DNA of 64,000 bases from Patescibacteria group bacterium (GTDB taxonomy: Bacteria; Patescibacteriota; Patescibacteriia; CAIXNZ01), in the NCBI GenBank assembly GCA_028714455.1, contig JAQTMG010000003.1:39834-103833 (forward strand). Reading direction: 5' to 3'. The notes below the pieces were generated by a model. It ran no database searches and had not been told where the DNA came from. It saw nothing but the letters and a program-made list of their open reading frames with translations. Of the stretch, positions 1 to 64,000 are shown one piece after another; within the stretch, counting starts at the first letter, position 1; the number at the start of each line of letters is the position of its first letter. Both the position numbers and the translations under genes were made by a program.

Positions 1-438
1 CTTGATAATCTCATCCAATTTAGCTTTAATTTGCTCATCAGATATTGTTACTCCGACTTGGTCGGCTATTTTATACATGAAAATATTATCAATCAGCCGA
101 TCTTCCAAAACCGTCTTTTTGAGCTGCGCCAGATCCGGAATATTGGTAAACCCAGCCTTTCTTTGAATATTGAGATATTTATCAGCGGCTTCAAAATTTC
201 TCAAGTAATCATAAAATGGAATAAATTGGCCGTTGACGCGAGCGGCCGGGTACGGAAAAATTTTCGTGATTGCTTCGATGGCGGCGCCGTTCCAGTCAAG
301 TTTATAAATGCCCCAAGCCACCACACCTAAAAATAAAATCAGTAAGATAAGCAAGCCGGCAATTATTCCCGAAATAAATTGAAAAAGAGTTAGTTTCTTC
401 TGCTCTTTTTTGAAAGGATTTTGTAATTTGAATTTCAT
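1..438 (-). CDS. Partial (3'-truncated at window edge) membrane-anchored SurA-N-like chaperone / PpiC-type PPIase-like protein
   Basis: Reverse-complement translation from ATG at 438-436 gives MKFKLQNPFKKEQKKLTLFQFISGIIAGLLILLILFLG.. (N-terminal TM anchor) followed by a SurA-N-like region. It is antisense to the listed +ORF 31..330, which is therefore spurious. Confidence 0.4.
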   Translation of the reverse strand, partial: MKFKLQNPFKKEQKKLTLFQFISGIIAGLLILLILFLGVVAWGIYKLDWNGAAIEAITKIFPYPAARVNGQFIPFYDYLRNFEAADKYLNIQRKAGFTNIPDLAQLKKTVLEDRLIDNIFMYKIADQVGVTISDEQIKAKLDEIIK

Positions 439-442
439 TTGG

Positions 443-835
443 TTATGACTTAAAAAAATAAGACCACCATTTTGATGGATTAGTTTTGTTTGCTTCTAAC
501 AGCGAGGTGTTTTGGGCCTCTGGATTTTCGTTCTGCGGCATGACGACCAGATTTTCACCCGGTTTTTTTAGGCCCATTTTAAGCTTGGCCTCCTGTTCAA
601 TGAAAGTGTCTGACTTGAGATAATCAATCAGCTGACTTAAATCTTGATTTTGCTTCTCAAGATGGCCTATCTCCCCCTGCAAATCGTTAATCTCTGAATT
701 AACGCGATTGCTTTTAATTGTCCCTTCGGCCAGGTAGAATAAGACGGCCAAGAAAATGACAAAGCAAAAAATAAGAAAAAATTTAGAGAATAATAAATCT
801 GGAAAAATTGCTTTTTTTCTCCTGCTTTGCATCAT
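443..835 (-). CDS. Septum formation initiator FtsB/DivIC-like protein (TM + coiled coil)
   Basis: 130 aa with an N-terminal TM segment (LIFCFVIFLAVLFYL), followed by a coiled-coil stretch (NDLQGEIGHLEKQNQDLSQLIDYLK) typical of FtsB/DivIC. Confidence 0.5.
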   Translation of the reverse strand: MMQSRRKKAIFPDLLFSKFFLIFCFVIFLAVLFYLAEGTIKSNRVNSEINDLQGEIGHLEKQNQDLSQLIDYLKSDTFIEQEAKLKMGLKKPGENLVVMPQNENPEAQNTSLLEANKTNPSKWWSYFFKS

Positions 836-858
836 ATATACGCTATTATACTTCTTTT

Positions 859-1599
859 TTAGCGCCTTGTAAACTTAACTTCCTCCATTTCGTCATCGTC
901 CTTTTTATCGCTCTTTTTCAGCTCTTCCGCCAGCATTTTCTTCAGACTTAATTCGCCATAAGTCTCGCTGTACTCCTCAACCAGCTCCGCCAGATTATAA
1001 TCGTCATACTCGGCCATCTTGTCTTGGTTCAAAAATTCATCGGTTAATTTTTCTTTGGCCGCTTCACCGACATTGCTCACCTTTTTAACTTCTAACTTTT
1101 TGCCGGTATCTTGCCTAATCATGTCAACTAGCGTCTGGTTCACCCTGGCCACCTCCGTTATATTTTTGACTACCAGGTCAACGCTCTCGGCCTTAATCCT
1201 GATGGTGCCTAATTTCAAAACTGATTGCCAAAAGCCCTTAACCGAATAAGAGATATCAGAAATTTTTTCATAAGGTATCTCGGAAACGATTTTCTCAAAA
1301 AATCCTTTTTGATCTATGTCAACCACGCGCTGGCTGGTTATCAAAAAAATATTATTGTACCAAATATAAAATTCGCGACTGCCGTAGACTATGCCGGTCA
1401 GCAATAAGGCGCAAAACAAAGCCACGCCGATCTGATCAAGATAGTTAAAAAGCGGATACATCAGAAAAAATGAAAGAAAAATAATCACGACCGTGACGAG
1501 AATCTGTTTCGCGTAGCCGATCAGATGATGGTGTAAAAGCATAATCGGTTCTTCGTCTTCTCGCAGGCTTACTTTTTTAAGAAATTTTTCATTGTTCAT
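859..1599 (-). CDS. Membrane protein with bacterial PH (YdbT/bPH_2-like) domain and acidic C-terminus
   Basis: Two TM helices near the N-terminus, a PH-like region (FLITSQRVVDIDQKGFFEKIVSEIPYEKISDISYSV) and a D/E-rich tail. Confidence 0.4.
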   Translation of the reverse strand: MNNEKFLKKVSLREDEEPIMLLHHHLIGYAKQILVTVVIIFLSFFLMYPLFNYLDQIGVALFCALLLTGIVYGSREFYIWYNNIFLITSQRVVDIDQKGFFEKIVSEIPYEKISDISYSVKGFWQSVLKLGTIRIKAESVDLVVKNITEVARVNQTLVDMIRQDTGKKLEVKKVSNVGEAAKEKLTDEFLNQDKMAEYDDYNLAELVEEYSETYGELSLKKMLAEELKKSDKKDDDEMEEVKFTRR

Positions 1600-1604
1600 A
1601 TTTT

Positions 1605-2777
1605 TTATATAATATTTTTTTCGCTGAATTTGTAGCGCTCGACGCCTTTAATCGCCGCTTCAACTAATTTCTCAAAATCCCAATTTTTTTCTCTCTCAAG
1701 AATTAATTGGAGATTGGCGCGGGTGACCGGATGTTTGGGCATGTAAAGCGAACAGCAATCGTCAAAGGGTTGGATTGAAAGATTGTAGGTCTCTATTTTT
1801 CTGGCGATTTCGATTATCTCTTCTTTATTAAAACCAATCAGCGGCCTGAAAATCGGCAGGCTCGTTACTTGCGAAACGGCTGTTATGTTTTCAACCGTCT
1901 GGGAAGCCACTTGGCCCAGACTTTCGCCAGTCACCAGGGCTAAAATTCCTTCCGTGACTGCGATTTTCTGCGCCAGGCGCAACATCATTCTTCTGTAAAA
2001 TATAACTCGATAGTCATCTGGCGCAACTTTCAATATCTCTTTTTGAATTTCCAAAAAAGGTACTACATACAGCAAGGAATCGTGTTGGTAGCCATTTAGG
2101 ACATTTACTAATTCTTTAACCTTCTCCCTGTTTTCTTTCGGCGTTGCCGGATAAGAATCAAAATGCACGAAAACTATCCGCGCTCCCCTTTTCTGCATTA
2201 AATTAGCGGCGACTGGCGAATCAATACCGCCAGATATCAGACAAAGTAAGGAACCGGAAACGCCGACTGGCAAACCGCCGCGGCCAGAAATTTTGTCAAA
2301 ATAGAGAAAGGCGTAATTATCCACGATGTCTACAAAGCAATTCAAATCAAAATCTGTCAAATCGACTTTCTTTTTCATTTTCTTCATAACAAACTCACCC
2401 AGTTTCTCGGCTATCTTTTGTGAATTGAGAAAAAAACTTTTCTGCGCCCGCCTGACCGTAATTCTGAAAGTCTTGAATTTCTTTTTCTTGACCAAACCGT
2501 AAAGATCTTTCTTTATAATTTCCAGATCCTGCTCCGAATTCCAGGCAAAAGCAAAATATTCAATACCAAACACCTTTTCCAGCTGGTGCTTAATTTTTTC
2601 TAAATCAAAATTCTCTTCTGTCAAAATAATGATCCTGCCGTGCTGATGTCTTAACCAAATCTTACCAAAATCTTTCAGGGCTCTTCTGATGTTTTCAATC
2701 AACTTTGCCTCAAAAAATTTGCGGTTGCCCAGTTTCAGCGCTATCTCGCCATAATGGATGACTATGTATCTCTGCAT
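1605..2777 (-). CDS. thiI: tRNA 4-thiouridine synthase / tRNA sulfurtransferase ThiI
   Basis: THUMP-like N-terminus and a PP-loop motif (SGGIDSPVAA) over 390 aa, the typical ThiI architecture. Confidence 0.85.
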   Translation of the reverse strand: MQRYIVIHYGEIALKLGNRKFFEAKLIENIRRALKDFGKIWLRHQHGRIIILTEENFDLEKIKHQLEKVFGIEYFAFAWNSEQDLEIIKKDLYGLVKKKKFKTFRITVRRAQKSFFLNSQKIAEKLGEFVMKKMKKKVDLTDFDLNCFVDIVDNYAFLYFDKISGRGGLPVGVSGSLLCLISGGIDSPVAANLMQKRGARIVFVHFDSYPATPKENREKVKELVNVLNGYQHDSLLYVVPFLEIQKEILKVAPDDYRVIFYRRMMLRLAQKIAVTEGILALVTGESLGQVASQTVENITAVSQVTSLPIFRPLIGFNKEEIIEIARKIETYNLSIQPFDDCCSLYMPKHPVTRANLQLILEREKNWDFEKLVEAAIKGVERYKFSEKNII

Positions 2778-3061
2778 AAAATTAAATGGGAACTAAAGGA
2801 GATAAAAGAGCTACGGGATAATAGGGACGATAGGATAATAGGTTAAAAAGTTTTTACCTTTTTACCAACCCTTAGCTCTTATTAATCAACTATTTATCTT
2901 AATTCTCTATCCTATTTTCTATATTCTTAATAGTTATTTTAGCAAAATTTAAGCAAAAACAAAAGAGCCACGGCAAATGCCAAGCTCTTTTTCTTATATG
3001 ATTCTCTCAATTTATTGAGAGCTAAATCGTCAACAAGTTGGCAAAAATCAGTTGAGTGAAA

Positions 3062-4387
3062 TCAAGTTGGATTTAAAATCTCCTTCAAAACTTCTCTGGC
3101 AACTTTTCTGTCATCCCAGGGCATTACTTTGCCATTTGATTTAATACTCTGCTCTGTCCCCTTACCAGTGATTAAAACTAAATCCCCTGTTTGCGCCATT
3201 AGACAAGCTTTCTTGATGGCTAATCGCCTATCTGGCTCTTTAATCAAATCAACTTTTTCCGTCTTACCACCCTCTTTTGCGCCAACCGCGATTTCATTAA
3301 GAATTTTTTCAGTCGGCTCATCATAAGAATCCTCGTCGGTCAAAATCGTAATGTCCGCATTTTGGGCAGAAATTTTTCCCAGAACCGGTCTCTTGGCGTG
3401 ATCGCGCACGCCGCCAGCCGAACCAAAGACATGGATAATTCTTTTTATGGGAAACATTTTTAAAGTTTTAAAAAGCGTGCCAAAGGAAACGGGATCGTGC
3501 GCGTAATCGACCAGCACGAAAAATTTCTGCCCCTCATCAATCACCTCCATTCTGCCGGGGATACCAATCACCTCGGCCATAGCGTCTCGGCATTGCACTA
3601 GACTTAGGCCAAAATGCAGACCGACGGTAACCGCGGCCAGCGAGTTATAAACGTTAAACCGGCCAATCAACTTAGTTTTGAACTCAATGCCCGAGACCAT
3701 GAATTCCGTGCCATTGGCCGCCGGCTTCACATCGCCTGCCAAAACTAATTTGGTTTGAACAAGCTGCCTGTTAAACGTAATGCCGTAGCCATATTTTTTG
3801 TCAGCGCTAAAATCATGAAAATATTCCCAACTAGGATCGTCAAGATTTACAATAATCGCTTTTTCAATTTCTTGGCCGTTAATTTTTTTCTTGGAAAATT
3901 TTGAAAGCGAGGCGAAAAGTTCGCCCTTGGCTTTTTGATAATTTTCAAACGAGCCGTGAGCCTCAATATGTTCGGGTGTTAAATTAGTAAAAACCGCCAC
4001 GTCATAATTAATGCCCCAGTTGCGATTTTGCATTATGCCTTCAGACGAGGTTTCAACCACCGCATATTTGCAACCCGCCTTGACCATCTCGCGCAGCATT
4101 TTTTGCAGTTTTGTTCTGCCCTGCATGGTCATGTGAGTGGTGTTAATCCATTCTTTGTCAGCAATTTTAAAATTGGCCGTGGTCATCAAACCGACTTTCT
4201 CATTATTCGCGCTCAAAATTTGGTAAATTAAATTGCTAGTCGTTGTTTTGCCATTAGTACCGGTTACGCCGATCACGATCAGTTCTTTTGAAGGAAAGCC
4301 ATAAACCAGATTCGCCAAAATCGCCCAAAGCTTGTGGTATTGGTTAACTAAATTTTTCGGTATTAATTTTTTGATTAAAGACTTCAT
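3062..4387 (-). CDS. murE: Mur ligase, most consistent with MurE (UDP-MurNAc-L-Ala-D-Glu:diamino acid ligase)
   Basis: GVTGTNGKTTT P-loop. MurE-like central motifs are present (TTANFKI..TTHMT..ETSSEG..VFTNLTPEHIEAHGSFENY). Near the C-terminus a LTDEDSYDEP segment resembles the MurE DNPR region. Confidence 0.7.
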   Translation of the reverse strand: MKSLIKKLIPKNLVNQYHKLWAILANLVYGFPSKELIVIGVTGTNGKTTTSNLIYQILSANNEKVGLMTTANFKIADKEWINTTHMTMQGRTKLQKMLREMVKAGCKYAVVETSSEGIMQNRNWGINYDVAVFTNLTPEHIEAHGSFENYQKAKGELFASLSKFSKKKINGQEIEKAIIVNLDDPSWEYFHDFSADKKYGYGITFNRQLVQTKLVLAGDVKPAANGTEFMVSGIEFKTKLIGRFNVYNSLAAVTVGLHFGLSLVQCRDAMAEVIGIPGRMEVIDEGQKFFVLVDYAHDPVSFGTLFKTLKMFPIKRIIHVFGSAGGVRDHAKRPVLGKISAQNADITILTDEDSYDEPTEKILNEIAVGAKEGGKTEKVDLIKEPDRRLAIKKACLMAQTGDLVLITGKGTEQSIKSNGKVMPWDDRKVAREVLKEILNPT

Positions 4388-4498
4388 AATAAATCAAATT
4401 TATCATAAATCCCAGAATATTTCAACCCATAATCTTGACTGAATTTCTTAATAATGATAATGTCAAATCAGAACATTAAAAACAAAAAGGAGGAAAAA

Positions 4499-4867
4499 AT
4501 GAACGAAAGAAACGATTGGATAGTAAAGATACCTCACTTGTTAAAACCCGCGGCAATAATCGCTATCATTGGTGTAGTCGGGTTGGCTATTTTGGGAATG
4601 GTTCCAAGGCCCCCCTATTCTCATGCGAGCCAGATTGCTCCGAAACCATCATTTGAAATTTCAGTACTCGTTCCTGACCGGGTGATTTTAATCAAGGCGC
4701 ATCAACAGATGCTAAGCACCCGTATCGTAGATACCACAGACAATTTGAGTCTTGGAATCAAGGAAATTTCCAAGAAGTACGACATCAAAAACATTGCGGC
4801 AATTAACCAATATATTGATAACGGCTCGGTGACGGGTTCATTGCTGGTCATTGTTGAGCCAAAGTAA
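4499..4867 (+). CDS. Hypothetical small membrane-anchored/secreted protein
   Basis: AGGAGG RBS 8 nt upstream of ATG 4499 and one TM segment (AAIIAIIGVVGLAILG). The ORF track shows a longer form from 4454. Confidence 0.4.
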   Translation: MNERNDWIVKIPHLLKPAAIIAIIGVVGLAILGMVPRPPYSHASQIAPKPSFEISVLVPDRVILIKAHQQMLSTRIVDTTDNLSLGIKEISKKYDIKNIAAINQYIDNGSVTGSLLVIVEPK

Positions 4868-4883
4868 AAATTTTGCCATCAAA

Positions 4884-4910
4884 GGCGGAAGCAATTCCGC
4901 CTTTTTTATT
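4884..4910 (+). terminator. Rho-independent terminator
   Basis: Perfect hairpin GGCGGAAGCAATTCCGCC followed by TTTTTTATTTTT. Confidence 0.6.
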
Positions 4911-5029
4911 TTTAAATCTTGACTAAAGTTGAAAAATATATTAAAATACGAAGGCAGTATTGTTAACAAAAATCTTTATTTTTGTTATACTTATTTTAAC
5001 CAATTACTGGTTATTTTTTGTTTCAGCAT

Positions 5030-5104
5030 CGCGGGGTAGAGCAGTGGCAGCTCGCCGGGCCCATAACCCGGAGGTCGCGGGTTCAAATCCCGCCCCCGCA
5101 ACCA
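5030..5104 (+). tRNA. Initiator tRNA-fMet (anticodon CAT)
   Basis: Cloverleaf with a C1:A72 mismatch, three G-C pairs in the anticodon stem, loop CCCATAA, T-arm GCGGG-TTCAAAT-CCCGC and an encoded CCA. It is near-identical in architecture to E. coli tRNA-fMet. Confidence 0.85.
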
Positions 5105-5307
5105 GATTCATGGTGGGGGTTTCCGCCGTAGGCGGACCCGCCTCTGGCGGGCAAATCCCGCCCCCGCAACCAGATTCATGGTGGGGGTTTCCGCCGTAGG
5201 CGGACCCGCCTCTGGCGGGCAAATCCCGCCCCCGCAACCAGATTCCTGGTGGGGGTTTCCGCCGTAGGCGGACCCGCCTCTGGCGGGCAAATCCCGCCCC
5301 CGCAACA
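5105..5307 (+). repeat. Three tandem 68-nt direct repeats, each ending in the last 20 nt of tRNA-fMet (AAATCCCGCCCCCGCAACCA)
   Basis: Units at 5105-5172, 5173-5240 and 5241-5307. The third has an A>C change and lacks the CCA. Each unit is GATTCATGGTGGGGGTTTCCGCCGTAGGCGGACCCGCCTCTGGCGGGC plus the tRNA 3' end. Confidence 0.9.
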
Positions 5308-5327
5308 ATGAAAATTAAAATTATTTA

Positions 5328-5400
5328 GATCCGGTAGCTCAGTTGGTAGAGCACCTGCCTTTTAAGCAGGGGGTCCTGGGTTCAATCCCCAGCCGGATCA
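5328..5400 (+). tRNA. tRNA-Lys (anticodon TTT)
   Basis: GATCCGG acceptor, GCTC/GAGC D-stem, anticodon loop CTTTTAA, T-arm CTGGG-TTCAATC-CCCAG; no CCA encoded. Confidence 0.9.
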
Positions 5401-5606
5401 TAGGTTAATGGCTTGCCAAGACTGGCAAGCTTTTTGCGACCCCCTGCTTTATCAAAGCTACACAAAGAAGTCCTGCCTGCCCGCCGTAACGAAGTGAAGG
5501 CGGGGGTTCAATCCCCAGCCGGATCATAGGTTAATAGCTTGCCAAGACTGGCAAGCTTTTTGCGACCCCCTGCTTTATCAAAGCTACACAAAGAAGTCCT
5601 GCCTGC
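5401..5606 (+). repeat. Duplicated ~100-nt segment (tRNA-Lys 3' half + 80-nt downstream unit containing a terminator hairpin)
   Basis: The 80-nt unit TAGGTTAAT(G/A)GCTTGCCAAGACTGGCAAGCTTTTTGCGACCCCCTGCTTTATCAAAGCTACACAAAGAAGTCCTGCCTGCC appears at 5401-5480 and 5527-5606. Between the two copies a second copy of the tRNA 3' end (GGGGTTCAATCCCCAGCCGGATCA, 5503-5526) is preceded by a CCCGCC..GGCGGG hairpin. Confidence 0.85.
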
Positions 5607-5637
5607 CTCTAGCGAAGGCAGACCGGATTATTATAAG

Positions 5638-5664
5638 AATTCCCCCGTCACGGGGAATTTTTTG
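5638..5664 (+). terminator. Rho-independent terminator
   Basis: ATTCCCCCGTCACGGGGAAT hairpin followed by TTTTTT. Confidence 0.55.
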
Positions 5665-5751
5665 ATATTGACATTATCAAAATAATGTGCTAGAATTATT
5701 AATTAGTTGACAGAATCAAAACCAAAAATAAAATCCAAAAGGAGGGAAAAG

Positions 5752-6456
5752 ATGAGGACATTTACCGTAATCACTTCTTTAACCGACGGAGTTCTGAAGC
5801 ATGAAATTTTCGATTTCCTCATCCCCAAAAAGAATGAGGAACGGGCGGGAGAATGGTTTCTCCCTTTCGGTTCCACGCGGATTCCTCTTGGCAAGAGGGA
5901 TCTGGACAAGCTCCTGCAAACTGGCTGGAAGAAAATCCCGTGTTCTGCCAGGGGTGAGAGAAGGTGGAGCGGCCAGAAATCGGCCCAACCGCTGATCTGC
6001 GACAAGTGCGGAGAAAAATATGGCAACTGGCAGCCTTACAAAATCGGATTCGAATGCTTTCACCCGGCAAACGGCGAGATGGTCTTGAGCGACAAAATCA
6101 TCAGTAACGCCTTCTGCCTAAAACTGCGCGACAAGTACACGGAAGAGTACAGCGGTAAGCTTCTGCTTGTCGCGCCTGACAAGGAGCAGGAGGAAGCGCT
6201 CATTCACTGGGATCTCTCGGATCATGCGGCGCTCTTCGAAGATGGGCGAATCATAGCCCAAGACACCTGGCCGTTTCGAACCAACCATTATCTCGTTGCT
6301 CTGAAGCCAGGTTCGAGCCTGCCCGCCATCAAGTCTCATGAACAATCCGCCGCTTACACTCTGGTTCTTTCTTTCGACGGCAACAGCGTCCACGTGACCA
6401 AAAAAGAGTTGGTTGCGAGACAAGAAGTCTCTGACCAGGCTCAAATCTCGGCCTAA
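5752..6456 (+). CDS. Hypothetical protein with Cys cluster (CDKCGEKYGNW..ECFHP), in a GC-rich island
   Basis: AGGAGGG RBS before ATG 5752. Local GC content is clearly above the window average and no known family was recognised. The ORF track gives a longer form from 5707. Confidence 0.5.
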   Translation: MRTFTVITSLTDGVLKHEIFDFLIPKKNEERAGEWFLPFGSTRIPLGKRDLDKLLQTGWKKIPCSARGERRWSGQKSAQPLICDKCGEKYGNWQPYKIGFECFHPANGEMVLSDKIISNAFCLKLRDKYTEEYSGKLLLVAPDKEQEEALIHWDLSDHAALFEDGRIIAQDTWPFRTNHYLVALKPGSSLPAIKSHEQSAAYTLVLSFDGNSVHVTKKELVARQEVSDQAQISA

Positions 6457-6465
6457 GACCAAAAA

Positions 6466-6503
6466 AACAAAAGCCCCTCACTTCCTAGAGCGAGGGGCTT
6501 TTA
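6466..6503. terminator. Bidirectional rho-independent terminator between convergent genes
   Basis: AAAAGCCCCTCAC..GAGGGGCTTTT hairpin flanked by A-run and T-run. Confidence 0.6.
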
Positions 6504-6511
6504 AAATTATA

Positions 6512-7063
6512 TTATTCCATTATAAATACGGCGGCGGCCAGAACAGTGGTCCAAAGTCCGTCTTTATTCCCTTGAGCCGATTGGAAAAAATTAGTGGTTT
6601 TAAAAATATGTCCGCTGGCCTTATATTCTTGTTCCCTCTCCTCCCAGGCCTTGCTGGAATCAAATTCCACGCCCAGTGTCGTAGCTAACATGGTGGCCGC
6701 CACATCCTCGGCATACTCTCCTGATTTTTCGCCGACCTCACCCGTGGCATGATGTTCAGAAAGATAACCATAGTGATTTTCCCTATCTTTTGGCACGGCC
6801 AGACCAATCGCCGCTGAAATTAATCGGTTTGGCTCATTTGTCTCCATGCGCGCCAAAACGCAAAATGTTATTTCGCCTGCTTTTAATAAATTTAAACCGT
6901 CGTCTTTGGGAATCATTTTACATTGAGGCGGAAAGATACTGGAGACTGTCACCAGATTGCATTTTTCAATGCCCGCGTTGCGCAACGCTGATTCAAAAGA
7001 GGCTAGACGATCTTTGTGAATGCCAACGCCTTTGGTGAAAAAAACTTTTGTCGGAATTAACAT
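6512..7063 (-). CDS. pdaD: Pyruvoyl-dependent arginine decarboxylase (PvlArgDC family, archaeal/chlamydial type)
   Basis: 183 aa, the size of PvlArgDC. It starts [14 protein letters not shown] and contains the self-cleavage site motif [10 protein letters not shown] (Ser-Ser serinolysis site of PdaD/AaxB). GC content is elevated. Confidence 0.6.
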
Positions 7064-7199
7064 TTCTTCGAGATTAAAAATTAAATCAATTTAATTATAG
7101 AACTCTCGGCCAAAATATCAATAGTTTTCGCCCTGTGGATAATTAAAAAAACGGCAAACATAAAACCGTCTCGCTAAGCGGGGCGGTTTTTTTATTATA

Positions 7200-9620
7200 T
7201 TATTTTTTATTTTTCTGCAAAATTATTTTTTTCACTTCCAGCCAGAAAATTATCACGAAACTCGAAAGCAGAATCAAGACAAACTCCATAAAAGTGATGG
7301 ACGCCAACTTAAATTCTGAATTTATGACTGGCACACCCAAAATCAGAAATAGAAACACAATCACGGAAACAAGCCACCAATTCATTGTCTTGTTGGTAAA
7401 GACGCCTAACTTGTAGAGCGGAATGGTTTCTGACCTTGAGACATAAGCCAAAATTATGTGACCCAAGATCCAGGCCGTAAAAGCATATGTCTGCAAATGA
7501 ACGATGCTGGCGTCATGCGCGATAGCATAAAGATAAGAAGCCATCACAGCCACAAATAAAGTGATGCCGCCGATAAAAATCTGCGAAATCAATTTGGCGT
7601 CAAAGATCTTGGCCTTGGGATTTCGCGGCGGTCGGTTATAAATAGTCTTTTCAATCGGTTCGCCCACAAATCCGGCTGAAGCGGCCAGGTCCATAAAAAG
7701 TTCTAGCAGGATTATTTGAATGGGAGAAAATGGCAGGGGCAAGCCGAACAAAATAGGGATAAACAGAACGGAAACCAGGGCGACTTTAACTGAAAGATAA
7801 TATCTGACGCTTTTAACCAAGTTGTCATAAAATTTTCTGCCTTCGAAAATCGCGTGCGAGATTGTAATAAAATTATCGTCCGCCAAAACAACGTCAGCCG
7901 CTTCCTTGGCCGCATCAGTTCCTTTGATGCCCATGGCAATGCCAATGTCAGCGCCCTTGAGCGCCAAAGCGTCATTAATACCGTCTCCGGTGACTGCCAC
8001 TACCTCTCCGCCAGCTCTTAACGCCTTGACCAGACGATACTTGTGCTCCGGGAAAGTGCGCGCAAAAACATTAACTTCTTTGGCGACTTTTTCCAGTTCC
8101 TCGTCCGATAGCTTATCAAGGTCAGCTCCGATTAAAACCTTATCGGCTTCGATGCCGACGCTTTTGGCGATGAAAGCCGCGGTCAGCGGATGATCGCCCG
8201 TGACCATGACTGTTCTGATGCCTGCTTTTCTGGCGGTCTCTATCGTATCTTTAACTCCTTGGCGCGGCGGATCTTCCAATGATATCAGACCCACAAATTC
8301 TAAATTCTTTTCCAGTTCACCCACCGATTTATTTTTGTCTGACGCGTTAATTTCTTTTTTGGCCACGCCGATGACTCTCCTGCCTCTTTCCGTCTCTCGC
8401 TGCAAGGCCTTTCTTATTTCATCAAAACCGTCTCTGCACATCGCCAAAACTTCTTCTGGCGCGCCGCTCTCATAAAGAAAAAATTTATTGTTATTTTCGC
8501 GCAAAACGCCTTTTGTTTTTCGGTCATTGCCAAAATTTCTTTCGGAAATAATTTCTCCCAGGTTATCCAGCTTTAGTTCCTTTGCTTTTTGAATGATGGC
8601 GCTGTCAGTCGGAGTCAAGCTGATTTCAGTTGTCGCCAGATAGGCGGCTAATAAAATTTCCTCCTGCTTATTTTCCGGAAAGACTGAAGCGACGTGCATT
8701 TTACCTTCGGTAATGGTACCCGTTTTATCAGTCAGGATTACCGTCGCGTCACCCAGCACTTCGGCCGCTTTAATTTTTTTTACCAAAAAATTTTGTTTGG
8801 AAAGCCGATAAGAGCCAAGACCCAAAATCATTGTGATCAAAATCGGAAACTCCTCGGGAATAATGGCAAAAGCCAGAGCCAGACCGGTCAGGACCATGGT
8901 CTTGGTGTCCTGCCCGCGCAAAAAACCAATGACAGGGATTAAAGCGGAGAATAAGAGCGCGAACCAAACCAATTTGCCCACCAAATCTTTCATGGCCAGC
9001 TGCAGCGGCGTCTTGGGTTCTTTGATTTCCTGCGCCATCAGAGTTATCTTGCCCATTTTGGTGTCAGCGCCGGTTTTTTTTACCTCGCCCTTGCCTTCTC
9101 CGGCCACCACCAGCGTGCCGGCAAAAATTTCATCGCCCGTCTTTTTCTCAACGGCAAATGATTCGCCGGTCAGCGACGACTCGTCAACCTGCAGACTGTA
9201 TGAAGTCAAAATAATTCCGTCGGCCGAGATGCGAGTGCCTGGCGCCAAAATCAGAACATCACCGATGACAACTTCAAAAGTATCAATCTCGGTAATTTTT
9301 TCTTCGCGCAAGACCCTGGTTTTGGGTTCAGAAATTTTTGACAAAGCCGCGATAGCTTTCTTGGCGCGATATTCATTCCAGACCTCGACAAAAACCAAAA
9401 GCATAATCACGATAAAAATCGTAATCGCGTCTTCGACTTTGCCCCAAATGGAATAAATGACACCCACGAAAATCAAAAGCAAAATCATGGGCTCGGTTAT
9501 TTCTTCCTTGGCAATACCCAAAAATCTTACCTCTTTGTGTTTTTTTAAAAGATTGGGGCCGTATTTTTCCAGACGATTTTTTGCCTCGGCCGTTGTCAGG
9601 CCGGTATTTTCCAACGCCAT
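7200..9620 (-). CDS. Cation-transporting P-type ATPase (P2-type, Ca2+/Mg2+-like)
   Basis: 806 aa with the DKTGTITEG phosphorylation motif, VTGDHPLTA, GDGINDALALKGADIGIAMG and 8-10 TM helices. Confidence 0.9.
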   Translation of the reverse strand: MALENTGLTTAEAKNRLEKYGPNLLKKHKEVRFLGIAKEEITEPMILLLIFVGVIYSIWGKVEDAITIFIVIMLLVFVEVWNEYRAKKAIAALSKISEPKTRVLREEKITEIDTFEVVIGDVLILAPGTRISADGIILTSYSLQVDESSLTGESFAVEKKTGDEIFAGTLVVAGEGKGEVKKTGADTKMGKITLMAQEIKEPKTPLQLAMKDLVGKLVWFALLFSALIPVIGFLRGQDTKTMVLTGLALAFAIIPEEFPILITMILGLGSYRLSKQNFLVKKIKAAEVLGDATVILTDKTGTITEGKMHVASVFPENKQEEILLAAYLATTEISLTPTDSAIIQKAKELKLDNLGEIISERNFGNDRKTKGVLRENNNKFFLYESGAPEEVLAMCRDGFDEIRKALQRETERGRRVIGVAKKEINASDKNKSVGELEKNLEFVGLISLEDPPRQGVKDTIETARKAGIRTVMVTGDHPLTAAFIAKSVGIEADKVLIGADLDKLSDEELEKVAKEVNVFARTFPEHKYRLVKALRAGGEVVAVTGDGINDALALKGADIGIAMGIKGTDAAKEAADVVLADDNFITISHAIFEGRKFYDNLVKSVRYYLSVKVALVSVLFIPILFGLPLPFSPIQIILLELFMDLAASAGFVGEPIEKTIYNRPPRNPKAKIFDAKLISQIFIGGITLFVAVMASYLYAIAHDASIVHLQTYAFTAWILGHIILAYVSRSETIPLYKLGVFTNKTMNWWLVSVIVFLFLILGVPVINSEFKLASITFMEFVLILLSSFVIIFWLEVKKIILQKNKK

Positions 9621-9672
9621 AAAAAATTTATTTATTTTTTATAAAATGAGGCGAGTTTTTTATGCTCGCCTC

Positions 9673-9936
9673 TTAAGTAACAACTTTTACTTCATCCTCG
9701 GAAAACGATAGTCCTTTCAGCTCTCTGGGGCCAAGATTTTCTTCATTGAGATATTCAACAATATCCGGATCTAATCTTCTTTTCGCCTCTTCTATGGTGA
9801 CCTCGAAGACCGTCCTTTGTTTGCCTAAAACCACGCTTGCCACAAAAATCTTGCCAATGATCCCTTTCTTTACGCCTTCGGGCAGGTCCCTTCTGTTCAC
9901 CCTGACTATTTCAATGCGCGTAATCTTGTTTCCCAA
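9673..9936 (-). CDS. Hypothetical small protein
   Basis: 87-aa ORF with plausible codon usage (MGNKITRIEIVRVNRRDLPEG..); no family recognised. Confidence 0.35.
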   Translation of the reverse strand: MGNKITRIEIVRVNRRDLPEGVKKGIIGKIFVASVVLGKQRTVFEVTIEEAKRRLDPDIVEYLNEENLGPRELKGLSFSEDEVKVVT

Positions 9937-10025
9937 GTCAGCACCTCCTTTTTATTGAAAAAAGTACAACAATAGCTTATAATTCCATATAAACCTAATA
10001 ATATTTTATATCAAATTATATTTTT

Positions 10026-11189
10026 ATGCAATGGCCCAAAATCGCCTTAACAACCATTGGCTGCAAGCTTAATCAATCAGAAATTCAAGATTTAAAGCAG
10101 GATCTAATTGATGCCGGTTATCTTATTGTTGATAAAAATGAACCGCACGATTTGCATATTATCAACGCCTGTTCAATTACTCACGGCGCCGAACAAATCA
10201 CCCGCCAAAAAATCCGCGAAGCTAAATCTAAAAATCCAAAACTTCAAATATTTGTCATGGGTTGTTTGAATCAACCAATTCCAGAAATCAATAAAGTTTT
10301 CAAAAACAAAAAGGAGGTTTTAAAATTTATCAAAAAAATATATAAAAATACCCAAATTCGTAATTCAAAATTCATAATTCATAATTCCAGAACAAGAGTT
10401 TTGATCAAGGTCCAAGACGGCTGTAACTTCAATTGTGCCTATTGCATCATTACCAAATTCCGCGGCCAATCAAAATCAATTTCTCCAAATAAAATAATCT
10501 CTCAAATCAAACAAAAAGAAAAACAAGGCGCCAAAGAAATCGTTTTAGTCGGCGTTAATATTTTGCTTTATAAATTTGGCACAACCGATTTAGCCGCGCT
10601 GGTTAAAAGAATTTTAGATGAAACAAAAATCCCACGCATCAGATTCAGCTCGCTTGACCCTCGCCTCGTCAATCCCACTTTCCTCAATTTATTTAGGAAT
10701 AAACGCATCTGCCCACATTTGCATTTATCTTTGCAATCCGGCTCCAATAAAATTCTCAAATTAATGAACCGCCATTATACCGCGCAAAGATATTTACAAA
10801 TTATCAAAACCGCCAGAAAAATAAATCCGCTGACTTCAATAACAACGGATATAATTATTGGCTTCCCCGGCGAAACAGAAAAAGATTTTCAAGATACCTT
10901 AAATCTGGTCAAAAAAATAGATTTTCTTAAAATTCACATCTTCCCCTATTCAGCAAGAGGCGCGAGTAAAGAGCAAGGGCAAATTAACGAGAGCGTTAAA
11001 AAACAAAGATTTATAAAATTAAATAAACTCGCCGAAAAACAAAGCCAAAAATTTCTCAAAAAAATGAAAGACAAAATCATGCCCGTGCTTTTTGAACAAA
11101 AAGAAACCGGCTACACGCCAAATTACATTTTGGTCAAAAAGAAAACAAAACAAAATCTGGCGAATAAAATTATAAATGTGAAAATATAA
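10026..11189 (+). CDS. Radical-SAM methylthiotransferase (MiaB/RimO/MtaB family; MtaB-like)
   Basis: N-terminal MTTase domain (IALTTIGCKLNQSE) and a radical-SAM CxxxCxxC motif (GCNFNCAYCII). The tract IRNSKFIIHNS, encoded by an AATTCAT repeat, looks like an insertion. Confidence 0.75.
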   Translation: MQWPKIALTTIGCKLNQSEIQDLKQDLIDAGYLIVDKNEPHDLHIINACSITHGAEQITRQKIREAKSKNPKLQIFVMGCLNQPIPEINKVFKNKKEVLKFIKKIYKNTQIRNSKFIIHNSRTRVLIKVQDGCNFNCAYCIITKFRGQSKSISPNKIISQIKQKEKQGAKEIVLVGVNILLYKFGTTDLAALVKRILDETKIPRIRFSSLDPRLVNPTFLNLFRNKRICPHLHLSLQSGSNKILKLMNRHYTAQRYLQIIKTARKINPLTSITTDIIIGFPGETEKDFQDTLNLVKKIDFLKIHIFPYSARGASKEQGQINESVKKQRFIKLNKLAEKQSQKFLKKMKDKIMPVLFEQKETGYTPNYILVKKKTKQNLANKIINVKI

Positions 11190-11191
11190 AA

Positions 11192-11322
11192 GGCGAAAAC
11201 GGACATTATCGTCGTTGTAGAGACGGGGCATACCCTGTCTCTACGTCATGTATCATATGACGATAATGTAGAGACGCGGTGCACCGCGTCTCTACGGCGT
11301 TTTACGCCGTCCGTTTTCGCCC
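11192..11322. repeat. Structured palindromic repeat (REP/MITE-like), copy 1, double-core
   Basis: Outer 13-bp inverted repeat GGCGAAAACGGAC..GTCCGTTTTCGCC enclosing two 28-bp palindromes: GTAGAGACGGGGCATACCCTGTCTCTAC (11217-11244) and GTAGAGACGCGGTGCACCGCGTCTCTAC (11268-11295). Confidence 0.85.
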
Positions 11323-11405
11323 AAATAACTTTTATAAAAGAAAAACCCCGCACCTTTTGCTAGCAAAAGGTGAGGGGCAAAGTGTACAAGGTACAAGAAT
11401 CAAAG

Positions 11406-11966
11406 TTACGAAACTACGGAACGAGCGCGCAGAATGTCACCGGCACTGCCAGGGTCGCAGCAGCCGATGTACAATCCGCCACCGCCCCATCCCACGCCCG
11501 GCACACCACCATCGGAATCGCAGGAGCCAGAACAGAGTGTCACGTTGTTGATATCAAGATGCTTTCCTGCCGGCCGGTTCCAGTTATAGAAGAGCTCCAT
11601 GACAAGGCGCTCTTCCAGGGTGATGCCGTTGATGCCGCGTTTCTCGCACTCTTTGGCAGAGAGGTTCTTGTTTTCCTTGTCTGCCTCAATTCGGTCTCGC
11701 AGCCAGATGGCATAGGTCTTGTCGGTCTTGCGTACCGAAATAACGGTGTTAAGGTCATCTCTGTACTTCCATGACGTGAAGTGCTCTTTGCACTTATCAA
11801 AGAGACGGTTTGCGGTCAGGCCTGCGGCCATGATGAGTAGCCAGTTGAAGCCCTTCCGCTTTCCGGGCAGAACGATCTTTGAGAAGTCGGCCTTGATGCC
11901 GAAAACTTCTTTGTAGAAACGCTGCCATTCGGCGATCAACTTACTATATTTCCCCTTTTCCGGCAT
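11406..11966 (-). CDS. Hypothetical protein with Gly/Cys-rich C-terminus, in a GC-rich region (likely horizontally acquired)
   Basis: GGAGGG RBS before ATG 11966. Local GC content is far above neighbours. The C-terminus reads CSGSCDSDGGVPGVGWGGGGLYIGCCDPGS. A terminator hairpin GCACCTTTTGC-TAG-CAAAAGGTG lies at 11346-11375. Confidence 0.5.
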   Translation of the reverse strand: MPEKGKYSKLIAEWQRFYKEVFGIKADFSKIVLPGKRKGFNWLLIMAAGLTANRLFDKCKEHFTSWKYRDDLNTVISVRKTDKTYAIWLRDRIEADKENKNLSAKECEKRGINGITLEERLVMELFYNWNRPAGKHLDINNVTLCSGSCDSDGGVPGVGWGGGGLYIGCCDPGSAGDILRARSVVS

Positions 11967-12118
11967 GAACAGTTCCCTCCTTTCGCTTTTGGGATTTTTG
12001 CGTTTTGCCTCTAGGTAACTCGTTTTCGTTTTATAGTCAAAGAAATTTTAATGTTCAGGAATAGTTAAATTTAGCACCTTCTCATTTGAATGTCAAGATA
12101 GAAAAATATTCCAATTCC

Positions 12119-13216
12119 CTACTTCCTCGCCACTTCCGAGATCAAATCCACATATTTTTTCGCCGCGTCTTTATCAATCATGGTCAGGATATTGCGATTC
12201 AAGGTCTGGCGCTCGGCCGGATTTTTCATTAACAAACCTATAGCCACAAAAAATGTTTCCTTATTCAAATCATTTTGTGACAAAATTTTGACCGCGTTAT
12301 ATTTGGCAAAGTATTGAGCGTTAGCTTCTTGATGGCCGGGTAATGGGATTAAAATTGTTGGCTTACCCAAAACCGAAAGTTCAGTGAGCGTTGAAAAACC
12401 GGAACGCGAAATAACCAAATCGGCCATGACTAAAGCATCAAAAATCTCTTTATTCAAAAATTCATAGGAACGATAACGCGCCTCAATCAATTTCATTGAT
12501 TCGCGATTATAAAAATTTTCAAATTGATCAGAAATTCCCTTGCCCTTACCGGTTATATGAATCACCTGATAATTTTCAACTAGTTTGCCAACTGTCTCCA
12601 AAACATTTTCATTTATAATTTGGGCGCCGGTGCCGCCGCCCATAATCAAAATGGTTGGAATGGCCAGATCTAGTTTAAAAAATTGCGCCGCTCTTTCTTT
12701 ACTGCCGCTAAAAACTTCAAGGCGCACCGGGTTGCCTATCTTATATGTTTTTTTGGAATCAAAATTTTTAATCAAATCATCAAAAGTAGTCGTAATTACG
12801 GTGGCTTTTTTCGCCATCAATCTATTGGCTAAACCAACTTCCAGATCCTGCTGATGCACAAAACGCGGCATACCCAATAACCAGGCCGCGTAAATGACTG
12901 GTACGGCCACAAAACTGCCGGCCGTTAAAACAGCATCTGGTTTAAATTTTTTTAAAATGAGGAGACTCTGGAGAAAAGCGGCCAAGACAAAAAAGGGTGT
13001 AAATAAATTAGCTAAAGAAAAATATTGGCGCCACTTGCCCGCGATTATCGGTTTAAAAGGAATCTGATAAGCGCCTAAAAAATCTTTTTCCGGCCCGTTT
13101 TTTGTGCCCAGCCACAAAACCTCGAGATTCGCGTCTCGATTTTTTAATTCTTCAAAAATTGCAACCAGCGGTGAAACGCTTCCCATCGTACCACCTCCCG
13201 CGAATAAAACTTTCAT
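12119..13216 (-). CDS. murG: UDP-GlcNAc:MurNAc-pentapeptide-PP-undecaprenol GlcNAc transferase MurG
   Basis: MKVLFAGGGTMGSVSPLVAI N-terminal Gly-rich motif and GT28 architecture, in dcw context. Confidence 0.85.
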   Translation of the reverse strand: MKVLFAGGGTMGSVSPLVAIFEELKNRDANLEVLWLGTKNGPEKDFLGAYQIPFKPIIAGKWRQYFSLANLFTPFFVLAAFLQSLLILKKFKPDAVLTAGSFVAVPVIYAAWLLGMPRFVHQQDLEVGLANRLMAKKATVITTTFDDLIKNFDSKKTYKIGNPVRLEVFSGSKERAAQFFKLDLAIPTILIMGGGTGAQIINENVLETVGKLVENYQVIHITGKGKGISDQFENFYNRESMKLIEARYRSYEFLNKEIFDALVMADLVISRSGFSTLTELSVLGKPTILIPLPGHQEANAQYFAKYNAVKILSQNDLNKETFFVAIGLLMKNPAERQTLNRNILTMIDKDAAKKYVDLISEVARK

Positions 13217-13243
13217 AAAAATATGATTAATAAATGGTGGAAC

Positions 13244-14359
13244 TTATTCCCTTGTTTGTCTAGAAATATTGATCACAATCCCGCAGGCTGCCATTAAAAC
13301 CACCAGGGCGGTTCCGCCATAGCTGACAAAAGGCAGGGGCACGCCGGTTAAGGGCAGTAAGCCAACCATAGCGCCAATATTAACAAAGGTTTGGATTATA
13401 ATCCAGCTAATCACGCCCACCGTGAACATCTTGGCAAATTTATCCGGCGAACTTTCGGCGATCTTAAACCCGCGATAAGCCAGATACACGTAGGCAAAAA
13501 TTAACAAACTCGAAACTATCCAGCCCATTTCTTCGGCAATGATGGCAAAAATCGAATCGCCTTCAACTTCAGGCAGATATTGAAATTTCTGTCTCGACAT
13601 GCCAAAGCCTCGACCCCAAAACCCGCCGGAGCCGATGGCCAAAAAGGCCTGGTTGATGTGATAACCGATTCCCTGCGGATCCAATTCCGGATGCAAAAAA
13701 ACCGTCAGTCTGGCGGCGCGATAAGGCGCGATCTTGGCCAGACCGATGATGGACAGAAGCGCCGCCGTAATCAAACCGAGAACGTGCAAGATATTGGCCC
13801 CGCCGGCAAAATAAACGGCCAGAGAAAAAGCCACGATAATCGTCATCGTGCCCAGGTCAGGCTGTAAAAATAAAAGTATGGCGATAAGGCCGAGTATTAT
13901 TAAAAACGGAATCAGGCCTTCAGACACATGGCTAACCTTTTTTTCCTCGCGATTTTCCAGCCAGGCCGCCAGATAAATTAGAAAGGTCAGCTTGGCCAAC
14001 TCCGAAGGCTGAAAAGAAAGGCCGAAAATATTTATCCAACTGTTGGCCGTGCCATAATTGGCGCCCACGTGCGGTAAAAAAACCGCCACCAGCAAAACGA
14101 TCGTCAGCACCAGAAGATAAAAAGCGATCTTGCGCCAAAATCTGTAATCGATTATTGAAAAAAGAATGAGAAAAAAAAGTCCGGGCAAAAAACCGTTGAC
14201 CAGCTGATGTTTTAAATAATAATAGTTGTCTTGAAATTTATTAAATGAAATTGCCACGCTAGCCGAAGAAAGCATGATTAAACCAAAGGCCACGATCGCC
14301 GCCAGCGTGATGATAAATTTATAATCGGGTTTATGATAGGATCTGCCGAAAATTTTCAT
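13244..14359 (-). CDS. ftsW: SEDS-family cell division protein FtsW/RodA
   Basis: 371-aa polytopic membrane protein with FtsW/RodA hallmarks, between murD and murG. Confidence 0.85.
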   Translation of the reverse strand: MKIFGRSYHKPDYKFIITLAAIVAFGLIMLSSASVAISFNKFQDNYYYLKHQLVNGFLPGLFFLILFSIIDYRFWRKIAFYLLVLTIVLLVAVFLPHVGANYGTANSWINIFGLSFQPSELAKLTFLIYLAAWLENREEKKVSHVSEGLIPFLIILGLIAILLFLQPDLGTMTIIVAFSLAVYFAGGANILHVLGLITAALLSIIGLAKIAPYRAARLTVFLHPELDPQGIGYHINQAFLAIGSGGFWGRGFGMSRQKFQYLPEVEGDSIFAIIAEEMGWIVSSLLIFAYVYLAYRGFKIAESSPDKFAKMFTVGVISWIIIQTFVNIGAMVGLLPLTGVPLPFVSYGGTALVVLMAACGIVINISRQTRE

Positions 14360-15741
14360 TTGAATTTTTTTACTTCTTTATTAAATTGGTCTCCCCGATC
14401 AAACTCATTAATAAATAGGCCGAAACTAGCCGCGCCAGGAGACAATAAAAATATATCACCGCGTTCCAGCATCTGCTTTGCCTCGTAAAACGCCTCGCTC
14501 ATACTGTCAGCCAAAATTATCTCATTATCAAATTTTGCCCGGCGTAATTCTCTGATTAATTTTTCCGTGGCCGTGCCATTAAATAAAATCAAGTGTTTTG
14601 TTTTTTTCTTAATAACTCTGGCCGCTTCTTTAAAATCAAGCTTCTTGTCAGTGCCGCCAGCCAGCAAAACTACTTTTTTATCAAATGAATTTAGCGCGGC
14701 AACCAGGGCATCAGGCGCAGTGGCTGTCGTGTCGTTGTAAAATTTGACGCCATTTTTAATCGCTACCAATTCAAGGCGACCGCTTAGCCCTTTATATTTT
14801 TTAATTGCCTGTCTAATTATGCTAATCGGCACTTTCATGGCCAGGCTCAAGGTTATGGCCGCTAAAATATTTTCTTCATTATGCTGGCCGATTAATCTGA
14901 CATTTTTTAATTTAATCACGCTAATTATCTTATTGCCTTCCTTAAATTTAAACCAACCGTTCTTGATAAATCCCCCATTTTCTTTTTCACCCAAATTTTT
15001 TCTGGTATACCAAAAAACCCTGGCCTTTGATTTTTTGGCCATGACTCGAGTGTACTCATTATCTCTGTTAAAAACGGCTATGTCATTTCTGCTTTGAAAT
15101 TTCGTAATCAGCGCTTTGGCGCTGGCATAATGAGTCATGCCATCATAAGTATTAAGGTGGTCGCGCAAAACATTGGTCACTAAGGCAAAACGCGGACTGA
15201 TTTTTTTTCGGCCAAGACCTTCCAATTGCCAGGAAGAAAGCTCCAAAACAACTGGCGTGTCTTTTTTAATCTTTGGCAATGATTCCAACGGCGAAATTCT
15301 GATATTGCCGCCAAGCACCGCGTCCTTTTTATATAATTTCATAATCTCGTAGACCAAACCGGTTGTCGTACTCTTCCCCTTAGTACCGGTGATGCCGATG
15401 ATATTTTTCGAAGGGCAGAGTTTAAAAAATAAAGTTAAATCGGTTTCAATCGGAATATGATTGGTTTGGGCAATTCTTAAAAATTCAGAATCGCGGGGTA
15501 CGCCTGGATTTTGAATTATCATGGCCGCCTCTTTAAAATCATTTTTATCATGTCTGCCTAAAACATATTTTATTTTAAATTTCTTCAGTTCTTTGAGGGT
15601 GGACATTAGTTGTTTTCGACTTTTCAAATCAGTGATCGTTAATCTCGCACCTTGCCTGGCTAAAAACTTGGCCACGCCCAAACCGCCTCCGTGCAAACCG
15701 AGACCCATGATGGTTATTTTTTTGTTTTTGAATTCCAGCAT
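14356..15741 (-). CDS. murD: UDP-N-acetylmuramoylalanine--D-glutamate ligase MurD
   Basis: KKITIMGLGLHGGG Rossmann N-terminus and Mur ligase P-loop GITGTKGKSTTT; overlaps ftsW by 4 nt. Confidence 0.85.
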   Translation of the reverse strand: MLEFKNKKITIMGLGLHGGGLGVAKFLARQGARLTITDLKSRKQLMSTLKELKKFKIKYVLGRHDKNDFKEAAMIIQNPGVPRDSEFLRIAQTNHIPIETDLTLFFKLCPSKNIIGITGTKGKSTTTGLVYEIMKLYKKDAVLGGNIRISPLESLPKIKKDTPVVLELSSWQLEGLGRKKISPRFALVTNVLRDHLNTYDGMTHYASAKALITKFQSRNDIAVFNRDNEYTRVMAKKSKARVFWYTRKNLGEKENGGFIKNGWFKFKEGNKIISVIKLKNVRLIGQHNEENILAAITLSLAMKVPISIIRQAIKKYKGLSGRLELVAIKNGVKFYNDTTATAPDALVAALNSFDKKVVLLAGGTDKKLDFKEAARVIKKKTKHLILFNGTATEKLIRELRRAKFDNEIILADSMSEAFYEAKQMLERGDIFLLSPGAASFGLFINEFDRGDQFNKEVKKFK

Positions 15742-15849
15742 ATAAAAATTATATCAATTTATTCGGTTTTTTTCAATAATTTGGCGATAAGACAAAATTA
15801 TTTCATAATAAAATATTCCGTTAAAAATTAAAGCGCAAACCGCGTTTAA

Positions 15850-15990
15850 TGTTCACCGGGGTTTGGGGGCGCAACTAACCTACGTTAGCCGTAGCTAACT
15901 TCGGTTAGCGAAGGCTAAGCGTCTATTTGCATTTGCGACCCCAAAAGTTTTTGGTACTTTTTGCTTACAAAAAGTACGAAAATAATTATT
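15850..15990. ncRNA. Candidate structured small RNA / leader element (unknown class)
   Basis: An outer stem GGGGGCGCAA..TTGCGACCCC encloses nested hairpins GTTAGC-CGTA-GCTAAC and CTTCG-GTTAG-CGAAG. It is followed by the palindromic hairpin GTACTTTTTG-CTTA-CAAAAAGTAC, in a 297-nt gap between murD and the next gene. Confidence 0.25.
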
Positions 15991-16038
15991 TCAATTAAAA
16001 AATCCCTCAAGGCGAGAGATTTTAAATGTTATAAAAAA

Positions 16039-16848
16039 TTAAAATTTCACCGGAATACTCACCATATTTTCTTCAACGCCAGATGCGCTTAAATCGTAAA
16101 TCTCAACAAAACCTTCTTTGGTCGTAGAAAACTCATAATTTATTTTACGAAAAAAACTTCCATAACCATCAGTTCCCAGCTCGGAAAGCGACGCTTGTTC
16201 AGAAATCAAAACTTTGTTACTGGTATTTTTAACGCGGATAAAAACTTTATCGCTGGAAATTTTAGCCGTGCCTGAAACGGTAAAGGGCGAACTTAATTGC
16301 TCATCTGCTTTTGGCGAATTAACGATAATGGCGCCGGAATTTTCAGGCACGCTGGTCGTATTTTTGCTGCATTTTATCAATTGTAAAAGTTGACTATCGC
16401 AGCTGTTATACCAGCCTTCTTTGGTAGTGCCGATGTATTTACAGACTTTGAGGCATTGGCCCTGCTTACATTCTTTTCTAAACAAGGCCCACTCATCGCA
16501 AATACTTTTATCGGAAAAAACGCAGATGCCAAATTGACCGCTATCGTTGGTGTACATTTCAATTTTAGCACCGGCCACCACGCATTCGTCAGAAGCCGGA
16601 TTGGCTATCTGTAAATTTAAATTTGTATTTAATTTTGGCGCCACGGTCGGAGTCGTGTCATTAAGATGGCCGCACCAAGCCGGCGTATAATTCTTGCCCT
16701 GAATACTATTAATCTCATTACAAATTGGCGAAAAAATATCTTTAATAATTTTATAATTCAAAAAATTAACAAAAAAATAAGTCCCCAGGAAAAGGATAAA
16801 TACAATGTTTAAAATGATAGAGAATTTGTTGATGGATCTTTTGTGCAT
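16039..16848 (-). CDS. Hypothetical Cys-rich secreted/membrane-anchored protein
   Basis: N-terminal TM anchor, 13 Cys in the mature part and a C-terminal beta-rich domain. Confidence 0.45.
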   Translation of the reverse strand: MHKRSINKFSIILNIVFILFLGTYFFVNFLNYKIIKDIFSPICNEINSIQGKNYTPAWCGHLNDTTPTVAPKLNTNLNLQIANPASDECVVAGAKIEMYTNDSGQFGICVFSDKSICDEWALFRKECKQGQCLKVCKYIGTTKEGWYNSCDSQLLQLIKCSKNTTSVPENSGAIIVNSPKADEQLSSPFTVSGTAKISSDKVFIRVKNTSNKVLISEQASLSELGTDGYGSFFRKINYEFSTTKEGFVEIYDLSASGVEENMVSIPVKF

Positions 16849-16891
16849 AAAAAATAGTTAATTACTTAATAAGTATACCATTTTTCAAAAG

Positions 16892-16924
16892 AAAAACCCA
16901 CCGCTATTCACGGTGGGTTTTAAA
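16892..16924. terminator. Rho-independent terminator
   Basis: AACCCACCG-CTATTCA-CGGTGGGTT hairpin flanked by A/T runs. Confidence 0.6.
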
Positions 16925-16925
16925 A

Positions 16926-17366
16926 TCAACGCCGGAACGAAAGAGAAATACGCGACCAAATTCCTGTGTGATATTTAAAGGGCGTATTGAAAAAGAACAG
17001 CTCCCCCTCTCCTTGATTGGAAGATGAATCGTAACTGCCGAGATAAAAGATATATGAATACGGGCCCAGGGCTACTTTTGTTCCCTCAAAAATATCACCC
17101 AAGATATAGAGAACAACGAGATCATGATTTACGATACTTCTGTCTTCGGCTCTGGAAATGTGCATCATGGAGTTCGAGATACAATGAATCTCGGCAATGG
17201 CAGAAATAACTTTGCCTGATTTAAATTTTAAGGAAAACGATTGAGCTACCCGATGGGCAAAGGCAGAATACAAATTGTTATGATCCGGACCGCTGGTAAT
17301 TTGTACCTTGCACAATCGAAAGCCATTGACCTCCCTTTGGTGGTTTACCAGATCTTTTCGTTTCAT
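16926..17366 (-). CDS. Hypothetical protein (moderately GC-rich, C-terminal aromatic-rich end)
   Basis: AGGAGG RBS before ATG 17366 (MKRKDLVNHQ..). The ORF track's longer form to 17444 lacks an RBS. Confidence 0.4.
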   Translation of the reverse strand: MKRKDLVNHQREVNGFRLCKVQITSGPDHNNLYSAFAHRVAQSFSLKFKSGKVISAIAEIHCISNSMMHISRAEDRSIVNHDLVVLYILGDIFEGTKVALGPYSYIFYLGSYDSSSNQGEGELFFFNTPFKYHTGIWSRISLSFRR

Positions 17367-17506
17367 GTCTTCCTCCTTGCGCCAAACACGGGCTTTTGCG
17401 CGTGTTTGGGGCGTCTTGAAATGAACATTTACTTTGTCTGTCAAAGTAATCCGCCACCTTGGTCGGATAGTTCAAGTTAACAAAAAAATGGTGTTTTTGT
17501 CAATAG

Positions 17507-17590
17507 GGGCGAAAACGCTTTAACGAAAGTAGAGACGCGGTGCACCGCGTCTCTACAATATAAAATAATTTTTTATAAGCGTTTTCGCCC
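17507..17590. repeat. Structured palindromic repeat, copy 2
   Basis: GGGGCGAAAACGC..GCGTTTTCGCCC outer IR around core GTAGAGACGCGGTGCACCGCGTCTCTAC (17529-17556). Confidence 0.85.
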
Positions 17591-17604
17591 AGCCTCAACA
17601 AATT

Positions 17605-18651
17605 CTAATATATCTTATCCAGCAAAGTTAAAATAATACCAAACACGGCCGTGACCATGCCAATGAGCCAGAACCTCATAACCACTTTGCATTCTGGCCA
17701 GCCAATTGCCTCCAGGTGATGATGAATCGGCGCTGACAAAAAAACTTTTCTCTTAAAAATTTTCTTGGAGCACATCTGAATAATAACGGAAAGTGATTCA
17801 ATGACAAAAGGCAAGCAAATTATAGGCAAGATAAGCGCTGAATTTGTGAGCATGGCAATCACGCCCAGAGTCACGCCCAGCCCCATCGAACCAGTGTCTC
17901 CCATAAAAAAACGAGCTGGCGGAATATTGAACCATAAAAAAGCCAAAAGCGCGCCGACAACCACGCCGCAAAAAGTCGCCAAATCAAATCTGCCTTGAAC
18001 AAAAGCAATCACGCCAAAAGTCGCGAAAGCCGCGGCCAGTAAGCCGCCGGCCAGACCATCCAGGCCGTCAGTCTCGTTGACGGAAAAGGACGTGGCTACG
18101 ATGACAATCATAAAAATTGGGATGTACCACCAGCCGACTTGAAAATCGCCGATAAAAGGTATTCTCATCAGGTCCCAATCAAGTTTGAAAAAAAACCAGA
18201 AAGCGCCGATTAGGGCAATCGCCGAATAAATCAAAAGTTTGTATCTCAATTGCAGTCCGCCGCCTTTTGGTCCCACCCCCCTGACATTTAAAATGTCGTC
18301 AAAAAGTCCCACCAGTGCTGAAGCAACCAAAGCTCCAAGCGGCAAAAATGTCTGCGAGCGAGTCAAAAAATTAAATTTATCAAAAATCGGAATATCCGTG
18401 AATCTCGCCAGATAAAAAGCGCCCAATGATAGTACCAGGACCGTCGCCCAGACCAAAATTCCTCCCATGGTCGGCGTACCGGCCTTGTGCGCGTGCAGGT
18501 TGGACATAATGGGCGCACTCTCGCCGTCACGAATATTTTTCCCCAATTTGTATTTGTACAAAAAATTAGTCAAAAGCGGAGTCCAGACCATGGCCAGCAC
18601 AAACGAAAGAGTCGTGAAGAGAAAAATTTTGATGATGACTAGCGTGTCCAT
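17605..18651 (-). CDS. mraY: Phospho-N-acetylmuramoyl-pentapeptide transferase MraY
   Basis: 348 aa, polytopic, with MraY conserved blocks (KAGTPTMGG, NETDGLDGLA, GDTGSMGLG). Confidence 0.9.
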   Translation of the reverse strand: MDTLVIIKIFLFTTLSFVLAMVWTPLLTNFLYKYKLGKNIRDGESAPIMSNLHAHKAGTPTMGGILVWATVLVLSLGAFYLARFTDIPIFDKFNFLTRSQTFLPLGALVASALVGLFDDILNVRGVGPKGGGLQLRYKLLIYSAIALIGAFWFFFKLDWDLMRIPFIGDFQVGWWYIPIFMIVIVATSFSVNETDGLDGLAGGLLAAAFATFGVIAFVQGRFDLATFCGVVVGALLAFLWFNIPPARFFMGDTGSMGLGVTLGVIAMLTNSALILPIICLPFVIESLSVIIQMCSKKIFKRKVFLSAPIHHHLEAIGWPECKVVMRFWLIGMVTAVFGIILTLLDKIY

Positions 18652-18660
18652 AAAATAAAT

Positions 18661-19047
18661 TTAAATGTTTAAGAGGATGACAAATATCGCAGCCGCGAAT
18701 AAAATTATTTGCAAAAGAGTTTGGGAAATAACCAGGGCATAGCTAATGACTTTTTCCTGAATGTAAAAAAAATATCCCAAAAAACTATTAAAAGCAATTA
18801 TAAAAAGACCCAGCAGCGGAATTACGAACGCCTCATACCAATAGCCGATATTATCAATGCCAAAATAAAGATTGTAGTGTAAATAAATTTGTCCCGAATC
18901 AGTGGTATAAGAAAGAGAATGAAGCTTAAAATATAGAATCGCCCACATCAAAAAATTCAAGGCGAGACTGACTATAAAATTTATCTTAACAATCCTATCT
19001 TCTCTATAAGGATGCTCAAAGAATTTTGAAATATTGTAACCAAGCAT
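18661..19047 (-). CDS. Hypothetical membrane protein
   Basis: Four predicted TM helices. Start taken at MLGYNISKFF to avoid overlap with iscS. Confidence 0.35.
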   Translation of the reverse strand: MLGYNISKFFEHPYREDRIVKINFIVSLALNFLMWAILYFKLHSLSYTTDSGQIYLHYNLYFGIDNIGYWYEAFVIPLLGLFIIAFNSFLGYFFYIQEKVISYALVISQTLLQIILFAAAIFVILLNI

Positions 19048-19051
19048 ATTT

Positions 19052-20281
19052 TTATTTAATCGGCGACATCTTGCGCAAACGGGAAATAATGACGGGCAAA
19101 ACCTCAATTACTTTATCGATTTCTTTTTTGGTCGTAAACTTGCCCAAAGAGAAACGCAGCGAAGCATGGCAAACTTCCGGCGACAAACCCAGCGCCAATA
19201 GAACATGCGAGGGCGCCAGGGAGCCAGAGGCACAGGCAGAGCCCGTGGAAGCCGCGATGCCTTCCAGATCCAGCATCAGCAGCATACTCTCGCCTTCTGC
19301 GTTTTTAAAACTCAAATTAGCGTTGGCCGGCACCCTTTTCGCCATGTCGCCGTTAACGATAGTCTCGGGAATTTTTTTAAGCAAATTTTCAACCAAATAA
19401 TCTCTTAGCTCGCCGATTTGTTTATTAATCTTTTCATTTTCTTTTTTATCGTTGATCATTTCTACGGCTGCGCCCAAACCAACAATCTGCGCCACATTAT
19501 AAGTGCCTGGTCTAATATTATATTCTTGATGGCCGCCAAAAGTAACCGCGCGTAGTGGCGTTCCTTCTTTTATGTAAATCGCCCCAACGCCCTTGGGCCC
19601 ATAAATTTTATGGCCTGAAATTGTAATTAAATCAACGTTTAAATTCTGCACCTTCATATCGCAATAGTGGGCGGCTTGCACGGCATCGGTGTGAAAATAA
19701 ACCTTATCAAAATTTCCAAATTTAGAATTTTTCTTGGCGCGTTCCTCATTTATCTTTTTGATGGCTACTCCGATTTCTTTAATGGGCTGAATCGTGCCGA
19801 TCTCATTATTCACGTACATTATGGAAACCAAAATTGTATTCTCTTTAATAGCTTTAACAACCTCATCAACCTCAACTAACCCCATTTTATCAACCCCAAT
19901 AACAGTCAGTTCTGCTAATCCTTCTTTTTCTAATTCTCTGCACGGTTCCAAAACAGCCGGATGTTCAATGGCCGAAGTTATAATGTGAAATTTTTTGTTC
20001 CAGTTTTCTTTTTTGGCGTAACGAAAAGCCATCAAAAGACCGCGCAAAATCAGATTATTACTTTCTGTGGCGCCAGAAGAAAAAATAACCTCTTTAAATT
20101 TACAGCCAAAGAGTTTGGCGACTTCTTCACGCGCCCAGTCAACGCCCTTCATGGCCTCCTGACCGAAACTATGCTGCGATGAAGCGTTGCCAAAAACATC
20201 TTTATAATACGGCAACATCTTTTTCAACACGATTGGGTCAACCGGTGTTGTGGCGTTATGATCTAAATATATTTTTTGCAT
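19052..20281 (-). CDS. iscS: Cysteine desulfurase (IscS/NifS family)
   Basis: PLP-lysine motif SGHKIYGPKGVGAIY, catalytic Cys region SSGSACASG, 409 aa. Confidence 0.85.
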   Translation of the reverse strand: MQKIYLDHNATTPVDPIVLKKMLPYYKDVFGNASSQHSFGQEAMKGVDWAREEVAKLFGCKFKEVIFSSGATESNNLILRGLLMAFRYAKKENWNKKFHIITSAIEHPAVLEPCRELEKEGLAELTVIGVDKMGLVEVDEVVKAIKENTILVSIMYVNNEIGTIQPIKEIGVAIKKINEERAKKNSKFGNFDKVYFHTDAVQAAHYCDMKVQNLNVDLITISGHKIYGPKGVGAIYIKEGTPLRAVTFGGHQEYNIRPGTYNVAQIVGLGAAVEMINDKKENEKINKQIGELRDYLVENLLKKIPETIVNGDMAKRVPANANLSFKNAEGESMLLMLDLEGIAASTGSACASGSLAPSHVLLALGLSPEVCHASLRFSLGKFTTKKEIDKVIEVLPVIISRLRKMSPIK

Positions 20282-20325
20282 AATATTACGGCTTAGAGCT
20301 CAAAGCCCAGAGCTTTTATAAAAAA

Positions 20326-20556
20326 TTAAACAGCGACAACTTCTTTAATTCCTTTAATTTTTTTCTTCAATTCCGCTTCAATGCCTGCCTTTAAGGTTAA
20401 TTGAGACATCGGACAATGAGCGCAGGCGCCAACTAATTTAACTTTAACAACTCCAGTTTTTTCATCCATATCAACAAGCTGCACATCGCCGCCATCAACC
20501 TGCAAAGATGGCCTTAATTTTTCGATTATTTTTTCTACTTCTTTTTTCATAATCAA
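20326..20556 (-). CDS. Nfu/NifU C-terminal-domain Fe-S carrier
   Basis: 76 aa with a CxxC motif (GACAHCPMS). Confidence 0.7.
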   Translation of the reverse strand: MIMKKEVEKIIEKLRPSLQVDGGDVQLVDMDEKTGVVKVKLVGACAHCPMSQLTLKAGIEAELKKKIKGIKEVVAV

Positions 20557-20593
20557 ATTTTAATTCTAAATTCTCTATTCTCTGTTCTAAATT

Positions 20594-21022
20594 CTAACAA
20601 TGTTCTCCCTCCACTTCTTTTTCTTCCTCTGTCTTTTCGATTGTTTCACCGCGATATTGAGCAATAGCTTTTTTTAAACCCTCGGTAGCCAAAATTGAAC
20701 AATGGATCTTCTCTTTGGGAAGTCCGCCTAATTTTTCGGCAATCTGTTCGCGCGTGATTTTTAAAGCGTCTTTCAGCTTTATGCCTTTGACCATTTCGGT
20801 CAGCATAGAAGTTGAGGCAATGGCCGCGGCGCAACCGAGTGTCTGGAACTTAACATCTTTAATATAATCATCGCCGTCTTTGTCTTTTTCTACCTTTATG
20901 TAGATTTTCATCATATCACCGCAAACGGGATTGCCGACTTCGCCCACCCCGCTCGCATCTTGCATTTCACCCTGATTTTTAGGATGTTTAAAATGCGCCA
21001 TTAAAATATCAGAATAATTCAT
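20594..21022 (-). CDS. iscU: Fe-S cluster scaffold IscU/NifU-like
   Basis: Conserved Cys ligands in GNPVCGD, GCAAAIAS and HCS. Confidence 0.85.
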   Translation of the reverse strand: MNYSDILMAHFKHPKNQGEMQDASGVGEVGNPVCGDMMKIYIKVEKDKDGDDYIKDVKFQTLGCAAAIASTSMLTEMVKGIKLKDALKITREQIAEKLGGLPKEKIHCSILATEGLKKAIAQYRGETIEKTEEEKEVEGEHC

Positions 21023-21105
21023 AATTTAGTAATTGGTTATTAGTTATTGGTTAATTGATTATTATTATAGTAAATTTAAAGAAATATTTCAAATGCTCAA
21101 TTCTA

Positions 21106-21134
21106 TTGACATAGCCCAAAATCTTTGCTAATAT
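21106..21134 (+). promoter_or_regulatory. Sigma70-like promoter upstream of rpmA
   Basis: TTGACA (21106-21111), a 17-nt spacer, then TAATAT (21129-21134). Confidence 0.4.
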
Positions 21135-21192
21135 ACCCTATATCCTAATTTTGATTTCAGAATTCGTAATTCATAATTCATAATTCGAGTTT

Positions 21193-21477
21193 ATGTCACA
21201 TAAAAAAGCAGGTGGCTCCACAGCGTTAGGACGCGATTCACAAGCCAAACGCTTAGGCGTGAAATGTTATGACGGCGAGGTTGTTCGAGCTGGTAATATT
21301 TTAGTGCGCCAGCGCGGTTTTGAGGTCCGACCTGGCCAAAATGTTCAAAGCGGCAAAGACCATACTCTGTTTTCAGTCGTTAATGGCATTGTCAAATTCT
21401 CGCAAAAGAAAATCAAAAAATTCAACGGCGACCTCATTAAAACAAAGTTTGTGCAGGTTTTACCGGAAAAAAAATAA
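21193..21477 (+). CDS. rpmA: 50S ribosomal protein L27
   Basis: [24 protein letters not shown].., typical L27. Confidence 0.9.
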
Positions 21478-21537
21478 AACCACTACTACAAAAACAAAAA
21501 AACTCCGCTTGCTTAGGCGGATTTTTTGTTTGTCTTT

Positions 21538-22224
21538 TTATTTAATGGCAAAAATAAAACCCAAATTATCGGCGAATTTTGATTTTGTAGTTTTAATCTT
21601 AAAATTATTCTGTTTTAAAATATTTTCCAGTTCTTCATGCTTAAAATTTAAAAAATCATGATATTCCAAAATAACCGAATTAATTTTGTCCCAATCGGCT
21701 TGTTTCAAACTATTTAAAACTTCAAATTCAGCGCCCTCGATATCCATTTTTAATAAATCAATTTGATTAACATTATACTTATCACAAATATCGCCAAGAG
21801 TTAAACCTTGAACCTTAACTTTGCGCGCGATTTTTTTGACTAAGTTTTTGTTCAAGCTATGGTCGTGAAAATCTTTGGACACAAAAAAATCGCGTACGCT
21901 GTGCGTGCCAGCCAGCGCTGACGAGACAACATCAACATCCTTAATATTATTTTGCGAAAAATTATTTTCCAGCGCCGCCAAATTTTCCTCATCCGGTTCA
22001 ATCGCAATAATTTTAACTTCTGGGTTTAAAGCTCGCGCGTAAAGACAAAAAAAGCCGGCTTGGCTACCGGCATCAATAATATAATTTTTCGCGCTTCTAA
22101 TTTTTTCTTCAGCAGCTTTGTATTCTCCCAATTTAAAAATTTCTTTAAAAACACTTTTGTCAGCCTGGCTGCGCAAAGTTAAAATTAATTCCCTGCCGCT
22201 TAAAACAATTCTCTCCTCTTTCAT
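21538..22224 (-). CDS. FkbM-family SAM-dependent methyltransferase
   Basis: SAM-binding motif IIDAGSQAGFF and FkbM-like length. Confidence 0.6.
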   Translation of the reverse strand: MKEERIVLSGRELILTLRSQADKSVFKEIFKLGEYKAAEEKIRSAKNYIIDAGSQAGFFCLYARALNPEVKIIAIEPDEENLAALENNFSQNNIKDVDVVSSALAGTHSVRDFFVSKDFHDHSLNKNLVKKIARKVKVQGLTLGDICDKYNVNQIDLLKMDIEGAEFEVLNSLKQADWDKINSVILEYHDFLNFKHEELENILKQNNFKIKTTKSKFADNLGFIFAIK

Positions 22225-22246
22225 AACTTCAAAAAATTTATATTGT

Positions 22247-22930
22247 TTATTCTTCCGAAATTTTGTCAGCCATCTTTTTTATAAAATCTTCAATTACTTC
22301 TGAATCTACTTTTTCGCCAGTTCGCCAAACGCCTTGCTCTAGCAAAAACTCTTTTATCAAGGGATTCGCTTTAATATCCTTAGCGAATTTTACTCCAAAT
22401 TTTTTTGATGTGACATCGCCCTTTTCTATAAATTTTTCCATGATCTCGTTGCTCTGCGATATTACTTCACGGACATATTGATAATAGTCAATAAAATTCT
22501 TAAACTTTGTTAACTTGCCAGCATCTTTAAATTTCTTGAATTTTTCTTCCAAATATTTGAGGATCTTGGGGTCATATTTTTCAAGTCTTTTTAGGCCTCT
22601 TTGCCAAGCAGAATTTTCTTCAGCCAATCGGTCGTTATCATTTTCTACTTCTTTCTCTCTTAGATGACCCAGTTCATGGATAATCACGACAAAACTTAAT
22701 AACACATCACCTCCCGCTGGATATCCTATCTTAAACTCTTTTTTATCATAATCGGTTCTACCATAACCCTGCAATTCAATGGGTATTTCAACTCCTTCTT
22801 CGGCTAAACCCGCAAAAACTTGTTCATTTCTTTTTCTCAATTCCGAATTTTCATCTAAGGCAACTATATTCTCTGGCTTTGGGAAATATTTTTTCTTTTG
22901 CTCTTTTTTTTCACCAAATCGTTCAGCCAT
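22247..22930 (-). CDS. Hypothetical protein with HExxH zinc-peptidase-like motif
   Basis: VVIIHELGHL motif; otherwise unrecognised. Confidence 0.35.
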   Translation of the reverse strand: MAERFGEKKEQKKKYFPKPENIVALDENSELRKRNEQVFAGLAEEGVEIPIELQGYGRTDYDKKEFKIGYPAGGDVLLSFVVIIHELGHLREKEVENDNDRLAEENSAWQRGLKRLEKYDPKILKYLEEKFKKFKDAGKLTKFKNFIDYYQYVREVISQSNEIMEKFIEKGDVTSKKFGVKFAKDIKANPLIKEFLLEQGVWRTGEKVDSEVIEDFIKKMADKISEE

Positions 22931-22969
22931 AATTTATTTTTAAAATTTTTAAATAATAAATTATTAAAA

Positions 22970-24589
22970 TTAGCTAATCGCCGCTTTAATAAATTCCCGA
23001 AAAAGCGGATGTGGTTTTAGCGGCCTGGATTTGAATTCCGGATGGAATTGCGAGCCCACAAAAAATTTGTGACCGACAACCTCAATTATTTCCACCAATT
23101 TGTTATCTGGCGAAGTCCCGGCGATTCTTAAACCCTTTTCGGTTAAAATTTTTCTGTATTCATTATTAAATTCGTAACGGTGTCTGTGGCGCTCGCTGAT
23201 TCTTTTCTGTCCGTAAGCTTTTAAACTAATGGAATCTTTGGCCAAAACGCAAGGATAAGCGCCCAAACGCATAGTGCCACCCATCTTCTTTTCTTCAATT
23301 TTTTTGGCCTGGTCGGCCATAATATGAATTACCGGAAAGGGTGTGCTTTTATTGATTTCCGTGGTGTTGGCATTTTTTAATTTGGCGACGTTGCGGGCAA
23401 ATTCAATTGTGGCCAGTTGCATGCCGTAACAAAGACCCAGATACGGAATATTATTCTCTCGGCAATATTGAATAGCTAAAATCTTGCCTTCAACTCCCCT
23501 ACTGCCAAAACCGCCGGGCACGATAATGCCATCATATTTTTTTAATTCAGCCAGTTTGTCTTCGTCTTTTTCAAATTCTTCGGAATTAATCCAGCAAAGT
23601 ACTGGCCTTTTTTTATAAAACCAGGCAGCGTGCTTGATCGCCTCGATAACCGAGATGTAAGAATCAGCCAGCGTAAAATTACCAGTTGAAAAATACTTAC
23701 CCACGATGCCGATGTGAACTTCGTTCTTGGCTGTTTTGGCGATGCGAACCAACTTCTTCCAATCAGTCAGGTCTTTTTTTCTGCCCTTGAGTTTAAATTT
23801 CTCAAGAATTTTTTCCGCGAATTTTTCTTTTTCAAAATTCAAGGGAACCTCATAAATCACTTCGACGTCCGGCGCCGAGATTGCGTTACCCTTGGCGATG
23901 TTGCAAAAAGTCGCCAGTTTTTCTTTTCTGACTTCATCAAGCGGCACTTCAGCTCGGCATAAAATAAAGTCTGGAAAAATTCCAGCCGAGTTTAATGTGC
24001 GAACCGCCGTCTGGGTAGGCTTGGTCTTCATTTCGCCGATCTTGGAAGGAATCGGCAAATAGCTGACCATGACAAAAACCACGTCAGCGGGAAATTCCGT
24101 CCTTAACATTCTGGCGGCTTCTAAAAACAAAATATTCTGATATTCACCGACTGTACCGCCGATTTCAATTATCGTGAAATCTGCCTTGGCTTTTTTGGCC
24201 GCGGTTTTTATGCGGTTAATAACTTCTTCGGGAACATGAGGCACCACCTCGACACATTTGCCGCCATATTCCAAATTCCTCTCTCTCTGGATGACGCTTA
24301 AATAGACGCGACCGGTGGTCATGTAATTCGTTGAGAGAATATCTTGATCAAGAAATCTTTCGTAATTGCCGATATCCTGATCTGTCTCGTCGCCATCGTC
24401 GGTCACAAAAACTTCGCCATGTTCGGTCGGGTTCATGGTGCCGGCATCAACGTTAATGTATGGGTCAATCTTAATAGCCGTTACTTTATAACCCTTGGTT
24501 TGTAGAATCTTGCCGATCGAGGCGCAAGCGACTCCTTTACCCACGCCAGACATCACGCCGCCGGCCACAAATATATATTTATGTGTCAT
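22970..24589 (-). CDS. pyrG: CTP synthase
   Basis: N-terminal synthetase domain (FVAGGVMSGVGKG) and C-terminal class I glutamine amidotransferase, 539 aa. Confidence 0.9.
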   Translation of the reverse strand: MTHKYIFVAGGVMSGVGKGVACASIGKILQTKGYKVTAIKIDPYINVDAGTMNPTEHGEVFVTDDGDETDQDIGNYERFLDQDILSTNYMTTGRVYLSVIQRERNLEYGGKCVEVVPHVPEEVINRIKTAAKKAKADFTIIEIGGTVGEYQNILFLEAARMLRTEFPADVVFVMVSYLPIPSKIGEMKTKPTQTAVRTLNSAGIFPDFILCRAEVPLDEVRKEKLATFCNIAKGNAISAPDVEVIYEVPLNFEKEKFAEKILEKFKLKGRKKDLTDWKKLVRIAKTAKNEVHIGIVGKYFSTGNFTLADSYISVIEAIKHAAWFYKKRPVLCWINSEEFEKDEDKLAELKKYDGIIVPGGFGSRGVEGKILAIQYCRENNIPYLGLCYGMQLATIEFARNVAKLKNANTTEINKSTPFPVIHIMADQAKKIEEKKMGGTMRLGAYPCVLAKDSISLKAYGQKRISERHRHRYEFNNEYRKILTEKGLRIAGTSPDNKLVEIIEVVGHKFFVGSQFHPEFKSRPLKPHPLFREFIKAAIS

Positions 24590-24662
24590 ATTGATTGAAT
24601 AAGAAATACGAAATAAAAAATACGATTTGTTTATTTCCTATTTCCGATTTCCTATTTCTTAA

Positions 24663-25109
24663 TTATTCCTCTCTAGCGACAGTTAGTCCCAGCTTGGCAC
24701 TGACGCCGCCGCCAAAGTCCAGGGCGACTTCATGGTAACCCAAACTCTTGATCGGCTCTTCAAGCTTTATATATTTAGGCTCAATTTCAAAATTTCTCTC
24801 TTTCAGCTCTTGTGCGATCTTTGACGCGCTCACAGAACCAAAAAGCTTTTTCTTGTCATCGGCCTTGGCTTTTATAATCAACTTGAAATTATTTAATTTT
24901 CTGGCCATCTCTTTAAATTTCAAAGATTGCTTCTGCGCGGCTTTTTCTCTCTGTATTCTGTCGTTTTCCAATTCTTTCACTGTCTTTTTAGTAGCCAGTT
25001 TGGCCAGATTATTGGGCAACAAAAAATTGCGCGCGTAACCTTCCTTAACTTCTTTGGTCTCCCCCATTTTGCCCAGGCCATTGACATTTTTTATTAATAT
25101 AACTTTCAT
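24663..25109 (-). CDS. rplI: 50S ribosomal protein L9
   Basis: MKVILIKNVNGLGKMGETKEVKEGYARNFLLP; start moved to this Met. Confidence 0.8.
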   Translation of the reverse strand: MKVILIKNVNGLGKMGETKEVKEGYARNFLLPNNLAKLATKKTVKELENDRIQREKAAQKQSLKFKEMARKLNNFKLIIKAKADDKKKLFGSVSASKIAQELKERNFEIEPKYIKLEEPIKSLGYHEVALDFGGGVSAKLGLTVAREE

Positions 25110-25129
25110 ATGTATTGATTTTAATACAA

Positions 25130-25513
25130 CTACTCTTTTTTGCCAAATAATCTGCCCCAAAAGCCGCCATTTTCTTCTTCAGCCTCCGCAGCTTTGGCAG
25201 AGGAAGCTTCTTTGTCCTCACCTAAAATTTGAGTATAAATTCTTTGAGCCTCTTGTCTGATAACGTCAGAATCATAATCGCCGCTGTGAGCCGTATAGCC
25301 TTCATAAGAAGCCTTTTTCTGGTCAAGGTGCAAATTCAAAACCAACGGATTCTCCGAATTTACGTACAAATGGAATCTCGGATAAAAATCATTGCGTAGC
25401 CTTCTCACGTAACTAACCTGGCCGGTTTTGCCATCTCTAATCTGCCCATAACCGCAACGTCGGACGAGCAGGTCAGCCGAGACAGAAAGCTTTTGGTTAA
25501 AATCTATTTTCAT
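25130..25513 (-). CDS. Hypothetical protein
   Basis: 127-aa ORF between ctpA-like and rplI with coding-like composition. Confidence 0.35.
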   Translation of the reverse strand: MKIDFNQKLSVSADLLVRRCGYGQIRDGKTGQVSYVRRLRNDFYPRFHLYVNSENPLVLNLHLDQKKASYEGYTAHSGDYDSDVIRQEAQRIYTQILGEDKEASSAKAAEAEEENGGFWGRLFGKKE

Positions 25514-25560
25514 AAAATAGCAAATCGTAAACTCTCGGCTTTTTACCGAGAGTTTTTGTT

Positions 25561-26817
25561 TTATTTATTTGCGTTCTTGCTGGTAAGAATTTGTACCGCC
25601 TTATCAAGCTGCGGATCTTTATTCTCGTTAAAATCCTGATCGGTTAATTTTATCTGAATATCCGGCTCGATCCCCTGCCCGTCAATCGTGTTTTCATTGG
25701 GCGTTAGCCAGAGAGCGATTGTCAACTTGATTGAAGAACCGTCATCCAGCGGAAACAAAGTCTGCACCGAACCCTTGCCAAATGTCTTTTCTCCGACCAG
25801 TGTCGCCAGTTTATAATCCTTAAGAGCGCCGGCAACTATCTCGGAGCCTGAAGCGCTGCCGCCGTTTATCAAAACAACCGTCGGAAAATCTTTAAAAAGA
25901 GCTTTCCCATTTGCGTCATTGGCTTTGAGTTTGCCGTCCGCTGACTTTTCATAAACTACGACTCCCTTATCAACCCATTCACTAGTTACGTCAACGGCCG
26001 TGTCCAAAAAACCGCCAGGGTTGTTTCTCAAATCCAAGACAATCCCCTTGGGATTTTTCGCAATTATTTGATTAACGATCTTGCTAAATTCGGCTGACGT
26101 GTCTTCGTTAAAATATCGCAGATCGATTTGGGCGATGTCGTTGTCCAACATTTTCCAAGTTACGCTCTGGATCTTAATGGTTTGTCTGGTGAGTTTTATT
26201 TCTTTTGGTTTATCCCAGCCCTCGCGATTAATTGTCAAAACGACGTCCGTTCCCCTTTGACCGCGAATTTTATTAACGGCATAATCCAGACTCATGGCTG
26301 TCGTATCCTCGCCGTCGATGGCCAAAATTTTATCGCCTGACTTGAGCCCCGCTTTTTCCGCCGGGGAGCCCGGTAACGAGGCAATAATCGTGATCACGTT
26401 ATTTTTTATGGCTACCTCGGCGCCGATGCCGTCAAAATTTCCCTTTAATTCGTTGGTGAATTTTTGGGTTGTCTCGGGGTCGAAAAAAACAGAGTGCGGA
26501 TCGCCCAGTGAGGCAACACTCCCGGCCATCGCCCCGTAAAGCAATTCTGTCTCGGAAACCGGCTGATGAACGTAATTTTTTTTGATTATGTCCCAGGTCT
26601 GCCAGAACAGATCGAAATTCGCGTTTTTAGATAAAAAGCCGGACCTCATGTTCTGGTTCGTAACCGATCCGCTGACAAAGTTTTGGTTGGTGGAAACGCC
26701 GCTCTGCCTGCCTAAAAAAATGCCGCCCAAAAAAACAAATAGAATCAATAAAATGACTAAGTAATAATTGATGAATTTTTTGAAAAAAATATTCTCTCTC
26801 ATCTTATCCCAAATCAT
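25561..26817 (-). CDS. Carboxyl-terminal processing protease (S41 family) with PDZ domain
   Basis: TM anchor, PDZ domain (GSPAEKAGLKSGDKILAIDGE) and S41 catalytic region (LINGGSASGSEIVAGALKD). Confidence 0.8.
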   Translation of the reverse strand: MIWDKMRENIFFKKFINYYLVILLILFVFLGGIFLGRQSGVSTNQNFVSGSVTNQNMRSGFLSKNANFDLFWQTWDIIKKNYVHQPVSETELLYGAMAGSVASLGDPHSVFFDPETTQKFTNELKGNFDGIGAEVAIKNNVITIIASLPGSPAEKAGLKSGDKILAIDGEDTTAMSLDYAVNKIRGQRGTDVVLTINREGWDKPKEIKLTRQTIKIQSVTWKMLDNDIAQIDLRYFNEDTSAEFSKIVNQIIAKNPKGIVLDLRNNPGGFLDTAVDVTSEWVDKGVVVYEKSADGKLKANDANGKALFKDFPTVVLINGGSASGSEIVAGALKDYKLATLVGEKTFGKGSVQTLFPLDDGSSIKLTIALWLTPNENTIDGQGIEPDIQIKLTDQDFNENKDPQLDKAVQILTSKNANK

Positions 26818-26931
26818 AATATAATATTAATAATAACGTTATTACCATTATACCAGATTTTACTCTATGTTCAAGGTTGCCCCTTGAAAAAAATGCTAAA
26901 ATTTTCTATAATGAGTTTAACAAATAAACCT

Positions 26932-28182
26932 ATGGAACAATATATCATCAACGGCAATAAAGTACTCGGTGGCGAAATAGCTGTAGCCGGAGCCAAAAAC
27001 CAGGCGCTTAAAGTGCTGCCGGCCGCTATTTTATGTCAAAATCCTTGTCTGCTGAAAAACGTGCCGGAAATCGAAGATGTCGAGAGAATGATCGAACTTT
27101 TAACGGATTTGGGCGCCCAAATCACGCGCAAGGGCAAGGGCGAATATGAAATCTCCACTAAGGAAATAAATAAGACAAAATTAAAGCCAGAGCTGGTAAA
27201 AAAGCTCCGCGCCTCAATTATGGTCGCTGGACCGATGCTGGCGCGCTTTGGCGAAGTCACACTCGCTCATCCGGGCGGCTGCATTATTGGACAACGTCCG
27301 ATTGATTTATTTATCGAGGGATTTCAAAAATTAGGAGCGCAGATGTCAGAAGACGGCGATATCTTTACTCTGCGGGCCGAAAAACTAAGAGGCGCTGAAA
27401 TAATTTTGCCTCGCGTCTCTGTCACGGTCACGGAAAATTTGATGATGGCCGCCACTTTAGCCGAAGGGACAACACATATCAAAAATGCCGCCATGGAGCC
27501 AGAGATAGTGGCGCTGGCCGAATTTTTAAATCAGCAGGGTTCAAAAATTAAAGGTGCTGGCACGCCGGAGATTCTCATCGAGGGCGTTAAAGAATTAAAA
27601 GGCGGCGAAGTAAAAATTATTCCGGATCGCATCGAGTGCGGTACTTTTATCATGCTCGGCCTTATCACCAACGGCCAGATAAAAATCACTAACTGTGAGC
27701 CGAAACACATTGAAAATCTTCTCTACTCCCTGGATAAAGCCGGAGCTAAATTAGAAATCGGTCAGGATTATATCGTAACTCATCCTTCTAACCTGAAAGG
27801 CGTAGATATTGTCACTCACGAATATCCTGGCTTCCCCACGGATTTACAGGCACCTTTTACAGTGCTCATGACTCAAGTTAAAGGAACTAGTCTGATTCAT
27901 GAAACGATTTTTCCAGGCCGTTTATTTTACACGGACATACTAAATCAAATGGGCGCCAATATCATTATGTGCGACCCGCATCGCGTGGTGGTCACGGGCC
28001 CGACCAAATTATACGCCAAAAAATTAGTCAGCCCGGACTTGAGAGCCGGCATGGCTCTAATTTTGGCGGCTTTAGTCGCTGAAGGCAGTTCCATTATTGA
28101 AAATATCTATCAGATTAATCGCGGCTATGAAAATATCGTGGCGCGGCTGCAGAAAATCGGCGCCGACATCAAGCAAGTCTAA
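26932..28182 (+). CDS. murA: UDP-N-acetylglucosamine 1-carboxyvinyltransferase MurA
   Basis: GEIAVAGAKNQALKVL, the catalytic Cys-containing loop and EPT fold. Start chosen at MEQYIING; the ORF track extends to 26884. Confidence 0.85.
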   Translation: MEQYIINGNKVLGGEIAVAGAKNQALKVLPAAILCQNPCLLKNVPEIEDVERMIELLTDLGAQITRKGKGEYEISTKEINKTKLKPELVKKLRASIMVAGPMLARFGEVTLAHPGGCIIGQRPIDLFIEGFQKLGAQMSEDGDIFTLRAEKLRGAEIILPRVSVTVTENLMMAATLAEGTTHIKNAAMEPEIVALAEFLNQQGSKIKGAGTPEILIEGVKELKGGEVKIIPDRIECGTFIMLGLITNGQIKITNCEPKHIENLLYSLDKAGAKLEIGQDYIVTHPSNLKGVDIVTHEYPGFPTDLQAPFTVLMTQVKGTSLIHETIFPGRLFYTDILNQMGANIIMCDPHRVVVTGPTKLYAKKLVSPDLRAGMALILAALVAEGSSIIENIYQINRGYENIVARLQKIGADIKQV

Positions 28183-28188
28183 AAAAAT

Positions 28189-29565
28189 ATGACTCTAAAA
28201 ACCAGAAGAATAATCATGTTTGTTTTTATCGGGGCTTTTTTTATAATAGCTCCGATTTTGGTTTTTTATGCCTCGGGTTATCGTTTTGATTTCAAAAGAG
28301 AGAGGGTGATCAAAACCGGCACTCTGATGCTTCAGGCCAATGATGTCAAGGCCAATCTTTATATAAACAATGAATTGTATGAGACGCAATTTAACGACAA
28401 AATTTTTGTGTATAACCTGCTGCCTGGCGATTATGACATTCGGCTGGAAAAAAACGGATATTATTCCTGGGAGAAAAAATTGAGCGTCTACAGCAACACC
28501 ACGACTTTTGCCCAGAATATCATTCTGTTTAAAAAAGAGGTACCGCTGCAAGTCGTCGACGGCAAGATAATTAATTTTTCCATCACGCCGGATTTTCAAA
28601 AATTAGTCTATCTGCTTGAAGTAAATTCATCTTGGAATTTATATGATTACAACATAGGAACCAGAGAAAACGCGCTTTTGGCCGCTCTTACGCCGGGCAA
28701 GAGCTCTGAATTATCTTTCGCGGCCAGCAACAAAAAAATTCTGCTAAAAGTGGGTAGTCAATATTTTGTTTATGACATCGAGAATCAAAAAAGCGGATCC
28801 GATCTTAAAAGCATTATCAGCTTCGCGCCCCAAAATTTAAAATGGGACCTCCAGAGCGACAACCTCTTATACGCGGAGTATAAAAATTCGATCTACAGCG
28901 TCAACATCTTTGACAAAAAAGTGGAAAAAATCTTTGAAAATAAAGAAAACATTAACTCGGAATTTTATCTGGAGGGCAATGACGTTTTTTACATCCAACA
29001 AGAAAAAGATAGAAACACTCTTTACAAATACAATCTGATTTCAAAAACAACCAAAAGAGTTCTTGACCTGGCCGAATCGAAAAACTATTTATTCACAAAA
29101 AGCAATGGCAGTTACATCGGCCTGATTGACAGAGACCACGCTAAATTTTATTTAATCAAAAAAACCAACGAGGGCCAGGAAATCAGCATAAATTCCGGAG
29201 AACCCATAAAAGAGTTTAACGCCAAGGGAGCACTCTGGGACAGGGACGGCAAGCAGGTCTTACTCTATAATGATTTTGAGATTTACATCTACAACCCATC
29301 AACTGGCGAAGAAAACATTATCAATCGATATGGCGAGGTAGTTCAAAAAGCTCTTTGGTACCCAAACCTCTATTATATTGTCATTCAGTTCGACGACTCC
29401 GTGCAGATTATCGATCTGACACTCACTAACGGCACCCACGCGGTTACCGAAATTTTAGGCGCCGACAAAATATCGAATTTTTATCTTGACGAAAACGGCA
29501 ACACGATATTTTTCGACGGCTCGCTGGGCAAACAAGAAGGCCTCTATAAATTAAAAATAAGATAA
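28189..29565 (+). CDS. Hypothetical membrane-anchored protein with PEGA-like domain and C-terminal beta-propeller-like region
   Basis: N-terminal TM segment; PEGA-like segment LPGDYDIRLEKNGYYSWEKKLSV. Confidence 0.4.
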   Translation: MTLKTRRIIMFVFIGAFFIIAPILVFYASGYRFDFKRERVIKTGTLMLQANDVKANLYINNELYETQFNDKIFVYNLLPGDYDIRLEKNGYYSWEKKLSVYSNTTTFAQNIILFKKEVPLQVVDGKIINFSITPDFQKLVYLLEVNSSWNLYDYNIGTRENALLAALTPGKSSELSFAASNKKILLKVGSQYFVYDIENQKSGSDLKSIISFAPQNLKWDLQSDNLLYAEYKNSIYSVNIFDKKVEKIFENKENINSEFYLEGNDVFYIQQEKDRNTLYKYNLISKTTKRVLDLAESKNYLFTKSNGSYIGLIDRDHAKFYLIKKTNEGQEISINSGEPIKEFNAKGALWDRDGKQVLLYNDFEIYIYNPSTGEENIINRYGEVVQKALWYPNLYYIVIQFDDSVQIIDLTLTNGTHAVTEILGADKISNFYLDENGNTIFFDGSLGKQEGLYKLKIR

Positions 29566-29598
29566 CAAAAATACCCCCGCGGAACGGGGGCATTTTTA
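29566..29598. terminator. Bidirectional rho-independent terminator
   Basis: ACCCCCG-CGGAA-CGGGGGC hairpin flanked by an A-run and a T-run. Confidence 0.6.
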
Positions 29599-29602
29599 TA
29601 TT

Positions 29603-30403
29603 CTATTTTTTGAATTCTATTTCATCGCCATAAATTTCCCGAAGCAAAGATTTTACGTCAAATTCTTCAATTATCGCCGCTCTCATATTGGCTCGCAATA
29701 AAGAGGCAAAAGTGCCCGCGTCAGTCCAGGCATGACACAAAATCTCATAAGTCATGCCGCCCGATCTGACGTAAAAATTATTTACGTCGGTGATTTCTAG
29801 TTCTCCCCTGCCAGATGGTTGCAGACTGCTGATAATATCCCAAACTTGCTTATCGTACATGTAAAGCCCGGTCACGGCCAAATTGGATTTTGGTGAAAGA
29901 GGTTTTTCTTCGATCTCCGTTATCTTGCCGCCTTCAATATTAGCCACGCCAAATCTCTCCGGATCAGGAACTTTCTTCAAAAATATCTTTGCGCCACCTA
30001 CCTGTTTTTGAAATTCAATGGCAGCGCCGGCGATATCATCCTCAAAAATATTATCGCCTAAAATCACGATGATTTTCTCATTTCTGGCAAAGTCTTTGGC
30101 CAGGTCCAGGGCCTGCGCGATGCCGCCCGGATTTTTTTGCACGGCAAAACTGAACTTTATGCCAGCGAAATCAGGGTTTTTATCAAAGAGGCGCTTAAAA
30201 TGATCAGCGTGCTCTTTGCCGCTGACAATCATAATATCGTTTAGGCCAGCCTTAATCAGAGTGCGCAGAGGATAATAAATCATGGGCTTGTTAAAAACCG
30301 GCAGTAGATGCTTATTTGTTACGGCAGTGCAGGGAAAAAGTCGCGAACCGGTTCCGCCCGCCAAAATTATACCTTTCATAGGTTTATAATTAGCAATTTT
30401 CAT
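29603..30403 (-). CDS. rfbA: Glucose-1-phosphate thymidylyltransferase (RmlA-like nucleotidyltransferase)
   Basis: GIILAGGTGSRLFP and LGDNIF motifs. The alternative start MKGIILAGG at 30379 may be the true one. Confidence 0.7.
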   Translation of the reverse strand: MKIANYKPMKGIILAGGTGSRLFPCTAVTNKHLLPVFNKPMIYYPLRTLIKAGLNDIMIVSGKEHADHFKRLFDKNPDFAGIKFSFAVQKNPGGIAQALDLAKDFARNEKIIVILGDNIFEDDIAGAAIEFQKQVGGAKIFLKKVPDPERFGVANIEGGKITEIEEKPLSPKSNLAVTGLYMYDKQVWDIISSLQPSGRGELEITDVNNFYVRSGGMTYEILCHAWTDAGTFASLLRANMRAAIIEEFDVKSLLREIYGDEIEFKK

Positions 30404-30496
30404 ATATCAATTTGCAATAAATTTTCAATTTAACAATTTTCAATTTTTTGGCAGTTGATCATTGATAATTGATAATTTAATGAAAATTGTAAATTG

Positions 30497-31348
30497 TTAA
30501 TTGTTAATTGATTTAATATATTCTTTTAACGCCTTCTGCCAATTCCTCGTTTTCGGCAATTTTGTGTTTATTAAAGACGAGTACGGCGGCCTTTTGGCCG
30601 GCAAAGGATATTCTGCCGTCGAGCAGGGCCTGACTTTAACTTTCAGCTTCTGCAACTTGCAGATCTTTTTCGCAAATTCATACCAGGTAATGCCGCCTTT
30701 TTTCGTCTCGTTGGTGATGTGATAAATACCAAAAGGCAAATCATTATTTAAAATATATAAAATTTGCCTGGCCAAGTCAACCGTGTAAGTCGGCTTGCCA
30801 AACTGATCATTGATAACTTTCAACTCTTTTTTTTCTCGGCCCAAGCGTGAAATCGTATCCACGAAATTTTTGCCATGTCTGCCATAAAGCCATGAAGTTC
30901 TAACCAAATAATATTTATCTAGCTTCGCCAGTGCTTTTTCGCCAAGCAGTTTTGAGGCGCCATATATGCTCGATGGCCAAAATTCTTGCGAATTTTCAAT
31001 GTAACCTTTCTTATTTTTTCCGTCAAAGACATAATCAGTGGAGATCTGGACAAAAATGGCCCCTATTTTCCTGGCTATATCAGTCAGATAACCAACTGCT
31101 AACCCGTTCACCATCGTGGCCTTATCAACCTCCTCTTCGCAAGCGTCAACATTAGTAAAAGCAGCGCAATTAAGTATAATATCTGGTTTCAAATCGCCAA
31201 TTTTTGAGTCAACCTGATTTTTATCAATAATATCAATATCATCAAAATCCCAAAGCGTCAAATTATAAAACGAGAAAATCTTGGCTAAATCAGTGGCCAG
31301 CATTCCCTTCGCTCCCAAAATCAATATTTTTTTATTCTTATCTAGCAT
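30497..31348 (-). CDS. rfbD: dTDP-4-dehydrorhamnose reductase
   Basis: KILILGAKGMLATDL Rossmann motif and RmlD-like length and motifs. Confidence 0.7.
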   Translation of the reverse strand: MLDKNKKILILGAKGMLATDLAKIFSFYNLTLWDFDDIDIIDKNQVDSKIGDLKPDIILNCAAFTNVDACEEEVDKATMVNGLAVGYLTDIARKIGAIFVQISTDYVFDGKNKKGYIENSQEFWPSSIYGASKLLGEKALAKLDKYYLVRTSWLYGRHGKNFVDTISRLGREKKELKVINDQFGKPTYTVDLARQILYILNNDLPFGIYHITNETKKGGITWYEFAKKICKLQKLKVKVRPCSTAEYPLPAKRPPYSSLINTKLPKTRNWQKALKEYIKSINN

Positions 31349-31431
31349 GTCTTAAATTTTAGCCGAAAAATTAATTTTTAGCAATAAAAAAGCCCCTATC
31401 AATGATAAGAGCTTTTAGGCGCTTCCTTTCT

Positions 31432-31872
31432 CTACGGCGGCTTATAAGTAGATTCAATCTTTTTAAACAAGATTGCGAGAATTAATCCCGCCCAATATTC
31501 TTCCTTTGGCATTCCTCTGGCTGCCTTAAGCACGCATCTCTTGGCTTCATCCCATTCGCCTTCTTCTTTGAAATAATGTGCCAAAATACCATAGATAAGC
31601 GGCACCTTCTCGTCTTTGTTGATTTCCTTAAGCCACTTGATTATTTGAACCCTGAAAACTGTGGAGTCCAACTTCTTCATCTCCAGATTCATAAAGGCCT
31701 CGAACTCATCCTTGTTGAATTTTTCATTCAGCCGCAGAATCTTTAACCTTACCTCTTCGAGGAATTTGGCATCTTGAGAATTGGCCACCCAGATCACCTC
31801 CTTTTTAAGGTTCTCTTTTTGATTAATAACTATAGCAAAAGCAGCAGTTTTGTCAAGCCATAGATTTGACAA
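31432..31872 (-). CDS. Hypothetical protein
   Basis: 146-aa ORF with coding-like composition. Confidence 0.3.
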   Translation of the reverse strand: MSNLWLDKTAAFAIVINQKENLKKEVIWVANSQDAKFLEEVRLKILRLNEKFNKDEFEAFMNLEMKKLDSTVFRVQIIKWLKEINKDEKVPLIYGILAHYFKEEGEWDEAKRCVLKAARGMPKEEYWAGLILAILFKKIESTYKPP

Positions 31873-31927
31873 TTCAACTTAAATATGCTATAATTATATT
31901 ATAAAATAGTATTTAACTTTATATTTT

Positions 31928-32515
31928 ATGGAACAAATACAACAACCAACAAAAAAACCTATTGGATATAGGGCCTTGTCAGAAAGTCAGCAAGACCCCA
32001 CTCCCAGAAGAAAAAGGGGCGGGATTAAACAAATAGAGATTCCCGAAGAAGAACAACCCATAGATAAGGTAGAGGGTGTTGTAACTTTGGGTGAATTTGA
32101 AGGAGAAACGGGTCGAGAGCGCGAACAAAAAAAGATTCAAGAGTTAGCAATCCTTGAAAAAGGTTTTGAATCAAGCACTCCTGCCGATCTTTATAAATTT
32201 ATCTCCATGGCGGAAAAAATTAAGGAAACAGATCCTGATATTAAAATATTCCCGGAGCTAAGCGACAAATATGACAACCTGATTGGTAAGGCCATGAACT
32301 TACTCAAAACAAAAAATATACTAGATTTGACTACTAAAGAGATCCTGGATTTGAGAAAAAATAAACTGTCACCAGAACAAAATTTCGCGGCCAAAGAAGA
32401 AATAATTAATCGTATAAACACAATTGTATCTATTGCTAAAACGGCCAGAAGTACTGGGCAGATTAAAAAATTTATCGATGACCTGAATACGCTAAAAGAA
32501 TCATTATATCAGTAA
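31928..32515 (+). CDS. Hypothetical protein (charged, helical)
   Basis: 195-aa ORF followed by a strong terminator. Confidence 0.35.
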   Translation: MEQIQQPTKKPIGYRALSESQQDPTPRRKRGGIKQIEIPEEEQPIDKVEGVVTLGEFEGETGREREQKKIQELAILEKGFESSTPADLYKFISMAEKIKETDPDIKIFPELSDKYDNLIGKAMNLLKTKNILDLTTKEILDLRKNKLSPEQNFAAKEEIINRINTIVSIAKTARSTGQIKKFIDDLNTLKESLYQ

Positions 32516-32517
32516 TA

Positions 32518-32554
32518 TAAAAAAATCGTCCCGCTTATGGGACGATTTTTTTGT
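32518..32554. terminator. Bidirectional terminator
   Basis: ATCGTCCC-GCTTAT-GGGACGAT hairpin between an A7 run and a T7 run; overlaps the stop codon of the VanZ-like gene. Confidence 0.6.
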
Positions 32555-32981
32555 TTAGCTTTAAGAGTTCTTTGTGCCGGTGGTTAATATATATGAGCCA
32601 GGCCGAAATTAACGCTCCGGTTGAATCAATTAAAACGTCTCGATAAGTTCCGACCCTATTTAAGGTAAATGTCTGGTGGAATTCATCGGAGATGGCGTAC
32701 AAAATTGTGAAAATTAATGCCCAAACTATATTCCAGATATAATGCCTCTTCTCTGTTTGCCCCAAAATACGAAAAATCAGGAGGGTTAAGACCGCGTATT
32801 CAAACATGTGGGCTATCTTTCTTAAAATAAATTCCCAGATGTCAGTCGCAACTATAAAGTTAAGCGATTTTGAGGATAAATAATAAATCGCCAGCATCCA
32901 GATGATCGCTGACGCCCATTTTTCATAACTCTGAAAATTTTTATTGGCCAAAATTTTCTCAATTTTTGATTTCAAGCCCAT
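32535..32981 (-). CDS. VanZ-like family membrane protein
   Basis: Four TM helices plus VanZ motifs (RKIAHMFEYAVL, SDEFHQ). Confidence 0.55.
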   Translation of the reverse strand: MGLKSKIEKILANKNFQSYEKWASAIIWMLAIYYLSSKSLNFIVATDIWEFILRKIAHMFEYAVLTLLIFRILGQTEKRHYIWNIVWALIFTILYAISDEFHQTFTLNRVGTYRDVLIDSTGALISAWLIYINHRHKELLKLNKKIVP

Positions 32982-32983
32982 AT

Positions 32984-33991
32984 TTATCTTTCTTCGTACT
33001 GTTTTTTATAATAATCTTTATATTCCCCAGATTTAATTTTTTTCCACCACTGCTGATTATTTTTGTACCATTCAACCGTTTGCCTCAAACCATCTTCAAA
33101 TTTAATCCGCGGCTGCCAGTCCAGCTCTTTTTTTATTTTGGAAAAATCAACGGCATAGCGCCTGTCATGCCCTGCCCTGTCTTTGACATATTCAATCATT
33201 TCTTCGCCCTGGCCAAATTCATTTAAAATAAATTCTGTGATTTCCAAATTTGTTTTTTCACTGGCGCCGCCCAGACAATATGTTTCGCCAATTTTGCCAT
33301 TGTGCAAAATCAAATCAACTCCCCTATTATGGTCATCGACATGTATCCAGTCGCGCACATTCAAACCATCACCATAAACCGGCACTTTTTTCCCCTCAAT
33401 TAAATTGGTCACAAAAAGTGGAATCAATTTCTCGGGAAACTGATATGGTCCATAATTATTTGAGCAATTGGAAATAGTAATCGGTAGGCCAAAACTATGA
33501 TAATAAGAGCGCACCAGATGGTCAGAAGCCGCTTTACTGGCCGAATACGGGCTTCTGGGGTCATAGGGCGTTTTTTCATTAAAAGCCTTGTCTTCGGGGC
33601 CCAATGAACCGAAAACCTCATCAGTAGAAACGTGGTGAAATCTTTTATTACCATTTAATTTGGCGGCATCCAATAAAGTTCTTGTGCCCTCGATATTTGT
33701 TTTCACAAAATCACCGCTGTCAATTATTGAACGGTCAACGTGAGTTTCCGCGGCAAAATTAATAATTGCGTCGACTTCTCCAACTAATTTATTCACCAAA
33801 TCAAAGTCGCATATATCACCTTTCACAAATTTATAATTGGAATTATTCTCAATGTCTTTCAAATTCTCCAAATTGCCGGCATAAGTCAATTTGTCCAAAT
33901 TAACAATCTGATCATTTGGATGATTTTTCAAATAATAGCGTATAAAGTTTGAACCGATAAACCCGGCGCCGCCGGTAATAAGTAGTTTCAT
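32984..33991 (-). CDS. rfbB: dTDP-glucose 4,6-dehydratase
   Basis: MKLLITGGAGFIGSNF and catalytic YSASKA with RmlB-like length; start moved to MKLLITGG. Confidence 0.85.
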   Translation of the reverse strand: MKLLITGGAGFIGSNFIRYYLKNHPNDQIVNLDKLTYAGNLENLKDIENNSNYKFVKGDICDFDLVNKLVGEVDAIINFAAETHVDRSIIDSGDFVKTNIEGTRTLLDAAKLNGNKRFHHVSTDEVFGSLGPEDKAFNEKTPYDPRSPYSASKAASDHLVRSYYHSFGLPITISNCSNNYGPYQFPEKLIPLFVTNLIEGKKVPVYGDGLNVRDWIHVDDHNRGVDLILHNGKIGETYCLGGASEKTNLEITEFILNEFGQGEEMIEYVKDRAGHDRRYAVDFSKIKKELDWQPRIKFEDGLRQTVEWYKNNQQWWKKIKSGEYKDYYKKQYEER

Positions 33992-34203
33992 AGTATTATG
34001 AACCACGAAATTTTTTCACGAAAGGCACTAAAATTTCGTGTTATTTAGTGAATTATTTTCGTGTTTCAGATATCAATATTTATAAATCCAATTTATCAAA
34101 AAAACCATAATAAATCAACCCAAAATAAAAAGTCCCGCCGCGAGTGCAACGGGACTTAAAATTGAATTTTTCAAAAGTTCAAAAACATCAAGATTTCAAG
34201 GGT

Positions 34204-34999
34204 TCAAAAACTGAACTTCCGAGATAGGACAACGCGCAAGTCGTCATCGGAGCAATCGACCAAGCCGCCGCTGACAATGAGGCCACCGGAACCAAAGACG
34301 CCGACACCGACGCGGTTGTCATTGGAAGCCGCCGTAGCACCCCAATGGTACCAGTCTTCCGCAATTCGCTCGCCGTTATTGACCATAAAAATGGTCAGGA
34401 TGGCTTCGGCAAAGGCTGCCTCATGACAACGTTCGTAGCCCGCGCCCAGTTCGGTTATCGCTTTTCCCTGCTCCACCCAATTCATGTTGGCGAACTGGCC
34501 GCGGAAGTTGATGAGGTAATAGCCGGTTTGGGGCCTGAAAGTCGCCCACTTGTCCTCGTCGCTCTCGAGCCACCAGTCGTCGTTGGCAAAGGTGTCAAAA
34601 CAGGGCTGTTCGGCCCTATTAACGCCGCGCTTTTCTCTCTGCTCGCGCAGAGAAAGGCCATTGATGTAAACTAGACGCCAATCTTCGCCTTGTTCATTCT
34701 CTTTAGCCGCGTGACGCAAGGTTGCCTTGGAATAGAGGACTTTATCGTCTTTTGGCGACTCCAGTCCCCAGACCCCGGCAGATTGCTTTGCGACAATAAC
34801 ATTATCCCTCCCAAAAAGACGTAAAATAAACTCCCAATCTGGATATTCCCTGGCCTCAAAGGGATTTTTGTGGTCAATCAATGCCTGCAGATGGTCCGTA
34901 TCCAAAGAACCTCGTTTGAGCTGCGAAAAAATTTCCGCCATTTGGTTAATCACCTTTTGACCTGCCCTTACGGACAAATCTTCCTGACGATCTTTCATC
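34204..34999 (-). CDS. Hypothetical protein in a strongly GC-rich island (likely horizontally acquired)
   Basis: GGAGG RBS before ATG 34999 (MKDRQEDLS..). GC content is far above flanks and no family was recognised. A terminator hairpin GTCCCG..CGGGAC lies at 34136-34162. Confidence 0.45.
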
Positions 35000-35247
35000 G
35001 CCTTTCCTCCTTTGCCTTTTTCAAGGCATGTTTTTTCGCCCATACGGACGATGTTTTGTGGTTAGTTAACCAGTTACGCGTTTTTATCTCAAATTTACAA
35101 AGAACTTATTGATTTAAAAATGTATCACTTTTTTATAAAGATGTCAATTAATACAGATGCGCTAACTAGCTGGATCGCGCGAACACTTTAGTGTGAGCCA
35201 GTCTAGTCGACACTAAAGTGTCTCTGCGAGTAGTGGCGTAAACGCAA

Positions 35248-35925
35248 TTATTTCTCGCCCTCAACCTCTTGCCAAAACCTGTCAAAAAATTTCACCATAA
35301 AATCGTGTCTTTCTTGAGCAAATTTTTTGCCTGTTTTGGTTAAAATTTTATCTTTAATCCTTTTTAATTTAAATTCATATTCCATAATGCCAGTGTCATC
35401 GACAGTATAAGAGCGATCAATTCCTCTCTGCGCATAATATTTTTCCTTGCCAGTATAAAGCGCGGTTTTATGATAGCCAGCAAAGAGAAAATCTCGGCCG
35501 ATTCCCACTGCGCCAATTGAATCTAATTTATCAGCATCATAAATTACCTTGGCTTCAATTGTTTTTGGCGCTAAACTTTTACGAAAGCGATGCGCTTCGA
35601 TACAATGTAAAATATTATCAATTTGCTCTTTGTCTAATTTATATTTTTTCAAAATCGGCTTGGCTAATTTGGCGCTTTCCTGCGCGTGACAAATTTTGCC
35701 CTTGCTTTGCATTTCTTTTTTTCTGGCAATGTCATGCCATAAAGCAGCGATTTCAATCACGCCCAAATCAGCTTTTTCTTTTTTGCCAATTTGCAAAGCC
35801 AGATTTCTCACGCGCTCAACATGCGTCCAGTCATGGCAACCGCTGGCGCCGATAAAATATTTTTTAGCTTCTTTTTCTATGGCTAAAATTATTTTTTTAG
35901 TAATTTTCATTTTATCTATATTCAA
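35248..35925 (-). CDS. HD-domain phosphohydrolase
   Basis: HD-domain motif (H..HD) within CHDWTHVERV, plus a downstream His (WHDIAR). Confidence 0.65.
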   Translation of the reverse strand: MNIDKMKITKKIILAIEKEAKKYFIGASGCHDWTHVERVRNLALQIGKKEKADLGVIEIAALWHDIARKKEMQSKGKICHAQESAKLAKPILKKYKLDKEQIDNILHCIEAHRFRKSLAPKTIEAKVIYDADKLDSIGAVGIGRDFLFAGYHKTALYTGKEKYYAQRGIDRSYTVDDTGIMEYEFKLKRIKDKILTKTGKKFAQERHDFMVKFFDRFWQEVEGEK

Positions 35926-36430
35926 TTAATTCCTTGCTATCTCTCAAAATTTTATTATCTAATTTTTCTTTGGGGTCAGGATAGCCGACCAATAGTAAAG
36001 AGATTGGTTTAAATTTTCTCTGGATATTAAATAATTTCTGGATATCTTCTTCTTTTCGAATATCATTAAATTTATGGCCAGACAAATAAACACAACCCAG
36101 GCCAAGATCGTGAATTATTAAAGCCATATTTTGTGACGCCAAAACTCCATCTTCTACAAAACTGATTGGTGATTTTTCCATGTCCACGCAAATTACTATT
36201 ATTAAATTACACGATAGAATTGCGTCCTTATTATATTTATGATTTATTTGAGAAAATTTGTTTATCAAATCCCTATTTTTTACAATAAAAAATTGCCAGG
36301 GTTGAGAGTTCTCTGAAGAAGGAGCGCACCTACCAGCATCTATAATTTTTTCAATTATTTCAGCGGGGATATCCTTAGCTAAAAATTTCCTTCTAGATCT
36401 TCGGGTTTTAATACATTGAAAAGCTTCCAT
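35912..36430 (-). CDS. Nitroreductase-family protein
   Basis: TRRSRRKF..RCAPSSENSQPWQF N-terminal signature. Confidence 0.7.
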   Translation of the reverse strand: MEAFQCIKTRRSRRKFLAKDIPAEIIEKIIDAGRCAPSSENSQPWQFFIVKNRDLINKFSQINHKYNKDAILSCNLIIVICVDMEKSPISFVEDGVLASQNMALIIHDLGLGCVYLSGHKFNDIRKEEDIQKLFNIQRKFKPISLLLVGYPDPKEKLDNKILRDSKELIEYR

Positions 36431-36433
36431 GGT

Positions 36434-36832
36434 TTAATAAATAATTTTATTCCTTAATTTCTTTTTTTCCGATATTTTCTTTTTAGTCGTAATCCTCTTT
36501 TCTTTTGAACCATGAGTCGGCTTGGTCGCAATCCTTTTTATTTCCGGCGTTAAAATTTTATTAACCAGCCAATTCAATTTTTCGATTACAGATTCTTTAT
36601 TTTGTATCTGCGAGCGTTCGCTTTGCGCGTATAAAACCAATTCTCCTTTTTCAGTAATTTTATCGCCCAATTTGTGCAAAAGCAGATATTTTTGTTCAGG
36701 CGCCAAAATATGGGAATTATACAAATCCCATTTCAAAACGGCTTTGGTAGCAACCTTATTCACATTTTGCCCGCCCTTGCCGCCGCTGCGAGCAAAAGTA
36801 ATCTCTAATTCTTTTTCGGGAATTATAATCAT
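36434..36832 (-). CDS. arfB: Peptidyl-tRNA hydrolase ArfB (RF-1 domain, GGQ motif) ribosome rescue factor
   Basis: SGGKGGQNVNKV GGQ motif, 132 aa, with a basic C-terminal tail. Confidence 0.75.
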   Translation of the reverse strand: MIIIPEKELEITFARSGGKGGQNVNKVATKAVLKWDLYNSHILAPEQKYLLLHKLGDKITEKGELVLYAQSERSQIQNKESVIEKLNWLVNKILTPEIKRIATKPTHGSKEKRITTKKKISEKKKLRNKIIY

Positions 36833-36879
36833 AAAAAAATTATTATTCCTTTCACTAATACCTAATCCCTAATACCCAA

Positions 36880-37296
36880 TCACTTAATATTTTCCCTTAT
36901 TTTTTGGGAAACCTCTTCTGCCTCTTTGGCTTTATAACTTTTACCTGGCCAGTGCTGTAAGCCATCCTCGGCAGTTCTGGGCACGATATGCCAGTGTAAA
37001 TGTGGCACAATCTGACCGGCCAACCTGCCGTTATTTAATTCCAGATTAAAGGCATCATAACCCAGGCCAGCCAAAACCGCCTTGGCAATTTTTTGTGTGG
37101 CCAAAATCATGGCTGCCAATGTTTCTTCATCGGCATCCAAAAGATTAACAAAATGTTTTTTGGGCATCACCAATGCGTGGCCGGGATTAACCGGGTGAAT
37201 ATCCAAAATCGCGAGAATTTTATCATCTTCATAAACTTTCGTAGCTGGTATTTCGCCGGCGATAATTTGGCAAAAAAGGCAATCTTCATTGGGCAT
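36880..37296 (-). CDS. HIT-family nucleotide hydrolase
   Basis: Histidine triad HLHWHIV. Confidence 0.8.
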   Translation of the reverse strand: MPNEDCLFCQIIAGEIPATKVYEDDKILAILDIHPVNPGHALVMPKKHFVNLLDADEETLAAMILATQKIAKAVLAGLGYDAFNLELNNGRLAGQIVPHLHWHIVPRTAEDGLQHWPGKSYKAKEAEEVSQKIRENIK

Positions 37297-37321
37297 ATGT
37301 GTTTTAGTAAATAATTAAATA

Positions 37322-37750
37322 TTAAGAATTTATGATTTTAGCCGCCTCTTCGTAAAACCATCTTAGGGCATATTCCTGCGCGCTGGATTTACTGCCTTTG
37401 AGAATATCTCTGATTGTCATCATAATATTGCTTGGATCGGTAGATCCAATCCTGCGCGTCGCCTCCAAACAATAATTTAACTTTCTAATTATCTCTTTCA
37501 TTTCTGTCTCTGACATTTTCTCTTTTTTGAGATCTTCAAGTATCTCCAGATATTGCTTGTAAATTGGCGCCAGATATTTTTTAATGAATAATTCTTTTTC
37601 TTCTTTTTTAACCCAGCCCGTACTCAAGGCGTAATCGACTGATTCATCGACATAATCCCCCTCCGATTTTATTTTTAAGTCTTCTTCGATTTTTTTTCTT
37701 GATCTTTCTTCCGTCGACGGTTGAAGAGGATTTAATTTTTCTTTATTCAT
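37322..37750 (-). CDS. Hypothetical protein
   Basis: 142-aa ORF with coding-like composition. Confidence 0.3.
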   Translation of the reverse strand: MNKEKLNPLQPSTEERSRKKIEEDLKIKSEGDYVDESVDYALSTGWVKKEEKELFIKKYLAPIYKQYLEILEDLKKEKMSETEMKEIIRKLNYCLEATRRIGSTDPSNIMMTIRDILKGSKSSAQEYALRWFYEEAAKIINS

Positions 37751-37794
37751 AATATATAAGGTATAAGGCTTAAATTTTAAATTAAAAATTATAA

Positions 37795-38460
37795 TTATTT
37801 TTTAATATCGTCAGTTAGTCGGGGATAATTCAAACTGGTATATTGCCAATTTTCAGGCAAGCCATGCTTCAAATGATTATAAACTGTATAATTATAATGA
37901 TGATCCCAGTCCCTTTGCTTTTTTAAATGATTTTGATGAAAGCGGATAAAGTGGTCGTAAAAAGATAATTGCCATTTAAATTTTGGGTAAGGACTGCTAT
38001 TGCCAAATTTTTTTATAAATTCTTCCTTATAATGTTCAAGGTTTATTTTCCTCTCATTAAAATCATCAAAATTCCCATTAAATAAATTAAGCAACCTCAT
38101 CCTCATCCTTCGTAGGCGAAACGACGTCGTTTCGCCTACGAAGAGCGGTGAATTTTGATTAATCGTATATCCCATCACAATATTAACATTGCGTGAAAAA
38201 TTTTCTTTTAACGATTTGATTATTTTTGAAATATTATATTGGTTATTAGGTTCAATTATTAAATTAATATGATCATAAATTATGGAAAAGGCATACAGCT
38301 TAAATCCCTTTAATTGTTTACAAATCCCTAAATTCTCAATAAACAAGCTGCAAAAAATCGTCTCTTTAAAATATGGGAAATTATTCTTCGTCTTGATTAC
38401 GATGTAATATATAGCACCTGGAAAATATATCCGCTTAGAATAATTTTTGTGCAATTTCAT
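37795..38460 (-). CDS. IS200/IS605-family Y1 transposase-like protein (RAYT-like, HuH degenerate) carrying an in-frame palindromic insertion
   Basis: N-terminal YYIVIKTKNNFPYF, a degenerate HuH (DHINLI) and a C-terminal SFYDHFIR..Y motif shared with the paralogs at 53983 and 56300. A 38-bp perfect palindrome CTTCGTAGGCGAAACGACG/CGTCGTTTCGCCTACGAAG at 38111-38148 is translated in-frame (SFRLRRMRMR). Confidence 0.5.
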   Translation of the reverse strand: MKLHKNYSKRIYFPGAIYYIVIKTKNNFPYFKETIFCSLFIENLGICKQLKGFKLYAFSIIYDHINLIIEPNNQYNISKIIKSLKENFSRNVNIVMGYTINQNSPLFVGETTSFRLRRMRMRLLNLFNGNFDDFNERKINLEHYKEEFIKKFGNSSPYPKFKWQLSFYDHFIRFHQNHLKKQRDWDHHYNYTVYNHLKHGLPENWQYTSLNYPRLTDDIKK

Positions 38461-38483
38461 TTTATTTTTGTTTTAATTGAAAA

Positions 38484-38783
38484 TTATTTTAAGCCATCAA
38501 AAACCGTAACTTCTCCGTCATCATATTCCCCCGTTTCAAATCCATCATAAACAAAATGGTCCCCATCCTGAAAAAACCAAAGCGAAAATTTTTTATCTAG
38601 AGTGATGATAAAGCCGCGGGAACTATCGGATAACGGCTGAATATCAATTCTTTCGCAATCAGAAAATAATCTTTCGGCATAACCTATTTTTTTAGGGTCA
38701 AAATTATTTTCCAAAACCGCCTGTCTTAAAAAACTCCTTGGAAAAAATTTAATATATAATTTAGTCAACCAATCTATCTTCAT
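38484..38783 (-). CDS. Hypothetical protein
   Basis: ORF overlapping rfbC; start chosen at MKIDWLTK. Confidence 0.3.
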   Translation of the reverse strand: MKIDWLTKLYIKFFPRSFLRQAVLENNFDPKKIGYAERLFSDCERIDIQPLSDSSRGFIITLDKKFSLWFFQDGDHFVYDGFETGEYDDGEVTVFDGLK

Positions 38784-38785
38784 AA

Positions 38786-39238
38786 TTACACTATTTTGAA
38801 CGGCGAAACAGGATCTGCCTCCCACCTAATTTCATCAACTTCCTCTTTTTTTCCTTCGCCTTTATAAAGTTTATCGGGCAAATTAATGACCAGACCGGGT
38901 TCGGTTGAAATACATTTATAACCGTGAACAACGCCAGGCGGCACAATAACCATGGTCGGCTCATTTTCGCCAACGGTTAATTTAAAATTTTGACCCCTTG
39001 TTTCGCTGTCTTCCCTGTTATCCCAAAGAAAAAGCTCAAAAATCCCAGGACCGGGAAAAATAAAAAAGTCGCTCTGAAATTTGTGTTCATGCGGACCGCG
39101 CGCTATGCCCGGCTTTGTCACCGAAAGATAACTCATGGCTGGTTTATAATCTGACTCGTCACTGCGCCAAAATTCAGCCAGATAACCGCGGCTGTCAGAA
39201 AGTTTTTCTAATTTTTTAATAATCACTCCAGAAATCAT
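38786..39238 (-). CDS. rfbC: dTDP-4-dehydrorhamnose 3,5-epimerase-like cupin (RmlC family)
   Basis: SDSRGYLAEFW and RGPHEHK motifs typical of RmlC. Confidence 0.6.
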   Translation of the reverse strand: MISGVIIKKLEKLSDSRGYLAEFWRSDESDYKPAMSYLSVTKPGIARGPHEHKFQSDFFIFPGPGIFELFLWDNREDSETRGQNFKLTVGENEPTMVIVPPGVVHGYKCISTEPGLVINLPDKLYKGEGKKEEVDEIRWEADPVSPFKIV

Positions 39239-39239
39239 A

Positions 39240-39629
39240 TTATTCTTTTTTAATTGAAGTAAATAAAAAGGTAACGCAAATTATGGCCGCGCAGGCGCCG
39301 ACCAAAATACTCAAGTAGCCCATGCCCTGCAAAAAATAAATGACAAATATGCCAAAAAGTGTTGAGAGCAAAATCATCGTGGAATAATCCAGAAATTTCA
39401 TTTTCTTCTGTTCGCCTTCTTCTTTCGGATAAAATAAAACTGTAATCGCGCCGAGAATCAATAAAATCGCCAAATAAATTCCCAGATTAATATAGTTCAA
39501 AAAAATTCTTGGCTTAAAATATTCAATAAAAGCAAAAATGGTGAGAATCGCGAACATCGCCAAAAATAAATCGCGAATAATTATCAAAATTATTTTCTTA
39601 AAATTATCGGGCAAATTGAACTTTGGCAT
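39240..39629 (-). CDS. Hypothetical membrane protein
   Basis: Four TM helices. Confidence 0.35.
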   Translation of the reverse strand: MPKFNLPDNFKKIILIIIRDLFLAMFAILTIFAFIEYFKPRIFLNYINLGIYLAILLILGAITVLFYPKEEGEQKKMKFLDYSTMILLSTLFGIFVIYFLQGMGYLSILVGACAAIICVTFLFTSIKKE

Positions 39630-40188
39630 AATTGTAATAATTTAATAAATTATTATATAAACCTTCTTGTAAAAGCGGCGCGCGCTCTAATGTTATTTTA
39701 ACACGCCTAATGAAAACCGGCTTGTCCGCGCTCAAACCAGGAATTGAAATCATAAAGCGCAGTTTTCCCTTATTTATATTTTTACCAGCCATATCATAGA
39801 CCAAGCTACTGATTTTGTATCCGTCATCTGCCGAAGAACTATTATCAAGCGGCTTTAACTCCCAATCAGCGCCGATATTTGGTCCAATTTTTATTTTGTA
39901 TTTAAAATCATCTTTATATTCTATTTCTAAATCGGCTTTCTGGAAATCGCGAGGCAAAGATAAATCAAAATAAACAGGATCGTCCAAAACCTCGGGCGTC
40001 GAATCAATATTAATTAAACCCTGCGGTTTTAAAATGGAAAAATATGGAGTAAATTCTTTGAAGTCAGTAGAAACGATCAGTTTGCCGCTCCAAACCAGAT
40101 CCCGCGCGATTAAAAAAAATGCCAGGCATAATGATAAAAAAATAACCGCGGCGACAATGATAGCTGGAATGTTTTTTTGATTATTCAT
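39604..40188 (-). CDS. Hypothetical membrane-anchored protein
   Basis: N-terminal TM segment followed by a beta-rich domain. Confidence 0.35.
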   Translation of the reverse strand: MNNQKNIPAIIVAAVIFLSLCLAFFLIARDLVWSGKLIVSTDFKEFTPYFSILKPQGLINIDSTPEVLDDPVYFDLSLPRDFQKADLEIEYKDDFKYKIKIGPNIGADWELKPLDNSSSADDGYKISSLVYDMAGKNINKGKLRFMISIPGLSADKPVFIRRVKITLERAPLLQEGLYNNLLNYYNYAKVQFAR

Positions 40189-41818
40189 TGGAAAATTTAA
40201 TTTTATATAAATAATCGGTGTTCAAAATCCAAGCCCCAAAAATCAACGTTAAATTATTTTTCGTCAGCTCCTGCCTGACTGACGCGGTCTCACCATTACT
40301 GGTTGAAAAATAATAGAGCGGAACCCCCGTGTTGAGTAATTTCGACAAACTTTTTACTTCACTGGAATTGAAAATCACGACCTTTCTTTCTGGAAAAAAT
40401 ATCTTATCGCTGCGCTGACTGACAATAACCGCGTTGTTTTCGGTCATACCGATAACAATCTTATCAATTTTTGTGTAATCGGCTATATTTTGTTTAATCT
40501 TTATAAGATTGTCATTGCCGGAAATAAAAACTACGTTGATTGACAGAGCCAAGAATAAAATTATCAAAAATAAACTTAAAAGCAAACGAATCTTTTTGTT
40601 CTGAAAAAGATTAATTAAATAAACAAAAAATAAAACGGCGAAAGGCAGCGATAAAATATAAATCGGCAAAAAATACCGCACGTACGAAATACCAATCATG
40701 TTTAAGGCCAGAGTCAATTTATCTTCAAATAACCAGCTGCCATAATAAATGGTCAGGTACAGACTGGCGAAAATTGAGCACGCGGCAAAAACTATCTGAT
40801 CTTTTTTCGCCTTTATTTTCCAAAGCACGAGTATGCCAAGCAGCGCCGGCAAAGAAAGCCACCAAAAAAGTGCAAAATAATATTTTATGATATTAATAAA
40901 AGCCAGGCCGGGATTAAAACCAAAAGGCAGGAAAAGAAACCCGACAAAATTTAGAATCAAGGCGTCGTTACCTACTCTGAATTCGGCTGGCAGTTGCGAA
41001 ATTAAATTTCCACCCTGACCCAAGCGCAGATAACCAAAAGATAAGAAGCTGCCGTAGGTTTCGGCGTTGCACAAAAGAATCGGCAAAAAAACCAAAGCCA
41101 TCACGGCCAAAAAAATTATGGCATACCACCACTCGATTTTTTTGTAATAAATTGCCAGCAGCGCGATAACAATGGGTAAAACCCAGAAAAATTCATTTGT
41201 TCTTATTGTTAAAGCCAGTGAAATGAAAAACGAACTCAAAATCAAAAACAATATATTATTTTTTTTGTTAAACTTATCAATTTTAATAAGATAATAAAAA
41301 CCTATTATCAAAAAAGTCAGAAAGCTAACATTGGGCAACATGAAAAAACTGGCATAATACCACCAGGCCGGATTAATAAAAAATAAAAGCGCTGACAAAA
41401 AACCAATTCTCTTTCCAAAAATTAATTTAATCAATTTATAAAAATAAATACCCGCGATTATTGCCAAAAGGGGTGTCAGTAAAACAACCAGATCAAGGCC
41501 GACCACTTTCCCTATCAGGCCATAAATTAAAAGCATGCCCAAAAAAGAACCTGGCACCAAAGCCCCTTGATAAACGTTAAAGCTGCGCGGCTTGACTACT
41601 TCATCGGCAATCAAATTAAGAGGCTCTGAAACCGATAAATTGCTGGTCTGGATATAATTTTTGATGAAAAAATAGTTGGCCGTTTCGTCGGGCCAGGTGA
41701 ATTTTGCCGATAAATTATTATAAATCAAAAAAGAATAAACAAAAAAGAAAATAACCGCCAGCGCAGCTAAAATTAAGGAAATTATCACATTATTGAATTT
41801 TTTGCGGATTACCTCCAT
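40181..41818 (-). CDS. GT-C-fold polytopic membrane glycosyltransferase-like protein (ArnT/PMT-like)
   Basis: 545 aa with more than 10 TM helices. It has aromatic-rich loops and the typical GT-C/PMT_2 topology. Confidence 0.45.
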   Translation of the reverse strand: MEVIRKKFNNVIISLILAALAVIFFFVYSFLIYNNLSAKFTWPDETANYFFIKNYIQTSNLSVSEPLNLIADEVVKPRSFNVYQGALVPGSFLGMLLIYGLIGKVVGLDLVVLLTPLLAIIAGIYFYKLIKLIFGKRIGFLSALLFFINPAWWYYASFFMLPNVSFLTFLIIGFYYLIKIDKFNKKNNILFLILSSFFISLALTIRTNEFFWVLPIVIALLAIYYKKIEWWYAIIFLAVMALVFLPILLCNAETYGSFLSFGYLRLGQGGNLISQLPAEFRVGNDALILNFVGFLFLPFGFNPGLAFINIIKYYFALFWWLSLPALLGILVLWKIKAKKDQIVFAACSIFASLYLTIYYGSWLFEDKLTLALNMIGISYVRYFLPIYILSLPFAVLFFVYLINLFQNKKIRLLLSLFLIILFLALSINVVFISGNDNLIKIKQNIADYTKIDKIVIGMTENNAVIVSQRSDKIFFPERKVVIFNSSEVKSLSKLLNTGVPLYYFSTSNGETASVRQELTKNNLTLIFGAWILNTDYLYKIKFSNE

Positions 41819-41857
41819 TTGCTCTTAATTTTAGCAAAAATATGCTAAAATTGAAAT

Positions 41858-43912
41858 ATGGCAAAGATAATAAAACTAATTAGCTTTTTTTGTTTACTTT
41901 TAGCGGTTTTGATCAATTTTGACTGGTTAAAAATTCCAGCCTTAAGTATAATTTTAGGCTTGGTTTATTTTTTAATCTTTGGCTATCTGCTGGGGAAAAA
42001 TATCTTCAAAAGCCAGGAAGTTAGTTTCCAAACAATTCTCGGCATTTTCTCATTGATTTCTCTCTACTCCCTACTGGGAGCTGTCATCTATTATCTCTAC
42101 CAACTTGATACTTTAGCTATCAACGTTTTGCTCGTCATAATCTCTGGCTGTATTCTCTATCCAGAAATTGTAACTGAAAGCAAAATGCCAGAAATAAAAT
42201 GGCCAAAAACAAACCCGGCTTCAATTATTTTAACTATCACCTACCTTATAATCACCGCTGCCAGCTTTATCGTTCTTTGGCATTCGCAAACCACCGAAGC
42301 CATTTTTACTCCCTGGCAGGTCATACCCAGAGAATTTTTCGCGCTTTATGTTTTGGCCACAGTCAATTTATTACTAATAATTTTTAGAAATAAAAATTTT
42401 CTCACCCCGTTTTTGATTGTTATGCATTACTTTCTGACAATCAGCGTGGCACTCATAATTTACAAGCTCGGCTATGGCTTTGATCCTTTCATTCACCAGG
42501 CCACGGAAAAAGTAATTTTTGACAAAGGTCTAATTTTGCCAAAACCATTTTATTATCTTGGACAATATTCTCTGGTTGTTTTCCTGGCTAAATTTTTACA
42601 ACAATCGGTTGATTTAATTGACAAACTCCTGCTGCCCATCTTACTTTCAGTATTTTTGCCTTACACGATTTACAAGAGTTTAAAAAAAACTTTTGACTGG
42701 CAAAAAAGCATTACTTTAATTTTGGGATTAAGTTTCCTGCTTCTTCCTTTCGGCCTTTTTATCGCCACCACGCCGCAAGCTCTGGCGGGATTTTATTGTC
42801 TGGTAATTATTTTCTTGTCTTTTTTATATTTTCAGAATAAACAAATTCCTCTGGCCGCTCTTATTTTATTGGCTCTGACGACCATTGCCATCCATCCAAT
42901 CGCCGGCCTGCCGATTTTAATCTACCTTATTATTCTGTATCTTGTAAAAAACTTAAATAATCTCGCGGTGAAAATAATCTTGCCGATTTTCTGCGCGCTC
43001 TCGGCTTTTATTTTGCCGATTGCCTTGCTTTTCAATTCATTTATCTCAATAAACAAAGTCAGCTGGCTGCCAAATTCAGTCAGCTTCATTGATTGGCCCA
43101 GCATCTTTATGACTCAATTCAGATTTTTTCCTGATCTGGCTTATCTTTACCGAAATTTTATCTATTGGCTTTTCATTCTGATTGCCCTAATCACCTTCGC
43201 CTATTTAATTAAAACGAAAAGGGCCAAAATCTTTGTCGCGTCACTCATAACTTTTGCCATTCTGGTTATCAACGCTTTTTTACTAAATTTTATTAAAGTT
43301 AATTACATTATTAATTACGAACAAGGCGATTTTAGTCGACGAGTCTGGCAAATAGCTTTTTATTTTCTGCTACCGATTGTTTGTTATGGACTTTATTTCT
43401 TCATTCAAAAAGCCTGGCAAAAATCCGCTGTCTATAAAATATTTTTAATCGTTTCTCTTACCCTTTCTCTCACTCTTTGCTTATATTTAAGTTATCCGCG
43501 CTTTGATGACTATGACAACAGCAAGTTTATCAATGTCAGCGCCGCGGATTTTCAAGCCGTTCAATTCATCGACAAAGACAGCGCCGGACAAAATTACATT
43601 GTGCTGGTCAACCAGATGACCAGTGCCGCCGCCCTGCAAACATTTGGCTTCACAAATTATTACAACAATAATTATTTTTACCCGATTCCAACCGGCGGCG
43701 ATCTTTATAAATATTATGAAAAAATGATTTACACCGAGACCTCAAAAAAAACAATGGTCGCGGCCATGGATTTTGCCAAAGTAAAACTCGCCTATTTTGT
43801 CTTGCCGACTTATCTTAAAACATTTACACAAATCGACCAGAAAGCCGAGAGCAGCGCCGATATGGTCTATAACATCGGCGATAAGATCTATATTTACAAG
43901 TACTCAAAATAA
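41858..43912 (+). CDS. Large polytopic membrane protein (possible GT-C-like glycosyltransferase / YfhO-like)
   Basis: 684 aa with more than 12 TM helices, divergent from the preceding GT-C-like gene. Confidence 0.4.
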   Translation: MAKIIKLISFFCLLLAVLINFDWLKIPALSIILGLVYFLIFGYLLGKNIFKSQEVSFQTILGIFSLISLYSLLGAVIYYLYQLDTLAINVLLVIISGCILYPEIVTESKMPEIKWPKTNPASIILTITYLIITAASFIVLWHSQTTEAIFTPWQVIPREFFALYVLATVNLLLIIFRNKNFLTPFLIVMHYFLTISVALIIYKLGYGFDPFIHQATEKVIFDKGLILPKPFYYLGQYSLVVFLAKFLQQSVDLIDKLLLPILLSVFLPYTIYKSLKKTFDWQKSITLILGLSFLLLPFGLFIATTPQALAGFYCLVIIFLSFLYFQNKQIPLAALILLALTTIAIHPIAGLPILIYLIILYLVKNLNNLAVKIILPIFCALSAFILPIALLFNSFISINKVSWLPNSVSFIDWPSIFMTQFRFFPDLAYLYRNFIYWLFILIALITFAYLIKTKRAKIFVASLITFAILVINAFLLNFIKVNYIINYEQGDFSRRVWQIAFYFLLPIVCYGLYFFIQKAWQKSAVYKIFLIVSLTLSLTLCLYLSYPRFDDYDNSKFINVSAADFQAVQFIDKDSAGQNYIVLVNQMTSAAALQTFGFTNYYNNNYFYPIPTGGDLYKYYEKMIYTETSKKTMVAAMDFAKVKLAYFVLPTYLKTFTQIDQKAESSADMVYNIGDKIYIYKYSK

Positions 43913-43999
43913 GGGGCGAAAACGCTTTCACGTAAAAAACGCTGCCGTAGAGACAGGGTATACCCTGTCTCTACTTTTTATTCAAGGCGTTTTCGCCCC
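43913..43999. repeat. Structured palindromic repeat, copy 3
   Basis: GGGGCGAAAACGC..GCGTTTTCGCCCC outer IR around core GTAGAGACAGGGTATACCCTGTCTCTAC (43947-43974). Confidence 0.85.
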
Positions 44000-44030
44000 A
44001 AAGAAAAAGCCCCATCAATTGATAGGGCTT
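43999..44030 (-). terminator. Rho-independent terminator of the RT gene
   Basis: GCCCTATCAATTGATGGGGC hairpin followed by TTTTTCTTT on the minus strand, abutting the RT stop codon. Confidence 0.55.
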
Positions 44031-45256
44031 TTAATATTTCCCAATATTTTTTACGTAAGTTCCTGCTTCGCCCGAATAACGAATCAAAAAAACGTCATAA
44101 AGAACCGCGTCTACCTCTTGCCACAAATTCTCGGCCGTTTCTCTAATAATGAAACACTGCATGCCGCTTAGCTTAAGATACAACGGCCAAATTTTTGTCT
44201 CAAAATCATCCTTTTGTTCAAGCGCTTTTTTTAGGTTAAAAATGGTCAGGCGCAAACGCAACTTAAACTTCCGAGTATTGCGCACCTGGCCATCAACCAC
44301 ATTCAGTCCTAACGTGTGCAGAATATGCCCTCGTCTGGCAAAATATGATTTATGCAAATAGTAGCGCTGATAATAGGCTCCTTTATTTTGCCACCAACCA
44401 TCTGGGTCAGGCGCCTCTTTCAGTTCATAACCCCTTTTAGCGATACGAAAAACCGCTGAAATAACGGGCGCATGCCACACAATGCAACCGCGATATTTCT
44501 CAATATCTTCCTGACCCGCTGGTTTCACAAAGTAATCGTCAGCGGAGGGATCATCTGGCCGTTCTTCGCCGCGCTCAATGTGTCTTTTTTTTGTTTCCGG
44601 CCAAAATTCTGGCGCTGTGATAAAAATGTTGTCCGCGTAACGTACGTAAGTACCCCTGATGTTCTTGGCTAGCTCGGAAAGCTCGTAATCAAAGGGTTCA
44701 AAACAAAAATCAAACAAGCGCGGGCTGGTTGGCGCGCCTTGTGGCAAACCAAAAGCCGGTAGCCCCTTTTTCTTTTGATTAAACCAGGTCGTCAAACAGG
44801 TCAAATAATAAGAGGCGTAATAACCGTACTTTTTTGACTTGAAAAAATTGAAGACCGCGCGACCGCTTGTCGAAGGAAAAGCATCCTTCACGTCAGTCGT
44901 AAAAACCGCCTGGTCTGCCTTAGCAATAGCCAATGCCGCCTCTTTGACTCCACCGCCAGAAAATCCATAGACATTTCTATGACGGTCCAGCGGCTCAAGA
45001 ATATTTTTGTTGACAGCCCGCTGAATTGTCATCAAATCAGGGTGCGGAATCTGTAAAATTCTTCTGCCGCCGCTTCTTTTAGCAATTGTAATGGTTGAAT
45101 AAAGCCATGGACTCCTGACAATTGCCGCCCACAAAATTCTACGGAATTTTTCGAAATCATTAAAAGGATAATTCAGTTCAGCGAACAAATACCAGGCTGC
45201 TTTTCTGCCTGATTCCCTTAATAAGGGATTTTTAATGCGCTCACGCGATTTCAACA
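44031..45256 (-). CDS. Stand-alone reverse transcriptase (retron/DRT-like; motif C = YADN)
   Basis: RT motifs in order: 1/2 RRILQIPHPDLMTIQRAV, A FTTDVKDAF, B' GLPQGAPTSPRLFD, C YVRYADNIF. The proposed start is TTG 45256, 8 nt after AGGAGG; the ORF track's ATG 45383 would add 42 aa lacking an RBS. GC content is elevated. No maturase, endonuclease or other fused domain was recognised. Confidence 0.75.
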
Positions 45257-45294
45257 ATATTATCACCTCCTTTCCATGTTTTTTGTTTTCAAAG

Positions 45295-45695
45295 AAAAGG
45301 GAGGGGTAAATTCCCCTCCCACCGCTGGTTACTCGCGAATCGCAAGCTGTGCGTGTACCGATCAAGAACCGGGTGATTTGCATATTGCCGTCAGAATTCT
45401 GACAGCCCCTTTCGGCTATTTTAGGATCTCTTAGGGTTCCGGCAATAAAGCTAACTGTCTTGATCTAATTTCGGATTTTAGGGTTAGGGAGGGGTGCAAG
45501 ATTTATACATTTACTTCAAGTTTTGGTTATCCCCTCTCCTTCTAATTAAACCGAATTACCGAGCCAGTTACCTTCGCCGAAAATTATCTAGAGAAGGATA
45601 CGCAGTTTATGTACCTAACTCAAGTTTCGGCTAATCCTTCTCTTTATCCTATTTGGCCTCAAAGCTCGCTAACCAGCGAATGATAATACTTTAGT
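45295..45695 (-). ncRNA. Candidate RT-associated structured ncRNA (about 380 nt) directly upstream of and co-oriented with the RT
   Basis: Minus-strand promoter-like TTGACT-17 nt-TAAAGT at 45716-45688. Two paralogous long hairpins have conserved loops (AAACTTGA..GTA.ATAAA) and different, individually complementary stems (GAGAAGGAT/ATCCTTCTC versus GGAGAGGGG/CCCCTCC). There is a 14-bp palindrome GTCAGAATTCTGAC. The 3' end is a GC-rich hairpin GGGAGGGG-AATTTA-CCCCTCCC followed by TTTTCTTTG just before the RT RBS. Confidence 0.4.
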
Positions 45696-45766
45696 TAAAA
45701 TTTATTAAAAAGTCAAGAAAAAAAGAACCTACATTTACGGGGCTCTTTTAATTTATTTTAACCTAT

Positions 45767-47158
45767 CTATTGTATTTTCCCGTCAATTACCGAGACCGCG
45801 TTTGAGCAACTAAAATTATCCGAGTTATCCACACTGCAAACTTTATAATAATATGCTCCCACGCTGGTGATGTTAACTTCTTTGTCTAAATAATTTTCCT
45901 CCTTGATTTTTCTGGTCGTAAGTTTATCGGCTGAATACGCAGGTGACATATTATAAGCCGAACGCAAAATCGCATACTCTTTAAAATCAGAATCAGAATT
46001 TTTCGTCCAGTTTAAATTAACGCCGCTTTCAGAAATGGTGGCTGACAAAACCGGCGCCCGGGGCGGAGTCGTATCTTTAACTTCTTCGGCTTGGCCAAAC
46101 TGCGCGCCGATAACGTTGCCGCAAGCTACGTTGCCATCCAGCTTCACCACGCAGATTCTATAATAATATTTCTTGCCCTGCTCTGGCGAGGCATCGAGAT
46201 AAGAATTGGTTTCTTTGCCATCAAAAGATTTAATCGAACCATCGGCTGGAAATTTCGGCGAGGCGTTTGTTTCAGATCTGACGATTTGATAATTTTTGAA
46301 ATCATCGCGATTGTAGACAGACCAGGCCAGATAAATACCATTCTCTTTATTGGTCAGAGTTAAAAGTAGGCTGTCAATGACTGTTTCAAATTTGGGAGCG
46401 GTTTGGACTGCCGGGTTTAAACCTTTGTCTAAATCAAAATTCCATTTGTACCAAGGGTCGCTTTGCTGCAAGCCGGCGCTGGCAAAATTATCAATTTTTA
46501 ATATGTCTTTTTTGGCCGCAGACAAATTCAGACTGGCTTTTTCGTTCGGATCTAGACGCATGCCGACAATCAAATTATTATCGGCGTCTCGCGCTTCAAC
46601 TTCCACTTTTTTGTCAATCGCCAATACGGTTACGCTTTTTGACGCCGTCTCATTAATTACTTCGAATTTCGTGCCAAGCGCGGTTACTATCGCGTTTTGG
46701 GCCATAACCTTATAATTCGCGCCAACGCTCAAGTTGTAATAAACCCTGCCCTGCGTCTGCTTGACTATAAAATTTGTTTCGTCGGTATCTTGAAAAATGA
46801 TTTCCGTATTTTCCGCCAGCCTGATTATCGAGCCGTTTTCAAAATTCAAAATCGCTCGGCCATCGGCTGCCGTCTTTATTTTATCGCCCCGATGAATTAT
46901 CGTGTCAACGACTGCGGTCGCGTAATCTTTGTTTTCCACTGACATCTGGACGCCGCCGTAAATGCCAGACAGGCTCATTAAAATATTTTTACTTGACGCT
47001 ACCTGATTATTTTCGGCGGCCGGTTTCCCGATTTCAATTTTCGAAAAATAATTCGTGTAAAACCAGTATAAGAAAAATCCCGCGGCGACAATCACTCCGG
47101 CCGCGATCAGCCACTTGACGGGACTGGCCTTTCTTTTGTAATAATAAATCGCGCTCAT
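45767..47158 (-). CDS. Membrane-anchored FecR-domain protein with fibronectin-III-like repeats
   Basis: TM anchor, FecR-like segment DGRAILNFENGSIIRLAENTEIIF and two FN3-like Cys-containing modules. Confidence 0.45.
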   Translation of the reverse strand: MSAIYYYKRKASPVKWLIAAGVIVAAGFFLYWFYTNYFSKIEIGKPAAENNQVASSKNILMSLSGIYGGVQMSVENKDYATAVVDTIIHRGDKIKTAADGRAILNFENGSIIRLAENTEIIFQDTDETNFIVKQTQGRVYYNLSVGANYKVMAQNAIVTALGTKFEVINETASKSVTVLAIDKKVEVEARDADNNLIVGMRLDPNEKASLNLSAAKKDILKIDNFASAGLQQSDPWYKWNFDLDKGLNPAVQTAPKFETVIDSLLLTLTNKENGIYLAWSVYNRDDFKNYQIVRSETNASPKFPADGSIKSFDGKETNSYLDASPEQGKKYYYRICVVKLDGNVACGNVIGAQFGQAEEVKDTTPPRAPVLSATISESGVNLNWTKNSDSDFKEYAILRSAYNMSPAYSADKLTTRKIKEENYLDKEVNITSVGAYYYKVCSVDNSDNFSCSNAVSVIDGKIQ

Positions 47159-48333
47159 AGACTCAAAAGCTTATAAATATATTTTTTGATATCAAATTCC
47201 TGTGCCTTTATTTTAGCATTTTCCGAGAGATGAGAAAAATTGCCGATGTTTTGCAGGCTCAAATTCAGCTTGTTCAACAGACTAATCCTGTTGTTCGGTT
47301 CAAACAAATAGCCGCAAACGCCTTCCTGAATCAACTCGGGAATGCCGCCGATTGACGAGGCGATGACAGGTGTGGCGAATTTAAAGCTGTCATAAATCAC
47401 GCTCGGAGAATTTTCATAGCAAAGTGAAGGCACAATCGTGTAATGAACTTTTTTAAAAACCTCTCTGCCCAGCAGATTCGAGGAGATAAAGCCCAAAAAC
47501 TCGACCCAGTCGGCGTTCTCATATTTCTTTTTTAATTCATCTTCCAGACTCCCTCGACCCACCACCAAAAGCCGGCACTTGCCATTTTTATTAAATTCGG
47601 AAAAAACGTCCAGCAAAAAGGAGATGCCTTTATGCTTTTCCAGCTGACCCAGAAATAAATAATTTATTTTGTCATCTTCCAATTTTTTGTGCCAATTCGC
47701 GTCTTCCAAAATAATCGGGTTGGGCAAAACAACTTCTTTGGATTTTTTGAAAAAACCGCGCTGATGATAAAAATCCAAAAGCCATTTTGACGGGGAGACC
47801 ACGACCTCGGGGTTATTAAATAATTTCTGACAAATTTTGGCGTAAATTCGCGAAAGCCAACCCTCGCCTTCTTGACCGTAAATTATCAGACCAGAGGGAT
47901 TGACCAGTTGAACATCGTGAAGCGTATGAATATTTTTTAAACCCAAACTTTTAACGGCCGTGGGCGTTAAATAGCCAATACCTTTTAAATTATGCGTTAA
48001 AACAAGGTCTGGTTTTTCCTGCCGCAGGATTTCCTTAACTTGAAAATACGAATGTAAATTAAAAGCATCAATAATGTGCCACAAAAATCTTTTCCAGGCG
48101 GGTTGTTTGCCTATTTCCACAAATGAAAACAGGTTCAGAGGATAAAAACGATATATTTTAATATCATCCATCAGCGAAACAAAGAATTTTTTCTTGTCCT
48201 TGTGCCTGGAAATTGTGATAACAAAAACATCATGGCCGTCTTTTTTTAGTTCTTTGACAATGTTCGAAAATACAACCTCGGCCCCTCCCCGTTTATATGG
48301 CTTATACAAACTATTTATCAACGCAATTTTCAT
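47155..48333 (-). CDS. Glycosyltransferase family 4 (GT-B)
   Basis: MKIALINSLYKPYKRGGAEV N-terminus and a C-terminal E-X7-E-like region. Confidence 0.7.
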   Translation of the reverse strand: MKIALINSLYKPYKRGGAEVVFSNIVKELKKDGHDVFVITISRHKDKKKFFVSLMDDIKIYRFYPLNLFSFVEIGKQPAWKRFLWHIIDAFNLHSYFQVKEILRQEKPDLVLTHNLKGIGYLTPTAVKSLGLKNIHTLHDVQLVNPSGLIIYGQEGEGWLSRIYAKICQKLFNNPEVVVSPSKWLLDFYHQRGFFKKSKEVVLPNPIILEDANWHKKLEDDKINYLFLGQLEKHKGISFLLDVFSEFNKNGKCRLLVVGRGSLEDELKKKYENADWVEFLGFISSNLLGREVFKKVHYTIVPSLCYENSPSVIYDSFKFATPVIASSIGGIPELIQEGVCGYLFEPNNRISLLNKLNLSLQNIGNFSHLSENAKIKAQEFDIKKYIYKLLSL

Positions 48334-48451
48334 ATGCCTGAATTTACGAATATACTAATGTTAATTTTATTAAATTCCGAATCATTTGTTCTCAATTCTT
48401 TAGTATTCTTTATTCTAACCTCATATAACTTCATAAACATCATAAACTCCA

Positions 48452-49630
48452 TTAACTCTTGAGCAAATCTTCATAAATACCAACCAGCCTCCTAATCAAA
48501 TATTCCTGGCCAAAATATTTTTCAGCCTTTTGCCTACCCTGCTGGCCCATTTTTTCCCGAAGCTGATCGTCTGACAATAATTTGCTGACTCGGTTCGCCA
48601 AATCACCTTCATTTTTAACCTCAAAAAGAAAACCGTCAACCCCATCGCTAATCACACTGCGCACACCAGGCAAGTTTGAAGCGACTACCGGCTTGCCGCA
48701 GGCCATAGCTTCAATCAGGGTAATGCCAAACGCTTCGGATCTGTCAACCGAGGGCAGGACAACCAGATCGGCGAGGTTATAATAGTCGGCGATTTTTTCG
48801 TCCGTGACTGGATCAGCGAAAATTATTTTCCCGGCCAGACCCGCCTTGGACACTTCGTCTTTATATTTATTTTTTAGATTCCCCTCACCGACAATCAATA
48901 GCTTAACGTGATAATTAGAATCCTGACCGCCCGAATAATCGAGAACGTTGAAAGAATCAATCAAAAATTTAATGCCCTTGAAATAATGGGCCTTATCCAG
49001 CGCGCCGACAAATAGCATGACTCTATCAATTTCTGAATTTATTCCATATTTATAGAGCAGCTCCTTATTTTTCTTGGAGGGAAAAAACTTTTCCAAGTCA
49101 ACGCTCGGCGGCAATTCCAAAAATTTTTCCGGAGTTTTGGCCACCAGGGCGTTAATATTCGAGGTCTGCGCGTAGTCAAGCGAGGTGACAATAACTTTAT
49201 CAGCGGAATTTATTATGCGAGGCATGATGAACTTGGTATGAAAACTAAAAAATGGTTTCATAAAAATTCCGCCCACCACATCCATATGATAAGTGATCAC
49301 CAGATTTATTTTGCTCTCGTTTAATAGCTTAGCCAGCCAAACCACTTCAGCGCCGCCAAAAAAGGGATAATGCAAGTGCACAATATCAAAATCTTTTAAG
49401 GACCAGAGCAATTGCGGCAAAAAAGCGCCGTTGCCGAGCCGGCCAAAAGTCGAGAGCCGCTTAATCTCAAACTCATCGCTCTTATAATTTTTATCATCTA
49501 CGTTATAAAGCGGCGTAAAAACCGTGACTTGGTGCCCCAATTTGGCCAAACCTAATGATTCCTCGGCGGCCATATTACTGATACCGCCTTTGTAGGGCTT
49601 AAACCGACAAACTATTTGAGCTATTTTCAT
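48452..49630 (-). CDS. Glycosyltransferase family 4 (GT-B)
   Basis: GT4 hallmarks: C-terminal E-X7-E-like region (SEAFGITLIEAMACGKPVV) and an N-terminal GGxxxxxxE-like motif. Confidence 0.7.
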   Translation of the reverse strand: MKIAQIVCRFKPYKGGISNMAAEESLGLAKLGHQVTVFTPLYNVDDKNYKSDEFEIKRLSTFGRLGNGAFLPQLLWSLKDFDIVHLHYPFFGGAEVVWLAKLLNESKINLVITYHMDVVGGIFMKPFFSFHTKFIMPRIINSADKVIVTSLDYAQTSNINALVAKTPEKFLELPPSVDLEKFFPSKKNKELLYKYGINSEIDRVMLFVGALDKAHYFKGIKFLIDSFNVLDYSGGQDSNYHVKLLIVGEGNLKNKYKDEVSKAGLAGKIIFADPVTDEKIADYYNLADLVVLPSVDRSEAFGITLIEAMACGKPVVASNLPGVRSVISDGVDGFLFEVKNEGDLANRVSKLLSDDQLREKMGQQGRQKAEKYFGQEYLIRRLVGIYEDLLKS

Positions 49631-49716
49631 AATAATACTAATTTACTAATTCATGTTAATTATATGGATATTCACCGATCGGTATTATTCGTAATTATCC
49701 GTTTATTAGTATCCAA

Positions 49717-50760
49717 CTACCAAACTATCAAGTGTTTTATTATTTGCCAATATAAATTAAAAACCGGATTGGCGATTTTCTTTATAAAAAAATTATCAAT
49801 TTCCTGAAATTCAATTCTGCCGGTAAAAAATTTTATAACCTCTTTATCCCCTGTTACTCTTTTTGCCCGTTTCTCCCTTCTTTCTCTTCTGATTTTCTTC
49901 CACGTCTTCGGCTTTAAAAAATATCCGCAAACTTTTAACTTCTCTAACCAAAAACCAGACTTGATTGAAAAAATGAATAAACCGATTTCCATCAAGAGCC
50001 AAGTCGGAAAAATTAAAATCAAAGTGCCCAGTTTATAATTTTCCAAAAGGCAGATCAAACGGTTTCTTTCCATGAAATAATATTTTTTGATGCTCTTGGA
50101 AAATTGATATTTATGATAAACAACTGCCTCTGGCACAAGTAAAATATCGTAGCCGGCCAGCCTCGCGCGCCAACCCAAGTCAAGATCCTCGTGGTACATG
50201 AAAAAATCCGGGTCGAAAAGACCAATCTTTTTTAAAACCTCGGTCTTGATTAAAACCGCGGCGCCGCTGGCGTAAGCGATTTCCCTGGGCGTCAAATTCC
50301 CGCTAAACTTCTGGTAACCGCCGCTGGAAAAACCAAAGCCCAAAAAATGAATTGAATTGCCCAGCGAATTAACCTTATCTTTTTCCGGCCAGAGCATCAA
50401 TCGCGGTTGTACCGCCGCGACTCTCTCGTCTCTCAAAACCGAAATTAATTTATTGAGAGAATCGGGCTCTGAAACCGTATCCTGATTGATGAGATAAACA
50501 AAATCAAAGCTCTCGGCCACGGCTTTTTCCAGGGCCAGATTATTACCAGCCGCAAAACCCAAATTTTCTTTGTTGATTATCAAATCGACAGCCGGATAAT
50601 TATGCTTGACAAATTCAAGCGAGTCATCGGTTGAGGCGTTATCAACTAAAAATATTTTTAAATCCTCTTTCGGGTAATCCAAATTCAAGAGTGACTTCAG
50701 GCAATCGTCAAGATATTCCCTGCCGTTGAAATTAACGATTATTACCGCGACTTTATCCAT
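49717..50760 (-). CDS. Glycosyltransferase family 2 (GT-A) with C-terminal TM segments
   Basis: AVIIVNFNG, DNASTDDS and a DxD-like region. Confidence 0.7.
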   Translation of the reverse strand: MDKVAVIIVNFNGREYLDDCLKSLLNLDYPKEDLKIFLVDNASTDDSLEFVKHNYPAVDLIINKENLGFAAGNNLALEKAVAESFDFVYLINQDTVSEPDSLNKLISVLRDERVAAVQPRLMLWPEKDKVNSLGNSIHFLGFGFSSGGYQKFSGNLTPREIAYASGAAVLIKTEVLKKIGLFDPDFFMYHEDLDLGWRARLAGYDILLVPEAVVYHKYQFSKSIKKYYFMERNRLICLLENYKLGTLILIFPTWLLMEIGLFIFSIKSGFWLEKLKVCGYFLKPKTWKKIRRERREKRAKRVTGDKEVIKFFTGRIEFQEIDNFFIKKIANPVFNLYWQIIKHLIVW

Positions 50761-50817
50761 ATAGTTTTAAAAAGGTAGAGACGGCTCTACCCTTTTATTT
50801 ATAATATTTTTCAGGTG

Positions 50818-51846
50818 TTAGCCTTTTATTTCCGTGTGATTCCAGTCAACCAAAACTTTATGCGCCTTGGCGAATTCAATCGTCTCGGCCAGACCCTGGT
50901 CAAGAGTCACGACCGGGAACCATTCCAGCTTATCTTTGGCCAGACTGATATTCGGTATGCTCAAGCGAGACATGAAAAGCAGCGGATCTGAATATTGTAT
51001 TTCTGATTTTGAGCCGGTCATTTTTATAATCATTTTAGCCACGTCTGAAACTTTATATTCCTGTGAGGCGCCTACGTTAAACGGGCCTGCCTCGCTTGAG
51101 GCCATCATTTTCAGCGCCGCGTCAATCGCGTCTGAAACATAGCAAAGCGTCATGGTAAATTTTGTGTCTCCGTAAATCTTAAGCGGCTGATTATCCAAAG
51201 CCGCCACGATAAAATCCGGAATCATATGACCGACAAACAGGGGCATGCGCGGCCCATAAGTCGTAAAGATTCTTAAAATTTTCGCGTCAAGGCCGTAAAA
51301 TTGTTTGTAAGTGTAGACTAATGTTTCGGCAAACCTCTTGCCTTCGTCATAACAGGCGCGGGGTGTCAAGGGACTGGTGGCGTGATAACTTTCTTCAGCA
51401 ACAATCGGCTTTTTCTCGTCGCGCGGTCCATAAACAACGGAAGAAGAAAAATGCAAAAATTTGGCCTTGTATTTGATGGCCAGCTCAAGGCCTCTGATAG
51501 TGCCCAGGCTGTTGGTCTTGGCGCTCTCAACGATTGTCTCGGAAAAATTTTTGGGGCTGGTCGGGCAGGCCAGATTATAAATCTCCTGAATGCCCTGAAA
51601 TTTCACCTTGAATCTTTCTAGCTCTTTATATTTTTCCAAATCAATAAGATTGTTGACATCATCGTTAATAAAAATAAAATTTTCCTGCGACATTAGATTT
51701 TCAATGTTCTCGCGTTTGCCAGAAATAAAATTATCAACGCAAATCACATTATTATCGGCAACTAACTTATCGCAAAGATGAGAGCCTAAAAATCCGGCTC
51801 CTCCCAAAACCAGAATGTTTTTCTTGGCAAAAACTCCGTTTGGCAT
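50818..51846 (-). CDS. NAD-dependent epimerase/dehydratase (UDP-glucuronate decarboxylase/UXS-like)
   Basis: ILVLGGAGFLGSHLCDKL Rossmann motif and a YDEGKR catalytic motif. Confidence 0.65.
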   Translation of the reverse strand: MPNGVFAKKNILVLGGAGFLGSHLCDKLVADNNVICVDNFISGKRENIENLMSQENFIFINDDVNNLIDLEKYKELERFKVKFQGIQEIYNLACPTSPKNFSETIVESAKTNSLGTIRGLELAIKYKAKFLHFSSSVVYGPRDEKKPIVAEESYHATSPLTPRACYDEGKRFAETLVYTYKQFYGLDAKILRIFTTYGPRMPLFVGHMIPDFIVAALDNQPLKIYGDTKFTMTLCYVSDAIDAALKMMASSEAGPFNVGASQEYKVSDVAKMIIKMTGSKSEIQYSDPLLFMSRLSIPNISLAKDKLEWFPVVTLDQGLAETIEFAKAHKVLVDWNHTEIKG

Positions 51847-51970
51847 ATTGTTGTAATTCTTAATTAATAATTACTAATTTTAATAATTTTAAATTAGTCA
51901 TTAAATAAAAATTTAAAATTAATCATTGATGTATATATATTTTATCAAAAATAACGGAATAGATAAAGGG

Positions 51971-52396
51971 TTAATTTTTGGCTAACTTTAAATCTTTTTT
52001 GAACGTCCAATATTTATTGGCGAAAAAATTCCAAAATAAACCCAGGGCGATGGCCACAAGCTTGGCCAGAAGGTCAAAAACGTTCAGATATTTTACGCTA
52101 AAATAAAAGATGGCGTTGTACAAAATAAAGTAAAAAATCGCTATCAAAAAAAATTTCAGATACTGGCTGGCCAGCTTATTTTCAAAATTGCCAAACGTCC
52201 AGTACTTATTCGCGAAAAAACTGAAAGTCATGGCCACCAGCACCGAGACGATGTTGGCGTAAAGAAAATACAAACCCAGCGCTCGGCTAAAAAATAAATA
52301 GACACCATAATCGATAATGGTGTTAAGGATTCCGACCAGGCAAAATTTTAAAAACTGCCTGACGATTTCTTTTTTTGTATATTTTTCAATCATCAA
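51971..52396 (-). CDS. GtrA-family membrane protein
   Basis: 141 aa with four TM helices and GtrA-like motifs (FLKFCLVGILNTIIDYGVY, KYWTF repeated twice). Confidence 0.65.
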   Translation of the reverse strand: MMIEKYTKKEIVRQFLKFCLVGILNTIIDYGVYLFFSRALGLYFLYANIVSVLVAMTFSFFANKYWTFGNFENKLASQYLKFFLIAIFYFILYNAIFYFSVKYLNVFDLLAKLVAIALGLFWNFFANKYWTFKKDLKLAKN

Positions 52397-53982
52397 TTTA
52401 AATTGGCTGCTGAAAAAAGACCCTTATCGGCGTCAATCGAGGTTGCGCCGGCGATTTCAGCGGCCAGATCATAAGCCGCCGAGCTGTCAATCGGAGCGCC
52501 GCTTTGATAATTGGCGAAAAATGAATCCGGCACGTCCTTAACTTTATTTTGCCAAGCAGATCCGAAAATCGAGAGTGCCAGGTCCTCTGATTTAACCCAG
52601 CGCAAAACCCCGCCGCGAGAAACCGCATAGACTTTGGGATCGGTGGCGATTTTCACCAAACTGCCTGGCTTGAGATTCACCACGCCGCCAAATGGAATCT
52701 CCGCCAAACTCGCGTCAGATATTTTTTGCACGCCGCTAAAATCAAGATACCAGCTTAGATAGGTCTGTTTATCTGGAAAGGCGTAGCGCTTGCCGTCAGC
52801 GCCATGATAATAAACCGTATCTTGAGACCCTTTGATGAGCGGATTGGCTACCGGCACGACGTTCAGAGCTTGAAAAATTTTAACCGGATTAATCAGCCCG
52901 TGACCCATTTCACCGGCAAATTGCGGACTGTTCGCGTCCAGGTTATCGGCATTATTTAAAATCAAGTCCATTATTTCCTGGCCGTTTAAACTCGGCTTAA
53001 ACGATTTAATAAGCGCCGCGAGTCCCGAGACGACCGGTGCCGCTAGCGAAGTGCCTGAATATCCCCCGCCGAAATAAGCGCTAAACGAGGCGTTGTTCGC
53101 GTCAAATAAAAGCGTGCCCCAAAAATCCTCGCCTGGCGCTATCACGTCAATGCAACTTGAACCAAAATTGGAAAAATTGGCGAGCCGGTCGTTTTTATCG
53201 CTGGCGCCCACGCCGAGCACGATGTTCTCGCCGTTAGTCCCCTGGAAACAGACCGGATACATTTTGATAGAATCCAGATTGATTGAATGGCCGAAAGAAC
53301 TTTCATTACCGGCGGCCGCTATAACCAGAATGTTATTTATATAAGCCCTCTCCACGGCTTTTTCCAGCGAAGCGTCGTAAGTGTCGCCGACAAAACTTAG
53401 ATTTATAATACTCGCCCCGTTATCAATGGCGTAATTGACGGCTCTGACCACGTCCGAAGTATCGCCCGCGCCGTTTTCATTCAAGACGCGCAGCGGCATA
53501 ATTTTTACGGTCCAGGCCAGGCCGACCGTCCCAAAACCATTATTGCCGACGGCGCCGATTACTCCGGCAATCAGAGTGCCGTGCAAGATCGCCTCCTTGG
53601 TACAGGTGGAAGCGGCCAGACAGTTCTCGCCAAATTTCGGCGTCGGATTATTATTATTTTCAATAAAATCCCAACCGTTGAGATCGTCAATATAGCCATT
53701 ATGATCATTGTCAATTCCGTCATTGGCAATTTCCTTTTGATTTACCCATATATTGTCATGCAAATCGGGGTGTGAAATGTCCACGCCAGAGTCAATCACG
53801 GCCACGATAACACTGCCGCTGCCCGTTTCCTGACCCCAGACTTTTGGCATCTGTAAATCGCTTAAATACCACTGTTTGGAATAATCGGAATCGTTTGGCA
53901 CCAATTCCGCGGCCAAACAAAAATTGCCCAAAGAAAACAGGGTCATAAAAATAATTAACTTTAAAATATTTTTATTTTTCAT
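52393..53982 (-). CDS. Secreted subtilisin-like serine protease (S8) with C-terminal shared ~115-aa domain
   Basis: Signal peptide; catalytic Asp, His and Ser regions (DSGVDISHPDL, HGTLIAGVIGAVGN, GTSLAAPVVSGLAAL); C-terminal domain homologous to those in 54576..56273 and 57099..61037. Confidence 0.85.
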   Translation of the reverse strand: MKNKNILKLIIFMTLFSLGNFCLAAELVPNDSDYSKQWYLSDLQMPKVWGQETGSGSVIVAVIDSGVDISHPDLHDNIWVNQKEIANDGIDNDHNGYIDDLNGWDFIENNNNPTPKFGENCLAASTCTKEAILHGTLIAGVIGAVGNNGFGTVGLAWTVKIMPLRVLNENGAGDTSDVVRAVNYAIDNGASIINLSFVGDTYDASLEKAVERAYINNILVIAAAGNESSFGHSINLDSIKMYPVCFQGTNGENIVLGVGASDKNDRLANFSNFGSSCIDVIAPGEDFWGTLLFDANNASFSAYFGGGYSGTSLAAPVVSGLAALIKSFKPSLNGQEIMDLILNNADNLDANSPQFAGEMGHGLINPVKIFQALNVVPVANPLIKGSQDTVYYHGADGKRYAFPDKQTYLSWYLDFSGVQKISDASLAEIPFGGVVNLKPGSLVKIATDPKVYAVSRGGVLRWVKSEDLALSIFGSAWQNKVKDVPDSFFANYQSGAPIDSSAAYDLAAEIAGATSIDADKGLFSAANLN

Positions 53983-54564
53983 TTAATATTCAATGAAATC
54001 TGTTTTAAAAATTGATTGATCACCGATTTCATAATTTCGCCAGGAAGAATAGGGATATTTTGAAATATCTTCAACTAAGCGAGCAGAAATCGGATTGTTG
54101 TGGATATAATTTAATTTTTCGTTAAATTTCTTGCCAGAATAGATATTAAAGTCGTAAAAACTGGGCTGCCAGATTCTCCTCATCCTCCGGGTAGCCAAGG
54201 CCCCTGCGCCTTGGCTTTTTAAGGGCAAGGCGTATGAGCCTTGCCTACCTATAAAAGAGATGGGTGGGTCTTGCCGACCCGACATGGAATCAAATAAATA
54301 TTCATTAATCAACCTGGAACTATATCCTTTCACCCCGTGCATTATTCTGGAAATGGTTAATTTCGGATTTTCAAAATAAACCAACAAATGGACATGGTCA
54401 GGCATAATACAATACCCATATATCTTCAAATTAAATTTTTTCCGATAATAATCGAGGTTATCTAAAAACAACCGACAGCATTTATCATCTGTAAAAAATT
54501 TTTGTCTGCCGTGTGTATTGGCCGTTACAAAATGGATATGACCCAAATCATTAAATCTGTGCAT
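53983..54564 (-). CDS. IS200/IS605-family Y1 transposase-like protein (RAYT-like) with in-frame structured insertion
   Basis: HuH motif MPDHVHLLV and C-terminal YDFNIY..NYIHNNPISARL (RAYT-like). A roughly 110-bp insert at 54178-54290 contains hairpins CCAAGGC..GCCTTGG and GGCAAGGC..GCCTTGCC and is translated in-frame (RRMRRIWQ..). Confidence 0.6.
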   Translation of the reverse strand: MHRFNDLGHIHFVTANTHGRQKFFTDDKCCRLFLDNLDYYRKKFNLKIYGYCIMPDHVHLLVYFENPKLTISRIMHGVKGYSSRLINEYLFDSMSGRQDPPISFIGRQGSYALPLKSQGAGALATRRMRRIWQPSFYDFNIYSGKKFNEKLNYIHNNPISARLVEDISKYPYSSWRNYEIGDQSIFKTDFIEY

Positions 54565-54575
54565 CTAATTTCCGT

Positions 54576-56273
54576 CTACGTGTGCGGCACAATTACAATC
54601 TTATCCTCGCTAATCGAAGTCGCGTTCGCCGTTGCTGTCAGCGGACTGAAATCTCCCACTAACGCGATGTCCGCGCCAACATTATAGTTCACGAAAAACG
54701 CGTCGGCCACGTCTTGGACTAAAGTGGCCCAATTATCGCCATAAAGAGCTTTGGCCAGCGCTTCGGTTTTTATCCAGCGCAAAGTACCGTGGGCATCAAC
54801 CGCGTACACTTTCGGATCAGTTGTGATTTTTATCAATTTTACACCCGGCTTATACGTCACATTGCCGCCGATGGAGATGGCCGCGAGTTGCGCGTCGGTA
54901 ATCGTCTTGACTGTTGAAAAATCCGGATACCAGGTCAAATACGTATTGAGCGTGGGAAAAACATAGCGCTTGCCGTCAGTGGCATAATAATAAACAGCCG
55001 GACCCGATGCCTTAATCAAATCGCCGTAAGAAATATTGGCCCCGACCAGTCCGGGCGCGTTAATCGTAATTGAGAGAGTGCCGATAACCTGATTATCCAC
55101 TTTAACTGATACTGTCTTAACGCCCAAAGAGGTGGATCTTGCTTCAAAAATTATTTTGCCGTTCACGTCTGAATTATTATTAGGAATAGTGATGATAACT
55201 CCCGAACTGGCGTCGACCACGATTTGTTTATTGGGAAGTGGCTGCCCCATGGAATCCTTAATGGTCACGGTAATGGTTGATTTATCTAAGCCATCATTGG
55301 CCAAAACGATTTTATCGGCCGCGACCGAGGAATTGGAGACCGAGAATGTCTGCGCGTGCGCGCTGACTGTAATCGAGCCTGTCTGCGTAAAATTTCCCCA
55401 GCCATCATGGGCCTGCAAACTGATGGTGTGCGTGCCGTCGCTGATGTTTTCCCAGTCGTAACGCCAGGTGTAAAAATTAACATCCATTTCCTGCACTGGA
55501 TATTCCTGACCGTCAATAAAGATATTGAAATCGCGGATATAACTGCCGCCCTCGTCTCTGGCCATGCCCTGGATCATTAAGCTGTTGGTGTTTAAAATCT
55601 GGCCGTCAAATAAATTGGTAATAACCAGTTTGGGTCCGAACATATCAATGGAATAGGTGCTGACTACCTGGCTGTTCGCGTTTGTCACATTGTCATCGGT
55701 CGGTCCGTTATTTTTGGCAGCCGTGAAAACGCCGAAATCGCCCACGTCAAAAAGGCCATTGGCATTATTGTCCGTAAGAATCGGAATCTGCATCAAAATC
55801 GTGGCCGTACTCGTGTAGTCGGAGAATGTTTCTACGGAGACAAAAAATCTTTTGCCAATGCTTGCGCTTTCATTCAAATTTTGAATATACCAAGATTCAT
55901 AAGTCGTGGTGTAATTAAAATTGCCGATTACCCGGTCAACACCCATGCCTTGAAATCCGGCTGGCCCGTCATCGGCCCAGAGCGTCATGTATTTTATATG
56001 GCTTAAATAATTGGCCGTGCCCAGATTTTTCAAGCCGAGAGCGTTAAGCGTGTCTGTGCCGCTGATATTAAGCGTGAAATCCATAATCAGGCCGTCAAAA
56101 GTCGCTCGATAAAAAGTCGCGTAAGGCGCCTGCAGGTTAATAACTGAACTGGTGGTAAAGGCCAGAGATGGCTGCGCGCCCAAAATCGTCAGCGCCAAAA
56201 TCGCGATGATGATAAAAATTTTTCTTCCGCCAAAGGCAGACCCGCCTCTGACGGGCATAATGTTTTTTTGCAT
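54576..56273 (-). CDS. Membrane-anchored surface protein with Ig-like (Big) domains and C-terminal shared ~115-aa domain
   Basis: N-terminal TM/signal, Big-like beta-sandwich repeats and a C-terminal block AVYYYATDGKRYVFP..DPKVYAV..LRWIKTE. Confidence 0.5.
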   Translation of the reverse strand: MQKNIMPVRGGSAFGGRKIFIIIAILALTILGAQPSLAFTTSSVINLQAPYATFYRATFDGLIMDFTLNISGTDTLNALGLKNLGTANYLSHIKYMTLWADDGPAGFQGMGVDRVIGNFNYTTTYESWYIQNLNESASIGKRFFVSVETFSDYTSTATILMQIPILTDNNANGLFDVGDFGVFTAAKNNGPTDDNVTNANSQVVSTYSIDMFGPKLVITNLFDGQILNTNSLMIQGMARDEGGSYIRDFNIFIDGQEYPVQEMDVNFYTWRYDWENISDGTHTISLQAHDGWGNFTQTGSITVSAHAQTFSVSNSSVAADKIVLANDGLDKSTITVTIKDSMGQPLPNKQIVVDASSGVIITIPNNNSDVNGKIIFEARSTSLGVKTVSVKVDNQVIGTLSITINAPGLVGANISYGDLIKASGPAVYYYATDGKRYVFPTLNTYLTWYPDFSTVKTITDAQLAAISIGGNVTYKPGVKLIKITTDPKVYAVDAHGTLRWIKTEALAKALYGDNWATLVQDVADAFFVNYNVGADIALVGDFSPLTATANATSISEDKIVIVPHT

Positions 56274-56299
56274 ATTTTTTAAAATTATAATTTTAATAA

Positions 56300-56878
56300 T
56301 TAATTTAAAATGTTAAATTCAACCGCCTCTTTGGGATTATCACGATCAAATTCCCAATTTACCGGATTATTGGCAATATATCCTTTTATCCGCGCGTAAT
56401 CTTCATCGTTTTTGATAATGTGTTCGTAATAATTATCTTGCCATTTGAAATCAAGGTTATTTTCATGGCATTTGCGCGTAACGGCACCTTTAAATGTATT
56501 AACGACAGACGATAATGATTTTGGTTTGACGTGGCCAAATTTATTCCGTGTAGAGACAGGGTATACCCTGTCTCTACAATTTTTTGCAAAATCATTTTCG
56601 TCGCATTCAATTTCAATTATCCCATGAACATGATTTGGCATGATTATCCAATCGTCCAATCTTATATTATTAAAATGCTTTGGTATCTCCAACCAACAAT
56701 CAAAAACGACTTTCCCAACCTCCGATAAATAAACATTATTATCCTTAATTTCACCCAAATCGTATATTCTGTCTTTGGTGCAAATTGTCACGAAATAAAA
56801 ACCTCCTTTGGCATAATCCCATTCCATCAAACGCATACTCGCCACGCGATATTTATTTTTAAAATATTCGTCCCCCAT
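56300..56878 (-). CDS. IS200/IS605-family Y1 transposase-like protein (RAYT-like) carrying a copy of the GTAGAGAC palindromic repeat in-frame
   Basis: HuH motif MPNHVHGII and C-terminal WQDNYYEHIIKNDEDYARIKGYIANNP (RAYT-like). The core GTAGAGACAGGGTATACCCTGTCTCTAC lies at 56549-56576 inside the ORF, translated RDRVYPVSTR. Confidence 0.6.
   Translation of the reverse strand: MGDEYFKNKYRVASMRLMEWDYAKGGFYFVTICTKDRIYDLGEIKDNNVYLSEVGKVVFDCWLEIPKHFNNIRLDDWIIMPNHVHGIIEIECDENDFAKNCRDRVYPVSTRNKFGHVKPKSLSSVVNTFKGAVTRKCHENNLDFKWQDNYYEHIIKNDEDYARIKGYIANNPVNWEFDRDNPKEAVEFNILN
56549..56576. repeat. Structured palindromic repeat core, copy 4 (intragenic)
   Basis: Identical to the core of copy 3; no outer GGGGCGAAAACG inverted repeat. 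Confidence 0.85.
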
Positions 56879-57036
56879 TTTTTATTTTTATTTTCCTACC
56901 TCTATTTTACACCAAAAACCCAATATTAACCAAACACAACCCCCGCGTTCTCCCCTCCTTTTCAAGGAGGGGTTCGGCCTGCCTGCCAAAGCTTCAGCGC
57001 AGGCGGGGCAGGTGGGGTAAAAAATTTCCCCAATCA

Positions 57037-57068
57037 AAACAGCCCCGCGAGCGCGGGGCTGTTTTTTC
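57037..57068 (-). terminator. Rho-independent terminator of the adhesin gene
   Basis: CAGCCCCGCG-AG-CGCGGGGCTG hairpin flanked by A and T runs. Confidence 0.6.
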
Positions 57069-57098
57069 TATATCAACGAATCAACAAATTTAGATCAA

Positions 57099-60000
57099 TT
57101 AGGGCTTCACTAAGGCGTTGGCATAAATGCCGCCGCGGAAGATGACATCATCCTCAACATAGTTACCACCATTGTAATTGATACTCCAATTCAGGTTAGG
57201 TGTTGATGCAGCAGCGTCGTTTAACAGAAGCTGGACTGAATCACCAAGGTTAGTCATAGCAGCGGTATTACCGTAAATATACAGTTTCTTGGTCTGACCC
57301 TTTGGTATGACAAAGTCCTTCTGGGCAAACAAGAATGCAGCAGCAGCAGGAGTACAGATATCTGTTGCGGCCAGAGTGGCATTATCCAAGATATTACCAT
57401 CTTCATCCTTCAAAACAAGGCCGGCGCTAGGTCCAGCGGTGCAGTGAGAAGAGATAGTAATCTTCAGTGTGTTTGCGCCAACGACTGGAAGAGTTGGACC
57501 ATCGAAAGTAACATCATCATTATTATCAGCCTTAACATTGAAGATAGCTAACAAAGTGTTAGCACCTGGTACTAGAGCGCCTGATGGCGAACTAGCATTC
57601 AAGCTGAAGTATGGTCGTGACTCATAAGCGAAATGGGTAGCAGGAATTGCTGCTTGCGCATTGGCTGTCTGTTGGCCAGATGACTTACCAGTTACATGGA
57701 TATCACCGGCGGCAAAAACTCGAGCCTGGATAGGATCGGCGTTACCTACGGTAACAGCATCAACCGGAGCGACATCAATTTTAACTGTCAAGGTAACACT
57801 GCCATTGGCCGGAATAGTAACTGTGTTGTCAGCCAAGACAAAGGTGGCTACAGATCCGCCAGAAGCAACAGCAACAGGATCGGTGATAGCACCGCCGTCA
57901 GCTCTTGAACTTGAATATAGATACCAGCTAGTTGCTACTGGTCCAAGAAGCGCTGTGGTTCTGTTAGTTCTAGCCCAAGTACCAGTTGTACCAACGACTG
58001 TAACAACAGTAGCAGATGACACAGTAAAGTTATTAACGCCGAAAGTAGTAACCGTGAAAGGACCGCTGCCTAATACTGGAGTAGAATCGGTTCCGCTCAA
58101 TCTGACAGTGTCACCGGTTGCGAGACCATGACCAGCGGAAGTAATAACTGGTAATGCTGTCCAGGTGCCTGCCGTAGCTGATGTTACACAACCAACGGGG
58201 GCGGCATAAGTAAAGGTAGCAGCGCCAGTTGTTGTAGCAGCAAATGTACCATTACATGTGCCATAAGCAGCGCCATTGACTGTAATGTTTATTGTAGAAC
58301 CAACAACTATTGGCAATGTGTGGTTAACAGCAGAAGTTACAGTTACTGTGCCAGCGGCCGAAACGATACCAGTAGTAGCACCAGTTGTTAAGCTGATTGC
58401 AGTGATAGCACCATTAGTACCTGTATCAGTCACCCTTACATCGTCAATGTCTAAATCCTCAACATTGTTAGCCTGTAATTTATAGACGGCCACAGTTTGC
58501 TTTGTTGAGCTAGCTATTAGCAATGATTTGCTTGGTGATGAAGCGTCTAATGATGTAGTTAAGATACCGGCAGCCGAATCAGTCATTTGCTGACCAGCGC
58601 CGCTATAAGCTACTGCAGGTGTGTTGCCTGTAGATTTGCCCGAAGCGGTTACGGCAGAAACATTCATGGTATGTCTATTTGGAGTAACAGTGTCACCCAG
58701 AGTAGACAAATCACCAACCACCGCAATCTTTACATAGCTACCCTTTGGCACAGTAATAACTTGAGTCAAAGAAATGGCTTTTGTAGCGGGGCTAACACCA
58801 GCAGCTGGCTGTTCATTGTTAGAGACTTTGGTCTCATACGCGTCGCCGCGTGTTGAGCTAGCTGGAGTTAAATCAGCCCAGATTGATAAATTCTGAATCT
58901 CTCTAAAGTCAGCACCTACTACAACGCTAGTAAAGGTGTCTCTAACTGTAACTGCGGAAACTCTCACATCTTCGCCAGAAGCAGTTGCGTCTAATGAAGC
59001 AGTTGCCCAGACAAAGTTTTGAGTACCGACAGCCACAGTGCGAGCGGCGGGTTGAGTTAAAGTTGCAGCACTCAAGGCAACAGCCAATATAGTTTGGACA
59101 TTGCCGTTTGCTGCAGCTGTAGAGATCGTCATGTTGTCCCTAGTGTTCATGCCAGTAGCAGTGATGTCAGTATTTGGAGTAGCAATATCAGCGCGAATAG
59201 TGCCGACAGCAGCTACGCCTGCGTTAGCAATAATATCAGTCTTAAAGGTGAATTTATGAGTACCTGTTGGCACAATATATGTATCTGTAAATACAGCGCA
59301 AACGCCAACAAAGCCGCAAGTAGCGCCAGTAGCATCATTGGTTATTGCTCTTGGACCAGCAATCGTGCTGCCAGTTTCATCAACCAATTTAGCGTTTGTT
59401 ATATTTGCCGGTAATAGACCTCCACCTAGAGTCAATTTAACTATAGTTCTTGTAATTTTGGCTGCTTCACCTCTAACTTCAAAAGCCCAAGTCGTCAAGG
59501 GCTGTTCTGAAGCTTGAGTGATATTGCCAGTTGCAGGAGAAGAGACATCCTTAGTTATATTTAAGATGCCGGTATTAACTGTTTGGTCAGTACCCTTACC
59601 ATCCCAACCATTAAGTATGACTGGAGTAAGGTAGAAACCATAAGTATTACCCTTAACAGTAACTAGGGCGTCTGTACCATCGGTTAAATCAAGGTTCAGA
59701 GTATTACCCGAACCGCTGACCACGTCGGTGTAGACCTGGAAAATATGTTTTGCGCCCTTTGGAATCACTACGTTCAAGGTACTAAAAGTAACTCTTGAAT
59801 TAGCATCAAAGGCAGCGACAGTTCCCAGAGTTCTACCCTCTGTCAAGCTGTACAATTCAATGTTGGCATAATCAACATTGCTAGCCGTACCAGCTTCTAA
59901 CAAGCTGATGGTCTCAACTGTTAGATCTTCGCCGGGACCAGCATTAACTTCAAATTGAGAAACCTGGACCCTCTTAGAGCCAGCGTCTGGCTTGCTGTCT

Positions 60001-61037
60001 GGCGGCAAAGCGTTTTTATCAACGCTAACAGAGCCTAAATCAGCCACCAAAACTACACTCATATAATTTCCCATAACAGGGAAAGCGCCAGTTACGGTGC
60101 CAGCATCCAAAACAACATCAGAAGCTGTTGAAATACCTAGAGCGATTGTATTGCCCCAAGGTGCCAAGCCAATACTTGCTCTGATAAAATAAGAAACAGA
60201 GGTATTGGCAGGGATAGATAATGATGGCACAAAAGTAACTAAAGCTTTGCTATTTGAACCCAAGCTAGCTACGCTACCAACAGTTGCGCCATTCATAGCC
60301 ACTAATTTGATGTTTGAAACATCATCATTAGAGCTTAAGCCAGTGCGTGTGATGTACATTGACTTAACTGTAGCAGCGGTATTGCCTGCGCTTAAAGTAA
60401 TTTTAGTAAAATTAGCAGAAGCAGTATCAGCTACCGTAGAAGCAGCTGGAGTATCAGAAGCCAAAGAAACATTTAGATTGCCACCTGTTGTAACTGAACC
60501 AGCTAAGCCCTTATCAACGTTAATTGATTGAGCGCCAGCTGTTGCGGCAGATGGAGAATAATCAGAAGCATTGTTTATCGGTGCGCCAACAGTGTAGTTG
60601 GTGAAAAATGCGTCTGACACATCCTCAACCTTGCTTGTCCAGGTTGCTCCGTACAAAGTAGAAGCAATGGATTCAGTAGTAATCCATCTTAATTGACCAT
60701 TAGCGGCTACGGCATAAACTTTGGGGTCAGTGGTAATTTTTACCATCTTAACGCCTGGTTTATAAGTAACGTTGCCTCCAATAGCGATAGTAGCTAATTC
60801 GCCGTCAGTGATTGTTCTCACTGTGGAAAAATCAGCGTACCATGTCTTGTATGTCTTCTCATTTGGGAAAACATATCTCTTGCCATCAGCACCGTAGTAA
60901 TAAACGGCTGGTAAAGATGCCTTGATCAAATCGCCCGAGCTGAAAGTTACAGCTTGCGCGCTTGGAACAAAGCCTGCCAAACCGATTGACCACATAATGG
61001 TCACCACCACAATACTGACAGTAAAAAACTTTTTCAT
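57099..61037 (-). CDS. Giant secreted surface protein/adhesin (Thr/Ala/Gly/Val-rich beta-sandwich repeats) with N-terminal shared ~115-aa domain
   Basis: Signal peptide MKKFFTVSIVVVTIMWSIGLAGFVPSAQA (start moved to this Met; the ORF track extends to 61121). It has an N-terminal AVYYYGADGKRYVFP block and roughly 1200 aa of low-complexity Ig-like repeats. Confidence 0.6.
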   Translation of the reverse strand: MKKFFTVSIVVVTIMWSIGLAGFVPSAQAVTFSSGDLIKASLPAVYYYGADGKRYVFPNEKTYKTWYADFSTVRTITDGELATIAIGGNVTYKPGVKMVKITTDPKVYAVAANGQLRWITTESIASTLYGATWTSKVEDVSDAFFTNYTVGAPINNASDYSPSAATAGAQSINVDKGLAGSVTTGGNLNVSLASDTPAASTVADTASANFTKITLSAGNTAATVKSMYITRTGLSSNDDVSNIKLVAMNGATVGSVASLGSNSKALVTFVPSLSIPANTSVSYFIRASIGLAPWGNTIALGISTASDVVLDAGTVTGAFPVMGNYMSVVLVADLGSVSVDKNALPPDSKPDAGSKRVQVSQFEVNAGPGEDLTVETISLLEAGTASNVDYANIELYSLTEGRTLGTVAAFDANSRVTFSTLNVVIPKGAKHIFQVYTDVVSGSGNTLNLDLTDGTDALVTVKGNTYGFYLTPVILNGWDGKGTDQTVNTGILNITKDVSSPATGNITQASEQPLTTWAFEVRGEAAKITRTIVKLTLGGGLLPANITNAKLVDETGSTIAGPRAITNDATGATCGFVGVCAVFTDTYIVPTGTHKFTFKTDIIANAGVAAVGTIRADIATPNTDITATGMNTRDNMTISTAAANGNVQTILAVALSAATLTQPAARTVAVGTQNFVWATASLDATASGEDVRVSAVTVRDTFTSVVVGADFREIQNLSIWADLTPASSTRGDAYETKVSNNEQPAAGVSPATKAISLTQVITVPKGSYVKIAVVGDLSTLGDTVTPNRHTMNVSAVTASGKSTGNTPAVAYSGAGQQMTDSAAGILTTSLDASSPSKSLLIASSTKQTVAVYKLQANNVEDLDIDDVRVTDTGTNGAITAISLTTGATTGIVSAAGTVTVTSAVNHTLPIVVGSTINITVNGAAYGTCNGTFAATTTGAATFTYAAPVGCVTSATAGTWTALPVITSAGHGLATGDTVRLSGTDSTPVLGSGPFTVTTFGVNNFTVSSATVVTVVGTTGTWARTNRTTALLGPVATSWYLYSSSRADGGAITDPVAVASGGSVATFVLADNTVTIPANGSVTLTVKIDVAPVDAVTVGNADPIQARVFAAGDIHVTGKSSGQQTANAQAAIPATHFAYESRPYFSLNASSPSGALVPGANTLLAIFNVKADNNDDVTFDGPTLPVVGANTLKITISSHCTAGPSAGLVLKDEDGNILDNATLAATDICTPAAAAFLFAQKDFVIPKGQTKKLYIYGNTAAMTNLGDSVQLLLNDAAASTPNLNWSINYNGGNYVEDDVIFRGGIYANALVKP

Positions 61038-61415
61038 AAGTAAATTCTTTAAATTGCTCTCGATCCAGAATCTGGCTGCTGGAAAATAAGGTTTTGACAT
61101 CCGTCTTCGCTTCGCCTCCAAGCCAACTCGGAGTCGACCTTTGCCAAAGCAAATGGGATCCCTATAGTCCGCTTAACCAAACCGTGAAAAGAGAGTGTTA
61201 ATTAGCTTCTTACCTCGCGGTAAGAAAATCCTCGGCCTTGCGGCCTCGGTTTTACTCACACCTTTCGGTATGAGCCAGCCCCAAACCGTCTGGTTTAGGG
61301 GTGGATGAACCACACTGCGATAATCACCAAATTCCAAGCATCAAATCCCAAACAATATGGATAGTAGTTATAACAGTGTGATTCACCCAAATATATTTAA
61401 TTATTAATTTTCAAT

Positions 61416-62753
61416 TTAACTCTTTGTCTCTGTTTCTATCGCCTCGACCTTGGCAGAATCTGCTGGTTTGTCCGCCTCCTGATTTTCAACCGGCGCGACC
61501 AGGTACTGGCTGTTGGCGTCAATAACTTTATTAATGGTTGATAAAATATCATCGGCCTGATTTACCTGCACAAAGGCCTGCGAGACCGAGTTGCTCTTCA
61601 GATATTCCTCGGCTTTGGCCAACAGTTTTTCTATCTGGGCCGGCTTATCTTTCATCTCTTCAATAGTCGGCAAAACCTCGACTGGCGCTTCTGGTTCTAG
61701 CGCGGAAATATCGCTGTTGATATTCGTATTTGAATTGGTATTTAAATTTACATTCGAATTGGTGTTTAAATCAGTTCCGGAATTTGTATTTGTGTTGGCA
61801 TTTGAATTTGACTGTTCCTTATCAGCCTCGGTCGTAGTTGTTTTAGTCTTATCGATTGCCGTTGCCGCGTCCTCTTGCTTTTTCTCTGCCTCGACTTTGG
61901 CCGCTGCTTCAGCTTCGGCTTTAGCCTTGGCTGCTTCGGCTTTGGCCAGTTCCTCGGCTTTGGCCTTATTATCAATAATAGTCTGAATGTCTGTCTTGGC
62001 CCCCTCATTGTCTTTTTTCAAGCCCTCGATTCTTTCGCTAAGTTTCAATTTGAGCTCATCAAGTGAAACGTCTTCACTGCCGCTTTCAAATTCGTTAAGC
62101 ATAACTGAAAGCGCTTTATCGCCGGTTGCCTTGGAAACAATAATAGCGTCTGTCGTGTTGGAATCAGACTTAATTTCATCGCTCCTTAAAAGATCAACGT
62201 AGACGCTGGCCTGGCGGTCAACCATGTCAGCCAATTTCAAGGCCTTGCCTTTATCAGTCATTTCCAGCTTGGCCAGATTGCTTTTCACGTTCGCCATGTT
62301 CTCCTGATATTTTTTCAGAGGCAGTTCAAGTTTGGACTTATCGTTTGTTCGGCTCATCACTTTCTTCGCTTCATCCAAACGCAGACCGGCAAAGGACATT
62401 TCCAGATTTGTTTTCTTCTCATCGTTAAGCGCCAGATTAACCTGCAGGCGCTCGCCTGTCAGTTTTAAGCCCCAAAGCAAATCACCGGGCAAACTATTTT
62501 TAGTGGCGCCGACTCCGGCCGCCCAGATGCCGGAAACCGCGATCAGAATCGCGAAAGTCATGGCGACAGGCCTTAATATGGTAAAAGCAAATTTTTGAGC
62601 CAACACTTTTGACAATTTATTTGAATCAAGCTCACTTGTCTGGGCGATAATTTGGGCATGCAAAATCTCCCGGCTTTTTTCTTTCCAGGTTTGGTTGGGC
62701 AAAATCTTATTTTGCAAATTATTGAGTTGTCGCAAGAGTTCTTTTTTCTTCAT
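61416..62753 (-). CDS. Putative anti-sigma factor-like membrane protein with low-complexity (TNxN) C-terminus
   Basis: Immediately downstream of the ECF sigma gene; one TM segment (FAFTILRPVAMTFAILIAVSGIWAAGVGA); coiled-coil and Asn/Thr repeats. Confidence 0.4.
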   Translation of the reverse strand: MKKKELLRQLNNLQNKILPNQTWKEKSREILHAQIIAQTSELDSNKLSKVLAQKFAFTILRPVAMTFAILIAVSGIWAAGVGATKNSLPGDLLWGLKLTGERLQVNLALNDEKKTNLEMSFAGLRLDEAKKVMSRTNDKSKLELPLKKYQENMANVKSNLAKLEMTDKGKALKLADMVDRQASVYVDLLRSDEIKSDSNTTDAIIVSKATGDKALSVMLNEFESGSEDVSLDELKLKLSERIEGLKKDNEGAKTDIQTIIDNKAKAEELAKAEAAKAKAEAEAAAKVEAEKKQEDAATAIDKTKTTTTEADKEQSNSNANTNTNSGTDLNTNSNVNLNTNSNTNINSDISALEPEAPVEVLPTIEEMKDKPAQIEKLLAKAEEYLKSNSVSQAFVQVNQADDILSTINKVIDANSQYLVAPVENQEADKPADSAKVEAIETETKS

Positions 62754-62771
62754 TATATTAGAAGTTGAAAT

Positions 62772-63341
62772 TTATTTTTTTGGCTCCTTGGCCACGAGTT
62801 CCTTAAGGGTGTTTAACGCTCGGTAGAGCAGCACCCTCACGTTGCCTTTTTTCTTTTCAATGATTTCGGCAATTTCGCCTATTGATAGATTCTCAATGTA
62901 GCGCAAGACAATTACTTCCCTGTATTCATCTTTCAGTTCCCGCAATTTTGTTTCCAGATCTTCTATGTCCAGGCCGACATCTATTTTTTCTAAGCTGCTT
63001 GTCGCCGCGCCCATTCTTTCATCTAAATTATCTTTCTCTTTTTCCAAAGATATTTCCGTTCCCTTGCTGGCTCTTCGGTAATAATCAACGATTAAATTTC
63101 TGGCGGTCTTGTAGAAAAATGCGTTCAAATTTTTTACTTTTTTTCCGTCCGCGATGTACTGCCAGGTTTTCAAAAATACTTCGGAGGAAAGGTCCTGGGC
63201 ATCTTCCGCGTTGGCAACTTTAAAAAAAATAAAGCGATAAATCCTGTCCAGATACAAATCGTAAACCTTGCTAAAGGCCTCCGGATCTTTATTCTTCGCT
63301 TTAAACAGTAAGTATTGATTTTTAAGTAAATTACCTTTCAT
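62772..63341 (-). CDS. RNA polymerase sigma factor, ECF (sigma-70 group 4) family
   Basis: Region 2 (FSKVYDLYLDRIYRFIFFKV) and region 4 HTH (LSIGEIAEIIEKKKGNVRVLLYRALNTLK). Confidence 0.85.
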   Translation of the reverse strand: MKGNLLKNQYLLFKAKNKDPEAFSKVYDLYLDRIYRFIFFKVANAEDAQDLSSEVFLKTWQYIADGKKVKNLNAFFYKTARNLIVDYYRRASKGTEISLEKEKDNLDERMGAATSSLEKIDVGLDIEDLETKLRELKDEYREVIVLRYIENLSIGEIAEIIEKKKGNVRVLLYRALNTLKELVAKEPKK

Positions 63342-63550
63342 CTTATAAGACGTAAAATTAAAAAAAATGTTACAGTTTTGTGCATAACATTTTCTTGAAA
63401 ATATGTTTCTAGGTGTTTTTGGGCATATGAGATTATCCTAATTATAAATCAAGGACAGAAATAAATCAAGCAAAATGTCAAGGCGTTAAATTAACAAAAT
63501 TTCGCTGAAATTAAGGCCTTTTATCCAAAATCAACTGTGTAAAACTTTCC

Positions 63551-63617
63551 TTGCCAATATTATTGTTATTTGTGCTATAATATTAGTAATAGTCTAATTG
63601 TCTAGATTATTCTAGAC
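63551..63617 (+). promoter_or_regulatory. Putative promoter (TTGCCA .. TGcTATAAT) with palindromic operator GTCTAGATTATTCTAGAC
   Basis: -35-like TTGCCA 63551-63556, extended -10 TGCTATAAT 63573-63581, and an 18-bp palindrome 63600-63617 just upstream of the HTH gene. Confidence 0.3.
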
Positions 63618-63640
63618 AAAAATACATATTATCACAACTT

Positions 63641-63919
63641 ATGCCGGAAATCAATTCAATTAGGATCTCTGTCTCCGAAGCCGCCCGCTTATTTGGCATT
63701 GACCCCAAAACAGTCAGACGAGCGCTGAAGGCGCAAGAGCTGCGCTATATAGTCGTACGCGGCCGGTACAAGCTTCATTTTGAGAGTCTGGTCAAGTGGT
63801 CGCAAAAGAAACCCACGGTTAAAAATAAGAGCGATAAATTCGGGCTGGGCCAGTATGTAGAAAAGTGGAAAATAAATAACAAGCACTACTCCCCTAATCC
63901 GAAGCAGCTGGAAAAATAA
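63641..63919 (+). CDS. Small HTH DNA-binding protein (excisionase/MerR-like HTH_17)
   Basis: SVSEAARLFGIDPKTVRRAL helix-turn-helix, 92 aa. It is followed by the palindrome GGCTCGAACACTTAAGTGTTCGAGCC at 63971-63996. Confidence 0.5.
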   Translation: MPEINSIRISVSEAARLFGIDPKTVRRALKAQELRYIVVRGRYKLHFESLVKWSQKKPTVKNKSDKFGLGQYVEKWKINNKHYSPNPKQLEK

Positions 63920-64000
63920 TATTGGCCGCTAATTACGCTCAACTAACTTTGCCAACCTTCCCCCAAAAGGCTCGAACACTTAAGTGTTCGAGCCGTGATT

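Follow-up and report, generated by a model that had tools for sequence, protein, structure and literature searches.

Why do three adjacent and otherwise unrelated secreted proteins share a single domain, and what does this domain do for its carriers? The locus lies in a 64-kb stretch of DNA (the window, analysed at its full length) from a Patescibacteria group bacterium, assembly GCA_028714455.1, contig JAQTMG010000003.1, positions 39,834-103,833 of the forward strand. The ORF listing and an alignment place the domain in three minus-strand genes, given here with their domain copies and with two interleaved genes.

57099..61037 (ORF to 61121), minus strand: giant secreted all-beta protein, 1312 aa (identical to database protein P0263; AF2 model of the body)
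60504..60935, minus strand: domain copy C, N-terminus of the giant protein, directly after the signal peptide (tblastn, alignment, AF2)
56300..56878, minus strand: second, divergent Y1/RAYT-like gene (NF047646, 63.2 bits, below the cutoff of 80)
54576..56273, minus strand: Ig-domain protein with signal peptide, Big_7, Big_1/Invasin_D3 and the domain (Pfam)
54600..55025, minus strand: domain copy B, C-terminus of the Ig-domain protein, aa ~415-560 (tblastn and alignment)
53983..54564, minus strand: RAYT-like Y1 transposase gene (NF047646 REP_Tyr_transpos, 112.9 bits, cutoff 80)
52393..53982, minus strand: subtilisin-type S8 protease, domain C-terminal (Peptidase_S8, E 6e-47)
52417..52845, minus strand: domain copy A, C-terminus of the S8 protease, aa ~380-525 (tblastn and alignment)

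The original prediction of a shared domain, C-terminal in 52393..53982 and 54576..56273 and N-terminal, behind the signal peptide, in the giant protein, was borne out by the alignment and by tblastn searches with each copy against the 64-kb window. The copies are 53-69% identical in pairs (E 1e-42 to 1e-63), with 69% between copies B and C and 53-55% between copy A and the other two. The same searches returned no fourth copy, the best other match in the window having an E-value of only 0.26. The predicted length of ~115 aa proved too short: the conserved, confidently folded unit spans ~145-150 aa and its relatives align over profile positions 3-155.

The three copies are real and are ancient paralogues. 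Among close relatives, a tree groups the domain copies by carrier protein and not by genome, so that they predate speciation. In two distant genomes (L003 and L037) copies of one genome cluster together, in a weak tree. The carrier-wise grouping among close relatives speaks against recent duplication of the copies or gene conversion among them, and so does their DNA identity, which reaches only 71-85% over short stretches; both ideas were rejected.

The domain was expected to belong to no known family, and no match to a well-known family was found in Pfam, NCBIfam, PHROGs or by a PDB sequence profile. At E<=1, Pfam and NCBIfam gave no match on the domain to SLH, CWB2, LysM or catalogued carbohydrate-binding modules, and Pfam gave none to PG_binding_1 (PF01471). 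Literature searches on Patescibacteria, on DUF5667 and on EccB in the candidate phyla radiation found no description of it. It is an uncatalogued, position-independent domain of ~150 aa of the Patescibacteria.

Structure prediction, one of the checks first suggested, gave a confident model. The AF2 model of copy C has a pLDDT of 93.8, with values above 90 over roughly the first 150 residues of the segment that was modelled. It predicts two tandem modules of ~55 aa, each of beta-beta-beta-alpha-beta-alpha topology, followed by a short helical tail. This two-module description comes mainly from the model, as the internal repeat is weak in sequence (hhalign P 0.002-0.04). In Foldseek, EccB proteins fill the first 11 places (best match at E 8.5e-4, probability 0.99), and weaker matches are to the phage-lysin wall-binding domains PlyCB, LysIME-EF1 CBD and Lys170 CBD; consistent fold matches are limited to these two groups. 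The likeness is one of fold. Pfam PF05108 (EccB) is not matched at E<=1 in any of the three proteins, and a PDB sequence profile search with the domain did not retrieve EccB at E<=10. The EccB1 repeats have themselves been likened to PlyCB, in a study in which peptidoglycan binding by EccB is a hypothesis only (PMC4769845). PlyCB binds wall polyrhamnose (bioRxiv 10.1101/2021.03.19.436156).

How widely is this unit used? Some 4,899 protein clusters (50% identity) match at E<=1e-3, 2,113 of them at E<=1e-30, and nearly all are from Patescibacteria. At least 584 domain loci are present in GTDB species genomes, by name from Falkowbacteria, Uhrbacteria, Parcubacteria and Patescibacteria. Across distant lineages the 150 aa keep ~50-60% identity. 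An N-terminal hydrophobic leader is found in 134 of 142 representatives, indicating an extracytoplasmic location, and the domain sits at the N-terminus, at the C-terminus, at both ends or alone. One partner, cupredoxin, is present in ~47 of the 120 closest clusters. Others include Big_7, Big_1, fn3, Peptidase_C25, S8, trypsin, the S11 D-Ala-D-Ala carboxypeptidase, GH10, GH114, beta-helix, CAP and Inhibitor_I42, and one representative protein combines the domain with PG_binding_1. Such highly diverse extracytoplasmic partners are what one would expect if the domain were a targeting module. This survey, also part of the original prediction, thus yielded ~4,900 clusters with very diverse secreted partners.

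The same data bear on the idea that the domain is catalytic, or a folding or propeptide-type module such as an intramolecular chaperone or inhibitor. Accessory domains, whether pro- or C-terminal, are common in S8 proteases, and several charged residues are invariant (R30, K76, R93, D115 and D118 in copy-C alignment numbering). We nevertheless regard this as very improbable. The domain accompanies dozens of unrelated enzymes and non-enzymes and also stands alone, the fold-search matches include no enzyme fold, and the invariant set is mostly aromatic (Y22, Y23, F33, W42, Y84, W109 and Y124 in the same numbering), as is typical of glycan-binding surfaces.

The three carriers are not an arbitrary set, so that the originally proposed picture of a mobile, position-independent domain on unrelated proteins holds for the domain and has to be amended for the genes. 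These form a locus conserved across Patescibacteria, in the order ECF sigma, DUF5667, giant, Ig, S8, GtrA, epimerase and glycosyltransferases. Its further elements in the window are as follows.

62772..63341, minus strand: ECF-type sigma-70 factor, first gene of the locus (Pfam and synteny)
61416..62753, minus strand: DUF5667 membrane protein, upstream partner of the giant gene (Pfam and synteny)
61035..61209, minus strand: core of a conserved structured RNA leader preceding the giant gene (z = -9.4)
57036..57065, minus strand: terminator-like hairpin of 13 bp, GC-rich, with a T run, 34 nt past the giant-gene stop
47155..52396, minus strand: downstream glycan-synthesis block (Pfam)

The glycan block comprises a GtrA-like gene, an NAD-dependent sugar epimerase/dehydratase, a GT2 and two GT1/GT4 genes, and is kept downstream of the S8 gene in five related loci (L002, L003, L036, L049 and L069). 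Furthermore, the window holds a MurA-type and two Mur-ligase genes, from which we infer that the organism makes peptidoglycan.

The S8 translation shows the D/H/S motifs, and S8 orthologues in related loci likewise end with the domain. Its best NCBIfam match is mycosin, at 166 bits against a cutoff of 279. A link to type VII secretion, to which an EccB-like fold and a mycosin-like protease could point, was rejected on this sub-cutoff score and on the lack of T7SS genes nearby; none occurs among the genes mapped in related loci. The protease may act on the giant protein. Homologues of the Ig-domain protein (28 clusters, ~545 aa) carry the same Big_1/Invasin_D3 annotation, and no anchor swap is listed among these clusters.

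Two interleaved RAYT-like genes had been noted from the start and both are present, one above the NF047646 cutoff and the other below it. Both are Y1/IS200-like and only 20% identical to each other. Their number varies from 0 to 3 per otherwise syntenic locus, their position also varies, and gene 53983-54564 has no counterpart at that position in L049 or L003. A part in the functional unit was ruled out on these grounds: the RAYT-like genes are variable, incidental insertions. Elsewhere in the window, at 44 kb, a reverse transcriptase looks retron-like with a score below the cutoff; a diversity-generating retroelement (DGR) around it was rejected, there being no template/variable repeat pair.

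The giant protein gives the clearest view of the function. Its gene starts at ATG 61037 (MKKFF...), as the identical 1312-aa database protein confirms. The signal peptide and the domain are followed by ~7-8 beta-sandwich-like domains, and the body is modelled as nearly all beta (pLDDT 82). The protein has a pI of 4.8, is rich in T/A/V/G/S and contains 6 Cys; it has no Pfam match and its body no PDB profile match. Among window ORFs of at least 120 aa, no other exceeds 806 aa. Acidic, and modelled as a series of all-beta domains, it fits an S-layer-type protein as well as it does an adhesin.

Orthologues of this body in other Patescibacteria (43-46% identity, E down to 1e-195) carry a coiled coil and PG_binding_1, at aa ~75-150, in the N-terminal slot of the domain. 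Collinear homology begins at residue 210 in the giant protein and at residue 203 in the orthologue, and these orthologues keep the sigma-DUF5667 pair upstream and polysaccharide genes adjacent. The swap shows that the two modules hold equivalent positions, not that they have an identical ligand, and we take it as the strongest functional evidence for anchoring.

Taken with the fold, the diverse secreted partners, the capacity for peptidoglycan synthesis and the parallel to the C. difficile slpA/AP loci, this suggests that the domain is probably a non-covalent anchor to the cell wall or to a wall glycan. The carrier would be exported via Sec, and the domain would then keep it on the wall of the producing organism itself, with peptidoglycan or a wall-linked glycopolymer as ligand, in the working mode of SLH, CWB2, LysM or PG_binding_1 modules in other single-membrane bacteria. 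The giant, Ig and S8 proteins would make up the structural and accessory output of a single surface locus, co-localised on the same wall layer by their common anchor. Several points weigh against it, among them the limited reach of the swap and the weakness of the internal repeat in sequence. Peptidoglycan binding by EccB is itself hypothetical, and viral contigs offer no lysin fusion: in IMG/VR, the search for phage-lysin fusions gave a single domain match, in a 501-aa protein which is not a lysin. Fold matches in BFVD, to CHAP, M23 and lysozyme proteins, are weak.

The clustering of domain genes could instead reflect protein-protein assembly. The domain would then be mainly a docking or oligomerisation module, wall contact being secondary or absent, and would assemble co-encoded and domain-only proteins into one surface complex, as in PlyCB rings or EccB dimers. 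Indeed, domain genes cluster in at least two conserved trios, namely the one described here and, in other genomes, a domain-only protein with a ~475-aa protein and a domain-cupredoxin protein. The structural neighbours PlyCB, Lys170 CBD, LysIME-EF1 CBD and EccB are all oligomeric, PlyCB forming rings and EccB dimers, and the within-genome clustering in L003 and L037 could mean co-evolution, in what is a weak tree. We consider docking unlikely all the same: the partner range is too broad for a single specific complex, the substitute found in orthologues is PG_binding_1 and not an oligomerisation domain, and the copies of close relatives group by carrier.

An adhesin or targeting head, directed at an environmental polymer or at the envelope of a different cell, namely an episymbiont's host, is distinctly unlikely. 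Proteins made of the domain alone or with cupredoxin, having no anchor of their own, would leave the cell, and partners include housekeeping envelope enzymes (the S11 carboxypeptidase) and electron carriers of the cupredoxin type. In addition, the occupant of the same slot in giant orthologues is a general peptidoglycan-binding module, and ~50-60% identity across distant lineages argues against a host-specific ligand. These points stand against the common view of Patescibacteria as episymbionts, the recognition of wall carbohydrates of specific target bacteria by phage-lysin domains of related fold, and the possibility that some partner hydrolases and proteases act on a host surface. Of the anchoring or targeting function originally proposed, self-wall anchoring is therefore retained as the best-supported reading; nothing specifically favours the host cell over the organism's own wall.

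The full intergenic leader of the giant gene (61038-61415) contains a covarying structured RNA: a covariance model matches in 13 loci, 19 of 29 pairs show compensatory changes, and pairing holds in 87% of cells, compared with 38-60% in the slid controls. No Rfam family corresponds to it.

As a possible, if doubtful, extension, the main surface layer of Falkowbacteria/Uhrbacteria/Parcubacteria-type CPR bacteria may be encoded here, with the domain as its lineage-specific anchor. The lattice or fibre would be built from the giant all-beta protein, with the S8 protease and Ig protein as co-anchored maturation and accessory factors. The anchor would read a secondary wall glycopolymer, the product of the neighbouring GtrA, epimerase and glycosyltransferase genes, and domain-only proteins might supply additional binding subunits, like PlyCB or Lys170. 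The ECF sigma/DUF5667 pair and the RNA leader would together control expression. In that case, possession of the domain would delimit the entire set of wall-bound surface proteins in these bacteria.

Much of bacterial diversity belongs to the Patescibacteria; most of them are uncultured, they depend on surface contact, and annotation is almost entirely lacking for their envelope proteins. The domain appears to tag secreted proteins for wall retention and so offers a practical means of surface-proteome prediction, from proteases and glycosidases to electron carriers and a candidate S-layer protein. It leads, moreover, to a conserved surface locus and to the glycan that is probably the partner of this locus. 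Being small and confidently modelled, it can be directly expressed and tested for wall or glycan binding.

Among known systems, EccB (PF05108; EccB1, EccB3, EccB5) is alike in the predicted module, a four-stranded sheet with two helices in ~55 aa. In contrast, EccB has four repeats, a central core and an N-terminal transmembrane helix, whereas the domain has two repeats and none of the rest, no sequence match to PF05108, and the character of a modular appendage on many carriers with no T7SS neighbourhood. PlyCB, LysIME-EF1 CBD and Lys170 CBD show a weak, purely structural likeness to the model; unlike them, the domain is a fused tandem of two modules and is cellular, not phage-encoded. The EccB/PlyCB-type repeat, known from phage lysins and from type VII secretion, would thereby also serve as a putative general modular anchor. 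PG_binding_1 shares the N-terminal slot of giant orthologues in the same sigma-DUF5667 locus but, as a three-helix bundle, belongs to another fold class and has no sequence similarity to the domain.

One preprint reports S-layer proteins in Patescibacteria. The traits of the giant protein (pI 4.8, composition, all-beta model, own terminator, structured leader) are compatible with this class; it may form a lattice and may be processed by the protease. In the slpA/AP loci of C. difficile, the CWB2 anchor is common to the S-layer protein, to Cwp84 (a protease) and to further Cwps, and the loci adjoin the genes for synthesis of PSII, the CWB2 ligand, including a GtrA-like gene (PMC5842191). Although the folds and sequences of SLH and CWB2 are unrelated to the domain, the architecture is alike: one module, at either terminus, recurs in the main surface protein, in a protease and in further surface proteins, and these co-encoded carriers adjoin glycopolymer-synthesis genes which include a GtrA-like protein.

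Three secreted proteins encoded in the window share a domain, which we refer to as copy A in the S8 protease, copy B in the Ig-domain protein and copy C in the giant protein. Tblastn searches of the window with each copy recover the other two with E values from 1e-42 to 1e-63 and identities of 53-69%, far beyond chance, and find no fourth copy (best other score E 0.26). The alignment places the shared block as the original prediction described it: at the C-terminus of the protease and of the Ig protein, and immediately behind the signal peptide of the large protein. The conserved unit, as delimited by the profile of relatives and by the structural model, is about 145-150 aa rather than the ~115 aa proposed. 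The genes are co-directional from the sigma factor to the glycosyltransferases:

Genes of the surface-protein locus in the window
62772-63341, minus strand: ECF sigma factor
61416-62753, minus strand: DUF5667 protein
57099-61121, minus strand: large open reading frame encoding the giant protein (true start ATG 61037)
56300-56878, minus strand: Y1-transposase-like gene
54576-56273, minus strand: Big_7/Big_1 Ig-domain protein
53983-54564, minus strand: second Y1-like gene
52393-53982, minus strand: S8 protease
47155-52396, minus strand: GtrA-like protein, sugar epimerase/dehydratase, one GT2 and two GT1/GT4 glycosyltransferases

The domain constitutes an unannotated and very large family. Profile searches for a known family gave no match in Pfam, NCBIfam, PHROG or PDB sequence, and at the sequence level the domain does not belong to EccB, PlyCB, PG_binding_1, SLH, CWB2, LysM or any catalogued CBM. 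A word-indexed search found at least 1,430 clusters, defined at 90% identity, that contain it. When 1.84 billion representatives were searched exhaustively with HMMER, 4,899 clusters passed E<=1e-3, 2,113 of them also E<=1e-30, and at least 584 domain loci were confirmed in GTDB species genomes. Named sources are overwhelmingly Patescibacteria. Falkowbacteria supply the closest relatives (80-83% identity); Uhrbacteria, Parcubacteria and Magasanikbacteria come next. Other labels also appear, such as 'uncultured Gammaproteobacteria' in a MAG series; since one record so labelled, locus L002, shares synteny and 44-74% protein identity with the window, these labels are treated as unreliable. The protein starts with a hydrophobic leader in 134 of 142 representatives. 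The domain is mostly N-terminal, or else C-terminal, alone (proteins of about 177 aa) or at both ends. The partner domains vary widely, with cupredoxin in about 47 of the 120 closest clusters, Big_7 in 21 of 92 representatives, and also Big_1, fn3, Peptidase_C25, S8, trypsin, S11 D-Ala-D-Ala carboxypeptidase, GH10, GH114, beta-helix, CAP, Inhibitor_I42 and PG_binding_1.

The three carriers had been regarded as otherwise unrelated proteins, a view that synteny does not sustain. We called open reading frames in 80 related loci and mapped the window proteins onto them. The string sigma factor, DUF5667, giant, Ig, S8, GtrA, epimerase, GT2 and GT1 recurs in L002, L003, L036, L049 and L001/L069, and in part in L007, L028, L037, L038 and L062. 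In the recurring loci the domain is always N-terminal in the giant protein and C-terminal in the Ig and S8 proteins. Because both the string and the domain positions recur, the carriers form a conserved functional set and not an accidental neighbourhood. Identity to orthologues reaches 80-83% for copy C, 74-76% for copy B and about 59% for copy A, compared with 53-69% within the genome. Among close relatives the copies group by carrier protein in the domain tree, so the paralogous copies are old. In the more distant loci L003 (6235-9970, 11093-12749) and L037 (9249-12948, 14022-15663), same-genome copies cluster together and not with their orthologues in a neighbour-joining tree of only ~150 aa; this pattern would be consistent with gene conversion or with co-evolution with a ligand specific to the lineage. 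Many other Patescibacteria genomes possess a second conserved trio, absent from the window, composed of a ~182-aa domain-only protein, a ~475-aa protein with the domain at its N-terminus and a ~270-aa domain-cupredoxin protein (L014, L017, L019, L021, L032, L047, L055, L058 and L077, mostly around locus position 9-12 kb).

The best available evidence on function comes from an exchange of N-terminal modules on the giant protein. A search with its body, the protein minus the domain, returned 93 homologue clusters, of which 29 bear the domain; many others start with a signal peptide, a coiled coil and PG_binding_1, an established peptidoglycan-binding domain. A direct Pfam scan locates PF01471 at residues ~75-150 of such orthologues, for example P0286 (E 1.6e-9) and P0298 (E 1e-7). 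In BLASTP, the window protein and P0286 are collinear from residues 210 and 203, respectively, to the C-terminus (46% identity over 678 residues), and the first ~200 residues are unrelated. The PG_binding_1 versions lie behind the same sigma factor and DUF5667 genes and adjoin Wzy_C, nucleotide-sugar and polysaccharide genes. Thus, one conserved body in one locus is served by two different N-terminal modules. As both occupy the same slot, the domain would do a job equivalent to that of PG_binding_1; the exchange shows that the positions are equivalent, not that the ligands are identical. Peptidoglycan genes, for a MurA-type enzyme and two Mur ligases, lie in the window itself.

We consider it probable that the domain is a non-covalent anchor to peptidoglycan or a wall-linked glycan. 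In this scheme, the carrier would be exported by Sec, after which the domain would bind its wall ligand non-covalently and keep the carrier attached to a cell lacking the outer membrane that would otherwise hold back exported proteins; the giant, Ig and S8 proteins would be co-anchored in one layer. Binding to the envelope of a host cell seems quite unlikely.

The AlphaFold2 model of the domain, built on a 54-sequence alignment, is confident (pLDDT 93.8, pTM 0.85). It comprises two beta-beta-beta-alpha-beta-alpha modules in tandem (segment residues ~13-58 and ~62-123) and ends in two short C-terminal helices. In profile-profile comparison the modules align end to end and in register, though weakly (P about 0.002-0.005), so that an internal duplication is suggested by the model more than by the sequence. 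Invariant positions, numbered along the segment of copy C, are mostly aromatic or basic (Y22, Y23, R30, F33, W42, K76, Y84, R93, W109, Y124), as is typical of glycan-binding surfaces. The first 11 Foldseek matches in the PDB are without exception EccB1/3/5, the best at E 8.5e-4 with probability 0.99; they cover both modules, but at a TM of about 0.3 because the inter-module geometry differs. In BFVD, a Rhodococcus phage protein of 115 aa matches best (E 3.8e-6; TM on the target, 0.75), followed by weaker matches to M23, CHAP and lysozyme proteins. EccB1 repeats consist of four-stranded sheets and two helices, and were likened to PlyCB, from which a possible peptidoglycan contact was hypothesized (PMC4769845). 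The ligand of PlyCB is the polyrhamnose backbone of the streptococcal wall polysaccharide (bioRxiv 10.1101/2021.03.19.436156). Of the families compared, only EccB has a repeat fold that the predicted model matches clearly, and none matches in sequence; the domain is hence described as a predicted wall anchor built from EccB/PlyCB-type repeats and not as a member of those families. The oligomeric state of these structural neighbours and the operon clustering of domain-bearing genes are also compatible with a protein-protein docking or oligomerisation module, an unlikely alternative, which may also operate together with wall binding. That the domain is catalytic or acts as a chaperone appears very improbable.

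In NCBIfam, the S8 protease (52393-53982) scores best against mycosin, the protease of type VII secretion (166 bits, cutoff 279). Its C-terminal domain has the fold of the EccB repeats, and in ESX systems EccB is mycosin's periplasmic partner. The surroundings of the protease gene contain no other T7SS genes, and the conjunction is probably a coincidence.

Translated from ATG 61037, the giant protein has 1312 aa and is identical to P0263, a deposited Patescibacteria MAG protein encoded on a 110.8-kb contig. Its body, modelled at pLDDT 82, is almost purely beta, with about 7-8 sandwich-like domains in a string. A lineage-specific ~155-aa Thr/Gly/Ala/Val-rich insert of low model confidence (protein residues ~876-1031, body ~689-845) is missing from most orthologues (~1140-1170 aa) and shared only by the closest, P0264 and P0265. 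The protein is acidic (pI 4.8), rich in T/A/V/G/S and contains 6 Cys; a terminator-like hairpin lies 34 nt past its stop codon, and a strongly folded leader precedes the gene. These traits fit an abundant structural surface protein, S-layer-like or fibre-like, with which they are compatible without constituting proof.

Directly upstream of the giant gene lies a conserved, highly structured RNA leader (61035-61415, minus strand). The 378-nt spacer folds at -144.9 kcal/mol (z = -9.4), far better than shuffles. The conserved part is the 3' ~175-260 nt, from the motif GCTAAYTAAYNCTCT to the start codon; a second motif, AAAGGYCGAC, is conserved as well, and a closing helix stops about 8-10 nt ahead of the Shine-Dalgarno sequence. 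In 13 contigs this conserved part precedes the orthologous gene and invariably lies between the DUF5667 and giant genes (besides the window, L001 3157-3339, L002 2578-2768, L033 1808-2066, L036 5493-5706, L049 5391-5569 and L085-L091), 7 of the sequences having been found via a pattern derived from the motif. In the 13-sequence alignment, itself fitted to the model, canonical pairs make up 87% of pair cells versus 38-60% in slid controls, 19 of 29 pairs have compensatory changes and 0 of 500 shuffles reached the observed values. No Rfam family matches, and the covariance model did not detect the leader in more distant loci. The leader is a candidate new cis-regulatory or mRNA-stabilising element.

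Of the two interleaved genes predicted to be RAYT-like, one scores above the NCBIfam cutoff for REP-associated tyrosine transposases and the other below. Such genes number from 0 (L049, L003) to 3 (L002) per locus, at different junctions, and are opportunistic insertions. RAYT/IS200-like Y1 genes occur in the window at 53983-54564, 56300-56878 (these two sharing only 20% identity) and 37795-38460, and elsewhere in L002, L033, L036, L069, L083 and L087. They sit co-directionally between conserved surface-locus genes, only 0-26 nt from the neighbouring gene on one side or both; in L083, a PG_binding_1-type locus, one directly follows the giant gene. Their placement suggests recurrent targeting of these intergenic sites, possibly at terminator hairpins. 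A perfect palindrome with a 13-bp stem lies within the 56300-56878 gene (56549-56578), GC-rich palindromes (e.g. CCCCTCCTTGAAAAGGAGGGG) lie at ~56940-57030, between this gene and the terminator of the giant gene, and a near-identical one (CCTCTCCTTGAAAAGGAGGGG) is found in the leader region of L002. These palindromes are possibly REP-like elements. Further along the minus strand, a reverse transcriptase (44031-45383) best matches the retron type in NCBIfam, though far under the threshold (111.7 bits, cutoff 235). Near it are encoded a FecR-domain protein (45767-47158) and a 684-aa protein of no family (41858-43912); a search for a DGR template/variable pair found no direct repeat of at least 40 nt in 40.0-48.5 kb.

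Modules with the predicted role form a well-known class, and there are precedents for the fold. The domain is not conceptually surprising, but it would be useful for approaching the surface proteome of CPR bacteria and a conserved surface locus. In the slpA/AP loci of C. difficile, SlpA, its processing protease Cwp84 and further Cwps are tethered by CWB2 to the polymer PSII (PMC5842191). The locus in the window would follow closely similar logic: the main surface protein, a protease and accessory proteins would have one anchor in common, and their genes adjoin glycopolymer genes including one for a GtrA-like protein. The parallel is an analogy of mechanism, not of family.
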